The notes beneath the pieces were generated by a model. The model saw only the letters and a program-made list of their open reading frames with translations, was not told the origin of the DNA and ran no database searches. Source: Mobula birostris (Eukaryota). Taken from it: a stretch of 64,000 nt of DNA. A program made the position numbers and the translations under genes. Shown piece after piece: positions 1 to 64,000 of the stretch; the first letter of the stretch is position 1, and every line of letters begins with the position of its first letter. The stretch spans positions 22,359,939 through 22,423,938 of the forward strand of contig NC_092394.1 of NCBI RefSeq assembly GCF_030028105.1. Direction: 5' to 3'.

Positions 1-1354
1 TAGTCCCATTTCCCAACATTTGGCCAATATCACTATAAACCTTCCCATTATGGCTGTATTCATGTATGGTTCAGTTATCATTGAACCATACATGAATATA
101 GCCGAACAAAACAGTGTTCCACCAGGGCCAAGGTGCAAAAGGCATTACCAGAAGTACACAGTACACTGTACATTCCACATATGGTTAGAATTTCAGAACA
201 GAATCAATTACAAAGAGAAATTAATAAAATAGCCGAAGTCCCTGCATGGCATGATTAGATTGATGGTAAGGTGGCCTGATCCAGCTTGTTCTTCCACCGA
301 GCGAACACCAGAGGGCAACACAAAATGTTGTAATTGTATCTACTTCTACCACTTCCTCTGGCAGCACATTCTATATATCCACTATCCTCTGTATAAAGAA
401 GTTGTTCTCAAGTCCCCATTAATTCTTTCTCCTCTGATCTCAAATATTTGCATTAGTTTAGTTATTTTCATTATTAGTTATTAGGAATAAATTATTGGGT
501 ACAATCACATTTATTATCCTTGTTCAAGTTCAAGCTTAATTGTCATTCAGCCATGCATGAATACAGCCAAATGAAACAGTATTACTCCAAGGCCATGGCG
601 CAAAATGCGGTACCAACAATCATTCACAGCACAAGGCACAAAATGCAGATATAAAATAACAGTAAAATACAGTCACACGAACAATATATAGTCCTAGTTC
701 CTGAGTCCATGAATACTGCAATGCTCTGCAGCGGAACACAGCTTGTCCTCCGCTGAGCAAGTGCTGGAGGGCAGCACCTCAGCATGCCACACTGCGTCTG
801 GCACCTACTCCGCCTCTGTCCTGGATGGCTGCAAACAAATGACACTGTGGCTTGAGGCCTCGTTCTCGTGACGACTGAGGCCACGCAGCTCCCCTGCTGT
901 CGTTCCCGCCAATAAACCAGTGAACTAGCTGGTGGTGAAATTGCAATTCCCATGATGTTTGAGACCTTCATGATTATAATAACACTCCCAGGGGGGAGAA
1001 AATACATAGAAATGATTGCCCAAATCAGCAAAGCTTGGAACTTGGAGGTGAGATATAGTAATGCTTGTGAAGCTGTTTTTAATTTTCCAGGTGATGGAAG
1101 TAAGAACAGAGGGAGGTATTGTCACCATGATCAACAGTGTATTACATCCTGTTGGTTATATATACTGTAGCCACAGTACACCATTGGTAAAGAAGTGTAT
1201 CTTGAGCCCATTGTTGGGAACAGTGATTCGTTAATCTTTGTGTGGAATAAGGGAAATATGTTTTATTCAGCTGACTTCTTGTCAATTTGCATTAGTTTTA
1301 ATCAATATGGCTTTATACATTCTGAATTGCTATTTTCTATGCAACTTTTTCCAG

Positions 1355-1492
1355 TTACAAGGATTGCAGAGTCAGCTAGATTTTACAGAACAATCCATGG
1401 TCGATAAATCCTTGGTGAGTAGACAAGAAGCCAAGATTCGTGAACTTGAAACCAAACTGGAATTTGAGAAGACTCAGGTCAAACGTCTTGAG
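1355..1492 (+). CDS. MYO18A: MYO18A coiled-coil tail exon ([10 protein letters not shown]...TQVKRLE), phase 0-0
   Basis: Acceptor tttttccag ends at 1354 and donor GAG|gtatgt starts at 1493. The 138 nt give 46 codons. The peptide [35 protein letters not shown] is recognisable myosin-18A tail. Confidence 0.95.
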
Positions 1493-1699
1493 GTATGTAG
1501 TTGCAGCAAATCTTACTCTAGATTCCTTTGCATGACACGCAATTGAAAATATAAACTTAACAGTGTATATATAAGACTGAAACAAAATGATCATGACAAA
1601 GAATGCGTTTGAAAGTTGAGCTGTGACATCATAGATTACCATACAAATCAAATTGAATGTTAAATTACAAATAGAAAATAATTGTTTCTTCATAATCAA

Positions 1700-2590
1700 A
1701 GATGAGTTTTATTGTCATAGAACAAATACATTTATGTACAGGTGTGATGGAAAAACAATGCAACAGGATCACAGGTATGTAACACCATATAAGCAACATC
1801 CACAAGAATTAAACCTAAATTATACATAATTTTGCAAGAAAGAACACAATTAGAACAAAAAAATGATTTTAGTGCATAGTGATCAAGGTAATTATAGTCT
1901 TGTTAAATTGTCTTGATTAAGGTTTTGCCACTTTAAGGCTTTTCTTTCAAATGATGGAAGAGAAGTAGCTGTTCTTGAACCTAGTGATGTGGGGCATCAG
2001 GTTTCTGTGCCTCCTGTCCAGTGATAGCTGCAGGAAGATATCAAGGCTTAGATGATGAGGATCTTTGTTTATAGACATTGCCTTCATGGGGCAGTGCCTC
2101 CTATAAATACTACTGATGGTGATGATGTTATATATTCAGCAGACTCCACAATTCTGTGCAACTTCTCATGTTCCTGCACAAATTGCTGTCCAGGAATATA
2201 ATACATCTGTAAAAGTTTGTTAGATGTTCAGTGACAAGCCAAGGGTCTTTAAACCACCTAAGAAAATAAGGACGCTGGCACACTTTCCTTAAGATTGCAC
2301 TTGTGTGCTGGCTATGAATAGTTCATCCATTACGCTAACACCCAGAAGTGCGGATGATTCTCTCCACCACCAATCTCCAAGTGTAGACTGGCGCATTCCT
2401 ACCCTTTCCTGAAATCAATAATCAGCTCTTTAATTTTGCTGATGTTGATAGAGGTTGTTGTCGTGGCACCACTCAACTATGTGTCCTATCTCACTCCAGT
2501 AAGCTGACTCATCATCACTTGTGATTCATCCAACAACAGGGTTGTCGTCAGCGAGTTTGTTTATGGCATAGGAGCTGTTCTTAGCTATTC
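1700..2590 (-). mobile_element. Degenerate Rex1/Babar-like non-LTR retrotransposon 3' part
   Basis: The minus strand reads an (F/L)ADD-type RT motif near 2545-2555 and downstream thumb remnants. A gacaataaa-type tail lies at ~1705-1715. Boundaries are approximate. Confidence 0.55.
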
Positions 2591-2857
2591 TGGTACAGCA
2601 ATATGGCTAGCATATTTTGACAGAAATTGCATGGTGATAACCAATAGACATAATGTTACAAATTTAGTCGATGTACATGAACAAGAAGACCTGTGTTATG
2701 TGCATAAAAACTTTGAAGGTGACATTACATAATTTAGAGGGCATGTGGAATCCTGGATTTCATGAATAGAAGCATACTGTGCAAAAACAGACGGGTTATG
2801 CTGAATCTTTGCAAAAGTCCAAAATAGAGTGCAGAAGAGATTTATTATAATAGTTGA

Positions 2858-2972
2858 CAATAGGAATTCTGCAGATGCTGGAAATTCAAGCAACACACAT
2901 CAAAGTTGCTGGTCAACGCAGCAGGCCAGGCAGCATCTCTAGGAAGAGGTACAGTCGACGTTTCAGGCCGAG
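2858..2972 (-). mobile_element. Penelope-like terminal-repeat fragment (truncated within the hammerhead motif)
   Basis: Reverse complement of the 3' end of the Penelope copy at 11840-11923. Flanked by the direct repeat atagttga (2850-2857 and 2973-2980). Confidence 0.75.
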
Positions 2973-3001
2973 ATAGTTGAGCGATTAAGGAACTACAAGG
3001 T

Positions 3002-5073
3002 AAAAAAATTAGCTTTAAATGTCTTTATACTTTTTCGTAATTATTATCCCTAAAAATATAAATGAGTCAGTAACCAATTTAAATGGTAAACATCCATAAA
3101 CAGGTACCTGCTTATTTAGGGGAAATAATTCACTCTGATTAAGATTCAATTTGTAGCCAGAAAAGTTACTAAATTGAGCCAACAAAGCTAGAATAGCAGG
3201 AATTGACTTCTCCGGATTAGAGATATATAATAACAAATCATCTACATATAGTGATAATTCAGATTAAACTTTTGTTTACTAAATGCTCACCAATATCTTT
3301 GTCTTTGATTGGACGGATTAATGCTATTAAGATGATTATTTTGCCTAAACTTCTATATGTATTTCAATTGGTTCCAATTTTTATCCCAAAATCTTTTTTC
3401 GATAACGTTGATTCAAAAATTTCCTCATATATATGGCAGAACAAAAATCCTAGGCTAGGTAAAAGGTATTTACAGAAATCTTAAAAAAGAGGGGGGACTC
3501 GCCCTCCCGAATTTTAGATTTTATTATTGGGCAATTAATATTCGATACTTAAAATTTTGGTTACGGGATTTAGATGTATCTTTAAATCCACATTGGGTAA
3601 ATCTTGAATGTAATTCATTACAAGGGTCTTCTTTGGGTTCGGTTTTAGGAACTTCGCTTCCTTTTATTTCTTCTAAATTGTATAAACAAATGAATAATCC
3701 AGTAGTTAAGCATACTTTATGTATATAGTTTCAATTCCGAAGATTTTTTGGGTTCAATCAATTTATTTTAGCAAGTCCTATTATATCTAATTTCCTTTTT
3801 CAACCTTCCACTATGGATCAAGCTTACTTTGATTGGAAAACCAAAGGTATAGTACGTTTTCGTGATTTATTTTTGGATAATTGTTTCATGTCTTTTGATC
3901 AGCTTTCTAATAAATATAATTTATCCAGATCTCACTTTTTTAGCTACCTACAGATTAGAAACTTTTTAATTACTGCTTCTCCTAATTTTCCACAGTCATA
4001 TCCAATGGATACTTTGGAAAAAATTTTAGATCTAAATCTCTCTCAGAAAAGTGTTGTAGCAATTATTTATAATATAATTATGAATTTATGTCCTAATGTT
4101 CCCAATAAAATTAAAACTGATTGGGAAAGAGAACTTAAGATTATTATACTGATCAAAAAATGGGAAAAAATTCTTCAATTGGTTAATTCATCCTCTGTAT
4201 GTGCTAAACATATGTTGATATGGTTTAAAGTAGTGCACAGGGCTCATATGTCCAAAGATAAACTATCATTATTATTCTTATATTAATCCTACATGTGATA
4301 GATGTCATTCCGAGATAGCTTCTTTAACTCACATGTTTTGGTCATGTCCTTTGTTGGAAAAATATTGGAAAGATATTTTTGATATTATTTCAATGGTTTT
4401 GAATACAGACTTACAACCTCACCCAATTACTGCTATTTTTGGATTACCAATGATAGACTCAAATCATTTAACCTCTTCAGTTCGTCGGATGATTGCATTT
4501 CTTACTTTAATGACTAGAAGATCCATTTTGCTGAATTGGAAAGAGATTAACCCTCCTACTGTATTTCACTGGTTTTCACAAACTATGTTGTGTTTGAATT
4601 TGGAAAAAATTAGAAGTGTGGTTTATGACCCTTCCATTAAATTTGAAAAAACTTGGAGGCCATTTATTCAGCATTTTCATATGATGTTATTTGACCATTT
4701 CCAAACTTATTTTACTTCTCTGTACTGCTGGTTGGGAGGAATGGAGTCGTTGACACTAAGGTTTTCTTCTCTTCCAGTTTTACGTTGTTAAAATTGCCCA
4801 AGTCTTTTTAGTTTAGTTGACTAATTCTGTTTAGATTAGTTTTTTTTGGGGAGGATTTGTTTTTTTTTTCTTTTTCATGATTTTTCTCCAGTTTTTTTTT
4901 TGTCCTGTATTATTCATTGTTATCCTACATGATTGGGAGTTTTGTCAATTTATACTATTTGGTTTTATAATTACTCATCTTAAGTATAACAGTGTATTTC
5001 CAACGATTTTGTATTATTGCTATGTTATGTTTATATTTTATGAAACTAATTAAAAAGATTGAAAAAGAAAGAA
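3002..5073 (+). mobile_element. 5'-truncated L1-clade (L1/Tx1-like) LINE with inverted 5' segment
   Basis: The minus segment ~3002-3252 encodes YVDDLLLYIS...FSGYKLNL. The plus segment 3253-4791 encodes LSLIGRINAIKMIILPK and the C-terminal Cys-rich HMFWSC motif. An A-rich tail runs to 5073. The 15-bp TSD is aaggaactacaaggt / aaggaattacaaggt. Confidence 0.9.
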
Positions 5074-5088
5074 AAGGAATTACAAGGT

Positions 5089-6760
5089 TAGAATGAATAA
5101 CCTTATTTTTCTTTCTATGGAATAAAAATGGTTGAGAGAATATTTAATAGTGTCCAGAAGATCCTATTGTGTTTCGATAGAGTAAATCTCATTTAGTAGA
5201 TGGATTATTAGGGGATACAAATTTAAAGTGAAGGGCAAATCAATTCTGGAAAATATGAAGGAAAAAGTTTTATGCTAGAGAGGTGAAAATCTGGAACTTG
5301 CTGTGTTTAAGGATGGTTAAATCACAGCCAATCATGACATTTAAAAGGGACAGTTAAGCACTTGAAGGGAAATCGTTTACTTGTCTACAGGGAAATAGTG
5401 GGGTAATGCGCTGAATAAATGGTTCCTGATGAGGAGGTAACACATTGGTACATATAGAACTGGCTGACAGGAAATGGAGAGTAGGCATGTGGGGTTTTCG
5501 TGGTTGGGAAAATGGAAGGAATGGTGTGACTCAAGATCATTGCTGGAGCTTTGACTTTTTTATATTTTGTATTATGGACCTGGATAAAGACACCAAAGGT
5601 GTGGTTGCTGATGACATAAACGTATGGAAGTTAGGAAGAGGACATAATGAGATATTGATTTGTTTCATTCATGGGCAAGATTGGCTGGACAGGATAAGCC
5701 TATAACCACTGGAATTTAGAAGAAGGCAAGGTGTTCAATCTTGAGCAGTCTTGCTAGAATGGATGTGATAAGGATACTCTGTCTTGTGGAGAACATAATA
5801 CTATTGGCCACAATTTTTAAAAAGCAAGTGCCATACCTTTAAGAAGGGAAAGTTTGTTTTTACTGAGAGTTGTGAGTGTTTGTATGGTGGAAACTGATTC
5901 TTGATGGGCAAAGGCGTGAAAGATTACTGAAAGTAGATGACAATATGGAGTTGAGGTTATAATCAAATCAACCATGATTTTACTGAATAAATGAACAGGC
6001 TCAAGGAGGCAAATGGTTTCAATGGGTTAAGTGATCTGTTTTTTACAAAAATATTTCCATGATTTATCTATTGGTGTGACATTGACTAATAGTTTTTGGG
6101 TGGAGAAAAACCATAGGCACATGCAGATAAAAATGTGGTCTAGTCTCAGTGAGTTGATATTTGCAAAGGGAGGAACAACATTGAAATCATTGATAAAATA
6201 GAACCATGAGATGCAACAACTGTGATTTATAGATTATGAGAGACATAGAACAGACAGCTAGTACAAAATTTCCCGGGTTTGAAATGTCTAGTACAAGATT
6301 AAGGGTGCATTAAAGATCAGAGGGGGATAGGTTCAAAGGAGATGCATGAGACAAGTTTTTTTACACAATGTGATAGGTGACTGGAATGCACTGCCTGGGG
6401 GTGGAGGTGGAGGAAATACAATAATGGCATTCAAGAAGTGCTTAGGTGGGCACATGAATGTAAATTGGTTTATTATTGTCACATGTACCAAGTGATAGTG
6501 AAAATCTGTCATGCATACTGTCCATACAGATATTTACAACAGTGCATTGAGGTAGTACAAGGTAAAACAATAACAGAATAAAGTGTTACAAGGTGCAAGG
6601 TTAGAAAGTTGATCAATGGAAGGATATGGGCATTGTGCATTTAGTTTAGTTGGGCATCAGTTACCTATCTAATTAGTTTGGCACAACATTGTTGGCCAAA
6701 TGGCCTCTTTCCTTGCAGTACTGTTGTATGTCTTATGTCCTATGTCCTATGTTCTATGTG
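5089..6760 (+). mobile_element. Cluster of old CR1 LINE 3' fragments
   Basis: Several degraded copies of the CR1 3' end (tttaaagtgaaggg..., ttacacaatgtgataggtgactggaatgcactgcc) and a (tcctatg/ttctatg)n tail at 6731-6758. Confidence 0.6.
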
Positions 6761-9188
6761 GATTAGGATTTTTGTAACAAGGTAGTGTGGATGTAGGAGG
6801 TGGTGTTGAAAAGGTTTTGTGTATTAGAGGGCAAACTCAGTTTAAATTTCAACAGTATTTCAAGGTTCTGCATTTCTGACCTGAGCTGGAAGTTGAGAAG
6901 CATGACATAAGCAAGAATGGAAAAAATTAAATGTTTATGTGAACTCATTAAACTAGATGAATTTGCTTATGTTAAATTGGTGCAAATTATAGCCCAGTTA
7001 ATCTTGATATCAGAGAGAACTTTATTTAGAGAATACAGCTGAACTTCATGAAGGAAACATGAATACTGATTCTCAGTAGTTTTATGATTCCGTGCTCCTG
7101 GATGATAAAAGCTGTAAACAGATCAATGAAGAAATGAGGTAAAATGTAGATCATGCCTGCAGGTTCAGCAGTCAAGTCAAGTCAAGTCAAATTTATTTAT
7201 AAAGCACATTTAAAAACAACCCATGTTGACTAAAGTGCTATACAAACCATAACAGGTAGCTAAAATCACAAATACAAGAAACACAGATATAAACAACAAG
7301 GCACACAGCTTATAGGCACAAAATAAACAACACATGAGCCTAGGGACAAGCCAAAAATCAGCCACATCAGGAAGATTCAAATGCCAATTATATGTTGGAG
7401 AAGGTTGCAAGTAATCTAATTTCTCTGCAGTGTGAGGTTAAAAAAAGAACCAGGAGGGAGCGATGTTATAGAAAAGGAGCAAGTAAGGGCAACTGATGAA
7501 AGGTTAAAGAGGAAATATTAAAATGGAACAGATAGTGAGACACCTATCTGGGATTTAGTTATTGTAATTTTCTTATTGCTGCACTTTATCTAAATGAGGT
7601 ACAGTATTTGTAACAGTATAGGGACACCTTCAGAATCAAAGTTTAGAAAAATTGGGCAGGCTGGGATAGTAGTAGTGAAAAGAGAGGCCAAATTGAAATG
7701 AGAGGTTGAATAATATTGGAAAATTATAGCACTTCGACAAGGACTGATTCAGGGGAGGAGAACCAAAATAGCACATGTAAAAAGTTTTGAAGGCACATTA
7801 CATGCATGTGGTGCCGCCTCTTGATTCTTTAAACTCCATCCATAATAGTAATATACATTATGGTTATGCTTATTGGCAAATGAAGCAGCAAATAATTGTT
7901 TCTAAACAACTCAAAGAGCAGCAAGGTGTTTTCACAGGAAATGTCTCACACTGTCTTGGCGCTGGCCAGATGGTTGTGACAACATATAACGATGGATGAT
8001 ACGTTTGGAACTCCTCGTAGACCTGGTGTACATAACAGTGCTGGGATAGTAAATGGTTAAAATAACAATACTATTTAGAAATTGCTTTTTTTCCAATTCT
8101 CTTTTTCAAAGATTAGCATTAATGATTTTGAACAAGTTTCCTAAAATGCTTCATTTATCTCTATCTGTCTCTGTTATTACTTTTATCAATAATAAAGCAA
8201 TGAATACAAGTAACTAAGCAACAGGACTCATCCTTTCCCTTGAAGCCCTTAATTAACTCATTAGTCAATGATAATCTCTTCTGTGATTTTTGTCACGTCA
8301 TGGCACGTGAGAGAATTTTTCAGAAGATTATCGCCAACTTGGGTACATGCTCTCAAAAAGGTTCCCCAACTCTGGATTATGGTTCTAATTTTTGTGGCAA
8401 ATGTAAGTTTATTTAGAAAAACTATATATATTTTTGAAAATGTTATTAAGAGTTTGTGGTTAGGCATGGATATATTTTTGTACTTTCCATTTGGGAAGAG
8501 GAAAGATGCATGTTAGCTGCAATTGAATTTAATAAGAATTGCCACATTTGATGTAAATGATTGTAAATACTCAGCAGGTCTCACAGCATTGCTGGTGAGA
8601 GAAACAGAACTTAACATTTTTGATTGATGATTTTCATTGACCTGAAATGATAATTTGGTTTCCCTCTCCAAAAATGTTGCCTGACCTCCAGATTACTTAT
8701 AATTTTTTGCTGTTTTTCAATTCATATAGTCAGCACCTGTGGTTTTTTTGAACAATTAATGATTATTGCACAGGGTACAGTTAATCAGATCAGAAACTTA
8801 ATTTGAAATATGTGTATAAACAACCTGAGAGTTCATGCTGAATTCAGTTAGTTGAGCAGTCATAAGCACCAGCTTTCTTAAACTGGAATGGAAAAAAAGT
8901 TTTACCAATCCAATAAATTTTCCTGATTTTTAGGAATTGTTAATGTCAGCAGCTGCATCCGTCAGGATTTCTTTTTTCTGTTTTATTATCAATACTATTT
9001 TAATTGCCAAGCTATTAAAGGAGAATAGATGCCCTTTCTTTCTTCTCTGCAACACTTTCAGTTACAGAGTTTGAATTAGAGATGCTGTAGTTATTCAGTA
9101 AGTAATATGTTATCTTTTACACAGTTTGAATTGGAGATACTGATAGTAATTCAATAAGTAATGTGTTATCTTTTTACTGTTTGTATAG

Positions 9189-9374
9189 AGCTTAGTTGGT
9201 CGTCTCAAGGAAAACCTGGAAAGACTGGGAGAAGAAAGAGATCAGAGATCAGCTGCTGAGAATCGTGAGAAAGAACAAAATAAACGACTGCAACGACAGC
9301 TTAGGGATCTTAAGGAAGAAATGGGTGAACTTACCAAGAAGGAAGCAGAAGCCAGCCGTAAAAAACATGAACTA
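9189..9374 (+). CDS. MYO18A: MYO18A exon ([62 protein letters not shown]), phase 0-0
   Basis: Acceptor tgtatag ends at 9188 and donor CTA|gtaagt starts at 9375. The 186 nt give 62 codons that continue the previous exon in frame. Not in the ORF track; translated by hand. Confidence 0.95.
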
Positions 9375-9546
9375 GTAAGTGAATAGTCAGAGTATTACAG
9401 TCTCTTCAGCCTATCTAGTCCACACTGAACTATCTACTCCCATCAACCCATACCTGGACCATAGCCTCCATATACTTCCTATCCATGTATTCATCCAGAT
9501 TTTCTTAATCTCTACAGCTCATTTTCATTTTTTAATATGAGTGCTA

Positions 9547-10189
9547 CAGACATCCCACCCTGCAAAAACTCATTTCAGGGAGGTAGCACCATCAATTTGC
9601 GGGAGACTTCCGGAAGAGGTGGGAAGTCTGCAATAGAGTAGCTCCTTAGCAGCTGGCCAGCTAGTTTAAGTAACGTTAGCTATGCTAATGAACGAATGAC
9701 ACCTGTTAAACTCACCTCAACATGTCTTTTACAGTCTTAACCCACCATAGTAGAAAAGTCACTGTTGCAAACAGTGCGGCGAGCAACACTGTCACTATTT
9801 TGTTCCCTATTAGGCAGGGGTACACTTTAGTGTAGTCTGGGGTGACGTACATTTTATATTTTTTTTGGAACACTGCCATGGCGCGCTCCCGCTGGCTCTC
9901 TCTCTCTCTCTCTCTCTCTTGTGGTCGCTCGCGCGCTCTCAAACGCTCTCGCTTGCTTTCACTCTTGCTCGCTCTCTCTCCCTCTCTCGCTCGCGCGCTC
10001 TCGCTTGCTTGCTCGCTCTCTCTTACGCGCGCTCACTCTCGTGGTCGCTCTCGCTCTCTCTCTTGCTTTTCTCTCGCTCGCTCTCAAAAAAGTTGATTTC
10101 CGTGATATTGTATATAATTTGTGGGCATCAGGGAGCCACTATTAATATGCGGGAGACTGCCGGAAGTTCCAGGAGAGGTGGGATGTCTG
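9547..10189. mobile_element. Non-autonomous TIR DNA transposon (hAT-like) with 6-bp TSD
   Basis: Perfect 13-bp TIRs cagacatcccacc / ggtgggatgtctg and TSD gtgcta (9541-9546, 10190-10195). An internal CT/CG low-complexity tract spans ~9880-10085. Confidence 0.8.
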
Positions 10190-10836
10190 GTGCTAGATTG
10201 CAATGGAAATAAGGCTGTATCTAAATTGATCTAAATCAAACCAACCTTCGCACTTGCCCGGCACCTGATGACTTTTGGAAAAATGTTGGGAAGGCTTCTC
10301 AATGAATTGGAATTAGTTTATTATTGCTAAATGCAGTGAGGTACAGTGAAAGCTTGTCTTGCATGCTGTTCATACAGATCAAATCATTAGAGTGTATTGA
10401 GATAGTAGCAGAATAAAGTGCAACGGATACAGAGAAAATGCAGTGCAGGTAGATATAAGGTGCAAGATCATAACAAGGCAGATTGTGAGTTCGAATTCAT
10501 CTTATTGTACTAGGAAACCATTCAGTAATCTTATAACAGTGAGCTAGAAGCCGTTTCAGGTGCCTGGTGGTACATGCTTTCAGACTTTTATACCTTCTGC
10601 CCGATGAGAGAGGAGAGAAATATGTGGGGTAGGTCAGGTTTTTGATTATGCTGGCTACTTTACTGGGCAGCAAAAAGTCTTTACGGAGACTGGAGGGGAG
10701 GCTAGTTTCCATGATGTTCTGAGCTGTGTCTCTGCAGTTTCTTACTTTGCAGCTTCAGAAAGTAAGAAACCAGCAAATTTATTTAAGTAAGAAATCAGCA
10801 AATTTATTTAAGGAAAACATTTACCTCTATTTTCAC

Positions 10837-11924
10837 ACGCAGACACGAGGAAATCAGCAGACGCTGGAAATTCGCTACATCCCCCTTGTCCTAACCTACC
10901 ATCCCACCAGCCTCCGGGTCCAACATATAATTCTCTGTGACTTCCGCCACCTCCAACGGGATCCCACCACCAAGCACATCTTTCCCTCCCCCCCCCCACC
11001 TTCTGCTTTCTGCAGGGATCACTCCCTTGTCCATTCGTCCTCCCCATCCCTTCCCACCAATCTTCCTCCTGGCACTTATCCTTGTAAGCGGGACAAGTGC
11101 TACACATGCCCTTACACTTCCTCCCGCACTACCATTCAGGGCCCCAGACAGTCCTTCCAGGTGAGGCGACACTTCACCTGTGAGTCGACTGGGGTGATAT
11201 ACTGCGTCCGGTGCTCCCTGTGTGGCCTTCTATATATTGGCGAGACCCTACGCAGGCTGGGAGACAGTTTTGCTGAACACCTATGCTCTGTCTGCCAGAG
11301 AAAGCAAGATCTCCCAGTGGTCACACATTTTAATTCCACGTCCTATTCCCATTCTGATATGTCTATCCACGGCCTCCTCTACTGTCAAGATGAAGCCACA
11401 CTCAGGTTGAAGGAACAACACCTTATATTCTGTCTGGGTAACCGCCAACCTGATGACGTGAATATTGACTTCTCTAACTTCTGTTAATGCCCCTCCTCCC
11501 CTTCACACCCCATCCCTTATTTATTTAATTTTTTTTAATATATATTTTATTTTCCCCCCCTTTTTTTTCTCTCTCTTTTTTCTCCCTCTGTCCCTCTCAC
11601 TATAACTCCTTGCCTGCTCTCCACCCTCCAGGCTCCCCTCCCCACTTCTCTTTCTCCCCAGGCTTCCCGTCCCATGATCCTCTCCCTTCTCCAACCTGGT
11701 ATCCCTTTTGCCAATCAACTTACCAGCTCTTAGATCCACTCCTCCCCTCCTGTCTTCTCTTATCATTTTGGATCTCCCCCTCCCCCTCCCACTTTCAAAT
11801 CTCTTACTATCTCTTCTTTCAGTTAATCCTGACGAAAGGTCCCAGCCCGAAACGTCGACTGTAGCTCTTCCTATAGATGCTGCCCGACCTGCTGCATTCA
11901 CCAGCATTTTTGTGTGTGTGTTGT
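10837..11924 (+). mobile_element. 5'-truncated Penelope-like element with GIY-YIG endonuclease
   Basis: ORF 10726-11487 has the RT-EN linker PLVLTYHP, Cys motifs and GVIYCVRC...LYIGET...EH (GIY-YIG). A short inverted terminal fragment sits at ~10840-10872. The TSD is ctctattttcac / ctgtattttcac (10825-10836, 11925-11936). Confidence 0.92.
11824..11862 (+). ncRNA. Degenerate minimal hammerhead ribozyme motif in the Penelope terminal repeat
   Basis: CTGACGA (11829-11835), a stem II remnant, GAAA (11849-11852) and C-GTC (cleavage triplet 11854-11856). Stems I and II carry mismatches. Confidence 0.7.
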
Positions 11925-12209
11925 CTGTATTTTCACTCAGCCTGATTTTTTTTTCTTCCTATGGAAGTCTTAAAACTTGTAAATAAATTATGTATATTAA
12001 GAAAGATGGTACTTCATCCAAATTATATTCATACTTTAACCTCAGCAACGTGGGACATTAATTCAGTATTGATGAACAAATACCCTGACTTGGTCATCTT
12101 CCATTTAAACAGAGGGGTAGATGTTAAAGACTTGAGAATTCAGAGCCATTTTTATTTCCTTTTTGAAGATATTTTAACAATTAATCACGTTGATGTTTTC
12201 ATTTTATAG

Positions 12210-12349
12210 GACATGGATATTGAAAGTCTTGAAGCTGCAAATCAGAGTCTACAGTCTGACCTTAAGCTTGCTTTTAAAAGAATTGGAGATCTACAAGCAG
12301 CAATTGAAGATGAAATGGAAAGTGATGAAAATGATGACCTTATTAATAG
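12210..12349 (+). CDS. MYO18A: MYO18A exon ([46 protein letters not shown]), phase 0-2
   Basis: Acceptor attttatag ends at 12209 and donor AG|gtatgc starts at 12350. The peptide matches the end of the myosin-18A coiled coil. Confidence 0.95.
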
Positions 12350-12536
12350 GTATGCTTTGTGTGATGGGCAGCATTTCAGTCCTTTATTGCAAACTATAGA
12401 AGTTCTTTCAAAAAGCCAAATATGTGTAAACAGACCAGACAATATCACCATCTCACTAAACGCTGTTAGTTATTTTCAGGGGTCAAAATTTAGCAAACTC
12501 TATCTTAAATGCATTTCTTTAAATGAAGGTCTAGAG

Positions 12537-12616
12537 CAGGGGTTCCCAACCTTTTTTATGCCTTGGACCACTAACATTAAGCAAGTGGTCTGTGGGCCCC
12601 AGGTTGGGAACCCCCG
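12537..12616. mobile_element. 80-bp hAT-Charlie-type MITE
   Basis: TIRs caggggttcccaacc / ggttgggaacccccg and an 8-bp TSD gtctagag / gtctagaa with the Charlie-type TCTAGA core. Confidence 0.88.
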
Positions 12617-13046
12617 GTCTAGAATAACTTAGTATCTAGTCACACAGAACATGTGAAGCAACATTCCAGCTTGTATGTTCAATGCAAGTAAATGGACAGT
12701 GTTATTGCATAGTATAGTGCATGATGCTCAATTTCCAAATAGAAGATACTGGAAACAGTTAGCAAGTCAGGCAGGCCTTATGAAAAGAAAAGTTAATGTT
12801 TCAGGCAAAGTCGAGTTTATTGTCATATGCAGAAGTACATGTATGCGCAGGTTCAATGAAAGACTTCCTTGCAACAGCATTGCAGGCATCATATAAGAAG
12901 CATTCACAAGACAAAAACATTTAAATTGTACTAAATTCTTATAAGAAAATATACAATTAAAGCAAAAATCAGCCAATTTTACTGCAAAGTGGATTGCTTT
13001 CAAAGGAATAAATTGAAGTTTCTGATTTTATAGAAATTATATAGAA

Positions 13047-14253
13047 CAGCGGTCCCCAACCACCGGGCCGCGGACCGGTACCGGGCCGCAGAGCATACGC
13101 TACCGGGCCGCGAGGAAGCGATATGATTTGGTCAGCTGCACCTTTCCTCATTCCCTGTCACGGCCACTGATAGCCATTACGCATGCGAGGTCATGACCCG
13201 CGCGTCATCCGTGTCAGGGCGGGAAGGCGATCAACTCCTCGAGCTTGCAAATGATGACGGGCTGAAAAGTATGTTTGACATAAAGTCTCTGTCGGCATTT
13301 TGGATCAAAGTCAAGGCTAAATATCCTGAGATAGCCACGAAAGCACTGAAAACGTTGCTTTCATTTCCAACATTTTTCTGCTAAGCGGAGTTTTCTGCAA
13401 CGAATGCAACGAAAACTAAATTGCGGAATAGACTGGACATAAGGAACCCCCTTCGAGTATCACTGTCTCCCCTCACCCCTCGATAGGATGGTGTTGTTGC
13501 AGGGAAACAAGCCCAGGGCTCCCACTGATTCAGCGATATTGGTGTGTTGCAATGATTTTATATATTCATATGGGGAAAATATGTGCTGTGCGTTTAGTAT
13601 CCAAATATTACTTAAGATGTTATGATGCTATTCACTTATAAGTGACCTATATAACCATTTAACAATTACAGCATGGAAACAGGCCATCTCGGCCCTTCTA
13701 GTCCGTGCCGAACGCTACTCTCACCTAGTCCCGCCGAACCTGCACTCAAGCCCATAACCCTCCATTCCTTTCCTGTCCATATACCTATCCAATTTTTCTT
13801 TAAATGATAATATCGAACCTGCTTCTGCCACTTCTACTGGAAGTTCGTTCAACACTTCAAGCTCCCCTGATAATTGACTTATCATTATATCCATGCGAGA
13901 AAAATATGCGCTGTGTGTTTAATATTAAATTCGTTAGATAAACCCTTTTAGAAACAAAATTCAGTGTATTACCCACTTATCACCTATATTCTGGTAGTGA
14001 TTAACACCCACCCCTACGAACAGAATCGCCAAAAAGGATTTGCTTGGGGGCGTGGGGGGAGGAATCGGCAGGTCACGACGCGCGTGCGCATTGGTGCCCG
14101 CGCAAGGCTTCATGGTCATTGTAGTCTTTTGGGCAAACAACACATTTGACTGCTACTCTTGTTCGTTGGCAACTGTACCCCCGGTCGGCCGGTCCGCAAG
14201 AATATTGTCAATATTAAACCGGTCCGCAGTGCAAAAAAGGTTGGGGACCCCTG
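13047..14253 (+). mobile_element. Internally deleted hAT-Charlie DNA transposon with transposase C-terminal dimerisation remnant
   Basis: TIRs cagcggtccccaacc / ggttggggacccctg and a perfect 8-bp TSD atatagaa (13039-13046, 14254-14261). It encodes FWIKVKAKYPEIATKALKTLLSFPT...TKTKLRNRLDI. An antisense CR1 3' fragment is embedded at ~13650-13850. Confidence 0.92.
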
Positions 14254-14543
14254 ATATAGAATATATGCATGTAAGTTTGGGTGTTTGCAAAAGTGAAATT
14301 GGTTAGTTTGAAAATTTTATAATTTAGTTAGATTATCAAATTTTAAAAGTGTAACTAATCAATATATTTTCGTTAAAACAAGAATTTTGAGCTAATATTC
14401 ATTTATCATTATTTCTTTATGTTTATTATTGTTTATTTGCAACAGGATATTCTTAGCTACATTCTTCCCATCCACACTCAATTCTATGCAGACTGGTGTA
14501 TATTTTTGGGGTTTTTTTGTGTTCACTTTTATTTTATTTACAG

Positions 14544-14588
14544 TTTGCAAGATATGGTGACAAAGTATCAAAGGAGACAGAATAAAAC
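14544..14588 (+). CDS. MYO18A: MYO18A 45-nt symmetric cassette exon ((S)LQDMVTKYQRRQNK(T)), phase 2-2
   Basis: Acceptor ttttatttacag and donor AC|gtgaga. The 45 nt preserve frame. It matches the alternatively spliced LQDMVTKYQKRKNK exon of mammalian MYO18A. Confidence 0.92.
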
Positions 14589-14944
14589 GTGAGAATCATA
14601 TCAGAATGCCTTTAAACATGTATCTAGATCTAACCTCAGCATGCCCTTAAAAAATTATGTTGAAGTTTATGTCTGCATGGCACTACTTTTCAAGCAGAAG
14701 AATGCATGTGTGTATAAGCCACTATAACACTATCGTATGAGATCTCTGCTTTTTCAAAAGAGAGTGCCATATTGACTAATTTAACTAAGGCTTGCAATGG
14801 CATAATCATGTTAGTTTTGAGGACATTAGTCTCAAACACATATTAAACATAAATGAACTTTCAGCTGATAGTGAACTATAACCATAGTATATATCCCTAC
14901 ATTGTGTGATATCTTAAAAAAATATGTACTTTGTGCTGGTTAAG

Positions 14945-16195
14945 CTTAAGTAATAAGACAGAGCAAAGAGTTAAATTGTACCACAGAGGCAGAATTCAAA
15001 AGGGCGAAGAATGCAGGACTGAAGGTGCTGTAGTGAAATGCTGGTTGGTATGACGTTGTGGGCATCACTGAGTCGTGGCTGAAAGAAGGCCATAGTTGGG
15101 AGCTTAACATCAAAGGATATACTTTGTATCGAAAGGACAGGCAGGAAGGCAAAGGCAGTGGTGTGACTCCATTGGTAAGATACATCTTTTGAAAGAGGTG
15201 ACATGGGGTCAGAGAATGTTGAATCGTTGTTGGTGGCGTTAAGAAACTGCAAGGGTAAAAAATCATTATGGGAATCATATATAGCCCTCCAAATAGTAGC
15301 CAAGTTATGGCATTGGGATTTCTAAATGGAGCTGGAAAAGGCACACAATAAGGGTAATGTCACAATTGTAGACAAATTGGAAGAATGGGCAAAAAGGTAG
15401 CAGATGGAATACAGTGTTGGGAAATGTATGATAATGAATTTTGGTAAAAGGAACAATAGTGCAGACTGTTATCTAAATGGGGAAAGGTTCAACGCAAGAG
15501 GTGCAGAGGGACTTGGGAGTCCTCATGCAAGACTTCCAGAAGGTTAATTTACAGGTTGAGTCTGTCGTAAAGAAGGCAAATGCAATGTTAGCATTTATTT
15601 AAAGGGGAATAGAATATAAAAGTAAGGAGATAATGCTGAAGCTTTATAAGACACTAGTTAGGCTGCATGTGGAGTATTGTCAACAGTTCTGGGCTCCATA
15701 TCTCAGAAAGGATGTGTTGTCATTGAAGAGAGTCCAGAGGACATTCACAGGGATGATTCTGGGAATGAAGGGGTTAACATATGGAGAGTGTTTGGCAGCT
15801 TTGAGCCTGTAGTCACTGGAATTTAGAAGAGTGCAGTGGGATCTGATTGAAACCTACCGAATGTTGAAAGGACTAGATTGGGTGGATGTGGTGAGGATGT
15901 TTCCTGTGGTGGGGGTATCCAGATCTAGAAGACACAGCCTCAAAATTGAGAGGTGACCTTTTAGAAAAGAGGCAAGGAGGAACTTTTTTAGCCAGGGAGT
16001 ACTGAATCTGTGGAATGCTCTGCCACAGACCGCGGTGGAAGTTGATCGTTTCCTGATTGGTCAAGCTATCAAAGGATATGGTGAGAAATCAGGTGTATGG
16101 GGTTGAGTGGGATCTGAGATCAACCATGATAGAATGGTGGAACAGACTTGATGGACTGAATGGCCTAATTCTCCTCCTGTATCTTATGGTCTTGG
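14945..16195 (+). mobile_element. CR1 LINE with large internal deletion (APE start joined to RT thumb and 3' end)
   Basis: The YDVVGITESWL...GYTLYRKDR endonuclease segment jumps at ~15365 to LEEWAK...QMEY. The typical CR1 3' UTR ends ...cttatggtctt. Confidence 0.8.
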
Positions 16196-16590
16196 ATATG
16201 ACACCAATTATAATTCCGAATCTGTTATAGTGCTAGAAATTAACAGCTTTAAACCTCTATAAGAAGGCAGTAGTACTAAAGTTGGGCTTTGGGAAGAGTA
16301 CACATTCACAGCTGATGAGTTTTATGCAATGTTATACAAATATTATAATAAATTGAATGGTGGATGTTGTCTACATGGAGTTTAGAAGGACCTCAGGCAA
16401 AATCCCGCTTCATAAACATGTATCCAATGTGAGGTAGCAAATTGGATACAAAATTTTCTTGGTGGTGGGAGGTAGAGGGTGGTAGTAGGGAATTACTTTT
16501 CAGATTAGAGTCTAGTAACCGGTGCTGTGCCACGGGGACTGGTGCTGGAATATTTATGGTAACGCTCAGGTCTCCTCCCACCAAATAAAG

Positions 16591-19500
16591 TCATGTCCTC
16601 ATGACATTAAAGGAGTTCACCAATCCTCCTTGCAAAACACAAAACCCAACCCAGGTGCATAAAGCAGTGACATAACTTCCCAGAGCGGTAGAGATCAAAC
16701 CCTGTTCTCCCGGCGCTACATAGGTCAATCTCTCCAGGGGGTTCCTACTTCTCTGAGACCTCCGTACCTCCTCTGGCGACCCTTCCAGCTCAGACACCAC
16801 TGGAGACACCCCGGGTCTACCTGTCGAACCCTCGACCGCTCTCTTACTGGGAGCCCTCGTCAACTTGGAGCCCTCTGTCTCGGGTTCTGGTTCCACCCTC
16901 TCTCCCTCCAAGGCTGGCTGTATCCCAGGCTGCCCCCAACACCCTCCCTCCTCTCACCTAACTCAGTGAGGGAAGAGTCAGGAGCCTCTTCTTCCAGTAC
17001 TGGGGAATTAATGAATGGAAGCAGGTACCACACATCCGAATCATCATCCTCCAAATCAGTATCCCTCTCTGAGGCTGGGCCCGGCCCTATCTCTTTCGTG
17101 GTGAGCTCTTCCCTCGCCCCGCGCCTCCGCAGAGTCCTCGTACTAGGCGTAAACTCCAATTCGGCTCTTGGTCTATCTGCACCTCTTGACCCAGGGGGTT
17201 CCGATGGAGTACATTGACAGGCCCCTCCTCATCCTCTAGTCTCATCTAGTAAGCAGGTAGGTTCGGCTTCTGGCTCTCTACCACATAGGGGGTGGCCGCC
17301 CAGCGATCCGCCAACTTGTGTTTACCAAGTAGTCCCAAATTCCGTGTGAGGACCTGGTTTCCCGGCATAAGTTGGGCGAACTTCACTTTCTGATCAGACC
17401 TCCTCATATTCCCTTGATTCTGCTTGGTGGCTGCCACCTCAGCCAACTCGTACGCCCTTTTCAACTCTCTCCTCATGTTGGACACATACTTCAGATAGGG
17501 CTTCATAGGTAATTCACCTGCTTCAGTCCCAAAACAAAGGTCAATGGGCAACCTCGCTTCCCGCCTGAACATCAGATAATAAGGCGAGTACCCCGTAGCG
17601 TCATTGCGGGTACAGTTGTAACAGTGAACTAAATGCCCGATATGCTAACTCCACTTACTCTTCTGACTGATCACCAGAGTCCCGAGCATGTCCAACAGGG
17701 TCCAGTTAAAACTCTCAGGCTGAGGATCACCCTAAGGGTGGTAGGGTGTGGTCCTGGATTTCTCGACCCCAAGCATATCCAGTAATTCATTGATAAGCGT
17801 GCACTTGAAGTTCCGTCCCTGATCACTATGTATCCGTTTAGGGAGGCCATAATGAACAAAATACCTCTCCAACAACACCTTCGCCACTGTAGTGGCTTTC
17901 TGGTCCTCAGTGGGAAACACCTGAGCATACCTAGTGTAGTGATCCATGATGACTAAGGCATTCGTGGTGTTGCTGGTGTCTGGCTCAATAGACAGGAAAT
18001 CCATACACACCAGGTTCAAGGGTCCTGCACTCTGCAAGTGGGACAAAGGAGCCGCCTGCGCAGGCAGGGTCTTTCTCCGGATGCAGCGACTGCATGTCTT
18101 ACAGTATTCTTCAACCTCCCCCCTCATTCAGGGCCAGTAAAACCAGTCCTTGAGTAATCCATAGGTCTTTTCCACCCACAAATGCCCGGAATCATCATGT
18201 AGTGACTTGAGCACAGTCTCCCGATACTTCTCAGGCATGACCAGCTGGTAACGCCAGGGGTGGTCCGGGGGCAACGTGACCCGGTATAAGATTTGGTTCT
18301 TCAGCTTCAACCGAGGCCACTCCTTCAGTAGTAAAGGCACTGCAGCGTGTTTCGCCTTCTCTGCCTGAGCCATGTCCCCCTTTTTAGCCGCGTACCAGAT
18401 AGTGCCAATGCCCGGGTCATCTCACTGGGCCGCCCCCACTTCCTCGGGGCTCAACTCCCGCAACTGCTTGTTCCTCAGAGCAGTCAAATTACAGTTAACA
18501 GTGGGTAGCGCGTCATCATCAACCCCCCAATTGATCCACTGCCTGATCCGGCCCCATTGGGTCTCTGGCTTTAGCGTGGCTCGCAAATTGATAAATTGCC
18601 TTCACTCCCGGGGCAAGGATGCTCTCCCAGTCCTCGTCTGTGCTCGATCCCTCATGCGCCCGACGAGATAAAGCATCTGCATCAACGTTCCGTCTCCCTG
18701 GCCGGTACTTCAGGCTAAACTCATAGGCAGACAAGGCCGCCAACCACCGATGCCCTGTAGCGTCCAGTTTCATCGAGGTCAGAATATAAGTGAGAGGATT
18801 GTTGTGTGTCCTCACCTCAAACTTGGCCCCATATAGATAGTCACTCAACTTGTCCACCATCGCCCATTTCAGTGCCAGAAACTCCAACTTGTGAGTGGGA
18901 TAGTTTCTCTCTGAAGGCGACAAACTTCGGCTGACAAACGCCACCGGCCTCAGTCCGTTGCCCTGCTCCTGGTACAGGACAGCCCCCAGCCCCTCTCGGC
19001 TGGCATCAGTGTGTAGCACATACGGCTTCCGGGGGTCGGCAAAAGCCAACTCTGGGGCCTGGGTCAGCGCCTTTTTCAGTGATTGGAACGCCTCCTCGCA
19101 TTGAGCATCCCACCTTGGTCCAAAGGGCTCCGATGGGTTCAGATATCCTCCTGCCTCCTGCCCTCTGTCTCCCTTCCTTTTCTTCCCCATGGGGGGGGGA
19201 TAGCCACACAAAAGCTGGTTCAATGGGTGACTCATTTTAGCATATCCTTTCACGAATCGCCAATACTACCCACAGAACCCCAAAAACGAGCTCACAGTCT
19301 GGGGTCCCGGCCAGGTGGCCACTGTATCTGTCTTAGCTGGATCAGTAACCACTCCATCTCGCGAGATTATGTGTCCGACATAGCCGACAGACGTCTTGCA
19401 GAACTGGCATTTGTCCAGGGAAAGTTTCAACCCTCCTCCTTCAGCCGGCTTAATACCTTCAGCAGCTGCTCCCCATGTTCTTCCAAAGTAGATCCAAACG

Positions 19501-21005
19501 CTATCAAGTCATCCAGATACACCAACATCTTGAGCAAGTTCATATCCCCCACTGTCCTCTCCATGACCCTCTGGAAGGTAGCATTGGGGCATTCGATCGA
19601 ACTGAAAGAATCCCAGGAGACAGATGAAGGCCGTCTTCTCTTTATCGGCCTCACTCATCGGAATCTGCCAATACACTAAACCACTGGGCACCACTCAAAC
19701 AGGCCAACGTGTCTTCAACCCTCGGGACCTTATACTGGTCAGGGATAGTGCGCCGGTTCAGGGTCCTGTAGTCCACGCACATGCGTACCTTCCCATTTTT
19801 CTTCCTAGCCACTACTATGGGGGACGCACAGGGGCACCGGGACTCTGTGATAATCCCCGCACCCTTCAACTGGCTCAAGTGCTGCCGCACATCTTCCACG
19901 TCAGCCGGGGCCAGCCGCTGTGACCTTTCTCTAAACGGAGTGTCATTTGTCACCCGGATAGTGTGACGAGTGCTCTTGGAACAACCCACATCAAACTTGC
20001 CCTGAGAAAAGACATCTCCTAGCTTCAACATCTTCTCCACCAGCCTTCTCTTACACTCCGGCGGCACAGGGGAGTCCTCAAAATTAAAGGCCTCCTCGGT
20101 CAGCCGCCCCCTTCTCTCCAACAGTTTTCCTCCAGTGGGCCTCATGGGAGCGCTAGACATCACCGTCACCGGGAACAAGTGCGCGAGGGGCATCCCGCAC
20201 TTAAAGGTGATCTCCCTCTCCGTGGTGTTCCTTACAATCACCCCCATCCGGCATGCCTGTAGAACTGAGGGCCTCTGCAATTCAGGTCTCACCAGCACTC
20301 CAGCCGGGAACCGGGACTCCCCTTCAAGGTCTTCCAGGGCGTCTACTAACAGGGCCTCGCCCACTGGTACTCCGGGGAATTTGGGGGGCCCCAACACTAG
20401 TACCACCTCCCCTGGCCATATCACTTTAGGCCTTGCCTGAGTACACCACACCGTTCCTCGTTTGAACTCAGGATCCAGCCCCCTGTGGCCACCCGCTTCT
20501 TCGAACGCCGCTCGAAACACTGGGTGTACCGAGAGGGTCTCCAGAAAGTTCTCCCCCGACTTCTCCTTACAGGCTCCCAGGAGCCGTCGGACAAGAGGGG
20601 AGTTAGTCCCCACCAGAAGGGCAGTGCCACCTGTTTCCACTGGATCCGGACAAACCAACATCAACGTCTCAAGGGCTTCAGACACTCCCACATCGCCCTC
20701 CAAGAATTCCAATCTCACTGACCGGTACCCATCGTACTGGTAATCACCATCACTTATACTCCAAATCTCCAAGGTGTTAAACAGGGTTACTGGCAAATGC
20801 TTTAGATATTTGTTGTAGAATGACCGGTACAATAAGGTGACCTGCGACCCGCTGTCAATGATGGCCTTTGCAGAGATTCTCTCTATCCTTAGGGACACGC
20901 TGGAGCGGGGTCCCACTAATCCGTCCGGAATAAGGGCTTGGGCTTGCGGGGGTGCCATGGCAGATTTCGGGGAACGTGTTCCTCCAGAGACTCCAGTCCA
21001 TTCCC
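16591..21005 (-). pseudogene. Gypsy pol (protease, RT, RNase H, integrase), disrupted
   Basis: ORF fragments 19651-21072, 19427-19654, 18519-19253, 18128-18373, 17732-18127, 17246-17572 and 16591-17159 carry consecutive pol motifs. Confidence 0.92.
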
Positions 21006-22253
21006 TCACTGAGTCTCTCCTAAGTTTCCCGACACCTCTCCCTTCTTCGTCACTCGGGGGCTTGCCCTCCACAGGGTGTCTTGTCTCTCACAATCCCTCC
21101 GGAAGTGTCCCTCTTCCCCACATCTGTAGCACACCTCCTGCCACTCACATTCCCGCTGGAAATGCCCCTCTTTCCCACAGTTATAGCACATGCTACCCGC
21201 CGCCCCTCTCCTCCTGGGACATCTACCACTCCCAGCCCACTGCGCAGCCCGCATCCTGAAGGGGGTGCTCTCCCTGTCAAGGACCCCTTGGGTCACTCGG
21301 TTCTCAACCCTGCCACCACCTCCTGTACTGCTGAGGATCGTCCCCAGTGGCCAGAGTCCTCTTTCCAGCCCAACGCGCTCTCATCCTCCCGCTCCTCTCT
21401 AATCAGCTGACCGAGCGATGGAGGGGGACCCCTTTTATAGGACTCCAGAGACTCCAAGCCACCTTGTCCTCCCCCAGAGAACCCCTAGATATCTGATTCA
21501 CCCTCAACTTTGCCACCTTGTCCACCTTCACTACCCCTCGGCGCCGCAAACCATTGCCGAAAAATATATTCTGAGAGCTTTTCCCCTCTTCCCTGCCGCA
21601 TGTTTTGAAACTCTGCTAAAAGCTCCCAGGAACCTCCCGTCAATCCAAACCCACCCTCCAAAGCTTCCAGATATTCCGCCAGGGAAGCCAAGGGCTGTTC
21701 AGCTTTCAGCCCCCGGACGGCGTGGCTCCTGAGAAAATTCTGCACTTCGGGCAGGGCCCCTTGGCCCTTCTTGCCAGGGAGGTAATGGCTGCTGCCAACT
21801 CGGAGGTCTCACCTCTAGCTGGGGGACAGGGCTTGACCAGTCCTTCCCAGTTTGACCCCTCTTGCCCCTCTTCCTTCGTTACCCCGAGAACTTGTTCTCT
21901 CGCAAATTCCTTCAACCCTCCACCACTGGCTACTGGCACCTCCCCTGGTGTCTCATCAGACTCTTCCTCCAGTGTCTCCTCACATTCATCCTCCGGGAGG
22001 GTGTGAAGGCCCCACGGCCTCTCCTGGGGACGCTGACCATCGCTGGCAGTTCCAACGTCATGATGTCACCACTCGTACGAACCAACACCCAGCTGGATTC
22101 CATTTCTTTACTGCACCTTCTAGCTATCAGTTCTACCTTGTCGATAGCTTTAATCAGACTCAACCCTCGCACTAGCACTTCTTCCGAAGTGTGGAAATCC
22201 ACCCCACTTAACACGCACGCATGATTAACTGGTACGTCCTTGGACTCACTCAC
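21006..22253 (-). pseudogene. Gypsy gag, PNMA-like, with two CCHC zinc knuckles (frameshifted)
   Basis: N-terminal HACVLSGV...LSLIKAIDKVELIARR resembles the PNMA N-domain. Capsid remnants are RIFSG and YLEALEGGFG. The knuckles are CYNCGKEGHFQREC and CYRCGEEGHFRRDC. Confidence 0.8.
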
Positions 22254-22328
22254 ACCAGCTTACAATCTTATCTCGGTTCATCTCCGCACTACTTAACGTG
22301 GCGATTTATACAGCTTACACAGAATTCA

Positions 22329-22346
22329 ATCCCGGACGAGCCCCCA
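22329..22346 (-). other. Primer-binding site complementary to the tRNA-Pro 3' end
   Basis: The minus strand reads TGGGGGCTCGTCCGGGAT, the 18-nt tRNA-Pro PBS, 4 nt inside the LTR end. Confidence 0.92.
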
Positions 22347-22350
22347 TAAA

Positions 22351-22983
22351 TGTAATGCTCAGGTCTATCGGCTCGTGTTTATCTAGGGGAAACCCCGTCC
22401 ACCCGCTAAACCGTGTCTCACGGTTGCGTCGTTGCTATGTAATGCCACCTGGTACAAACTCACACATCAAATATCAGACAGCACACAATGTACGATTTAC
22501 AGATTACACTTTATAAATCTTACTGGAACTATGTGATTAATAGCGATACAATATAAAAGGGAAAGTAAAAGGTGCCAGACTTATCAGAGTTCAGCTACTT
22601 CGTGCACAACAGTTGGAGCTCAATTAATGGGGTCCTCTTTCCACCATTCGATCCCCTCCGACCCCCTCGACTCGCCGCTTGGGACCAACCACGGTGGTCG
22701 ACCAGAGTGCTTCCAGGACGTCCTTCCTCTTTGGGTCTTCTCCCAAAAGCCTGCCAAACCACACGGTTCCCAGCCGTATCAGACAGAATATCACCCACAA
22801 AAAGAATAACCTGGACACTCATTGGTTCGTCCCCTCTCTTATCAATAGTATAATCCAAACAGGGAGAGAGAGAGAACTCCTTACATCACAGTTATTATTA
22901 CAGAAAAGCTATTTTTATTATAACATAACAAAGAAGCCGTGTTATTAGCCTTAGCAGTAACATAAAAGAAGAAACCCCTTACA
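22351..22983 (-). repeat. 5' LTR of the Gypsy element (633 bp)
   Basis: The minus strand begins tgtaagggg and ends gagcattaca, with the PBS immediately after. Its terminal ~15 bp recur at 16559-16573. Confidence 0.88.
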
Positions 22984-22987
22984 TTAT

Positions 22988-24330
22988 TGTTCATCGTAGA
23001 AAATTAATGATTTGGAAGACAACTTGCTAATCAGAAGTTTGCAGATGACACCAAAATTAATGGTACATTGGACAATGAGAAGTTCATTTGAAGTTACAAC
23101 AGGATCCAGATCAACTGTGAAAGCAAGAAGAAGAATGGCAGACAGAATTTAATTCAGACAAGTGTGAAGATTGATGCTAGGGCATATATAGTGAATGTTA
23201 TACAAGTACCTGGTTCCCTGAAAGTGCAGATACAAGTGAACAGGGTGGTAAATAAGGCATATGATATGCTTGCCTTTGGTGACCAAGGCATCGAGTCTAA
23301 GAGTATGGACACCATATAATAGTCAAATTGTTGATTACGCCACACTTAGAATTGAGTATTGTTCTGATCAGGGTAGTATAAAAATTATCTGATTAAGCCA
23401 AGGAGGGTGTAGAAAAGACTCACAGGAGAATGGCCTGGACAGGAGTAATGAGGAGAGATTGGATAGGCTAGGATTCTTCCCTGGATTAAAGAAGACTGAA
23501 AGTTGACCTTTTCAGAGTTTTATAAAATTATGAGTGGTGCAGATGGTCACAGTCTTTTCCTCCTGTATTAATAGACAATAGGTGCAGTAGTAGGCCATTC
23601 AGCCCTTTGAGCCAGCACCGCCATTCACTGTGATCATGGCTGATCATCCACAATCAGTACCCTGTTCCTGCCTTATCCCCATATCCCTTGGCTCCGCTAA
23701 CTTTAAGAGCTCTATCTAACTCTTCCTTGAAAGAATCCAGAGAATTGGCCTCCACTGCCTTCTGAGGCAGAGCATTCTACAGATCCACAACCCTCTGTGT
23801 GAAAAAGTTTTTCCTCAACTCCGTTCTAAATGGTCTTATTCTTAAACTGTGGCCTCTGGTTCTGGACTCCCCAACATTGGGAACATGTTTCCTGCCTCTA
23901 GTGTGTCCAATCCCTTAATAATCTTATATGTTTCAATCAGATCCCCTCTCATCCTTCTAAATTCCAGTGTATGCAAGCCCAGTTGCTCCAATCTTTCAAC
24001 AAATGACATTCCCGCCATCCTGGGAATTAACCTTGTGAATCTACGCTGCACTCCCTCCATAGCAAGAATGTCCTTCCTCAAATTTGGAGATCAAAACTGC
24101 ACACAATACTCCAGGTGGGGTCTCACCAGGGCCTTGTACAACTACAGAAGGACCTCTTTGCTCCTATACTCAACTCCAATATCAAGGGAGTCTAGACAAG
24201 AAAGCATTGGTTAAGATGAGAAGGAAAAGATATGTGGGATCTGAGGTGCAGGTTTTTTATACAGACGGTGATGGATATATGAACAAGCTGCGACAGGAGT
24301 TAGTAGAGGCAGGTACAGTTATAACATTTT
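22988..24330 (+). mobile_element. Old CR1 RT/3' region (continuation of 16350-16553), host of the Gypsy and of a younger CR1
   Basis: Joining the Gypsy flanks restores the G(V)PQGSVLGPLLF...INDL RT motif. FADD is at ~23038-23049. Confidence 0.75.
23571..24178 (-). mobile_element. Younger CR1 3' fragment nested in the older CR1
   Basis: ORF 23842-24081 (KDILAMEGVQRRFTRLIP...RGDLIETYKI) plus a CR1 3' UTR. Confidence 0.85.
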
Positions 24331-25307
24331 CCTCTAAACCTTTCCTATCCATGTAGTTGTCCCTGTTGTAGAACTTTATGCATCTCTATGAATCTATGGA
24401 TCCATATCTTTATAATGCAGGAAACAATGCATTTTCATTTGCATTGCACCTAAACATGTGCCTGAATTTCTGACAGCTGTGTTTCTATCTTCAATATATT
24501 CTAAAATTTAGACTGAGAAAAAGTAGAAAAAATTCTCCCTTCATAGCAATCAGCTAATCCTGACTAAAGTCTTCATTCTTTTCTATCTTTGTCAACATTT
24601 TTATTCTCACAAGCTTTGTAAAAATTCTGTTGTTTTGGCTAGATAATTATCAATTTGATGGTAAAGTAACAAGTGTATTCCCAAATCTGCTTTTTACCCA
24701 GCTTGGCATTTTAAGACTTGCGCGCCCCCCCCCCCCCCTTGGCCTTTCTTCCCAGAATTCCTTTTAGGTGTTTCCATTACCATTATAATACCTCTCAAAT
24801 ATTTGTGATTTTTTTTTAAAGCGAAAAACATTCATTAAACCAAAAATTCTCCACATTTTTTGGCACTCAAGCATGAAAGTTCATTAGAAATTATCTCTTT
24901 CTTATGTGCCTGCTTAAAATGGATAGGGTAAACTGGTGCAATAGGTTGAAAACTTTTGTTTCATCTCTTGACCCCTTTGATCAAATCCTGCCTACAGATG
25001 TGAATGAGATTTAGGTAGCTTCAATCAGTTTCTTAGACAAAAAGTGTAATAACTTCACCAAATTTAGTACTTAATTTGTAATTCCAAATTAACCACAGGA
25101 TGATCATTGATGGAAACAAAGGTTTTATTTTTTAAACTGGTGTCGTAAACTATGGAATGTCATACGTGTAATTGCTGAATTTAAAAGCAAAAGATCAAAG
25201 TCTCCCCCCCACCTCAATGAGTGTCCATCATCTTGGGCATCAAACATTTGTTGAAAAGCAGCTTATATTTGAAGATCTGTATTAAAAGGATTGTGCATAT
25301 TTTTTCT

Positions 25308-25545
25308 GGTGGCAGGATGGCGTAGTGGTTAGCGCAAGACTTTACGGTGCCAGCGATCCAGGTTCAATTCCCACAGCTCTGTCTATCAGGAGTTTATATG
25401 TTCTTCCCATGTGGGTTTTCTCCAAGTGCTCTGGTTTCCTCCCACAGTACAAAGATGTACTGGTTGGTAGGTTAAATTGTCATGTAGTTAGGTTAGGGGG
25501 TTGCCTGGCAGTATGGCCAGAACAAAATTTTCTCAAAAAAAATAA
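25308..25545 (+). mobile_element. tRNA-derived V-domain SINE (HE1-like)
   Basis: A box tggcgtagtgg, B box ggttcaattcc, V-domain core gtgggttttctccaagtgctctggtttcctcccaca and an A-rich tail. Confidence 0.75.
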
Positions 25546-27346
25546 ATAGATAAATAAAATTACTCATTTAGCACAATACTGCATCAAGGTGAGACATTGT
25601 TCATCAACTTGAAGTGCAGAAAGATGAGGTATTTTGACTGTAACTCATTATTTATTGTCCATAGGATCTGTACAACACGTTCTGAAGGAGTTTGTTTCGA
25701 CTTCAACACTTCAGTAATAATGGACTGCTCCCAGATATCTGATGCTATTTATTTTGGAATGCAGTCTCAGGCTGAGTCCTGGGATCAAGGATGATTTCTG
25801 TGGAGGCTGATAAGGCCAACACAGGAACTGTTTTCACTGACAGAGCAGATAGTTTTGTGATGTGTTATACTGCTGTCCCTGGTTTCACAAGACTTCCCAT
25901 GCACATTACAGCAGGGAGAATAAAGGGTGCAAAACAAGACTGCTGGAACAGGGAGGAAGAACTCAGCATGAGGCCATTAGTACATGGGAGAGACGTTTCC
26001 TGAAAACCCTCTGAGAAACTCACTAGGGAATAATGTGTGATGTGTATGATTTTTCATAACTGAAGAATCTTACTGAAATGTGTCATATTTTCTAGTTTTG
26101 CAGTACCTTCACAACATTGTCAAAGTCTCCAAGGTCATGAATGGTGAAATGTTGGCTCTGTTCCAGACAGTTTAGGTTATTTTCAAATTAGTGTAAGGGA
26201 GTTCATGGATATTCTCTGCTCCAAAAGAGCCATGTATATTTCATTCGTCTTTGCCAGTGAGCAGCATGCAGTGCTGCGCATGACTTCACAAGAGTTACAG
26301 TCTGCCCCAAGTTACAAGATACTCTTGACTATATTTGCTTCAGGTTATGATTTTTCAACTTGGAGAAATAGTGCAGATAGAAAGGATTCTGTTTCCTCAT
26401 TTTCTGCTGGCCTTATAGTCATCCACTGGGCATAATTTTATCATTCCACAGCAGTCTGCTGTGCCATTTGTGTTTGAACTTCCAAGACTCACTAGAGGGT
26501 AAAAGATAAAGACTTAATCATTTGGCCCTTGACTTGGAGTGTGATTCCCGCCCAAATGGCCATTGCATGTATAATATGAAGTGCTGTAGAGCAAAAATTG
26601 GGAATGTCCAGTCAATGATTTTGCTGCAGAGGTTTTGTTGTATTTGGCCAGTCTCAAGTTTCAGTGCAGTCCACTATATTCTGTACATTTTTGTTGTTAT
26701 AAATGCTTGTTTCTTGTGTCCCATTTTATAGCCAGCAGGGAGATGAGGCAAGTCAACCTAACCAGTTCGTCTTTGGTCTATCTCTGATAAACCCACCAAA
26801 TTATACTACCAATTAGTGCAGTGTCAATTCTTCATTTTAACCATGGATCTTATTTTTCTTCCCTCCACAGTGCATTAACTGTGCAGCCTCTGCTCTACTA
26901 TGTTGTGCCATGAGTCATTTTAGCAGGGTACAGTTACTGACTTCTGTTATCTACTACAGCCACATACATTTGTTTTTAAGAACAGGCCAGATTTAATCAG
27001 TACATGCTAATTTTAATTGATGCACACAAACCTGCACTTGCAATAAGGCAAATGAGGCAATTGACAGTGTAATTAGCACTGCTTGTGTTATAATGAAGAA
27101 GTAGCATAGACTTAATGTGCTAAGAATATCAGGTCGAATTTAGACGGGGTCATCACAACACATAATTTCTTTGTGTCTTTATAGGGATATACAATTTTTG
27201 TCTCAAATTGATTTTAAATGGGATCCTTCAGCTTAAATTGTCTTTTTACTTATTTTATTACAGCTAGTCTAGGATTGCTAGATTAGAGTGGGCAGAGCCA
27301 ATCAAATTGCCTATTTTGCCTAGTTAGTGCCAAGGTATTTGGTAAT

Positions 27347-27501
27347 ACACAGAAAATGCTGGGGGAACTCAGCAGGTCAGGCAGCATCTATGGAAAAGAG
27401 TAAAACGTCGACTATTTACTCTTTTCCATCGATGCTGCCAGACCTGAGTTCCTCCAGCAGTTTGTATGGGTTGCTTTTGATTTCCAGCATCTTTTGTGTT
27501 T
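27347..27501. mobile_element. Penelope-derived fold-back mini-element
   Basis: ~55-bp inverted arms (27347-27404 / 27415-27468) of the Penelope terminal sequence. Imperfect TSD gtatttggtaat / gtacttagtaat. Confidence 0.75.
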
Positions 27502-28004
27502 GTACTTAGTAATGCCTGAAGAATATGTAAAGGTGTTCTTCAGGTGGGTATATTCGAACTTGCTGATTATCAGCCACCTTAGTGCATTATTGGCCTGTCA
27601 GTAGGATTGTCAATGATACATGTGAACAATGGACTTTTGGGTAAAGTTTGCATAATGGGATGGGATAAAATACTAAAACTGAGATACTCCCCTTGCTCAA
27701 AACCAACCAATTGTCCAGAAGTATCAGATTATTGTTTTATAATGGGCACATTAATAATGTTTACATTAGTAAAGTGGAATAGTAGATAGATCTAACTGCA
27801 TTTGTTACCAGTTTTTTAAAAACATTAATTGTATGTGTAATAACGTACTTAACAAATAAAATCTATGAGCTGGAAAATAACAAGTATACTACTTATTGAA
27901 ATGGATCACCTTGCTTTTGCATGAGTGTCTGTTACCTGAGTACATCATTAGTCCTTAAGAAAGAAATTTATAAACATGTCTTTTCAATCCATGTCTTGAA
28001 ACAG

Positions 28005-28112
28005 TGAATGTGATTCAGACACAGACTCTGAAGTTGAAAAACGTGTAGATGGTGTCAAGTCCTGGCTGTCAAAGAACAAGGGCTCAGATGATGGAAGCCT
28101 AAAAAGCTCAAG
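28005..28112 (+). CDS. MYO18A: MYO18A exon ([35 protein letters not shown]), phase 2-2
   Basis: Acceptor gaaacag ends at 28004 and donor AAG|gttagt starts at 28113; 108 nt. The motif [14 protein letters not shown] is characteristic of MYO18A. Confidence 0.93.
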
Positions 28113-28482
28113 GTTAGTCTAAAATTAATTCATAACGTTTTCTATACACTGCTTTGATTCTGAAATATACACAGTGACATTCTCAGTAATGATATCTTAA
28201 AAGATCTAATTGAGTATTATTTTCCTACCTTAATAAATGCAAAATGAAGATGGCTTTCCAATTTATTGCAGTAAAAAAATAAACTGTTGTTATGGATTTA
28301 CATTCCAGATACCATGAAAATTGAGCCATTACAAGTGCCTACTTCAAAAGCTATTTTTGAATGTTTTTCCTTTATCTTTTTGTTTAACTGACTGTTACTG
28401 TTTTATTTATTCTATGTATTCTACTTTATAATTCATTTACCTTGATCTTCTTTTCCTTTGTTTCCCATCTTCTTGTAATCAG

Positions 28483-29866
28483 ATTTTCTGTTAGTTTAGA
28501 CCTGAAAGAGGGGAAGGAAGGAAAGGAATTAAAGGAAGGGAGAGAAGTGGAGGACTCTAGACCTGCTTCTGTAATGAGTTCCCTCAGCTACCGTAAACGA
28601 GGGAATATGAAGGATTCTCTCAGTGGTAAAAGTAATAATGATTCTCTTCTCTCAACACTAAGTAAAGAACGATCAATGTCACCCGAGAGATCATTTCGAA
28701 AAGCAAAGAAAGCCACCAGTACAGACAATTTAAATGACAGCTTTTCTACTACTTCATGGAAAAAACTCCAAGCAGCTGATGACTTGGATGATGGGGGATC
28801 TGTTATTTCTCAGGCATATTCAGAGGCAACGAGTAGAGCAAGGAAAGGATTAGATAGGAGATGGGCCTTGACCAGTCCTGACTTTGACAAAGCTTCTACT
28901 GTTTCAGTTCCTGTAAGCCGAGCTTCCATAAGACGTAGTTTGGAAGCTGACGATGATGCAAAATCATCTGTGAGTTTTGCTTTAACCAGTCCTCCATCCA
29001 GTTTGAGACGAAGCCTTTCAAGGCTCGATGATAATCATAGTGATGTGTACAGTCCAGTTAGTCCTTTGCTCAACCGTAGATCAGAATTAGGACTACAAAG
29101 CTCAACCCTTAGTCATTTAGACGCAAGATTATCCATTTCAAAAAGTAGATTTGGTGAGTTGGAAGATGATGATGCTGCACCAAGTGTGGCACTAAGTGAA
29201 AGGTCATTATATAGTCAGCACTCTGTAGGGCGAAGTTTCAGTGTTCCTCCCAGACCTAGATCATCTGTTTCAGATGAAGTGCCATCAGAAAGTTCTAATG
29301 TTAAGCCAGTAGGTCACCGGAATTATTTGGATCCAGATTTAGAGGCTGCCATTAATGAGGTTCTGGATTATAAACCAATTACATTTAAAAGAAGTAGTCT
29401 AGACCCAGAATCTGATGAGAATGAAGAAGAAATGAATAAGCAATCAACCAGCCTTCGAAGGTCATCATCCTCTTTAGATGTAAGTAAGTCCCAAAATAAG
29501 AAATGCAAAAGCAAGAAAAGCAGAAGTTCTGATTCTGAGTCATCCTCATCAGAAGAGGAGCACCGAAAGAAGGGCTCCAAGAAGCATTCTAAAAAGTCTA
29601 AGAAAAGATCAAGAAAGAAGGAAAGTGATTCTGAATCATCAGAATCATCCAGTTCCTCCTCTTCAGGCTCAACAGTCTCATATCGAAGTATCAACAGTGT
29701 CAAACGAAATGCAAAGAAAAGAGAAACTTATTCACAAGGTGATGATGGTAAGGAAGATAAAACAGATGAAAATTCTGGAAAGAAAATGAAGAAAAGTGAC
29801 AAGAAGAGAATGAAACAAGTAGACAGTGTGATGATGAAGTACTTGTACAGACCAGAGAGTGAATAA
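28483..29866 (+). CDS. MYO18A: MYO18A large alternative C-terminal exon, ~460 aa Ser/Lys-rich tail (Myo18A-gamma-like), ending VDSVMMKYLYRPESE*
   Basis: A long polypyrimidine tract and cag end at 28482. The phase-2 join to 28112 (AG+A = Arg) enters the 474-aa ORF 28442-29866 in frame. An uninterrupted 1.4-kb ORF in AT-rich DNA is unlikely by chance. The striated-muscle Myo18A-gamma isoform is known to have a long Ser-rich C-terminus. Confidence 0.85.
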
Positions 29867-30496
29867 TGAAGTAGGTTTCTATGAATCTGTGTGAATCTGG
29901 ACAAAAGCTGCATGCTTAACCTTTAATTCACCTTCTCTAAATTACTAATATTAGAAAAAAAACTAAGTTTTTCAGTTAACAATGTGTTCTGCAGCAATTG
30001 AGAAATGGCATGGGGTGGAATTGGGTTGTAGTTTGGGATAGGTATGGGACTGAATTCAGATCCAGCTTTTATTTGTGGGATAAAAGTCTCTGTTTGAGAT
30101 ATTATGAGGGTCTTATGTTAAATGAGTTGGGATGATTCAATCAATTCCTAATGGGTGTGGGTCTACAGCAGAGCCCTGAGTGTAATTAGGTTCTATTTGG
30201 TAATTACATAATTGCAGAGGCTACAGAATGGGCAGTGGGTGAAATTAATAAAATATCAGTGCAGAAACAAGTAAGCTACTGAGGTTGATGCAGAAAAGAG
30301 GAAGCTTTATGTTGCAACTTACTGCCATATACCGGGTAGAAGTAATTTTAATCTTGATGATCAGTAAAAGGGGATGTTTCAGATGAATGTCTATTTATTG
30401 GTGTCAAGTGAAGTGTGACTAAAATTGGGTGGGAGGCATTAACATAAGGTCACAAACCTAAATCCATATTTCTCTCCACTAAAAAAGAAAGACAGA

Positions 30497-32933
30497 AGAC
30501 CATAAGACATGGGAGCAGAATTGGGCCACTCAGCCCATTAAGTCTGCTCCGCCATTTCACATTGGCAGCTTTATTATCTTTCTCAAAACTATTCTCCTGC
30601 CTTCTCTCTGTAATCTTTACAGCCCTGACTAATCAAGAACCTATCAATCTCTGCTTTAAATATACTCAACGATTTGGCCTTCACAACTATCTGTGGCAAT
30701 AAATTCCGCAGATTCACCAGCCTCTGGCTAAAGAAATTCCTTATCATCTTTGTTCGAAATAGACATTCCTCTATTCTGAGTCTGCATTCTTTGGTCCCTG
30801 TTCCCTCAACACTACCCTGCCCCTCCACTATCTTTGTATCGTTGCAAATGTGGCCAGAAAGCCATCAATTCCATCATCCAAATCATTGACATACTGTGAA
30901 AAGAAGCAGTCCCAATACCGAACCATGCCAGACAACACTTCTCACTGCTAGCCAACCAGAATAGGCCCCATTTATTCCCTTCTGCCAGTTAGCCAATCTG
31001 CTATCCATGCTAGTATCTTTCCTGTAATACCATGAGCTCTTATTTTGTTAAGCACCCTCATGCATGTCACCTCGTCAATGGCCTTATGAAAATCCAAGTA
31101 AACAATATCCATTCTTTGCCTATCCTGCCTGTCATTTCCTCAAAGGATTCCAACAGATTTGTCAGGCAAGGTTTTCCCTTAAGGAAACTATGCTGACCTT
31201 AGCCTATCTTATCACGTACCCCCAAGTACCCAAAACGACATCTTTAATAATGGACTCCAGCATCTTCCCAACCACTGAAGTCAGGCTAACTATCCTATAA
31301 TTTACTTTCTTCTTAAAGAGCAGAATGACATTTGCAATTTTCCAATGCTGTGGAACCATTCCAGAATCTAGTGATCCCTGAAAGATTATTACGAATACCT
31401 CCACAATCTCTTTAACTATCGCTTTCAGAACCCTGCTGTGTAGTCCATCTAGTCCATGTGACTTATCCACCTTCAGACCGTTCAGCTTCCTAAGTACTTT
31501 CTTCTTAGAAATAGCAACTACACTCACTTTTGCCCCTGACACACTTGAATTTCTGGTATACTGTTGTTTTTTTTCCACAGTGAAGACTGATGCAAAATAC
31601 TTAAGTTCCATTTCTTTGTTCCCACGTTACTACCTCTCCAGTGTCATTTTCCAGCTATCCAAAATCCACTCTGGCCTCTTTTTTACTTTTTCTGTATCTG
31701 AAAAACTTTTCGTATCCTCTGATATTTTTGGCTCTGTTACCTTTTATATTTAATTTTTTCTCTCCTTATCGTTTGTTAGTTGCTTCTGTTGGTTTTTAAA
31801 ATTTTCCCAATCCTCGAACTTCCCACTAACTTTTGCAATATTGTATGCCTTCTCTTTTGCTTTTATACTACCGTTAACTTCGCTTGTCACCTTTGGTTGC
31901 CACACCCTCGCCTTAGAGTACATTTTCATCTTCGAGATGTATCTATCCTGCACCTTCCAAATTGTCCCCAGAAACTTCAGCCATTGCTGTTCTACTGTCA
32001 ACTCTCCTGCTGTCTCCTTCCATTTAATTTTGGCCAGCTCCTCTCTCATGCCTCTGTAATTCCCTTTACTCCACTATAATACTGACACATCTAACTTTAT
32101 CTTCACCCTCTCAAACTGCGGGGTGAATTCTATCATATTATGATCACTGCCTCCTGTGGATTCCTTTACCTTAAGCTCCCTATTCAAATCTGGTTCATTA
32201 CACAACATCCAATCCAGCCTTTCCCCTAGTGGGCTCAACCACAAGCTGCTCTAAAAAGCCATCCCATAGGCATTCTACAAATACCCTCTCTACCTACATA
32301 TAGAAATCCCCCTTGACTATCATAATATTATCCTTTTTACATGCCTTTTCTATTTGCCATTGAAATTTATATCCCATATCCTGGCTACTGTTCGAGGGCC
32401 TTCCATCAGGGCCTTTTTACCCTTGCGGTTTCTTAACATGACTCACAAGGATTCTGCATCTTTTGAGCTGATGTCATCTCTTTCTAAGGATTTGATTTCA
32501 TTTTTCTTAAACCAACAGAGCCACCCCACGTACTCTGCCTATATGCTTGTCCTTTCAATACAAGGTGTATTTCTCAGATGTTGAACTCCCAACTATGATC
32601 TTTTTTCATCCACAACTCTGATAACTACACCATCATACTTGCCAAGCTCTTAACTATGCTATAAGATCATCTGCCTTAATCCTTATACTGCATGCATTCA
32701 AATATAAAACTTTCAGTCCTGTATTCATCAACCTTTTTGATTTTGACCTCACGTTACACTTCATCTCATCCCAATGACTGCAATTTCATCCTGTCCATCC
32801 TCAGTCTCATTATACACTCCAATTTGTATACCAACTGCCCTGTCCCCAGCACTATCACTCTAGTTCCCATCCCCCTGCCAACTTAGTTTAAAACCTCTAA
32901 CAGCTCTAGCGAACATGTCCGCAAGTATATTGC
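30497..32933 (-). mobile_element. Degenerate CR1 LINE (end of ORF1, APE-RT, 3' end; internally deleted)
   Basis: ORF fragments 31204-31611 (NYRIVSLTSVVGKMLE), 31750-32049 and 30589-30828 (RNFFSQRLVNL). Confidence 0.85.
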
Positions 32934-34524
32934 AAGGAAGCACTCAACAGACTAAGTCACTTCAGTTGAGAAACCTAGTAAAGGAATTTTTAAAAATGAG
33001 GAAGAAAACAGGTTTAAAGTTACAAATAAAGGTGCAATGGAGACAAGAGGGATTAGGGTATGGAGAAAAAATGTAAAGGGAACAATAACTTTTAAGAACC
33101 TGTATTGACATACAAAAGAGAAAGTAAGGAATTGCATTGAAACTGAAAGATACAGTCTCTTGTGGGGGAGGCAAATAAAAGGGGGCTGGATAGCAGTAGG
33201 AAAGAGGTAAAAAAGGAAATTGTTGTCTCAGTTGTGGTTGTATGGAAAAGTGCCACGTGAAATTCAGTTGTTGGTGAAGGTCAAAGTGTGCACTAGAAAT
33301 TGCAAATGATATGGAGAATTTAGAATGCTAAAGGGAAGGTGAAGTGAGGGCAAGGGAGATGTCTGGTAGTGAAATTTTGTGGAAGGTCATGGAAATTATG
33401 GAGGATCATCTAATGAATGTGGATGTTTGCAGATGATGACAAGAAGAACCTAATTATTCTTCTGGGTTGTGTGTGAGGGGTGCAATCACATTTTTCTGTC
33501 CAGTAGGATAGGTTAATATTAGCCCGGGGATTCTGAAATGAGATATTTTCTGGCACTTTCATTCCTCATCTTAATGAATGTATGGAAATGCATGGTTTCT
33601 TTTATTCTGAAATAACTTTAAACTATCTTCAGCAATATTAACATCCTTAACATTAAGTACTAAATGTGTGTGGTGGAATATTTTATCCAATTTCCTTGAT
33701 GTGGAAGTTACTGTTTGTATTATTTTCCTCCTCACACCTTTTCATCTTTAGGTTTAAGTCTTGCAAAATAGGGTGGTAGAAGATTAAAGGCTTACTATTT
33801 ATGATTCTACTGTCCTAAAGTTATAGACATTGCACAAGTTCATTTTCAACCAGCACTGAACCTTTATTCCATAATATACCAGATTTTATCTCAATATAAT
33901 TGAGAAATTATGTAGTAATAGTTGTCAAGGTTAACAATATTTAACAACAACTTGCAAAATTACTGGTGGCTGATACATATGCCTCAAAATATATTGTAGC
34001 TGCTTGCTACCTAGCATTCTTAACTTTGATAAGTGGGTTAGTTATATCTGTGGCATGATGCTGGTTGCAGTTCACTGAATAGTTAATGTGTTCTAGTCTA
34101 CCCAAAAGGAAAGCTGAAATCAGCTCTCTTATGTTTAAAGTAGAATTACTGCTAATTTTCAGTGGTTAGCTTGGTATTCTGTAGCTCAACATTGCATTAA
34201 ATTTCTGGTAGATAAGTTAACAGAAACTAATCCAGTAACTTATTCTTACACATTTATATAAAGAGCAAAATGATAGTAAAACTCCAATAAACTAGCATCA
34301 GATTGTTCAGAAATCCTGAAGGTCAATCCATAATGGGAGGTGAGGATCTAGAGAACGAGTGAGGTGTGCAATTGGATCAAGAGTCCAGAAAGCAGCCAGG
34401 TTTGGGACCTGACTGTGAGTCAGGTGTACAGTCAGAGCCAGAGTTGGGGCCCAGAACACCAGAGGCGAGGAACTTGGGAAGATTTGCAACTGGGGCCAGG
34501 GTCTCGTACTGGTAGATTTCCTAA

Positions 34525-35245
34525 GCACAAGAGATACTGTAGATGCTGGAAATCTCGAGCAGCACACACAATACTAGTGGAACTCAGCATGTCATGCAGC
34601 AATTATGGAGAGAAATAAATAATCAACATTTCTGGTTGATGAAGGGTGATGGTCAAGAACCATGAGATAATGTTGCAGCTCTGTAAAATTCTAGTTAGAA
34701 CACACTTGAGTTCTGCATTCAGTTCTGATCACCTCATTATACAATAGATGTGGAAGTTTTAGAGGAGAATTACCAGGATGTCAGCTGGATTGGAGGACAT
34801 GTCTTATGAGGAAAAGTTAGGCATGGTATGATATTTTTCTTTAGAGGAAAAGAGAATGAGAGGAGACTTGATAGTAGTGTACAAGATGATAAAAGGCTTA
34901 GAGTAGACAACCAGCATCTTTTCTCCAGGGCAGCAATGACTAATAGGAGAGGACATACTTTTAAGATGATTGGAGGAAAGTATATGAAGGATATCAGACA
35001 TGGGTTACTTACACAGTGAGTGGTGGTAGAGGCAGATAAATTAGGGACATTTAAGATAGGCACGTGGATGAAAGAAAAATGAAGACTGTGGGAGGGAAGG
35101 GTTAAGATTGAATTTGGAGTACTTTAAAATGTTGACACAATATCATGCGCCAAAGAGCCTGTACTGTACTGTACAGTTCTATATTTTATTCCCCTCCTTA
35201 GATACTCCCTGATTTGCTGAGTTTTCCAATATTTTGTGTGTGTAA
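34525..35245. mobile_element. Penelope fold-back remnant split by a CR1 3' fragment (~34655-35185, +)
   Basis: The left arm is at 34527-34645 and the right arm at ~35190-35243. A CR1 3' end lies between them. Confidence 0.6.
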
Positions 35246-35644
35246 TGTATTTCCTGCTCCTTGAAAACTCATTGGGTTCACCAGAAAATTTATTGTACTA
35301 TTTTGCAGTATGTTAAAAATTTGAAGTAAAAGTTGACTTAGGTATCCAATTGTATGCTAGACTGGCATCACCAAAGTCCCAATGGTGCTAGATTATTGGA
35401 GTTTTAATATATATGTGTTTTTGTCCTTTTATAACCTCTACAAGCACAAACAGTTGATACTTGCTGAAACTTTAATGCACATTTTGAAGCTGGAAGTACA
35501 TCAAAACTGTGAAATTGTGCCAGGGAAGTTTTAACCCAATATTGATATGCAGTCAATATTGCATCAATATATTTTATTCCCTTGCATGACAATTTTTTGT
35601 AATAATCTCTCCAACCCCTCCCATTCCATTCCCATCTGTTTCAG

Positions 35645-35792
35645 TCCTCCTTTATATCGTCGACACATAACTGTTGATGACTCTGATGATAACATGGATG
35701 GTGTGGAAGACTACTTCAAATCCAGGTTGGCAACAAGACGACCTCTAAGCAACAATGATAGTGACAGCAAAATTGTGGACTCAAATGCATAG
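35645..35792 (+). CDS. MYO18A: MYO18A canonical terminal coding exon ((S)PPLYRRH...DSDSKIVDSNA*)
   Basis: Acceptor ccatctgtttcag ends at 35644, with a phase-2 join in frame and stop TAG at 35790-35792. The ending SDSKIVDSNA resembles the mammalian ending SDTEAKLTETNA (from memory). Confidence 0.88.
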
Positions 35793-36309
35793 CAACAATC
35801 ATGGTTCTCTAACAACATGTTCATACTAACTAAAAAAGTACAGCAAGTGACATTTGAATTCCTGGGATTTTACTTCAGTGTTAAACTATAATAATGGTAA
35901 AAACTGAAACAGGATGAATGAAGTATTGGTATAATTTTGGTTAAAGAAAAGTTTGCATGATTTTGATGGGCTGCATTTACTTGAAACTTAATTTGGTGTA
36001 CTTGGATTGGTATTTCTTACAAATATGGATGCTGCTGCTTTCATTTGAACATTTTGGAACCTTGAAATACATGGGTTTATGTTTGTCTCCCTATAGCTTT
36101 GGCTGAAATTTCTTATAATTGCTTGCTTTCAAATTCTAATTTAAATTTGACATCTCTGGTTGGATTTAGGGTGCCTCTGAGGTTTACATGTAATTTTTAC
36201 CTAAGCCAAAGATCAGCTTTTCTTATTCAGCTGTGGTAAACTGGAAACACAAACTAAAATAATAGCAAAACAAAGCAACTATTGGCTTCAGACTTTTTTT
36301 CCTTTTGAG

Positions 36310-36334
36310 GTGTGTGTGTGTGTGTGTGTGTGTG
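36310..36334 (+). repeat. (GT)12 microsatellite in the 3' UTR
   Basis: Direct reading of the sequence. Confidence 0.95.
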
Positions 36335-37507
36335 CATATGTTAATAGTTCATCAAAAAGACTTTTTGTGGGTGGTTTGTTGTCTCTTACACATTGTTTAT
36401 CTTATAATTTGAAACACAAAGCAAAGAGGTGGAGTTGATGCCATACATCTCACAAAGTACTCTGACACAAATACAATTAATAACTATTTATATATTTCGT
36501 CTTCATTGAATAAGGTATATTTCCAGAGGATAGAAAGTAATTAGAAAGGTAAGGCACTGGGAAGATAAATGCCTTTTAAACGTAATTATTGAGTTCCAAT
36601 AATGTATATTTTTACCTCATCATTATGCTTGTTTATACATGAGGAACATAATGTCAAAGTGTAATAAATAACATCTTTTGATCTCAATTACATCACTGTA
36701 TAATTTGGATCAAATTTGGTATGATGTCTGCTAATGATGGCTTGGGGGCAAATGAATGTCATAAATTCAGTTAAGTCTGTTTCATAATACCTATTCTCCT
36801 GTTCTCCTCTTCAAGGATGGTAAATCACTTCATTATATTTGTTTTCTTAAATTTTGGGGTATGTTGTATATAAAATTACTCCTAGTATTATTGTTTATTG
36901 ATCCAATTAAGTAATGATTAAAATCAATGTTAGAGCTTTGTTACATTCAATGAAATAATACCATCTTTATATATTGACTCAGTTTTCATAAATTTGCATG
37001 GATTGTTTAAAATAATTGTCTCAATGACTAAGACACTTGTGTATAAAGCCAACTGCAAATACTACTCCGATTACTTTTCTTAAATGGTCAGTGACTCATT
37101 ATGTCATTAGTATTGAATTTGAAAATCTTATCTAACTGTGCACTTTTCAAGAATGCAGTCTATGTACATCTTTAGTTAGTAGAAATAATAGCAAACAGAT
37201 TACAGTGCTGCAAGCATTACTAATACTTGTACTGAAATGTTATTAAATGGTACTGTTTGATTCATTTAATCAAAATGTAGCACTGATGTACAAAGTCCTG
37301 TTATACAATTAATTTTCAAATTGGATTGTTACGACAAAGAGTTGTGTAGTTCTGACTTCAGAGTTTACTCTTATAGTTTAAAGAAAGCAGATTTACCAGA
37401 GGAACAAATGTGTAAGATGTGGATCAATTTAAATTGATTTGAAAGATAGCAAACATCAGAACCCCATACTTTCCTCAATTGTGTATTTTTGACTATTTAT
37501 GTTTCAA

Positions 37508-37513
37508 AATAAA
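37508..37513 (+). terminator. Candidate polyadenylation signal AATAAA
   Basis: Preceded by TGTA and U-rich elements and followed by a GU/U-rich tract (tttttggttgtc). A second AATAAA lies at 36663-36668. Confidence 0.55.
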
Positions 37514-38680
37514 CTTTTTGGTTGTCTTTAGAGGGTCTAAGATTAGGTTTTTTTTTGAACTATCATGTACTGTGTTTTTCAAAAAGGGGAAATAGCTTGT
37601 CATTTTTAATTTTTTTGCCAAGTTTCAATAATCTCATTTCCATTATTTTTCATTTCATATTTGCTAACTACTATTTTTGCAGAAAGTTGTACTGAAAGTG
37701 TTACCTTGAATTAAATTAATTGGTGAAGATCAGTGGCTCTGTAAAAAAGCTACTGACTGAATATGGCAAAACTTGAGCTACTCAATATGAATCTTTTAAA
37801 AAGAATTAAAAATGTCTGCCGGGTAGGTAGAATTATTTTATAAAATGACACTAATTTCAAGATCCAAACAGTTATGAATCCCTTAAATTATTAAGAAAGG
37901 GTAGAGGTTACATTAATAGATTACATATTTCTTAAAGAAAAAATATACAAACAAACGAGGTTAGCTCTATCAATTTTGACCATTTATTGATACTTTGTAA
38001 AATTACAAGACTGTAGCTATTAAATACACTGATTAAATTAATCATCAGTACAGTGATAAGGTTAAATACTTGGGTTTACTTCGACAATTAATAGTGATAA
38101 TTGGGAAATATCACATTTACCTCGATTATAATTGTTTTCTTCTAAGTGGTACAGATTAGTTTCTTCCAATATGTATTTTAATAGAAACCAATTAGGAATA
38201 CTAAAGTGACTGTAAACTACACAAACAATTACTCTATATTTATATTCAGTTCGTATATTTTTTGTATTCTTATAAAATCCTCTTAACCTTCAACAGTAAT
38301 CAATTGGCCCAGGAATGAGATGTTCACCCATCAAGTAAAATGTAACAATTGTTGTTCCATGTACCAAGATATACCGTGAAAAGCTAGTCTTGCATACTGT
38401 TTATACACATCAAATTAACATGCAGTGCATTGAGCTAGAATAAGGTAAAATCATAATAATGCAGAATAAAGTCTAAAAGTTACGGAACAAAATGCAGTGC
38501 AAGTAGGCGATAAGGTACAAGATCATAAGGTAAATTATGGACAAAAGTCCACCTTATCATACAAGAGATCCATGTAAGAGTCTGATAACAGCAGAATGGA
38601 AGCTGTCCTTGAGCCTGGTGATATGTTCTTTGAGGCTTTTGTATCCTCTGCTTGGTGGAAAAGGGGAAAAGAGGGAGAAT

Positions 38681-39183
38681 ATACACAAAATGCTGGAGGA
38701 ACTCAGCAGGCCAGGCAGCATCCATGGGAAAAAGTACTGTCGACTTTTCGGGCTGAGACCCTTGTCATAAAAAAAGATGAGTAGATTTAAAAGGTGAGGG
38801 GAGGGGAGATTGAAACACAAGGTGATGGGAGAAACCAGGAGGGTTTCCATTTCCCATTCCTGTTTCCCACTCTCACCTTACCTCCTTACCTGCCCATCAC
38901 CTCCCTCTGGTGTTCCTCTCCCTTCCCTTTCTTCCATGGCCTCCTGTCCTTTCTTATCAGATCCCCCCTTCTCCAGCCTTTTATCTCTTTCACCAATTGA
39001 CTTCCCAGCTCTTTACTTCACCCCTCCCCCATCTCAGCTTCACCTATCACCTACTGCCTTGTATTTCTTCCTCCCCTCTCCCCACCTTCTTACTCTAACT
39101 TCTCAGCTTTTTTCTCCAGTGCTGATGAAGGCTGTTGGCCCAAAAATTTGTTTACTCTTTTTTCATAGATGCTGCCTGGCGCA
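38681..39183. mobile_element. Penelope-derived inverted-repeat element with two degenerate hammerhead motifs
   Basis: An inverted arm at 38681-~38835 and a sense arm at ~38850-39183, similar to 11600-11920. Hammerhead remnants lie at ~38738-38768 (-) and ~39117-39150 (+). Confidence 0.7.
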
Positions 39184-39189
39184 CTGATT

Positions 39190-40078
39190 TCACGTAGAGG
39201 TGTGCATTCTCCAAAGGACCTCAGTCTCCTCAGGAAGTAGAGCTGATTTGGCCCTTCTTGTACATAGGTTCTGTGTTGGTGCTCCACTCAAGTCTGTCAT
39301 CCAGGTGCACCCCCAGGTACTTGTGAGTCCTTACCACATTCATGTTCCCACCATCAATAGTGATGGAGCAGTGAACTTCCTAAAATCCATCACTATCTCC
39401 TTTGTCTTACTGATGTTGAGCTGCAGATAATTCAGCTTGCACCATTTGACATAGTCCTCCACCGGTGCACTGCATTCATCCTCCCGTCCTCCCTTCATAC
39501 ACCCAGCTATTGCAGAGTCATCAGAAAATATCTGCGGATGACATGACTCAGTGTTGTATCTCAAGCCTCTGGTATACAGGTAAACAGGAAGGGACACAAT
39601 ACAGTCTCCTATGGGGCCTCAGTGTTGCTTATCGCCATGTCTGACACAGCTCTGAAGCTACACAAACTGTGGTCTGCCATTGAGGTAGTCATTAACCAGG
39701 GTACAATGAAGTGCCAAGCTGCATTGAACAGAGTTTTTCCCTCAACAGTGAGGGCTGTATGCAATTGAAGGCACATGAGAAATCAAAAAACATGATCCTC
39801 ACAGTGCTGCACTGCTTATCCAAATGGGAGTAGGCTCTGTTCAGCAGGTAATTGACAGCATCATCGACTCCAATGTGCTCCTTGTAGGCAAACTGCAGGT
39901 GGTCGAGGGCTGATCTGACCAGAGGTTGGAGGTGAGCCAGGACCAACCTCTCTAGGGTCTTCATGATGTGTGAAAAAGGTACTGTAGTCATTCAAGACTT
40001 TCGGTTGGCCCTTCTTGGGTACTGTGACCACACATGATGTTTTCCATGCAGTCAGGACCCTTTCCAGGCTGAGGCTCA
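39190..40078 (-). mobile_element. Rex1/Babar-like RT fragment
   Basis: Motifs IMKTLERLVL...LQFAY...GVDDA...VRIMFFDFSCAFNCIQP and FSDD...LQLNISKTKEIVMDFRK. Confidence 0.85.
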
Positions 40079-41939
40079 GATGGAAAATGCACCAGGTATA
40101 GTTGAAATAGAAATATTTATCAAAATTATCAATTGTGATTCCAATCAGGTAATGGCTTTAACCAAGTCAACTTCGAAATTCTTTGAAGTGCTGTCCTTGG
40201 TGTGTGTCTGCATATTGAAATGCAGAATTCTTGCTTCAAGAAAATGTAAATTGCTTTTGAAGTGAAGGCTCTACTGTACAAATTTTGTAGTGGCTGTTTT
40301 TGGCCTGAGCAATATCCCTGAATAGCTGTCACCTGATATGTTTACTCATTTTTCAAGAACGATGCATTGCCAGAATTAATATAAAATATGCCACTCCACT
40401 CTTAGTACGATCATTTCACATCTCTGTTAATTGACAGCACACTCTCAGGTCTTTTCTAATGCCAGTTCACCTAAAACCACCAACCAAATCTCCCATTGTC
40501 ACTGATACTGCCTTGCTTATTTTTAAAGCAATTACTGATTAAGTACAAAGTAAATTGTTCAACCAGAGGTTATTCAGAAACAAAAGATGTAGCAAAAACT
40601 CATTTGGTTAGGCAACATCTGTGCAAGGAGAAAAAGAGACAACACTTCAGGATGAAGAGCCTTTGTTGAAATTAGGAAAGAGGAAAATGATAAGTTTAAA
40701 GTTGGGAAGCTATTGTGGGAAGAATGGATAAGAGAAAATGATATGTTATCAGGTTGAAGCTAAGGTTGTTGCAGGGCTGGGGTGTTAATGAAGCAGTTGG
40801 AAGATGACAAGGAAATGGGATGTGTTATAATCCTCTAAGAAGTCCAATAGTAACTCATGTCCACAGTAATGCTAACCCCAAATATTCCTTGATCTGTTGA
40901 TCCGTTTCCTCAACCATCAACTGAAAACTAACTTTCCATCTTCATTCAGTTCTGACAAAAGATTTTCAACCTGAATCACTAAATGTTTTCACAAATGAAT
41001 TCTGACTTGGTGTTTCCAGAATGTTTTTTTCTTTTGTTTTCAATCACCAGTATTAGTAGTTTTTATTTACTTTTATTTACCAGAGATCATTCAGAATTCT
41101 TTTCTGAACTTCAGATTCTATTTCCCAATGTTTGTATATCTTTGACGAAAAGAGAATTGCTCATATGGTGGGAAGCACATTATAATCTTGATTTTTTGTT
41201 AAAAGTAATGATGAAATTCTATTTCTGTAGCATTGTATTCCATGTCAGAAGAGATTTGTCAGGTAAGTGATAAAGGATGTTTCAGAACACACCTTGTAGA
41301 GCATATTTTATATCTGTGTGTAATCAAACAAATATGGAAAAGTATCTAATCCAAATGACTGTAGTATTTGGAATGACTTTCCCACCACACACGTTTGCAA
41401 GACTAGATTGTCAAGCATAACACTATTCTGGGTAATACCACCATATAACCAAACTCGATCTAAGATAGCTCGGAGCAGAGAAATAAAACGCTTCCACGGG
41501 GAATTGCTGGAACCTATCGGAATGAAAATGTAAACCATAAAAGGTAAGGTATGTTTTTTTTTATTAATGCTTGTAGGACATGGATAAATTAGTTATTATG
41601 CAACTTAAATATAGAAAGAAAAACAAATGAGAACTGAAAATACCCAGTATTGCTGTCTGTCCTTGTACTATCTTATATGGAGATGATTCTGTTAATTGGC
41701 ATGTCAGATTGAATTTTTATTATGTATGCCTGTAACTTAAAACGAGCTCAAGCTTCAATTTCCCTTGTGGTGAATCTCAATGCTCCTGCAGCAGCCCTGT
41801 CAAAAATAATTCTTTGTACTGCCGTTTTGGTGATGGCATAATTTATCCAAGTCATATTCTGTTAGTGAGGAAAGTCCCAAATGTCTATGTTATTATTTCT
41901 TGTGAGAAGGGAAGATTTAGTCTTTTTTTATTATTTTGA

Positions 41940-42180
41940 GACACAGCACAGTAACAGGCACTTCCAGTCCAACAAACCTGCACCACTCAATTACACCCTT
42001 CTGATCCATTAACCCACTGACCCGTATGTCTTTGGAACATGAAAGGAAACTGAGCACCCAAAGGAAACCCACATGATCATGGGGGAAACCATACAAACTC
42101 TTTAAAGACAGCGGCAGAATTTAACCCAGGCCGCATGTGCTGCAATAGCTTTATACTAACCATTATGCTATGTGCCACCT
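41940..42180 (-). mobile_element. V-domain SINE copy
   Basis: Reverse complement of the SINE at 25308 (ggaaactgagcacccaaaggaaacccac). Another degraded copy is at ~49346-49512. Confidence 0.65.
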
Positions 42181-42339
42181 TTTACAAGAATTGATTTTTA
42201 TTGTATTGGATGTATAGTTCATTTTTAGCTTAACCAAAGACCAAATTCACTCATTGTGTGTGATGGATGGGATAACAGAAAAAAATGCATAGGTCTTCAT
42301 TTGTTTTATTGAATATATTCAAATTTAATGATATTAAAG

Positions 42340-42700
42340 AAAGAAGGCAATGTGCTTACAATGGTAAATTGTGAATAATACTGATAGGCTGGAACTTAGA
42401 ATTCAAATCCCACCACGGTGACTGGGGAAATTAATTCTGTTAATTGAGTATATCTGGCTTTTAATTTCTATAATGGCAAAAATTACCTCAGGCAAGGAAA
42501 CCTGCCATCCTTACCTGGTCTCCCCCCGACTCCAAAATTATAAGTTGACTCTTAATTGCCCACAGAAAAGGTTTTGTGAAGCACTCATTTGCACCCATCT
42601 GCCATTATAAATATGCCATGAGAAAGGTAATGGTCAGAATTGCAGCTCACAATCACATTCTTAAAGGCAATAAATGCTGTCTTTGCTAGCACATCCCAAA
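42340..42700 (+). mobile_element. Ancient SINE remnant, probably Deu-domain (SacSINE1-like)
   Basis: Contains ttcaaatcccacca, ggaaacctgccatccttacctggtct, gttgactcttaattgccc and a ggcaataaatgct tail. The family is recalled from memory. A similar tail ends the LINE remnant at ~47470-48365. Confidence 0.45.
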
Positions 42701-43831
42701 GAATAGAAATCTGGAACAAAATAATTACTTGAATCTTACTTGGATCAAACAGAAGTGTATATATTCATCTGATATTTCATTGAGGGGAGAGAAAAGGACC
42801 AGATGCTTTATATGTGTGATATGCATACAGCCACTGATGATAGAAGTGTCATGCTTTGTACCTATATTTTGGAGATGAGATGCAATAATATCACCAAATT
42901 TGAGTTATCAACACTTAACCTAAAAGATGCATAGCCAGTTGAACAGGTTGAATTTTTCTGAAGTGTCCAACATGTTTCTTGCAGAACTTTGCCTCTGATC
43001 AATATCTTTGTGGTCTTAAATTACTAACCCCATCTCTTCAGAGGCCATTTGTATACACAGACTTAGGAACACAAGAGGCAACAGCTGCTGGAAGCTAGAG
43101 TAAGACTATCTTCTGGAGGAACTCAGCAAGTTGAGTAGTATTTATGGGAGGGAAGATAATGTTGACATTGCAGGTTGAAACCCTGCATAAGGCTATGGGT
43201 TGGTTATTTCTAGCCACATTGTATCTGGTGATCATTTGCTGCCAATAGCCTTGCTGCTTCTGCCTGCATCTCTAAATATATCTGGAATAAGCTTCTATCC
43301 ACTTTGTTGACCCCACAGGGGTTATTTATTTAAAGACACAATGTTTCTATTCTACTGTCTTTTAGGCACCTTCTATCAGGAAACGGGTCCATTATTCTAG
43401 AACCTTGGGGTTTGATAAAACATGGCATATACTATTGACTTCAAATATATCAAACCTCACATCTACTTTTGTTAACTTGGCTTCCAATTTGCTGCAGAGT
43501 TGTAATAAAGATCATTGCATTATACAGCACAGAAATAAGCCCTTTGGTCCAATCTGTTCATGCCAACCAAAATACCCATCTGGCTTGGTCGCATTTGCTC
43601 ATGCTTGGCCCGCATCCCTGTAAATTTTTCTTACCCATGTATCTGTTCAAATACCTCTTAAGTGCTGTTGATGTAGCTGTCTCAAGCACTACTTCTGGCA
43701 TTTTATTCCATATATATACAACCCTTCATGTTTAAAAACATGCCTCTCACATTCCCACAAAATCTTTCCCTTTAATATTTTACCTTAAACTTGTCCGCTC
43801 TAGTTCTTGATTCTGCAACCCTAAGAAAAAT

Positions 43832-46752
43832 TATAGAACGTATAGAACATAGAATGGTACAGCACAGTACAGGCCCTTCGGCCCACAATGTTGGCCCCTC
43901 TCTCCCATATAACCCCCCCCCACCTTAAATTCCTCCATATACCTGTCTAGTAGTCTCTTAAATTTCACTAGTGTATCTGCCTCCACCACTGACTCAGGCA
44001 GTGCATTCCACACACCAACCACTCTCTTGAGTAAAAAACCTTCCTCTAATAGCCCCCTTGAAATTCCTACCCCTTACCTTAAAGCCATGTCCTCTTGTAC
44101 TGAGCAGTGGTGCCCTGGGGAAGAGGCGCTGGCTGTCCACTCTATCTATTCCTCTTAATATCTTGTATACCTCTATCATGTCTCCTCTCATCCTCTTCCT
44201 CTCCAAAGAGTAAAGCTCTAGCTCCCTTAATCTCTGATCATAATGCATACTCTCTAAACCAGGCAGCATCCTGGTAAATCTCCTCTGTACCCTTTCCAAT
44301 GCTTCCACATCCTTCCTATAGTGAGGCGACCAGAACTGGACACAGTACTGCAAGTGTGGCCTAACCAGAGTTTTATAGAGCTGCATCATTACCTCGCGAC
44401 TCTTAAACTCTATCCCTCGACTTATGAAAGTTAACACCCCATAAGCTTTCTATACTACCCTATCTACCTGTGAGGCAACTTTCAGGGGTCTGTGTACATG
44501 TACCCCCAGATCTCTCTGCTCCTCCACACTACCAAGTATCCTGCCATTTACTTTGTACTCTGCCTTGGAGTTTGTCCTTCCAAAGTGTACCACCTCACAT
44601 TTCTCCAGGTTGAACTCCATCTGCCACTTCTCAGCCCACTTCTGCATCCATCAATGTCTCTGCAGTCTTTGACAATCCTCTACACTATCTACAACACCAC
44701 CAACCTTTGTGTCGTCTGCAAACTTGTCAGCCCACCCTTTGACCCCCACATCCAGGTCATTAATAAAAATCATGAAAAGTAGAGGTCCCAGAACAGATCC
44801 TTGTGGGACACCACAACCCTCCAATCCAAATGTACTTCCTCCACCACAACCCTCTGCTTTCTGCAGGCAAGCCAATTCTGAATCCACCTGGTCAAACTTC
44901 CCTGGATCCCATGCCTTCTGACTATCTGAATAAGCCTACCGTGTGGAACCTTGTCAAATGCCTTACTAAAATCCATGTAGATCACATCCACTGTACTACC
45001 CTCATCTATATGTCTGGTCACTTCCTCAAAGGACTCTATCAGGCTTGTTAGACACGATCTGCCCTTCACAAAGCCATGCTGACTGTCCCTGATTAGACCA
45101 TGATTCTCTAAATGCCCATAGATCCTATCTCTAAGAATCTTTTCCAGCAGCTTTCCCACAGATGTAAGGCTTACTGGTCTATAATTACCTGGACTATCCT
45201 TACTACCTTTTTTGAACAAGGGGACAACATTCGTCTCCCTCCAGTCCTCTGGTACCATTCTCATGGACAACGAGGACATACAGATCCTAGCCAGAGGCTC
45301 AGCAACCTCTCCCCTCACCTCATGGAGCAGCCTGGGGAATATTCCATCCAGACCTGGGGACTTTTCTACCCTAATGTATTTTAATAACTCCAATACCACC
45401 TCTTCCTTAATATCAACATGCTCCAAAACATCAACCTCACTCATATTGTCCTCACCATCATCAAGTTCCCTCTCATTGGTGAATACCAAAGAGAAGTATT
45501 CATTTAGGACCTCGCTCACTTCCACAGCCTCCAGGCACATCTTCTCACCTTTATCTCTAATTGGTCCTACCTTCACTCCTGTCAGCCTTTTATTCTTCAC
45601 ATAATTGAAGAATGCCTTGGGGTTTTCCTTTACCCTACTCGCCAAGGCCTTCTCATGCCCCCTTCTTGCTCTCCTCAGCCCCTTCTTAAGCTCCTTTCTT
45701 GCTACCCTATATTCCTCAATAGACCCATCTGATCCTTGCTTCCTAAACCTCATGTATGCTGCCTTCTTCCACCTGACTAGATTTTCCACCTCACTTCTCA
45801 CCCATGGTTCCTTCACCCTGCCATTCTTTATCTTCCTTACTGGGAAAAATTTATCGCTAACATCCTGCAATGGATCTCTAAACATCGACCACATGTCCAT
45901 AGTAAATTTCCCTGCAAAAACATCATCCCAATTCACACCCGCAAGCTCTAGCCTTATAGCCTCAGGATTTGTCCTTCCCCAATTAAAAATTTTCCTGTCC
46001 TCTCTGATTTATCCTTTTCCATGATAATGTTAAAGGCCAGGGAGCAGTGGTCACTGTCCCCCAGATGCTCACCCACTGAGAGATCTGAGACCTGACCCGG
46101 TTCATTACCTAATACTAGATCTAGTATGGCATTCCCCATAGTTGGCCTGTCAACATACTGTGACAGGAATCTGTCCTGAACACACGTAACAAACTCTACA
46201 CCGTCTAAACCATTGGAACTAATCAGGTGCCAATCTTAACTTAAGGAAGTTACTCATGATAACTTAAGTCACTCATGATAACAACCCTGTTATTTTTGCA
46301 CCTTTCCAAAATCTACCTCCCAGTCTGCTCCTTGGTATCTCTGCTGCTACCAGGGGGCCTATAGAATACTCCCAATAGAGTAACTGCTCCCATCCTGTTC
46401 CTGACTTCTACCCATACTGACTCAAAAGAGGATCCTGCTACACTACCCACCCTTTCTGTAGCTGTAATAGTATGCCTGACCAGTAATGCCACCCCTCCCC
46501 CCCTCCCCCCCCCATCCCTTTTAAAGCACTGAAATCCAGGAATATTGAGAATCCATTCCTGCCCTGGTGCCAGCCAAGTCTCTGCAATGGCCACCACGTC
46601 ATAATTCCATGCATGTATCCAAGCCCTCAGTTCATCACCTTTGTTCCTGATGCTTCTTGCATTGAAGTACACGCACTTTAGCCTTTCTACCTTACTACCT
46701 TTACACCCTTTATTCTGCTTCTCTTTCCTCAAAGCCTCTTTATATGTTAGAT
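43832..46752 (-). mobile_element. Relatively young CR1 LINE, nearly complete ORF2 (APE + RT) with a few lesions, nested in an older CR1 (~43520-47060)
   Basis: Motifs LKCVYFNARSIRNK, ETWL, LDLVL...GDSDH, YMDFSKAFDKVPH, GVPQGSVLGPLLF and FADD. A (ttctatg)n tail lies at 43832-43853. Confidence 0.95.
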
Positions 46753-49172
46753 ATATTCACATAATCAATGCCCCTCATGATTTTATACACCTCCACTAGA
46801 TCACTCTTTATTTTCCAATGTTGGAATAAATAAAGTCTTGGCTATTTCAGCCTGACTCTTTTACTCAGTCCCTTGAGTCCAGCAACACACTGCACTCTTC
46901 ATAGCTTAATGGCAACTTTCTGAAAACAGGATGATCAAAATTTAACATTAATCCAAATGCAGTCTCACTAATACCTTGTACAACTGCAATATAACATTTT
47001 AACTTCTATACTCAGTGCCCAAACTGCTAAAGACCAGCAAGGCAAAAGCCATCTTCATTTCTGCTGTGTTGTAGCAATATAACCCCTCATAATCAGATCA
47101 TCTTTGAGATAATATTCCAGAACTTTTTATTCCTTATATGTACAGTTTAGCCTTATCACTCATCTATGAAAACCAAGTCTAACTTTTGAGTCAAAATTAT
47201 TCTTTGATTTGTATTTACATCATGATAAAACTCTAGTCAGCCCTACTTGCTTCATGCAACCCAGTATATTTATTTAACTACATCAAAGTTGCTGGTGAAC
47301 GCAGCAGGCCAGGCAGCATTTCTAGGAAGATGTACGGTCTGGTTAAACCTCTCCTTCCCTTTCCCTCCCCCCAACCTTCTTACTCTGGCTTCTTCCAGTG
47401 ATATCAAAGAAAATTACTTCCATCTTACTGCAGTATTGATCTGTGTGGCATCATCACAACCCAATAAAACTGAAAATTGAGGACAAAATGAAAATGCTCT
47501 AGGGGTTGGAGCCATACCTCGCACAAAGGAGGATGTCTATGGTTGTTAGAGGTTGATCATCCCAGCACTAAGACATCTCTGTGGGAGTTCCTCTGGCCCA
47601 ACAAATTGCTGTTCAATGGAAGTAGTTTTCCTTCCATTAGAAAGGTCAGAAGTGGAAACTTAACTGATTATAAAATGCTTAGTTCCATTTTCAGCAAGTG
47701 AAGCACCTCATACAGTACAACCAAGGCCAGATTTAGGAAAGGGTAGTATATAATAGTTAATCTACAAAGTGCAAGGCAATGGCCATTTTCATGAACAGCC
47801 ATTCTAATCATTTAAATTTAACAATCAATCACATTTCCATTGCAAAATCCTATCATCAATGAACTGGGAGGTCATACAAAATTTAACTGAACCAGCCACA
47901 CATAAACATGGGTCACAAAGTTGGCACTGCAACAGGAATACTCCTCATTTGACTAGATTTATGCAGCTCCAACAAATCTCAGGAAGCCTCACACCACCCA
48001 GGTCAAAGTTGCCCACTTGATTAACACCAGATTTATTATAATCCGTCCTTTGCCTCCATCATTGGCACACAATGGCTGCACCAATGGTAGTACCTAAAAA
48101 ATGCACTGAGACTCACCCAGGCACCTAAATGCACCTCCTAAATCCACAATCTTTACAATCAAAGAGGACAGTGGTTGCAAGCACATGGTTACAGCTTCAC
48201 CTCCATCCTAGCCTGGAACTGTCTCAGTTCCTTTATCAATTCCAAATCCTGGAGAGCTTTGCCCAATAGCGTTGTGGGAGCGTTTTCATCAGGATTACAG
48301 AGGTTCAAGAAAGCAGTGCACTGGCAATTTCTCATTGGCATTTAGGGATGAGCAATAATGCCCAATGACGTTTTTAGAATGTTCATCAATTTCAGTTATT
48401 CCCTGTGCCATCAGGCACATTGGGTGGCAACCTTGCCGTTCCTTTAGTATTTGTCTGTTTTACAAGGCCGAGTTGCTAGCTTGGTACTGAACCCAGCATG
48501 GGTGGTACTCATGCAAGGAGTCATCAAGTTCAATGCAAATAAAACCTTACAAAGTCAACAGACGCCTAACAACATACCAGTTATATAATGTTACAAGCCA
48601 ATGCTGAACAAGCACATTGTAAATATCTGCTTGCATGTAAATAAATACATTCAATTGATCTTTGTTGCCATACTGGCCAGTTAAATAAGCAAAAATATAC
48701 ATTACCAGGTTTGTGAATCTCTTGTTACTTTATCTTGAATAACACACACCTTCACCTTCTGTCCTTTTTGTTTCTGCCAAAAAGGCTTAGAGGAAGGAGA
48801 ATCATGATCAACCTTCTCTACTGCCAAAGGCAATTAATTCTATATTTGGGAGTGACCATATTTAATCTGGTAGGGATGGTAACCCATCTTTTTATTCTCT
48901 GGGCAGGAATATCCCTTCAACAGTTTCCAGTACTGCACAGCTGAGATCATGAACATGGTCTAATGCAGGTTTAGTCCTGCCTCTTTTCACACTTGCTCAA
49001 ATTTATGATTATTAATAAAAGTAATGACACAGGAGGCAGCTATTCAATCATTCAGGACAATGCCAGTTACTGACGTTCAATCACATCACTCTCACTCCTC
49101 ATCTCCTTATTATCATGTATCTATCTCTACAGCTTGTTTTCTCTCACACAAGTCCATAAACTCTGCTGATTA

Positions 49173-49331
49173 AGACAAGAAAATGTGCAGATGCTGGAAA
49201 TCCAAGCAACCCACATGAAATGCTGGAGGAACTCAGCAGGTCTGGAAGCATCTATAGAAAAGAGTAAATAGTTGACGTTTCGGGCCGAGACCCTTCGTCA
49301 GGACTGGGGGAGAAAAAAAGCAGCAATCAGC
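49173..49331 (-). mobile_element. 159-bp Penelope-derived mini-element with perfect 14-bp TSD
   Basis: TSD aactctgctgatta (49159-49172, 49332-49345). The body is the Penelope terminal sequence, including the hammerhead motif. Confidence 0.88.
49269..49306 (-). ncRNA. Minimal type I hammerhead ribozyme motif (intact catalytic core)
   Basis: The minus strand reads cagtc-CTGACGA-A-GGGT-CTCG-GCCC-GAAA-C-GTC-aact. It has both conserved boxes, a 4-bp stem II, palindromic ACGT stem III and a GUC cleavage triplet (49276-49274). Confidence 0.8.
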
Positions 49332-49859
49332 AACTCTGCTGATTACCCCAGGGAATCGTTCACAGTAGACAATTAATCTATTAACAGATCATTGGGAAAT
49401 GGGAGGAAATCTGGAGGAAACCCACACAATCAAGTGAAAGCATACTAATTCCACACAGCAATCATCCCAGTCTCTGGAGCAATGAAGCAGCAGTACTACC
49501 TGCTACACCACTTCATTTAGTATTGGAATGATGAAATAGAAACATGAAATGTTATTATTGTACTTAATTTTTATAAGATTGTTTTGAAAGTAAAATGTTT
49601 ATTTGCCACCTATCAATGTTCCTTTTTTACCTCTGAGTAGGATTTCCAGATGATTCCATCAGTAGCAGAACATTAAACTAAAGCCATTACTTTATCCACT
49701 TGTCAATGATTCCAAATACAGGGATACATTTATTGTGTTATACAGCACAGAAACAAGCCCTTTGGCTGAACTCTTCCATGCTACATCACCCCATTAGCAT
49801 TTGGCTCATATCCCTCTAAGCCTTTCCAATCCACGTAGCTATCGAAATAGTTTTATTTA

Positions 49860-51122
49860 AGACCATAAGACATAGGAGCAGAATTAGGTCATTTGGCCCA
49901 TTGACTGTTCTGCTATTACATCATGGCTGATTTATTATCCCTCTCAATCGCATGCTCCTATCTTGTCCCTGTGACCTCTGACCACAGGATTAATCAAGAA
50001 CCTATCAACTTCCACCTTAAGTATACCCAATAACTTCACCTGCCCAATCATCTATGGCAATGAATTCCATAGATTCACCACCCTCTTCCGAAAGAAATGT
50101 TCCTCATCTTTATACTAAGTGGATATCCCTCAATTCTGAGCTCTGCCTTCTGGTCCTAGACTGCCCCACTAGAAGAAACATCCTCTCCATATCCATTCTA
50201 TCTAGACTTTTCTATATTCAATAGGTTTCAATGAGATTCCTCTTCATTCTTCTAAATTCCAGCGAGTACAGGCCCAGAACCATCAAATACTCGTACTCCT
50301 CATGTGTTAACCCTTTCATTCCTGGGATCATTCTTGTGAACCTCCTTTGGACCATCTCTAATGCCAGCATGTATTTTCTTTGCTAAGGGGCCCGAAACTG
50401 TTCATAATACTCCAATCCAATCCCTTATAAAGCCTCAGCATTACACTCTTGTTTATGTATTCTAGTCCTCTTGAAATGAAGGCTAACATTGCATTTGACT
50501 TCCTTAGCACTGACTCAATCAGTAATTTAACCTTTAGGGAATCCTGCACAAGGACTCCCAAGTCCCCTTGCACCCTCAATTTTTAAATTTTCTTTCCACT
50601 TAGAAAATGGTCCATTTCTTTATTCCTTCTGCCAAAGTGCATGATCATACACTTTCCTACACTGTATTCCATCTGGCACATCTTTATCCATTCCCCTAAT
50701 CTGTCCAAGTCCTTCTGCAGACAACCACTTCCCGATCACTATCTGTCCCTCCACCTATCTTCGCATTATTTGCAGCACATAGGCAGCAATTTCTTCATCC
50801 AAATCATTGATATATAATGTGAAAAGAAGTGGCCCCTACACTGACTCCTGTGGCACACCACTCATCAATGGCAGCCAACCAGAAAAGGCCCTCTTTATTC
50901 CCGCTCTTTGCCTCCTGCCAGTCAGTCAGTCGTCTATCCATGCCAGTAGCTTTACTGTAATGCCATGGTCTCTTACCTTGTTAAGTAGCCTCATGTGTGG
51001 CACCTTGTCAAAGGTCTGAAAATCCAAATAAACAACATCCACTGACTCTCCTTCGTCTACCCTGCCTATTATTTCCTCAAAGAACTCCAACAGCATGGTC
51101 AGGCAAGATTTTCCCCTTTAGA
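49860..51122 (-). mobile_element. CR1 RT/3' fragment nested in an older CR1 (~49740-51430)
   Basis: ORF 50358-50579 (DLGVLVQDSLKV...LAFISRGLEY) and a 3' tail cttatggtctt at ~49858-49870. Confidence 0.8.
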
Positions 51123-54100
51123 AATATAATTATACCTGGTTCTACCACCTCCTTAGGCAGCTTTTTCCACATGTCTACTGACCTCTGTGTGAAAAACAGA
51201 TCTTTAAGTCTTTCCCTCTTGCCTTAAATCATCGCCCTCTGGTTTTAAATTTCCTGATCCTAGCAAAAAGAAACTCTCTATTCTCTTCAAATTTGTCAAC
51301 ATTTATAAGGTCACTTCCCAGCCTCCTTTGCTCCAGGGAAACCAGTCCCAAACTATCCAGCCTCTCCTTACAACTTAAGCCCTCCAGTCTTGGCAATATC
51401 CTTGTGGATATTTTCTGCACATTTACCATTGTCAAGCATTAAAGCATTGTCAAGCATCCTTGTAATAAAAGAAAAAGCAAATAAAAACTGCAGATGCTAC
51501 CAACGTGAAATAAAAAACACAATATGGTGGAAATACTTAAAATGTCAGTGACATCCACATTCTGGGAATGAGCAAAAGAAAAAGCTAAGATTAAGTATCT
51601 GGTGATACTAAATTTCAGCACAATCCATTTTAGACTCTTGTCTTTTAAGAGTTATTGCCTAATTTTCTGCCATTATCTTTGCGGTGATGATGATAGAGGC
51701 AAATTATTTGTATCCCCAAAGAAAACTGCTGCAAAAGAAACAGAAAATGCTGGAAATACTCAGCAAGCCTGGCAACATGTGCAGAGAGAGAAGCAGAGTT
51801 AGTATTTCAAGTCCATGGTCTACAGTCAGAATCCAGCTACAGAGCATTTCAATCTAAAAGTATGTGACAGACTTGGCATACATGGTAAGTTCTCGTGAAT
51901 CCAGCAATGGATTCTACTTGAATGCATATTTTTCTTCTAAATTATCTCTGTATTTATGTGACATGGTGGAATGATTTGGCAACAAAATATGCTGAGTTTT
52001 GGAACATAGGTTCTAAGTTAGTCTCTGAACTATAGGATGACAAATCTCAGTTCTGTTACAACAAAAAAAAAATACAGTGCTAAGGCCGATGTTTACTTGG
52101 ACAGAGAATTGTTAAGAAAAATCCTTGAATTTTATTGGATTTCTTTCCCATCTAGCTCATAGTCCAGGTACGAAGGACTAACTGAAGAAAATATTGTGAT
52201 TAAATGAGAAAAGTTTGCTTTAAAAATAACTCAACCAACTTTAGCTGGGATTAACAGGGATCCTAATAATTACAATGCTCACTTCACTGAAGGTAAGGGC
52301 TGATGGTAACAAGCAACTGCTGCTGCGAACTGACGTCTTTATGATACTGATGCCATAATATGAAATAAATTACAAGAATCAAATTGGGCACATTCCAATC
52401 ACAGAAAATTGCAACATGGAATGACTTCCAGCAACCTTCCAGGCTGGGTTAGCAATTTTACTCTCTAAAATTTCATTATATATATGTTAATTTTATGGTT
52501 CAACAGAAAAAAGTTATTTATATGAGCATTATTCCAAATGTTTTGAGTTTCACATTTTCTGATTAGTGTCCTATCACTTATTGATGTTCCCTTCCACCTA
52601 AACCCCAGGCAGTTATATTTTTGATTCGGTACCATCCTAACGAGTCACATCAGTTTGCAAGCAAAAGCACCAAACCGTACACTTGGATATACAGCTGCAA
52701 GGTTTATTTTTGCATTAAGTCCACCATAGAGCTTCCACGAGGATTGATAAAAATTTAAACTGGCCTGAGGTGCATCAGTTTTGTCTTAAGATTTTCAGTT
52801 GAGGGAGCCATGGAGGCTAACAAATCCTACAGTGACAATTCTCAATCCAGTGAACCTAATAACTTGCTGTTCTCACTCTATACTCATGGATGCTTGCAAG
52901 CAAAATTGTGAGCTGAACTTAGAATACAGTGAGCATTTTAATAATTAGGATTGATGTTACCTTATAAAATAGGTTCTACTTTGAAGAAAGATTAAAAAAA
53001 AACAAAATGAAGAATCCTGATGAAAGATGCTATGGTCTCAGGGACATTGAATGACTTGCTTAACAAGGCCAACATGAGGACTACAGACTCTCATACAGAT
53101 GGAGCAGCGGGTGTATTCCTTACAGTATCAGAATTAGGTTTAATATCACTGGCATAGGTCATGAAATTTGTTGTTTTGCGGGAGCAGTACATTAAAATTA
53201 TAGTAGGAATAATATCAGTAGTAGTAAAAACTATAAATTACAATAAGAAGTAGTATGTAAAAACAAATTAAATAAGTAGTGCCAAAAAAGAGGAAAAATA
53301 CCTAAGAAGTGTTTGTGGTTTCCTTGTCCATTAACAGAAATCAGAAGTTATCCATTTCACTGCACGTGCATAGCTTTTATGTCCTTCTCATGAGCTTTGA
53401 AAACCTCCTTCTCCACTGACTCAATTAAAGATGTTGCATCTTTTTAACGAGGCTTTGAACACATTCTTTGTAAGCTCTGCCTATGGCAAAAGCATGCTCT
53501 AATGATGGGTGGGATAAAATTCTCCTTATCACTCTTCATCAAATGATTTAGAAAGTTAACTGGCTGCTTTTCTCTCCTTGCCTTACCAGGACCCTTCATA
53601 ATTTTGAACTTCTCTGAGATTACAAATAACCAGAGACAGTAAAGAAAATAAAGACTTTTACCTTCTCCATCCCCTTTTCGAAGTAATGCCTCTCTTCAAA
53701 ACAATTATGTATTCCTGTTCTCATTCTGTTCTTTCTGAAACAATTAACTCAAAACTGAATACACTACTGATTTGTACAGCAATACCAAGCATTGAGTCCA
53801 ATAGGCATCTGCTTTAAAAAGGAGTTCCTTGTTTACGGCGTCCCAAGATATCATAACTAATGGAAAAAATGGCTCACTAATTGAGAAAACAAATCTTATC
53901 TCTTATTGCTTTAAGTATAAGTGAATAACAGAGAGAAGCCTGGATTTTTTTTTTTGCCACTAAACTGACAGACTTTTAAATTAAAAGAAAACAATAATCT
54001 CTTAGGCAAGTTACATAAACTTAAATTGTAAAAGGCAGCTACTTAAGTGTGCCTTTAATTTTTTCTCTTATTGAGCAATTTTATAATTCTAAGTTAGCAG

Positions 54101-54564
54101 TCTAACAACCAGTTGATGTATACGTCCTCCTTTTCCACTGCAGGGAACACGATGGAAAAATGCATAATTCACCATTCAAGTGGTCACAAAAGGAGTATTA
54201 TCTGAGTCCCTAGTCATGCACAACAAAAACATTTTTCCTTGCTTTCAAAGGTATATTTGAACCAACAATGAAAAAATGATCAATCACATGCACATTTCTG
54301 CATTACAAGAAGCCAATTAATTTATATTCCAGAGGTAATTTTCCACCACTGTGAGCTTCTAATTAAGAAATCATACATTTACTTGGCTGCTTTCTAATTA
54401 ACCTGGCCATCCGCTTAAGAACAATTAGCTCCTAATTGACTCTGCAATTAGACCTTGTGATCTTAGTGGGACACAAAGGTAAACATTGCTTCATTTTTAG
54501 CAGAAGATTAATATATTATAAAGTATATGATAGGAAGACAATTGTCATTAAACTTGATTCTTCA

Positions 54565-57500
54565 ATCCCTGATGATTACACCTGCCAGAAGTGCATCTAG
54601 CTGCAGCTTCTAATAGACCGTGTTAAGGACTTGGAACTGGATGAACTCCGGATCATTTATGAGGCTGAGGTGTTGATAGACAGGACATAGAAGGAGGTCA
54701 TTACACCCAAGGTGTAGGATGCAGGTGACTGTCTGGAGGTGTTAAGGGGATAGGCAGCCAGTACTGAGTACCCCTGTGGCATTTCACTTCAGCAACAGGT
54801 TTCACCTTTGAATACTATTGGGGGAATGACCTAGCAGACGAAAGTCACTGCGGTCAGGTGTCTGGCACTGAGTCTGGCTGTGTGGCTCAGAGGGGAAGTG
54901 GAGAGAAGGGGAGTGCTGTAGTGATAGGGGATTTGTTGTTTAGGGGTACAGAGAGGAGTTCTGTGGATTAGAACAAAATTCCTGGGTGCCAGAGTCAGGG
55001 ATATCTCAGATTGAATCCACAGCTTTTTTTAAGTGTGAGGGTGAGCAGCCAGAGGTCATGGTCCATGTTGGTACCAATGAATTGTGTAGGAGGAGTGGCA
55101 ATCTGCTGCAAAGTGAGTTCAAGGAGTTAGGTCCGAAGATAAAGGGCAGGACATCCAGTGTTGTGTTCTCAAGAATGCTACCCATGCCACATGCTAGTGA
55201 GGTCAGAAATAGGAAGATCATTCAGTGTAACATGTGGCTAAGGAGTTGGTGCAGGAGAGAGGGCTTCAGATTTTGGATCTTTGGGTTTTCTTCCTTGGGA
55301 GGTGGGACCTCTACAGAAGAGCACCTGAAATGGGGAGGACTAATATCCCAACAGGAAGGTTTACTTGTGCTGTACGCAGAGGTTTAAACTAGAGTTGGAG
55401 GGCAATGGAAACCAGAGTACCAGAACAGGACGTGGAGTGGTTGTGGAGAAATATGTTGTTAAGCCTACATACAAAGTCAGGAATCAAAAGGTTGAGCGTG
55501 GTGGGGCTGATGTTCTGAGCTATGTATAGTTCAATGCAAGGAGTATTGTGGGAAAGACAGATGAGCTTATGGCATAGATCAGCACATGGAATTATGACAC
55601 TGCAGCCATTAGTGAGACTTGGTTGCAGGAGAAGCTGGTCTGGCAGCTCAGTGTTCCTGGGTTTCATTATTTAAGATGTGATAGATTGAGAAGGATTAAA
55701 GGGGGAGGCGTGGCATGACAAGTCTGGGAAAATCACCACAGTACTCAGTCAGGGCAGACTGGGGAGCTTGTCTAGTGAGGCTTTATGTGTAGAAATGAGG
55801 AATAAGGAAGGTATGACTACATTAATGGGATTATATTATGGACCACCCAACAGGATTTAGAGGAGCAAATTTGTCGAGGGATCACAGACTGTTGTAAGAA
55901 ACACAAGGTTGTGATAGTAGGTGATTTTAAGTTTCCACATACTGGGACTCCCATACTGTAAAAGGGCTGGATGAGAAAGAGCTTGTCAAATGTGTTCAGA
56001 AAAGTTTCCTTAACCAGTACACAGAAGTCCCAACTAAAGAATGTGTGATACTAGATCTCCCATTTGGGAATGAAACAGGGTAGGATATAAAAGTTTGTGT
56101 AGGGGAGCACTTTGCATCTAATGATCATAATCCCCTTAGTTTCAAGGTAATTATGGAAAGGGATACGTCCAGTCCTTGGGTTGAGACGTTAAATTAAAGA
56201 AAGGCCAATTTTGATGGTATTAGAAAAGATCTGACAATTCCGAATTGGGATAGATTGTTTTCTGACAAAGGTGTACTTGGTATGTGGGAGGTCTTCAAAA
56301 GTGAAATTTTGAGAGTACAGAATTTTTATATTCCTGTCAGAATAAAAGGCAAGGACAACAGGTTTAAGGAACATTGGTTTGGGAGATATTGAGACCCTAG
56401 TTTAGAAACAAGAGCTGCATAACATGTATAGGCAGGCAGGAACAAATGAGGTACTTGAATAGTATAAGAAATGCAAGAAGGAAATCGAAAGGGCTAAATG
56501 AAGGCATGAGGTTACCCAAGCAGACTAGGTGAATGAGAATCTGAAGGGCTTCTACAGATACAGTATATTCAGAGCAAAAGGATAACAAGGGACAAAATTG
56601 GTCCTTTGAAAGATCAGAGTGGTAATCTATGAGTGGAGCCAAAAGAGATGGGGGAGATTTTCAATTGATTTTTTGCATCTGTATGCCATTTGAGAGATGG
56701 ACACAGATTCTATAGATGTGAGGCAATGCAGCAGTGAGGTCATTGACCCTATACAATTACAGAGGAGGAGGTGTTTGCTGTCTTGAGGCGGGTAAATCCC
56801 CAGGGCCTGACAATGTGTTCCCTTGGACCGTGTGTGATGCAAAAACTGAAATCACAGGGACTCTATCAGAGATATTTTAAACATCCTTAGCCATGGATGA
56901 GATGCCGGAGGATTGAAGGATAGTTAGTGTTGTTCCATTGTTTAAGAAAGATTCTAAGAATAAGCCAGGAAATTATAGGCCGGTGAGCCTATAATCTTCA
57001 GTAGTGGGAAAGTCTTTGGAAGGTATTCCAAGGGACTAGATATATACAGTAAGTATTTGGATAATTAGGGACAGATTAGGGATAGTCAACATGGCTTTGT
57101 GTGTAGTAAGTCATGTCTAACTTATAGAGTTTTTTCAGGAAGTGACCAGGAAAGTTGATAAAGCCAAGGCAGTGGATGTTGTCTACTTGGACTTTAGAAA
57201 GGCCTTTGACAACCCAAATGTAAAGATAGTAAAGAAGGTTTAATTGCTTGGTAGTAAATTCGATTCGATCTTGGCTTCACAGAACAAACTGAAGAGTGGT
57301 TCTAGATGGTTGTAGACCTGTGACTAGTGGTTTACCACAGGGATTGGTGCTGGGTCTGTTGTTGTTTGGCATCCATATCAATGACCTGAACGATAATGTG
57401 GTAAACTGAGTCAGCAAATTTGTGGATAACAGCAAGATTGGGGGTGTAGTGGACAGTGAGGAAGACTATCAAAGTTTGCAGTGAGATCTGGACCAACTGG

Positions 57501-58390
57501 TGAAATGGGCTGAAAATGGCAATTGTTATTTAATCAGACTAGTGTGAGGTGTTGTACTTTGGGAGGAGAAACAAGGTAGGTCTTAAACAGTGAGCAGTAT
57601 TGCACCGAGGAGGGCAGTAGAGAGAGGGAACTGGGAATACAGATCCATAATTCCTTGAAAGTGGCACAACAGATAGGGACATAAAGAAAGCTGTTGGCAT
57701 ACTGGCCTTCATAAACTATATACTAAGTGCAGGAGTTGGGCTGCTATGTTGAAATTGTTATGTTGGTGAGTCCTAATTTGGAGTGTACTTTATACTTTAT
57801 TGTCGCCAAACAATTGATACTAGAATGTACAATCATCATAGCAATATCTGATATTGAATGTTGTGTTCAGTTTTGGGCACCTATTTGCTACAAAGATGTA
57901 CAGTAAGTAAGATGGAAAGAGTGCAGAGAAAATTTACAAGGTTGTTGCTGGGACTTGAGGGCTTGGATTACTGGGAAAGGTTGAATGGGTTGGGACATTA
58001 TTTATCAGAATGTAGAAGATTGAGGAAGTATTTGATAGAGGTATACAAAATTATGAGGAGTGTAAATAGGGTAAATGTAAGCAGGCCTTTACCACTGAGG
58101 TTGGGTGAGACTACATCTAGAAGTCATGAATTAAGGGTGAAAGGTGAAATGTTTAAGGGGAACATGAGGGGAAACTTCTTCACTCAGAGAGTGGTGAGAG
58201 TGTGGAATGAGTTGCCAGTGCACATGGTTGATTTCAACATTTAAGAGAAATTTGGATAGGTACATGGATGGGAAGGGAATGAAGGACTATAGTTCAGGTG
58301 CAGGCTGAAAAGGTTAGGCAGATTAATGGTTCAGCTTGGACTAGATAGGCCAAAGGGCCTGTTCTGTGCTGTAGCAGTCTATGGCTTTGA
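54565..58390 (+). mobile_element. Near full-length degenerate CR1 with ORF1 (Zn-finger + SGNH esterase) and ORF2
   Basis: PDDYTCQKC at ~54568. Esterase motifs VVIGD and VMVHVGTNE are present (the latter in ORF 54986-55387). APE and RT remnants run to RGNFFTQRVVRVWNELP (ORF 57858-58244). Confidence 0.88.
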
Positions 58391-59288
58391 TTCTAATCAT
58401 TGGTACACAGCAGGAGGGATGTCCTATTGTAATTATGAACAACTTTGATAAGAATGACCACACCTTCAGTATTGTGTGCAGTTTTGAGACCTTAACTGAG
58501 GAGGGATGGTTTTGCTATGAAGGGAGGGAAGAAATTGTTCAGCAGAGTGACTGATGAGTGAAGAGATATGAAATTACCTCGATGAGAATTGAGAACAATG
58601 AGAGGGAATTATTGGATACATGAGATATGTGAAGCACGTTCCTGATGGTGATAGAAATCAAGACCAGAAGCCAGAGTCTAGGGATAAATCGTAAACTATT
58701 TTTGACTGAACTTAGGGAAAATTTCTTTATTCAGAATGTTGTGAACCTGTAAAATCTTCTGCTGGAGAAGGCAATTGAAGTTATATCATTAAATCTATTC
58801 AAGGATTTAGCTCCAGTTCTTAGGGATAAGGTCAGGGGAAATGTGAAGACAGTAGGAATAGCCTGGTGAATTTGGATGATCAGACTTGATTGTGTTGAAT
58901 AGCTTTTATTGCCCCTAATTTTATGCTGTTTCCAGTGAGCAATATTACAGGGGAAATCTGACTTATAAAAAACACTCTTAGCACATCTTTGACAAGCTAT
59001 GAGTTTTCCGAATTGATCTACTATAAACCAATGTTAAGGGTGGTCTAGTTAGTTAATCATAATTGTAGCTGTGCTTTTGGCTTATTGAGGGGATCTCATT
59101 GAAACCTATTGAATATTTGAAGGCCCAGATAGAATGGATGTGGAGGGTATGTTTTCTATAGTGGGGGAGTCTAGGACTAGAGGGCACAGCCTCAGAACAC
59201 AAAGACATCTCTTTAGAGCAGAGATGATGAGGAATTTCTTTAGCTAGAGGGGGTGAATCTTTGGAATCAATAATGTGGAAACTAAGTC

Positions 59289-60820
59289 ATAAGACACAGA
59301 AGCAGAATTGGGTCATTTGGCTCATTGAGTCTGCTCTGCCATTCAATCATGGCTGATCCTTTTCTCCCATCCTCAGCCCCACTCCCCAGCCTTCTCCTGT
59401 GGTAACAAGTTCCACAAATTCACCACCCTCTGGCTAAGGAAATTTCTCCACATCTCTGTTTTAAATGAACCCCTCTCTATCCTGAAGCTGTGCTTTCTTG
59501 TCCTAGACTCACCCACCATGGAAAACATCCTTTTCACATTTACTCTGTCTAGGCCTTTCAACGTTCTAAAGATTTCAATGGGATCTCCCCTCATCCTTAT
59601 AAATTCCAATGAGTACAGATCTAGAACCATCAAACGTTCCTCGTATGATAGCCCTTTCATTCCCAAAATCATCCTTGTGAACTTCCTCTGAACCATTTCC
59701 AGTGCCAGCACATCTCTTCTTAGATGAGGAGCCAAAAATTGTTCACAATACTCAAGGTGAGGCCTCACCAGTGCCTTATAAAGCCTCAGCATCACATCCC
59801 TGCTCTTATATCCTAGACCTCTTGAAGTGAATGCTATTATCATCCTAGGGTGTTCTGCACAAAAGAGTCCCAAGTGCCTTTGCATCTCAGATTTTTGGAT
59901 TTTCTCCCTGCTTATAAAATAGTCTGCACAGTTATTTCTACTACCAAAGTGCATGACCATGCATTTTGAACATTGTATTTCATTTGCCACTTTCTTGTCC
60001 ATTCTCCTAATCTGCCCTTATGCAGCCTACCTGTTTCCTCAACTCTACCTGCCGCTCCACCAACTTTCATATCTAGAAAGTTGGCTACAAAGCCATCTAT
60101 TCCATCATCTAAGTCATTGAAGTAGATCATAAAAAGAAGTGGTCTTAACACAGACCCCTGTGGAACACCACTAGTCACTGGCAGCCAACCAGAAAAGAAT
60201 CCTTATTCCCACTTGCTGCCTCCTACCAATCAACCAACGCTCTAAGTTACATGCAAGTAACTTTTCTGTAATACCATGGGCTCTTCACTTGGTAAACAGC
60301 CTCGTGTATGGCAACTTGTTAATGGCCTTCTGAAAATCCAAACACACAACATCCACTGCATTCCCTTTATCTATCCCACATGTAATCTCCTCAAATATTT
60401 CCAATAGGTTCATCAGGCGAGATTTTCCTTTAAGAAAATCATGCTGGCTTTGTCCTATCTTGTCCTTTGTCACCAAGTCCCCAATAACCTCATCCTTAAC
60501 AATTGCCTCCAACATTTTCCCAAACACTGAGGTCAGGCTAACTGGTCTATAATTTCCTTTCTGCTGCCTTCCTCCTTTTTTAAAGAGTGGAGTAACATTT
60601 GCAATTTTCCATTCCTCTGGCACCATGCCAGGGACCAATGATTCTTGAAAGATCATTACTAATGCCTCCTCAATCTCTATCGCTACATCTTTCAGAACTC
60701 AAGGGTGCAGTTCATCTGGTCTGGGTGACTTGTGTACCCTTAGGTTTTTCAGTTCTTTGAGCACCTTCTTCCTTGTAATAGTAACTGCACTCACTTCTCT
60801 TCCCTCATACACTTCAAAAT
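59289..60820 (-). mobile_element. CR1 RT/3' fragment inserted in a + strand CR1 3' end (~59085-60975)
   Basis: ORFs 60285-60656, 59912-60178 and 59373-60002 carry CR1 RT motifs. The host CR1 resumes at ~60822. Confidence 0.88.
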
Positions 60821-62119
60821 TTATATTTACAACAGATTGATTAATAAGGGGGTCAAAGATTATGTCAAGGCAGGAGAATGGGGTTGAGAGGGATGATAAA
60901 TCAGCCATGATGGACTGGCAAAGCAGACTCTAAGGGCCGAAGGAGCAAAATTAGGCCATGTGTCTTACAGTCTTAAATCAGAAATACTGACAATGTAGAC
61001 TGAGTATTTCCTCCTCTTCTTCCTTTGCTGCTTTAGAACAATTGACTTTGCTATCCAAAAATTTGGTAGTTGGATTTTCCATTTTATGGCAAGTTAAAGG
61101 CCTACTGTTCTCTAAAGTATGTACATTTCTCCTCCTGAGATCAACTCATGCCAGTTGTCAATTCTACAAGATCTCTGGTGGCCAGCAACCGTAATATGAT
61201 TAAGGTGTCATGGAGGCAATCATATTGAGCAGCAAACAATAATTAATACAGCAAACTGGGGCAATAAAAAAAGTTCTTAACTAATACCCTAAACATTTTA
61301 CAGAGGACAGATACAAAGATTGATGTTGAAGCTGAAATACAATGTTAAGCTTCCTTAAGGTTGTTATAGCCTGGGGTGGTACTAGGGATAAGCTCCCACT
61401 ATCTATTAAATGCTCCCAATGGCATGCATCTCAAGTTGCCTCTGACAACCAAATATAGCTCCTGGCCTTCACGTGTGGCTTAGCTACTAAGCCCAGCGGA
61501 ACCATTTCTACTGACAGAAGGGGCAAGGACAGGTGACCGGTGCCTTAAAACCAATCACTTCTGACAGATGGGGCTCATCTGCTGTGGTTGACAGCTCATC
61601 AATGAGAAGGAAAACTCTGATCTCAACTCTGCTGTCTTGCGGCTGTATCCATTCATTGTGAAGGCTTCGGGAGTAAATCTCGAGGGGAAAAAAAATCTGG
61701 AACTGGAGTCCCTAAGACTGTCCGACATTGATTTTAACACTGATTGGCAACTCCTGTGACATCGCTGGTGCCAAAGTGTATTGGCCTCTGCCATTGCTTT
61801 GGATGCATCAGCTGTGTGGAGAAGGGGAATGTGCTACATGAGCAACAGCTTTCCCTCCATATAACCCTAGCCTGGTTTGTGTATCATGTAGACAGCTCGG
61901 ATGCAACATCCATGGTCGACCCTGACCAACTGACACCCTCAGAACAATATTAAATATATTTAAATTTTTTTAGGTAATTGTATTCCATGTGCAAGAAATG
62001 TATTTTAGTAGAGATCGAAGGTTTGTAAGATCTAGTTATAGCTAGAAATACAAAATATTGTCATGTATACCTTATGGAACATTTTCAGGGTATTTACAGC
62101 AAAATAATTAAGGCAAGGA

Positions 62120-62305
62120 TCACATAAGAAATTCAGCAGATGCAGGAATTCTTGAGAAACACACACAATGTTGGAGGAACTCAGCAGTTCAGGCAGCATC
62201 TATGGATAGGACTGCTGTAGGGTGTAGGCTCGAAACACTGAGTTTATTCCTTGCCATAGGTGCTGCCTGACCTGCTGAGTTCCTTCAGCACTTAGTGTGT
62301 GTCAC
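62120..62305. mobile_element. Penelope-derived fold-back mini-element with 11-bp TSD
   Basis: Inverted arms ~62160-62205 / ~62254-62302 and TSD taaggcaagga (62109-62119, 62306-62316). Confidence 0.8.
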
Positions 62306-63384
62306 TAAGGCAAGGAACAAGTAAATACCCGAATCTCTTCAGATTACCAATGTTCTTCGATTATCTTAGAGAAGGACACAAAACAGCAACAGCCTACAAG
62401 AAGAGCTCTGAATCATTGACAGCAATTTTGGCATCAGGCGAAACAATACAAATTTAAATTTAAATTGCTGCCAATTTTACCATGATGACAGTGAAGATTG
62501 CAATTGTAATGACAGTGAAACTGTCAAAGTATTGGCCAATTTATAGTTTACAAGTTCCTAAAAAATAAGGTAGTTGTCATGCGTTTCCTCCCTTGTTGAT
62601 AGAATTAGTATCACAGATAAGAAACAAGCTTCATGAATATTTCTGTTTTTAATATGTGACACTAGCAGACACTCTGCAGGTAGTTCATTCACCTTTCACC
62701 ACTCTGAATATCACAGTGTTAATAAGTGTTTCAAGAAATCTGGATCTAAATCTCAAGTTTCTCTGTTAAACGTAACACTGGTAAGATGAAGCACAGCAAG
62801 AAACCCAAACGCAAACATATGGATCTATTGGACCATCATTTTGATATTATGTTAAATCCTAACTTTACTTGCGAGGAAAAGATAACTCCCATCATAGTGG
62901 TATTTACTGCATGACTAACAGAATATTCTATGGAAGAACAAGAATATATGACTTTACATGCAATTCTCAATATTGCAAAACTGTTTTGACCACTTTTGCA
63001 GAGGCCAGATGTTGTCTTTCAGTATGTCGCTGTCATTGTAAACAAAAAACAGAGTTATTCCCAGTGAACAAGAGCTGTGTCAGCTGCCCACTCTCTTAAC
63101 TCTGCAACATGCACTTTGGAGCATCATCTCCAGTGAGTATTAATTCTCTGCTTTTTCCCCTACTGTTCTTCGCTCAGCAGAATGTGACTTTCTGTTGTTT
63201 AGGCATCAAGGCAGTTTTGAAAAATCTGCATACATCATGGAGAGAGAGAGAGTTGCTAGGCCTTCTGTGTTCCCTCTACCCACCACTAATTCTTTACATC
63301 ACAAATCTTTTGACCTAATGTGGGAGTAACATTGTTCTATTTCCACCCATAACCCCCCCCCCCCCACCTCCATTCAAATCGTGA

Positions 63385-64000
63385 TATCTTTTTCATTGCA
63401 ACATTGCACATTACCTCCTTCTGGCTGGACTGGAATTGGTCTCATGGAAACTCTTCAACTTGTATCACACTACTCCAGAACCAATGCTGCCCCAATTTCA
63501 ATGCCATATGATGTTTACTCAAGCATGCATTCTGTGGTCAAACTCCAATTCAACATTCACTGCCAGGTGAAAGTCTTACATTCTGTATGTGCAAAGCAAG
63601 TGTTGTTTATAAACCTGGGACCCTTATACAATACTATCATCCAAAATTCCATGCCCAGTGCAAGAATATGGGAGACATGGATCACTTAGGAGCTACCTTC
63701 CAGCACAACTAAACATTAAAGATGAAATTCCCCACTACCTCCAGTTCCCCTGCACAACCTTTGGCTATCTGAGCTGAAGGGTATATGAATGTCAAGACCT
63801 CAAACCCTATGCTAAGCTCAGTGTCAATTGGGCAGCAGCATCATTGCTTTCCTATGTGCTTCCATGACTTTTGGACTACTTAGGGCTGGCATCTCAAAGC
63901 ATTCGACAGATATTACCAATGCTGCTTCTGCAAAATCCTCCAAATTCACTCTCAGGATAAGGAAACTAATATCAACATCCACTCCCAGGCTAACATTCTC
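63385..64000 (+). mobile_element. Degenerate RTE-clade LINE RT/thumb fragment (runs off the window)
   Basis: Translated remnants LGSYL...DEIPHYLQ...FGYL...DLKP and AFDRYYQCCFCKILQIHSQDKETNINI resemble RTE/BovB-type ORF ends. Confidence 0.55.

Follow-up and report, generated by a model that had tools for sequence, protein, structure and literature searches.

A 159-bp hammerhead-bearing insert in the Mobula birostris genome, read as the truncated 3' end of a Penelope-like element

Minimal hammerheads are mostly single motifs and are probably related to truncated Penelope-like elements (PLEs) (PMC4209133). Scattered minimal hammerheads as truncated PLE ends are a kind known since 2014 (PMC4209133; PMC8557442). 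Among the PLEs, the Neptune/Nematis elements are marked by a CX2-5CxxC linker before the GIY-YIG domain (PMC8557442). The Penelope promoter sits in the pLTR, and an intron follows soon after the start (PMC2377424); in Drosophila virilis, the Penelope intron ends at helix I (PMC4209133). The protein of an Anolis PLE cuts and extends both target strands in vitro, and its RT starts at two internal sites bounding the tail, on a template RNA that is unprocessed (PMC11167929). Retrozymes, by comparison, consist of a defined monomer with a hammerhead, repeated in tandem, and give rise to circular RNA (PMC7229834; bioRxiv 2026.07.22.740005). Their hammerhead is a canonical type I motif in which loop 1 contacts loop 2 (PMC7229834), and bioRxiv 2026.07.22.740005 also admits minimal motifs. 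What PLE hammerheads do, and how tails and inverted arms arise, are named as open questions in the literature (PMC8557442; PMC11167929).

Here we describe an insert at positions 49173-49331 of a single 64-kb window, the whole stretch of DNA that was analysed; the data were read directly from this window, and all family statistics rest on those 64 kb. We consider the insert to be the 5'-truncated 3' end of a Neptune/Nematis-type PLE, likely inserted by the GIY-YIG endonuclease and RT that the element itself encodes, with the hammerhead as a likely dead passenger (probability about 0.8). A module that also ends a copy with PLE coding sequence, a TSD, a tail, a broken stem I and CpG decay throughout the family support this reading. 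A search of the open literature, with subscription journals, Repbase, Dfam and supplements outside its scope, found no paper devoted to this ray PLE family; the supplements of PMC4209133 and bioRxiv 2026.07.22.740005 may list shark or ray motifs.

Architecture and surroundings of the insert

The insert consists of 159 bp and is flanked by a perfect 14-bp TSD, AACTCTGCTGATTA. The left copy (49159-49172) adjoins the 3' side of the element and the right copy (49332-49345) its 5' side, the two being exact repeats to which no strand is assigned. Its TSD score of 14 compares with a best score of 10 among 150 random positions, so that the TSD-bounded insert of the preliminary description stands as first given. 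Exact 14-mer pairs 60-400 bp apart occur five times in the window, three of them within a single microsatellite, one at 35180/35568 and one as the TSD of the insert. The pair at 35180/35568 was considered as the TSD of another family copy (copy G) and was ruled out by structure. An empty site, which would prove the TSD through an uninserted allele, was not found among the 15 of 106 contig joints that were listed. Run X5 (record 24), from a second species, spans the right junction, which indicates that this copy is old; X5 covers 29 letters over the left junction and X9 covers 13 over the right, both below the 31-letter bar. A contig over the left junction from X11, a run that may be RNA, was left out of account.

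In element sense, on the minus strand, the insert is composed of a 9-nt filler, less than 20 nt of UTR (a pyrimidine tract with CAG), a 38-nt hammerhead, a downstream module of about 56 nt and a tail of about 40 nt. The earlier characterisation as little more than a hammerhead cassette is not borne out by these proportions: the hammerhead accounts for 38 of the 159 bases, the downstream module and tail for about 96, the upstream UTR for about 16 and the filler for 9. The filler (49323-49331, minus strand) repeats the target DNA next to it in inverted orientation, forming a perfect 8-bp hairpin on the plus strand and one of 10 bp with G-T pairing on the minus strand; perfect 8-bp hairpins like it number seven in the 64 kb. 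Among the 5' junctions of R2 insertions, one known class arises by snap-back synthesis, with cDNA or nearby target DNA as the template (PMC11371274), and by this analogy the filler is likely the product of snap-back synthesis templated by the target.

The conserved module 3' of the hammerhead occupies 49213-49268 on the minus strand. By analogy with the Anolis element (PMC11167929), we infer that it is a putative recognition and initiation region for the RT. In a covariation analysis the named stems scored no better than shuffles, a test made uninformative by the neutral decay of the copies, and the folding z-scores of the 3' module range from -1.38 to +1.19 in five copies. The tail (49173-49212, minus strand) is an optional 3' extension of about 40 nt, whose approximate bounds come from comparison of arms and from loose contig ends at 49178 and 49218. 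It is present in arms A, E2, F, J, L and N1, and in part in G, and is missing from C, E1, H1 and N2.

Upstream of the hammerhead, the UTR remnant (49304-49322, minus strand) is an acceptor-like pyrimidine tract ending in CAG, which aligns with the UTR of copy H2 to -17. The CAG overlaps the 5' strand of stem I. The tract with its CAG (49304-49319, minus strand) has counterparts on the plus strand at 11810-11825, 39105-39119 and 47380-47393; in all four copies that keep upstream sequence (the others being C, H2 and K2) it lies on the 5' strand of stem I or directly beside it. Splicing at this CAG would alter stem I; the site is a candidate acceptor only, and the tract is retained in the present copy. 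A second acceptor-like site, consisting of a pyrimidine tract, TAG or CAG, and then ATG, is located at 49249-49268 (minus strand), about 22 nt past the cleavage site, and is common to most other copies, younger and older. This ATG was rejected as an ORF start: the frame is not conserved through the tail, and a search with the 30-residue frame gave two unrelated matches. For annotators, these PLE repeats call for caution, as they carry acceptor-like sites and enter predicted ray proteins.

The wider surroundings contain two myosin-XVIIIa-like exons on the plus strand, at 12210-12350, which we take to belong to myosin-XVIIIa, and at 28388-29866. The latter is a long serine-rich terminal exon conserved across vertebrates, with its best protein match in skate and relatives named myosin-XVIIIa. 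Together with the Mobula and Hypanus matches of a PLE frame (10873-11484), this suggests a ray-like cartilaginous fish as the host. The insert is situated about 19 kb downstream of the serine-rich exon, amid LINE-like remnants, and inspection of 63 frames by eye showed no host coding exon near it. Many LINE-like RT remnants that resemble one another, presumably CR1/L2, are found at 15000-16200, 30500-31600, 44000-46800, 49850-51450 and 56900-61000. A broken Gypsy-like LTR retrotransposon occupies 16600-22200 (minus strand); by eye, its frames include a gag zinc knuckle, a protease, RT, RNase H and an integrase-like part. At 49736-49772 lies a short fragment of a different high-copy repeat, which in other contigs is frequently joined to the PLE end.

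A minimal hammerhead core with a decayed stem I

The hammerhead occupies 49269-49306 on the minus strand and follows the minimal type I arrangement. Read from the letters, it consists of the 5' strand of stem I (49306-49302), the CTGACGA core (49301-49295), an extra A after A9 (49294), stem II (49293-49282) and GAAAC (49281-49277), after which come a loopless palindromic helix III and C17 (49274), with the cleavage site between 49274 and 49273. The CUGANGA / GAAA / UH core around stem II is present, as are the extra base after A9, the G10.1-C11.1 pair and the palindromic 15.2-16.2 without loop 3. A minimal-hammerhead descriptor applied to both strands of the window found two sites with core and stem II, of which only this copy has the loopless helix III; shuffled windows gave a mean of 0.04 and a maximum of 1 (50 shuffles). 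Letters and descriptor scan together confirm the complete minus-strand core that had been described, and the core, extra base and loopless palindromic helix III identify it as a minimal type I hammerhead of the PLE kind. An Rfam search at E<=1 returned no hammerhead and two weak unrelated matches.

Stem I retains three of its five pairs. The C-A mismatch at pair 1 was described correctly, but the damage extends further, with a second C-A mismatch at pair 5. On the plus strand, the majority letter at 49273 is C in 73% of contig depth in X1, 70% in X5 and 73% in X9, all three being DNA-type runs, which supports the proposed CpG decay at pair 1. At 49269 the plus-strand majority letter is likewise C (72% of depth in X1), and the family majority letters at both mismatched positions restore the pairing of stem I. 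Other CpG sites of the core are decaying family-wide too, such as 49282, which differs in 44% of contig depth in X1. The GTCGAC said to be kept by the copies at 2954 and 11854 is present at both; the copy at 2954, however, is broken inside stem II and has no CUGANGA core, and that at 11854 is the end of a 1,088-bp PLE remnant.

Going by established hammerhead structure, the lost pair beside the cleavage site and the lack of a helix III make activity unlikely. We regard the hammerhead of this copy as a passenger that is likely dead. Folding does not mark the monomer as unusually stable (z of -0.63 and +0.79). Several contigs from three runs contain joints of 49302-49306 to 49265-49275, where the upstream edge of the hammerhead meets the cleavage-site region with few letters in between; these are possibly small tandem duplications of the core.

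PLE identity, copies in the window and cDNA stops

The PLE origin is most readily seen in copy C (10837-11924, plus strand), a 5'-truncated PLE of 1,088 bp with a 12-bp TSD containing one mismatch. It opens with a tail inverted at the 5' end (10837-10872), followed by the end of an ORF (10873-11484), a pyrimidine-rich UTR and the hammerhead, with C3 at 11829. The ORF end encodes a CX4CxxC linker, CKRDKCYTC (11083-11109), in agreement with the CX2-5CxxC form, and a GIY-YIG region with internal cysteines (11170-11241), both on the plus strand. It is 84% identical to a PLE-derived Mobula protein and 78% to a Hypanus protein, and its longer homologs carry RT, with GIY-YIG at the C terminus. The ORF fragment by itself gave no Pfam match, and no RT-coding sequence of the family is present in the 64-kb window, the RT being known here only via homologs. 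The hammerhead and downstream module of the insert also end copy C, where they are contiguous with PLE coding sequence. The earlier attribution to PLEs is thus supported by a shared module that adjoins a GIY-YIG-encoding ORF end.

A profile built from the window copies gave 19 matches at E<=1, grouped into 14 events, or one event per 4.6 kb; the reversed-window control gave one match at E=0.91. Contigs matching the family numbered 46,054 (X1), 53,797 and 37,217 in three runs, in which depth is not equal to copy number. Copy A (2858-2972, minus strand) is a tail-bearing fragment of 115 bp, cut off in stem II and bounded by an 8-bp TSD. Copy F (34525-34647, minus strand) is a tail-bearing arm; by eye, it ends at its 5' side in an 11-nt inverted piece of the hammerhead core (34636-34647) that resembles a twin-priming product. 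Copies B, E, H, K and N form head-to-head pairs, to which copy C with its inverted tail may be compared. Copy N (62123-62305, 183 bp) joins a tail arm and a no-tail arm from the hammerhead edge within a 14-bp TSD with one mismatch, and copy E (27347-27503) is joined near the cleavage-site palindrome and has a weak TSD. By alignment, copy H (38683-39195) has arms reaching about 84 and 250 nt into the UTR, and copy K (47280-47400) combines an arm ending at the cleavage site with an inverted UTR piece (-56 to about -2), the core being missing.

Clear TSDs are found in four of the 14 events, with lengths of 14, 14 (one mismatch), 12 (one mismatch) and 8 bp; those of 8 and 12 bp are within reach of the null score, yet are placed at the repeat boundary. 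The TSD-bounded inserts measure 115, about 157, 159, 183 and 1,088 bp and differ in internal make-up. Beyond the window, pattern scans of viral contigs and of metagenomes gave no copies. A looser pattern yielded 26 metagenome and 16 prokaryote loci, which we dismissed as chance: two of the 42 had a match of 22-35 bp and none a PLE protein match.

To describe where the cDNAs stop, we scored 18 curated arms, omitting the tail-only arm of copy C and the inverted inner pieces of K and F. Their 5' ends span -956 to +38 relative to core C3. Fifteen of the 18 stop between -21 and +40, at 0.0245 per nt in this zone versus 0.0024 per nt upstream (P=1.8e-5), a comparison in which the zone was drawn post hoc, paired arms are not independent and the 5' ends, placed by visual curation, are uncertain for seven old arms. 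Among the younger arms, eight of 11 stop in the zone (P=8e-4), and the longest arms stop at -84, -250 and -956. The earlier view that the copies are more than random truncations holds to the extent that truncation is not uniform, with a stop rate ten times that upstream in a post hoc zone of about 60 nt; heavy-tailed truncation alone raises early stop rates. The stops are spread across the zone: ends within 5 nt of C3 are seen in three of the 18 arms, the window shows no sharp RNA end, and the insert itself runs past the hammerhead edge. We think that preferential stops in this 60-nt zone around the hammerhead probably hold genome-wide. A pile-up of contig ends at 49303-49308 (peak 49305) was discarded as a stop site, being confounded by subfamily divergence; the loose-end consensus matches the copy C UTR at 13 of 16 letters.

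Mode of insertion and relation to described systems

The two-site internal RT starts observed in vitro (PMC11167929) and the promoter in the pLTR (PMC2377424) lead us to a model in which the target primes reverse transcription at the tail site, a cDNA of 150 nt is made and the 5' junction is repaired by snap-back. The endonuclease would nick the target of the insert 14 nt apart, and the plus-strand 3' end at 49172 would prime cDNA from the tail start site. This cDNA, about 150 nt long, would cross an uncleaved hammerhead and stop some 21 nt upstream of the core, after which the free end of the target would snap back, copy 9 nt of itself and be joined to the cDNA. Priming on both target ends would give the head-to-head pairs. 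As the likeliest cause of the stop zone we tentatively name run-off where the RNA would have its 5' end, near the hammerhead. The RT would start internally, about 100 nt 3' of the hammerhead, on the 5' module copy of a pLTR-initiated RNA and would reach the RNA 5' end within 100-150 nt; only starts on the 3' module copy would yield inserts as long as copy C. With considerable doubt, we put forward the idea that the mass of short copies are integrated, strong-stop-like run-off cDNAs. They would end where the RNA has a definite 5' end, located at the hammerhead or slightly upstream, and either the start of transcription or processing at the pyrimidine-CAG that overlaps stem I would fix this end.

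Several other explanations can be weighed against these observations. Purely random, steep 5' truncation by a poorly processive RT, with the hammerhead zone merely where short cDNAs happen to end, agrees with 5' ends scattered over 60 nt plus a long tail (-84, -250, -956) and with the highly 5'-truncated state known for PLEs (PMC8557442; PMC8969392). Against it, about 7-9 stops were expected in the 50 nt before the zone (+90 to +40), where none of the seven tail-primed arms stops. Planted 60-nt pieces were recovered in 20 of 20 cases at 0 and at 10% extra divergence and in 8 of 20 at 20%, a control that is partly circular in that the profile was built from the same copies; we hold random truncation to be a possible but doubtful cause. 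Self-cleavage of the hammerhead could instead set the 5' end, the short copies being cDNAs of the 3' cleavage product, and two of the 18 arms (K1 and E1) do end within 2 nt of the cleavage site. Yet 14 of 18 arms, that of the insert among them, cross the site uncut, and insertion by the Anolis PLE did not need cleavage, with no reads ending at the site (PMC11167929); we hold this explanation to be highly improbable. Recombination between the two repeats of a longer element could also leave behind a solo pLTR, which would keep its TSD, and solo pLTRs are described for PLEs (PMC3846280). The UTR homology between C and H, however, extends at least 250 nt upstream while the insert retains less than 20 nt, and the filler, being templated by the target, speaks for a junction of primary integration; we judge this origin highly improbable.

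The preliminary description had raised a further alternative, a large family of short ribozyme units of retrozyme type. Its abundance holds, the copies being very numerous and mostly short; a recurrent short unit, by contrast, did not emerge. The 5' boundary is not shared among copies, the inserts of 115-1,088 bp with 5' ends from -956 to +38 define no monomer length, one event of 14 (the present insert) passes the hammerhead descriptor, and the motif occurs in none of the 21 tandem-repeat rows of the 64-kb window. The loopless helix III and the absence of an Rfam match also depart from a canonical type I hammerhead, in which loops 1 and 2 are in contact. On the features assessed within the 64 kb, the insert fails retrozyme membership. 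A dedicated non-autonomous unit, retrozyme- or SINE-like, with its own masters, cleaved as dimers and mobilised in trans by the PLE protein, could draw on the predominance of short copies, with 10 of 14 events stopping in the hammerhead zone, on a few head-to-tail joints such as that of 49305 to 49218 in 9 X1 and 10 X5 contigs, and on the proposed derivation of retrozymes from pLTRs (bioRxiv 2026.07.22.740005). Against it, these joints are of low depth (summed depth at most 152 versus about 10 for single-copy flank, among the 15 of 106 joints listed) and may be ordinary partial tandems, and copy H2, of the same type, has a UTR homologous to that of the ORF-bearing copy C. We judge such a unit improbable.

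Read as a truncated PLE end, the single locus is of little weight: it is old, likely dead and one of a great many such fragments. The family, in turn, is a resource: one insertion every few kb lets stop sites, priming sites and junction types be counted at scale. Were run-off the cause of the stops, the genome would be a fossil map of the PLE RNA 5' end, the tails and head-to-head pairs would be explained, and the role of the PLE hammerhead would be open to direct test.

Among described systems, the Neptune and Nematis EN+ PLEs share with the window family a C-terminal GIY-YIG with internal cysteines, the CX2-5CxxC linker and a hammerhead-bearing pLTR module; in both, a tail of 30-40 bp may be present at one end or the other, 5'-truncated arms occur in inverted orientation and the TSD varies in length (8-14 bp in the window) (PMC8557442, PMC3846280). 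The window family differs in its very high density, and in 5' ends concentrated around the hammerhead, a concentration that we did not find described in the available parts of those two papers. The minimal hammerheads of metazoan PLEs likewise have an extra base between 9 and 10.1, the G10.1-C11.1 pair, and a palindromic 15.2-16.2, and are mostly single scattered motifs; their stem I is short, as is that of the insert as far as its three remaining pairs show (PMC4209133). Compared to the Schistosoma motifs, with a stem II of 7-8 bp, stem II is shorter here (4-5 bp), and the hosts named in the available text of that paper did not appear to include cartilaginous fishes (PMC4209133). The overlap of the CAG with stem I recalls the intron end of Drosophila virilis Penelope (PMC4209133). 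Poseidon of Anolis carolinensis (PAc) resembles the family in that two 3' end points, with a tail between them, lie about 60-100 nt downstream of the hammerhead (PMC11167929). PAc belongs to another clade without the CX2-5CxxC linker, which the window family has, and its ORF starts at stem II (PMC11167929), whereas no conserved frame was found through the module in the window. Metazoan non-LTR retrozymes, like the insert, are short and non-coding, with a type I hammerhead, a relation to pLTRs and a TSD of more than 4 bp; they are, however, tandem monomers giving circular RNA, whereas the insert stands as one copy, has a broken stem I and comes from a family with variable ends (PMC7229834; bioRxiv 2026.07.22.740005).
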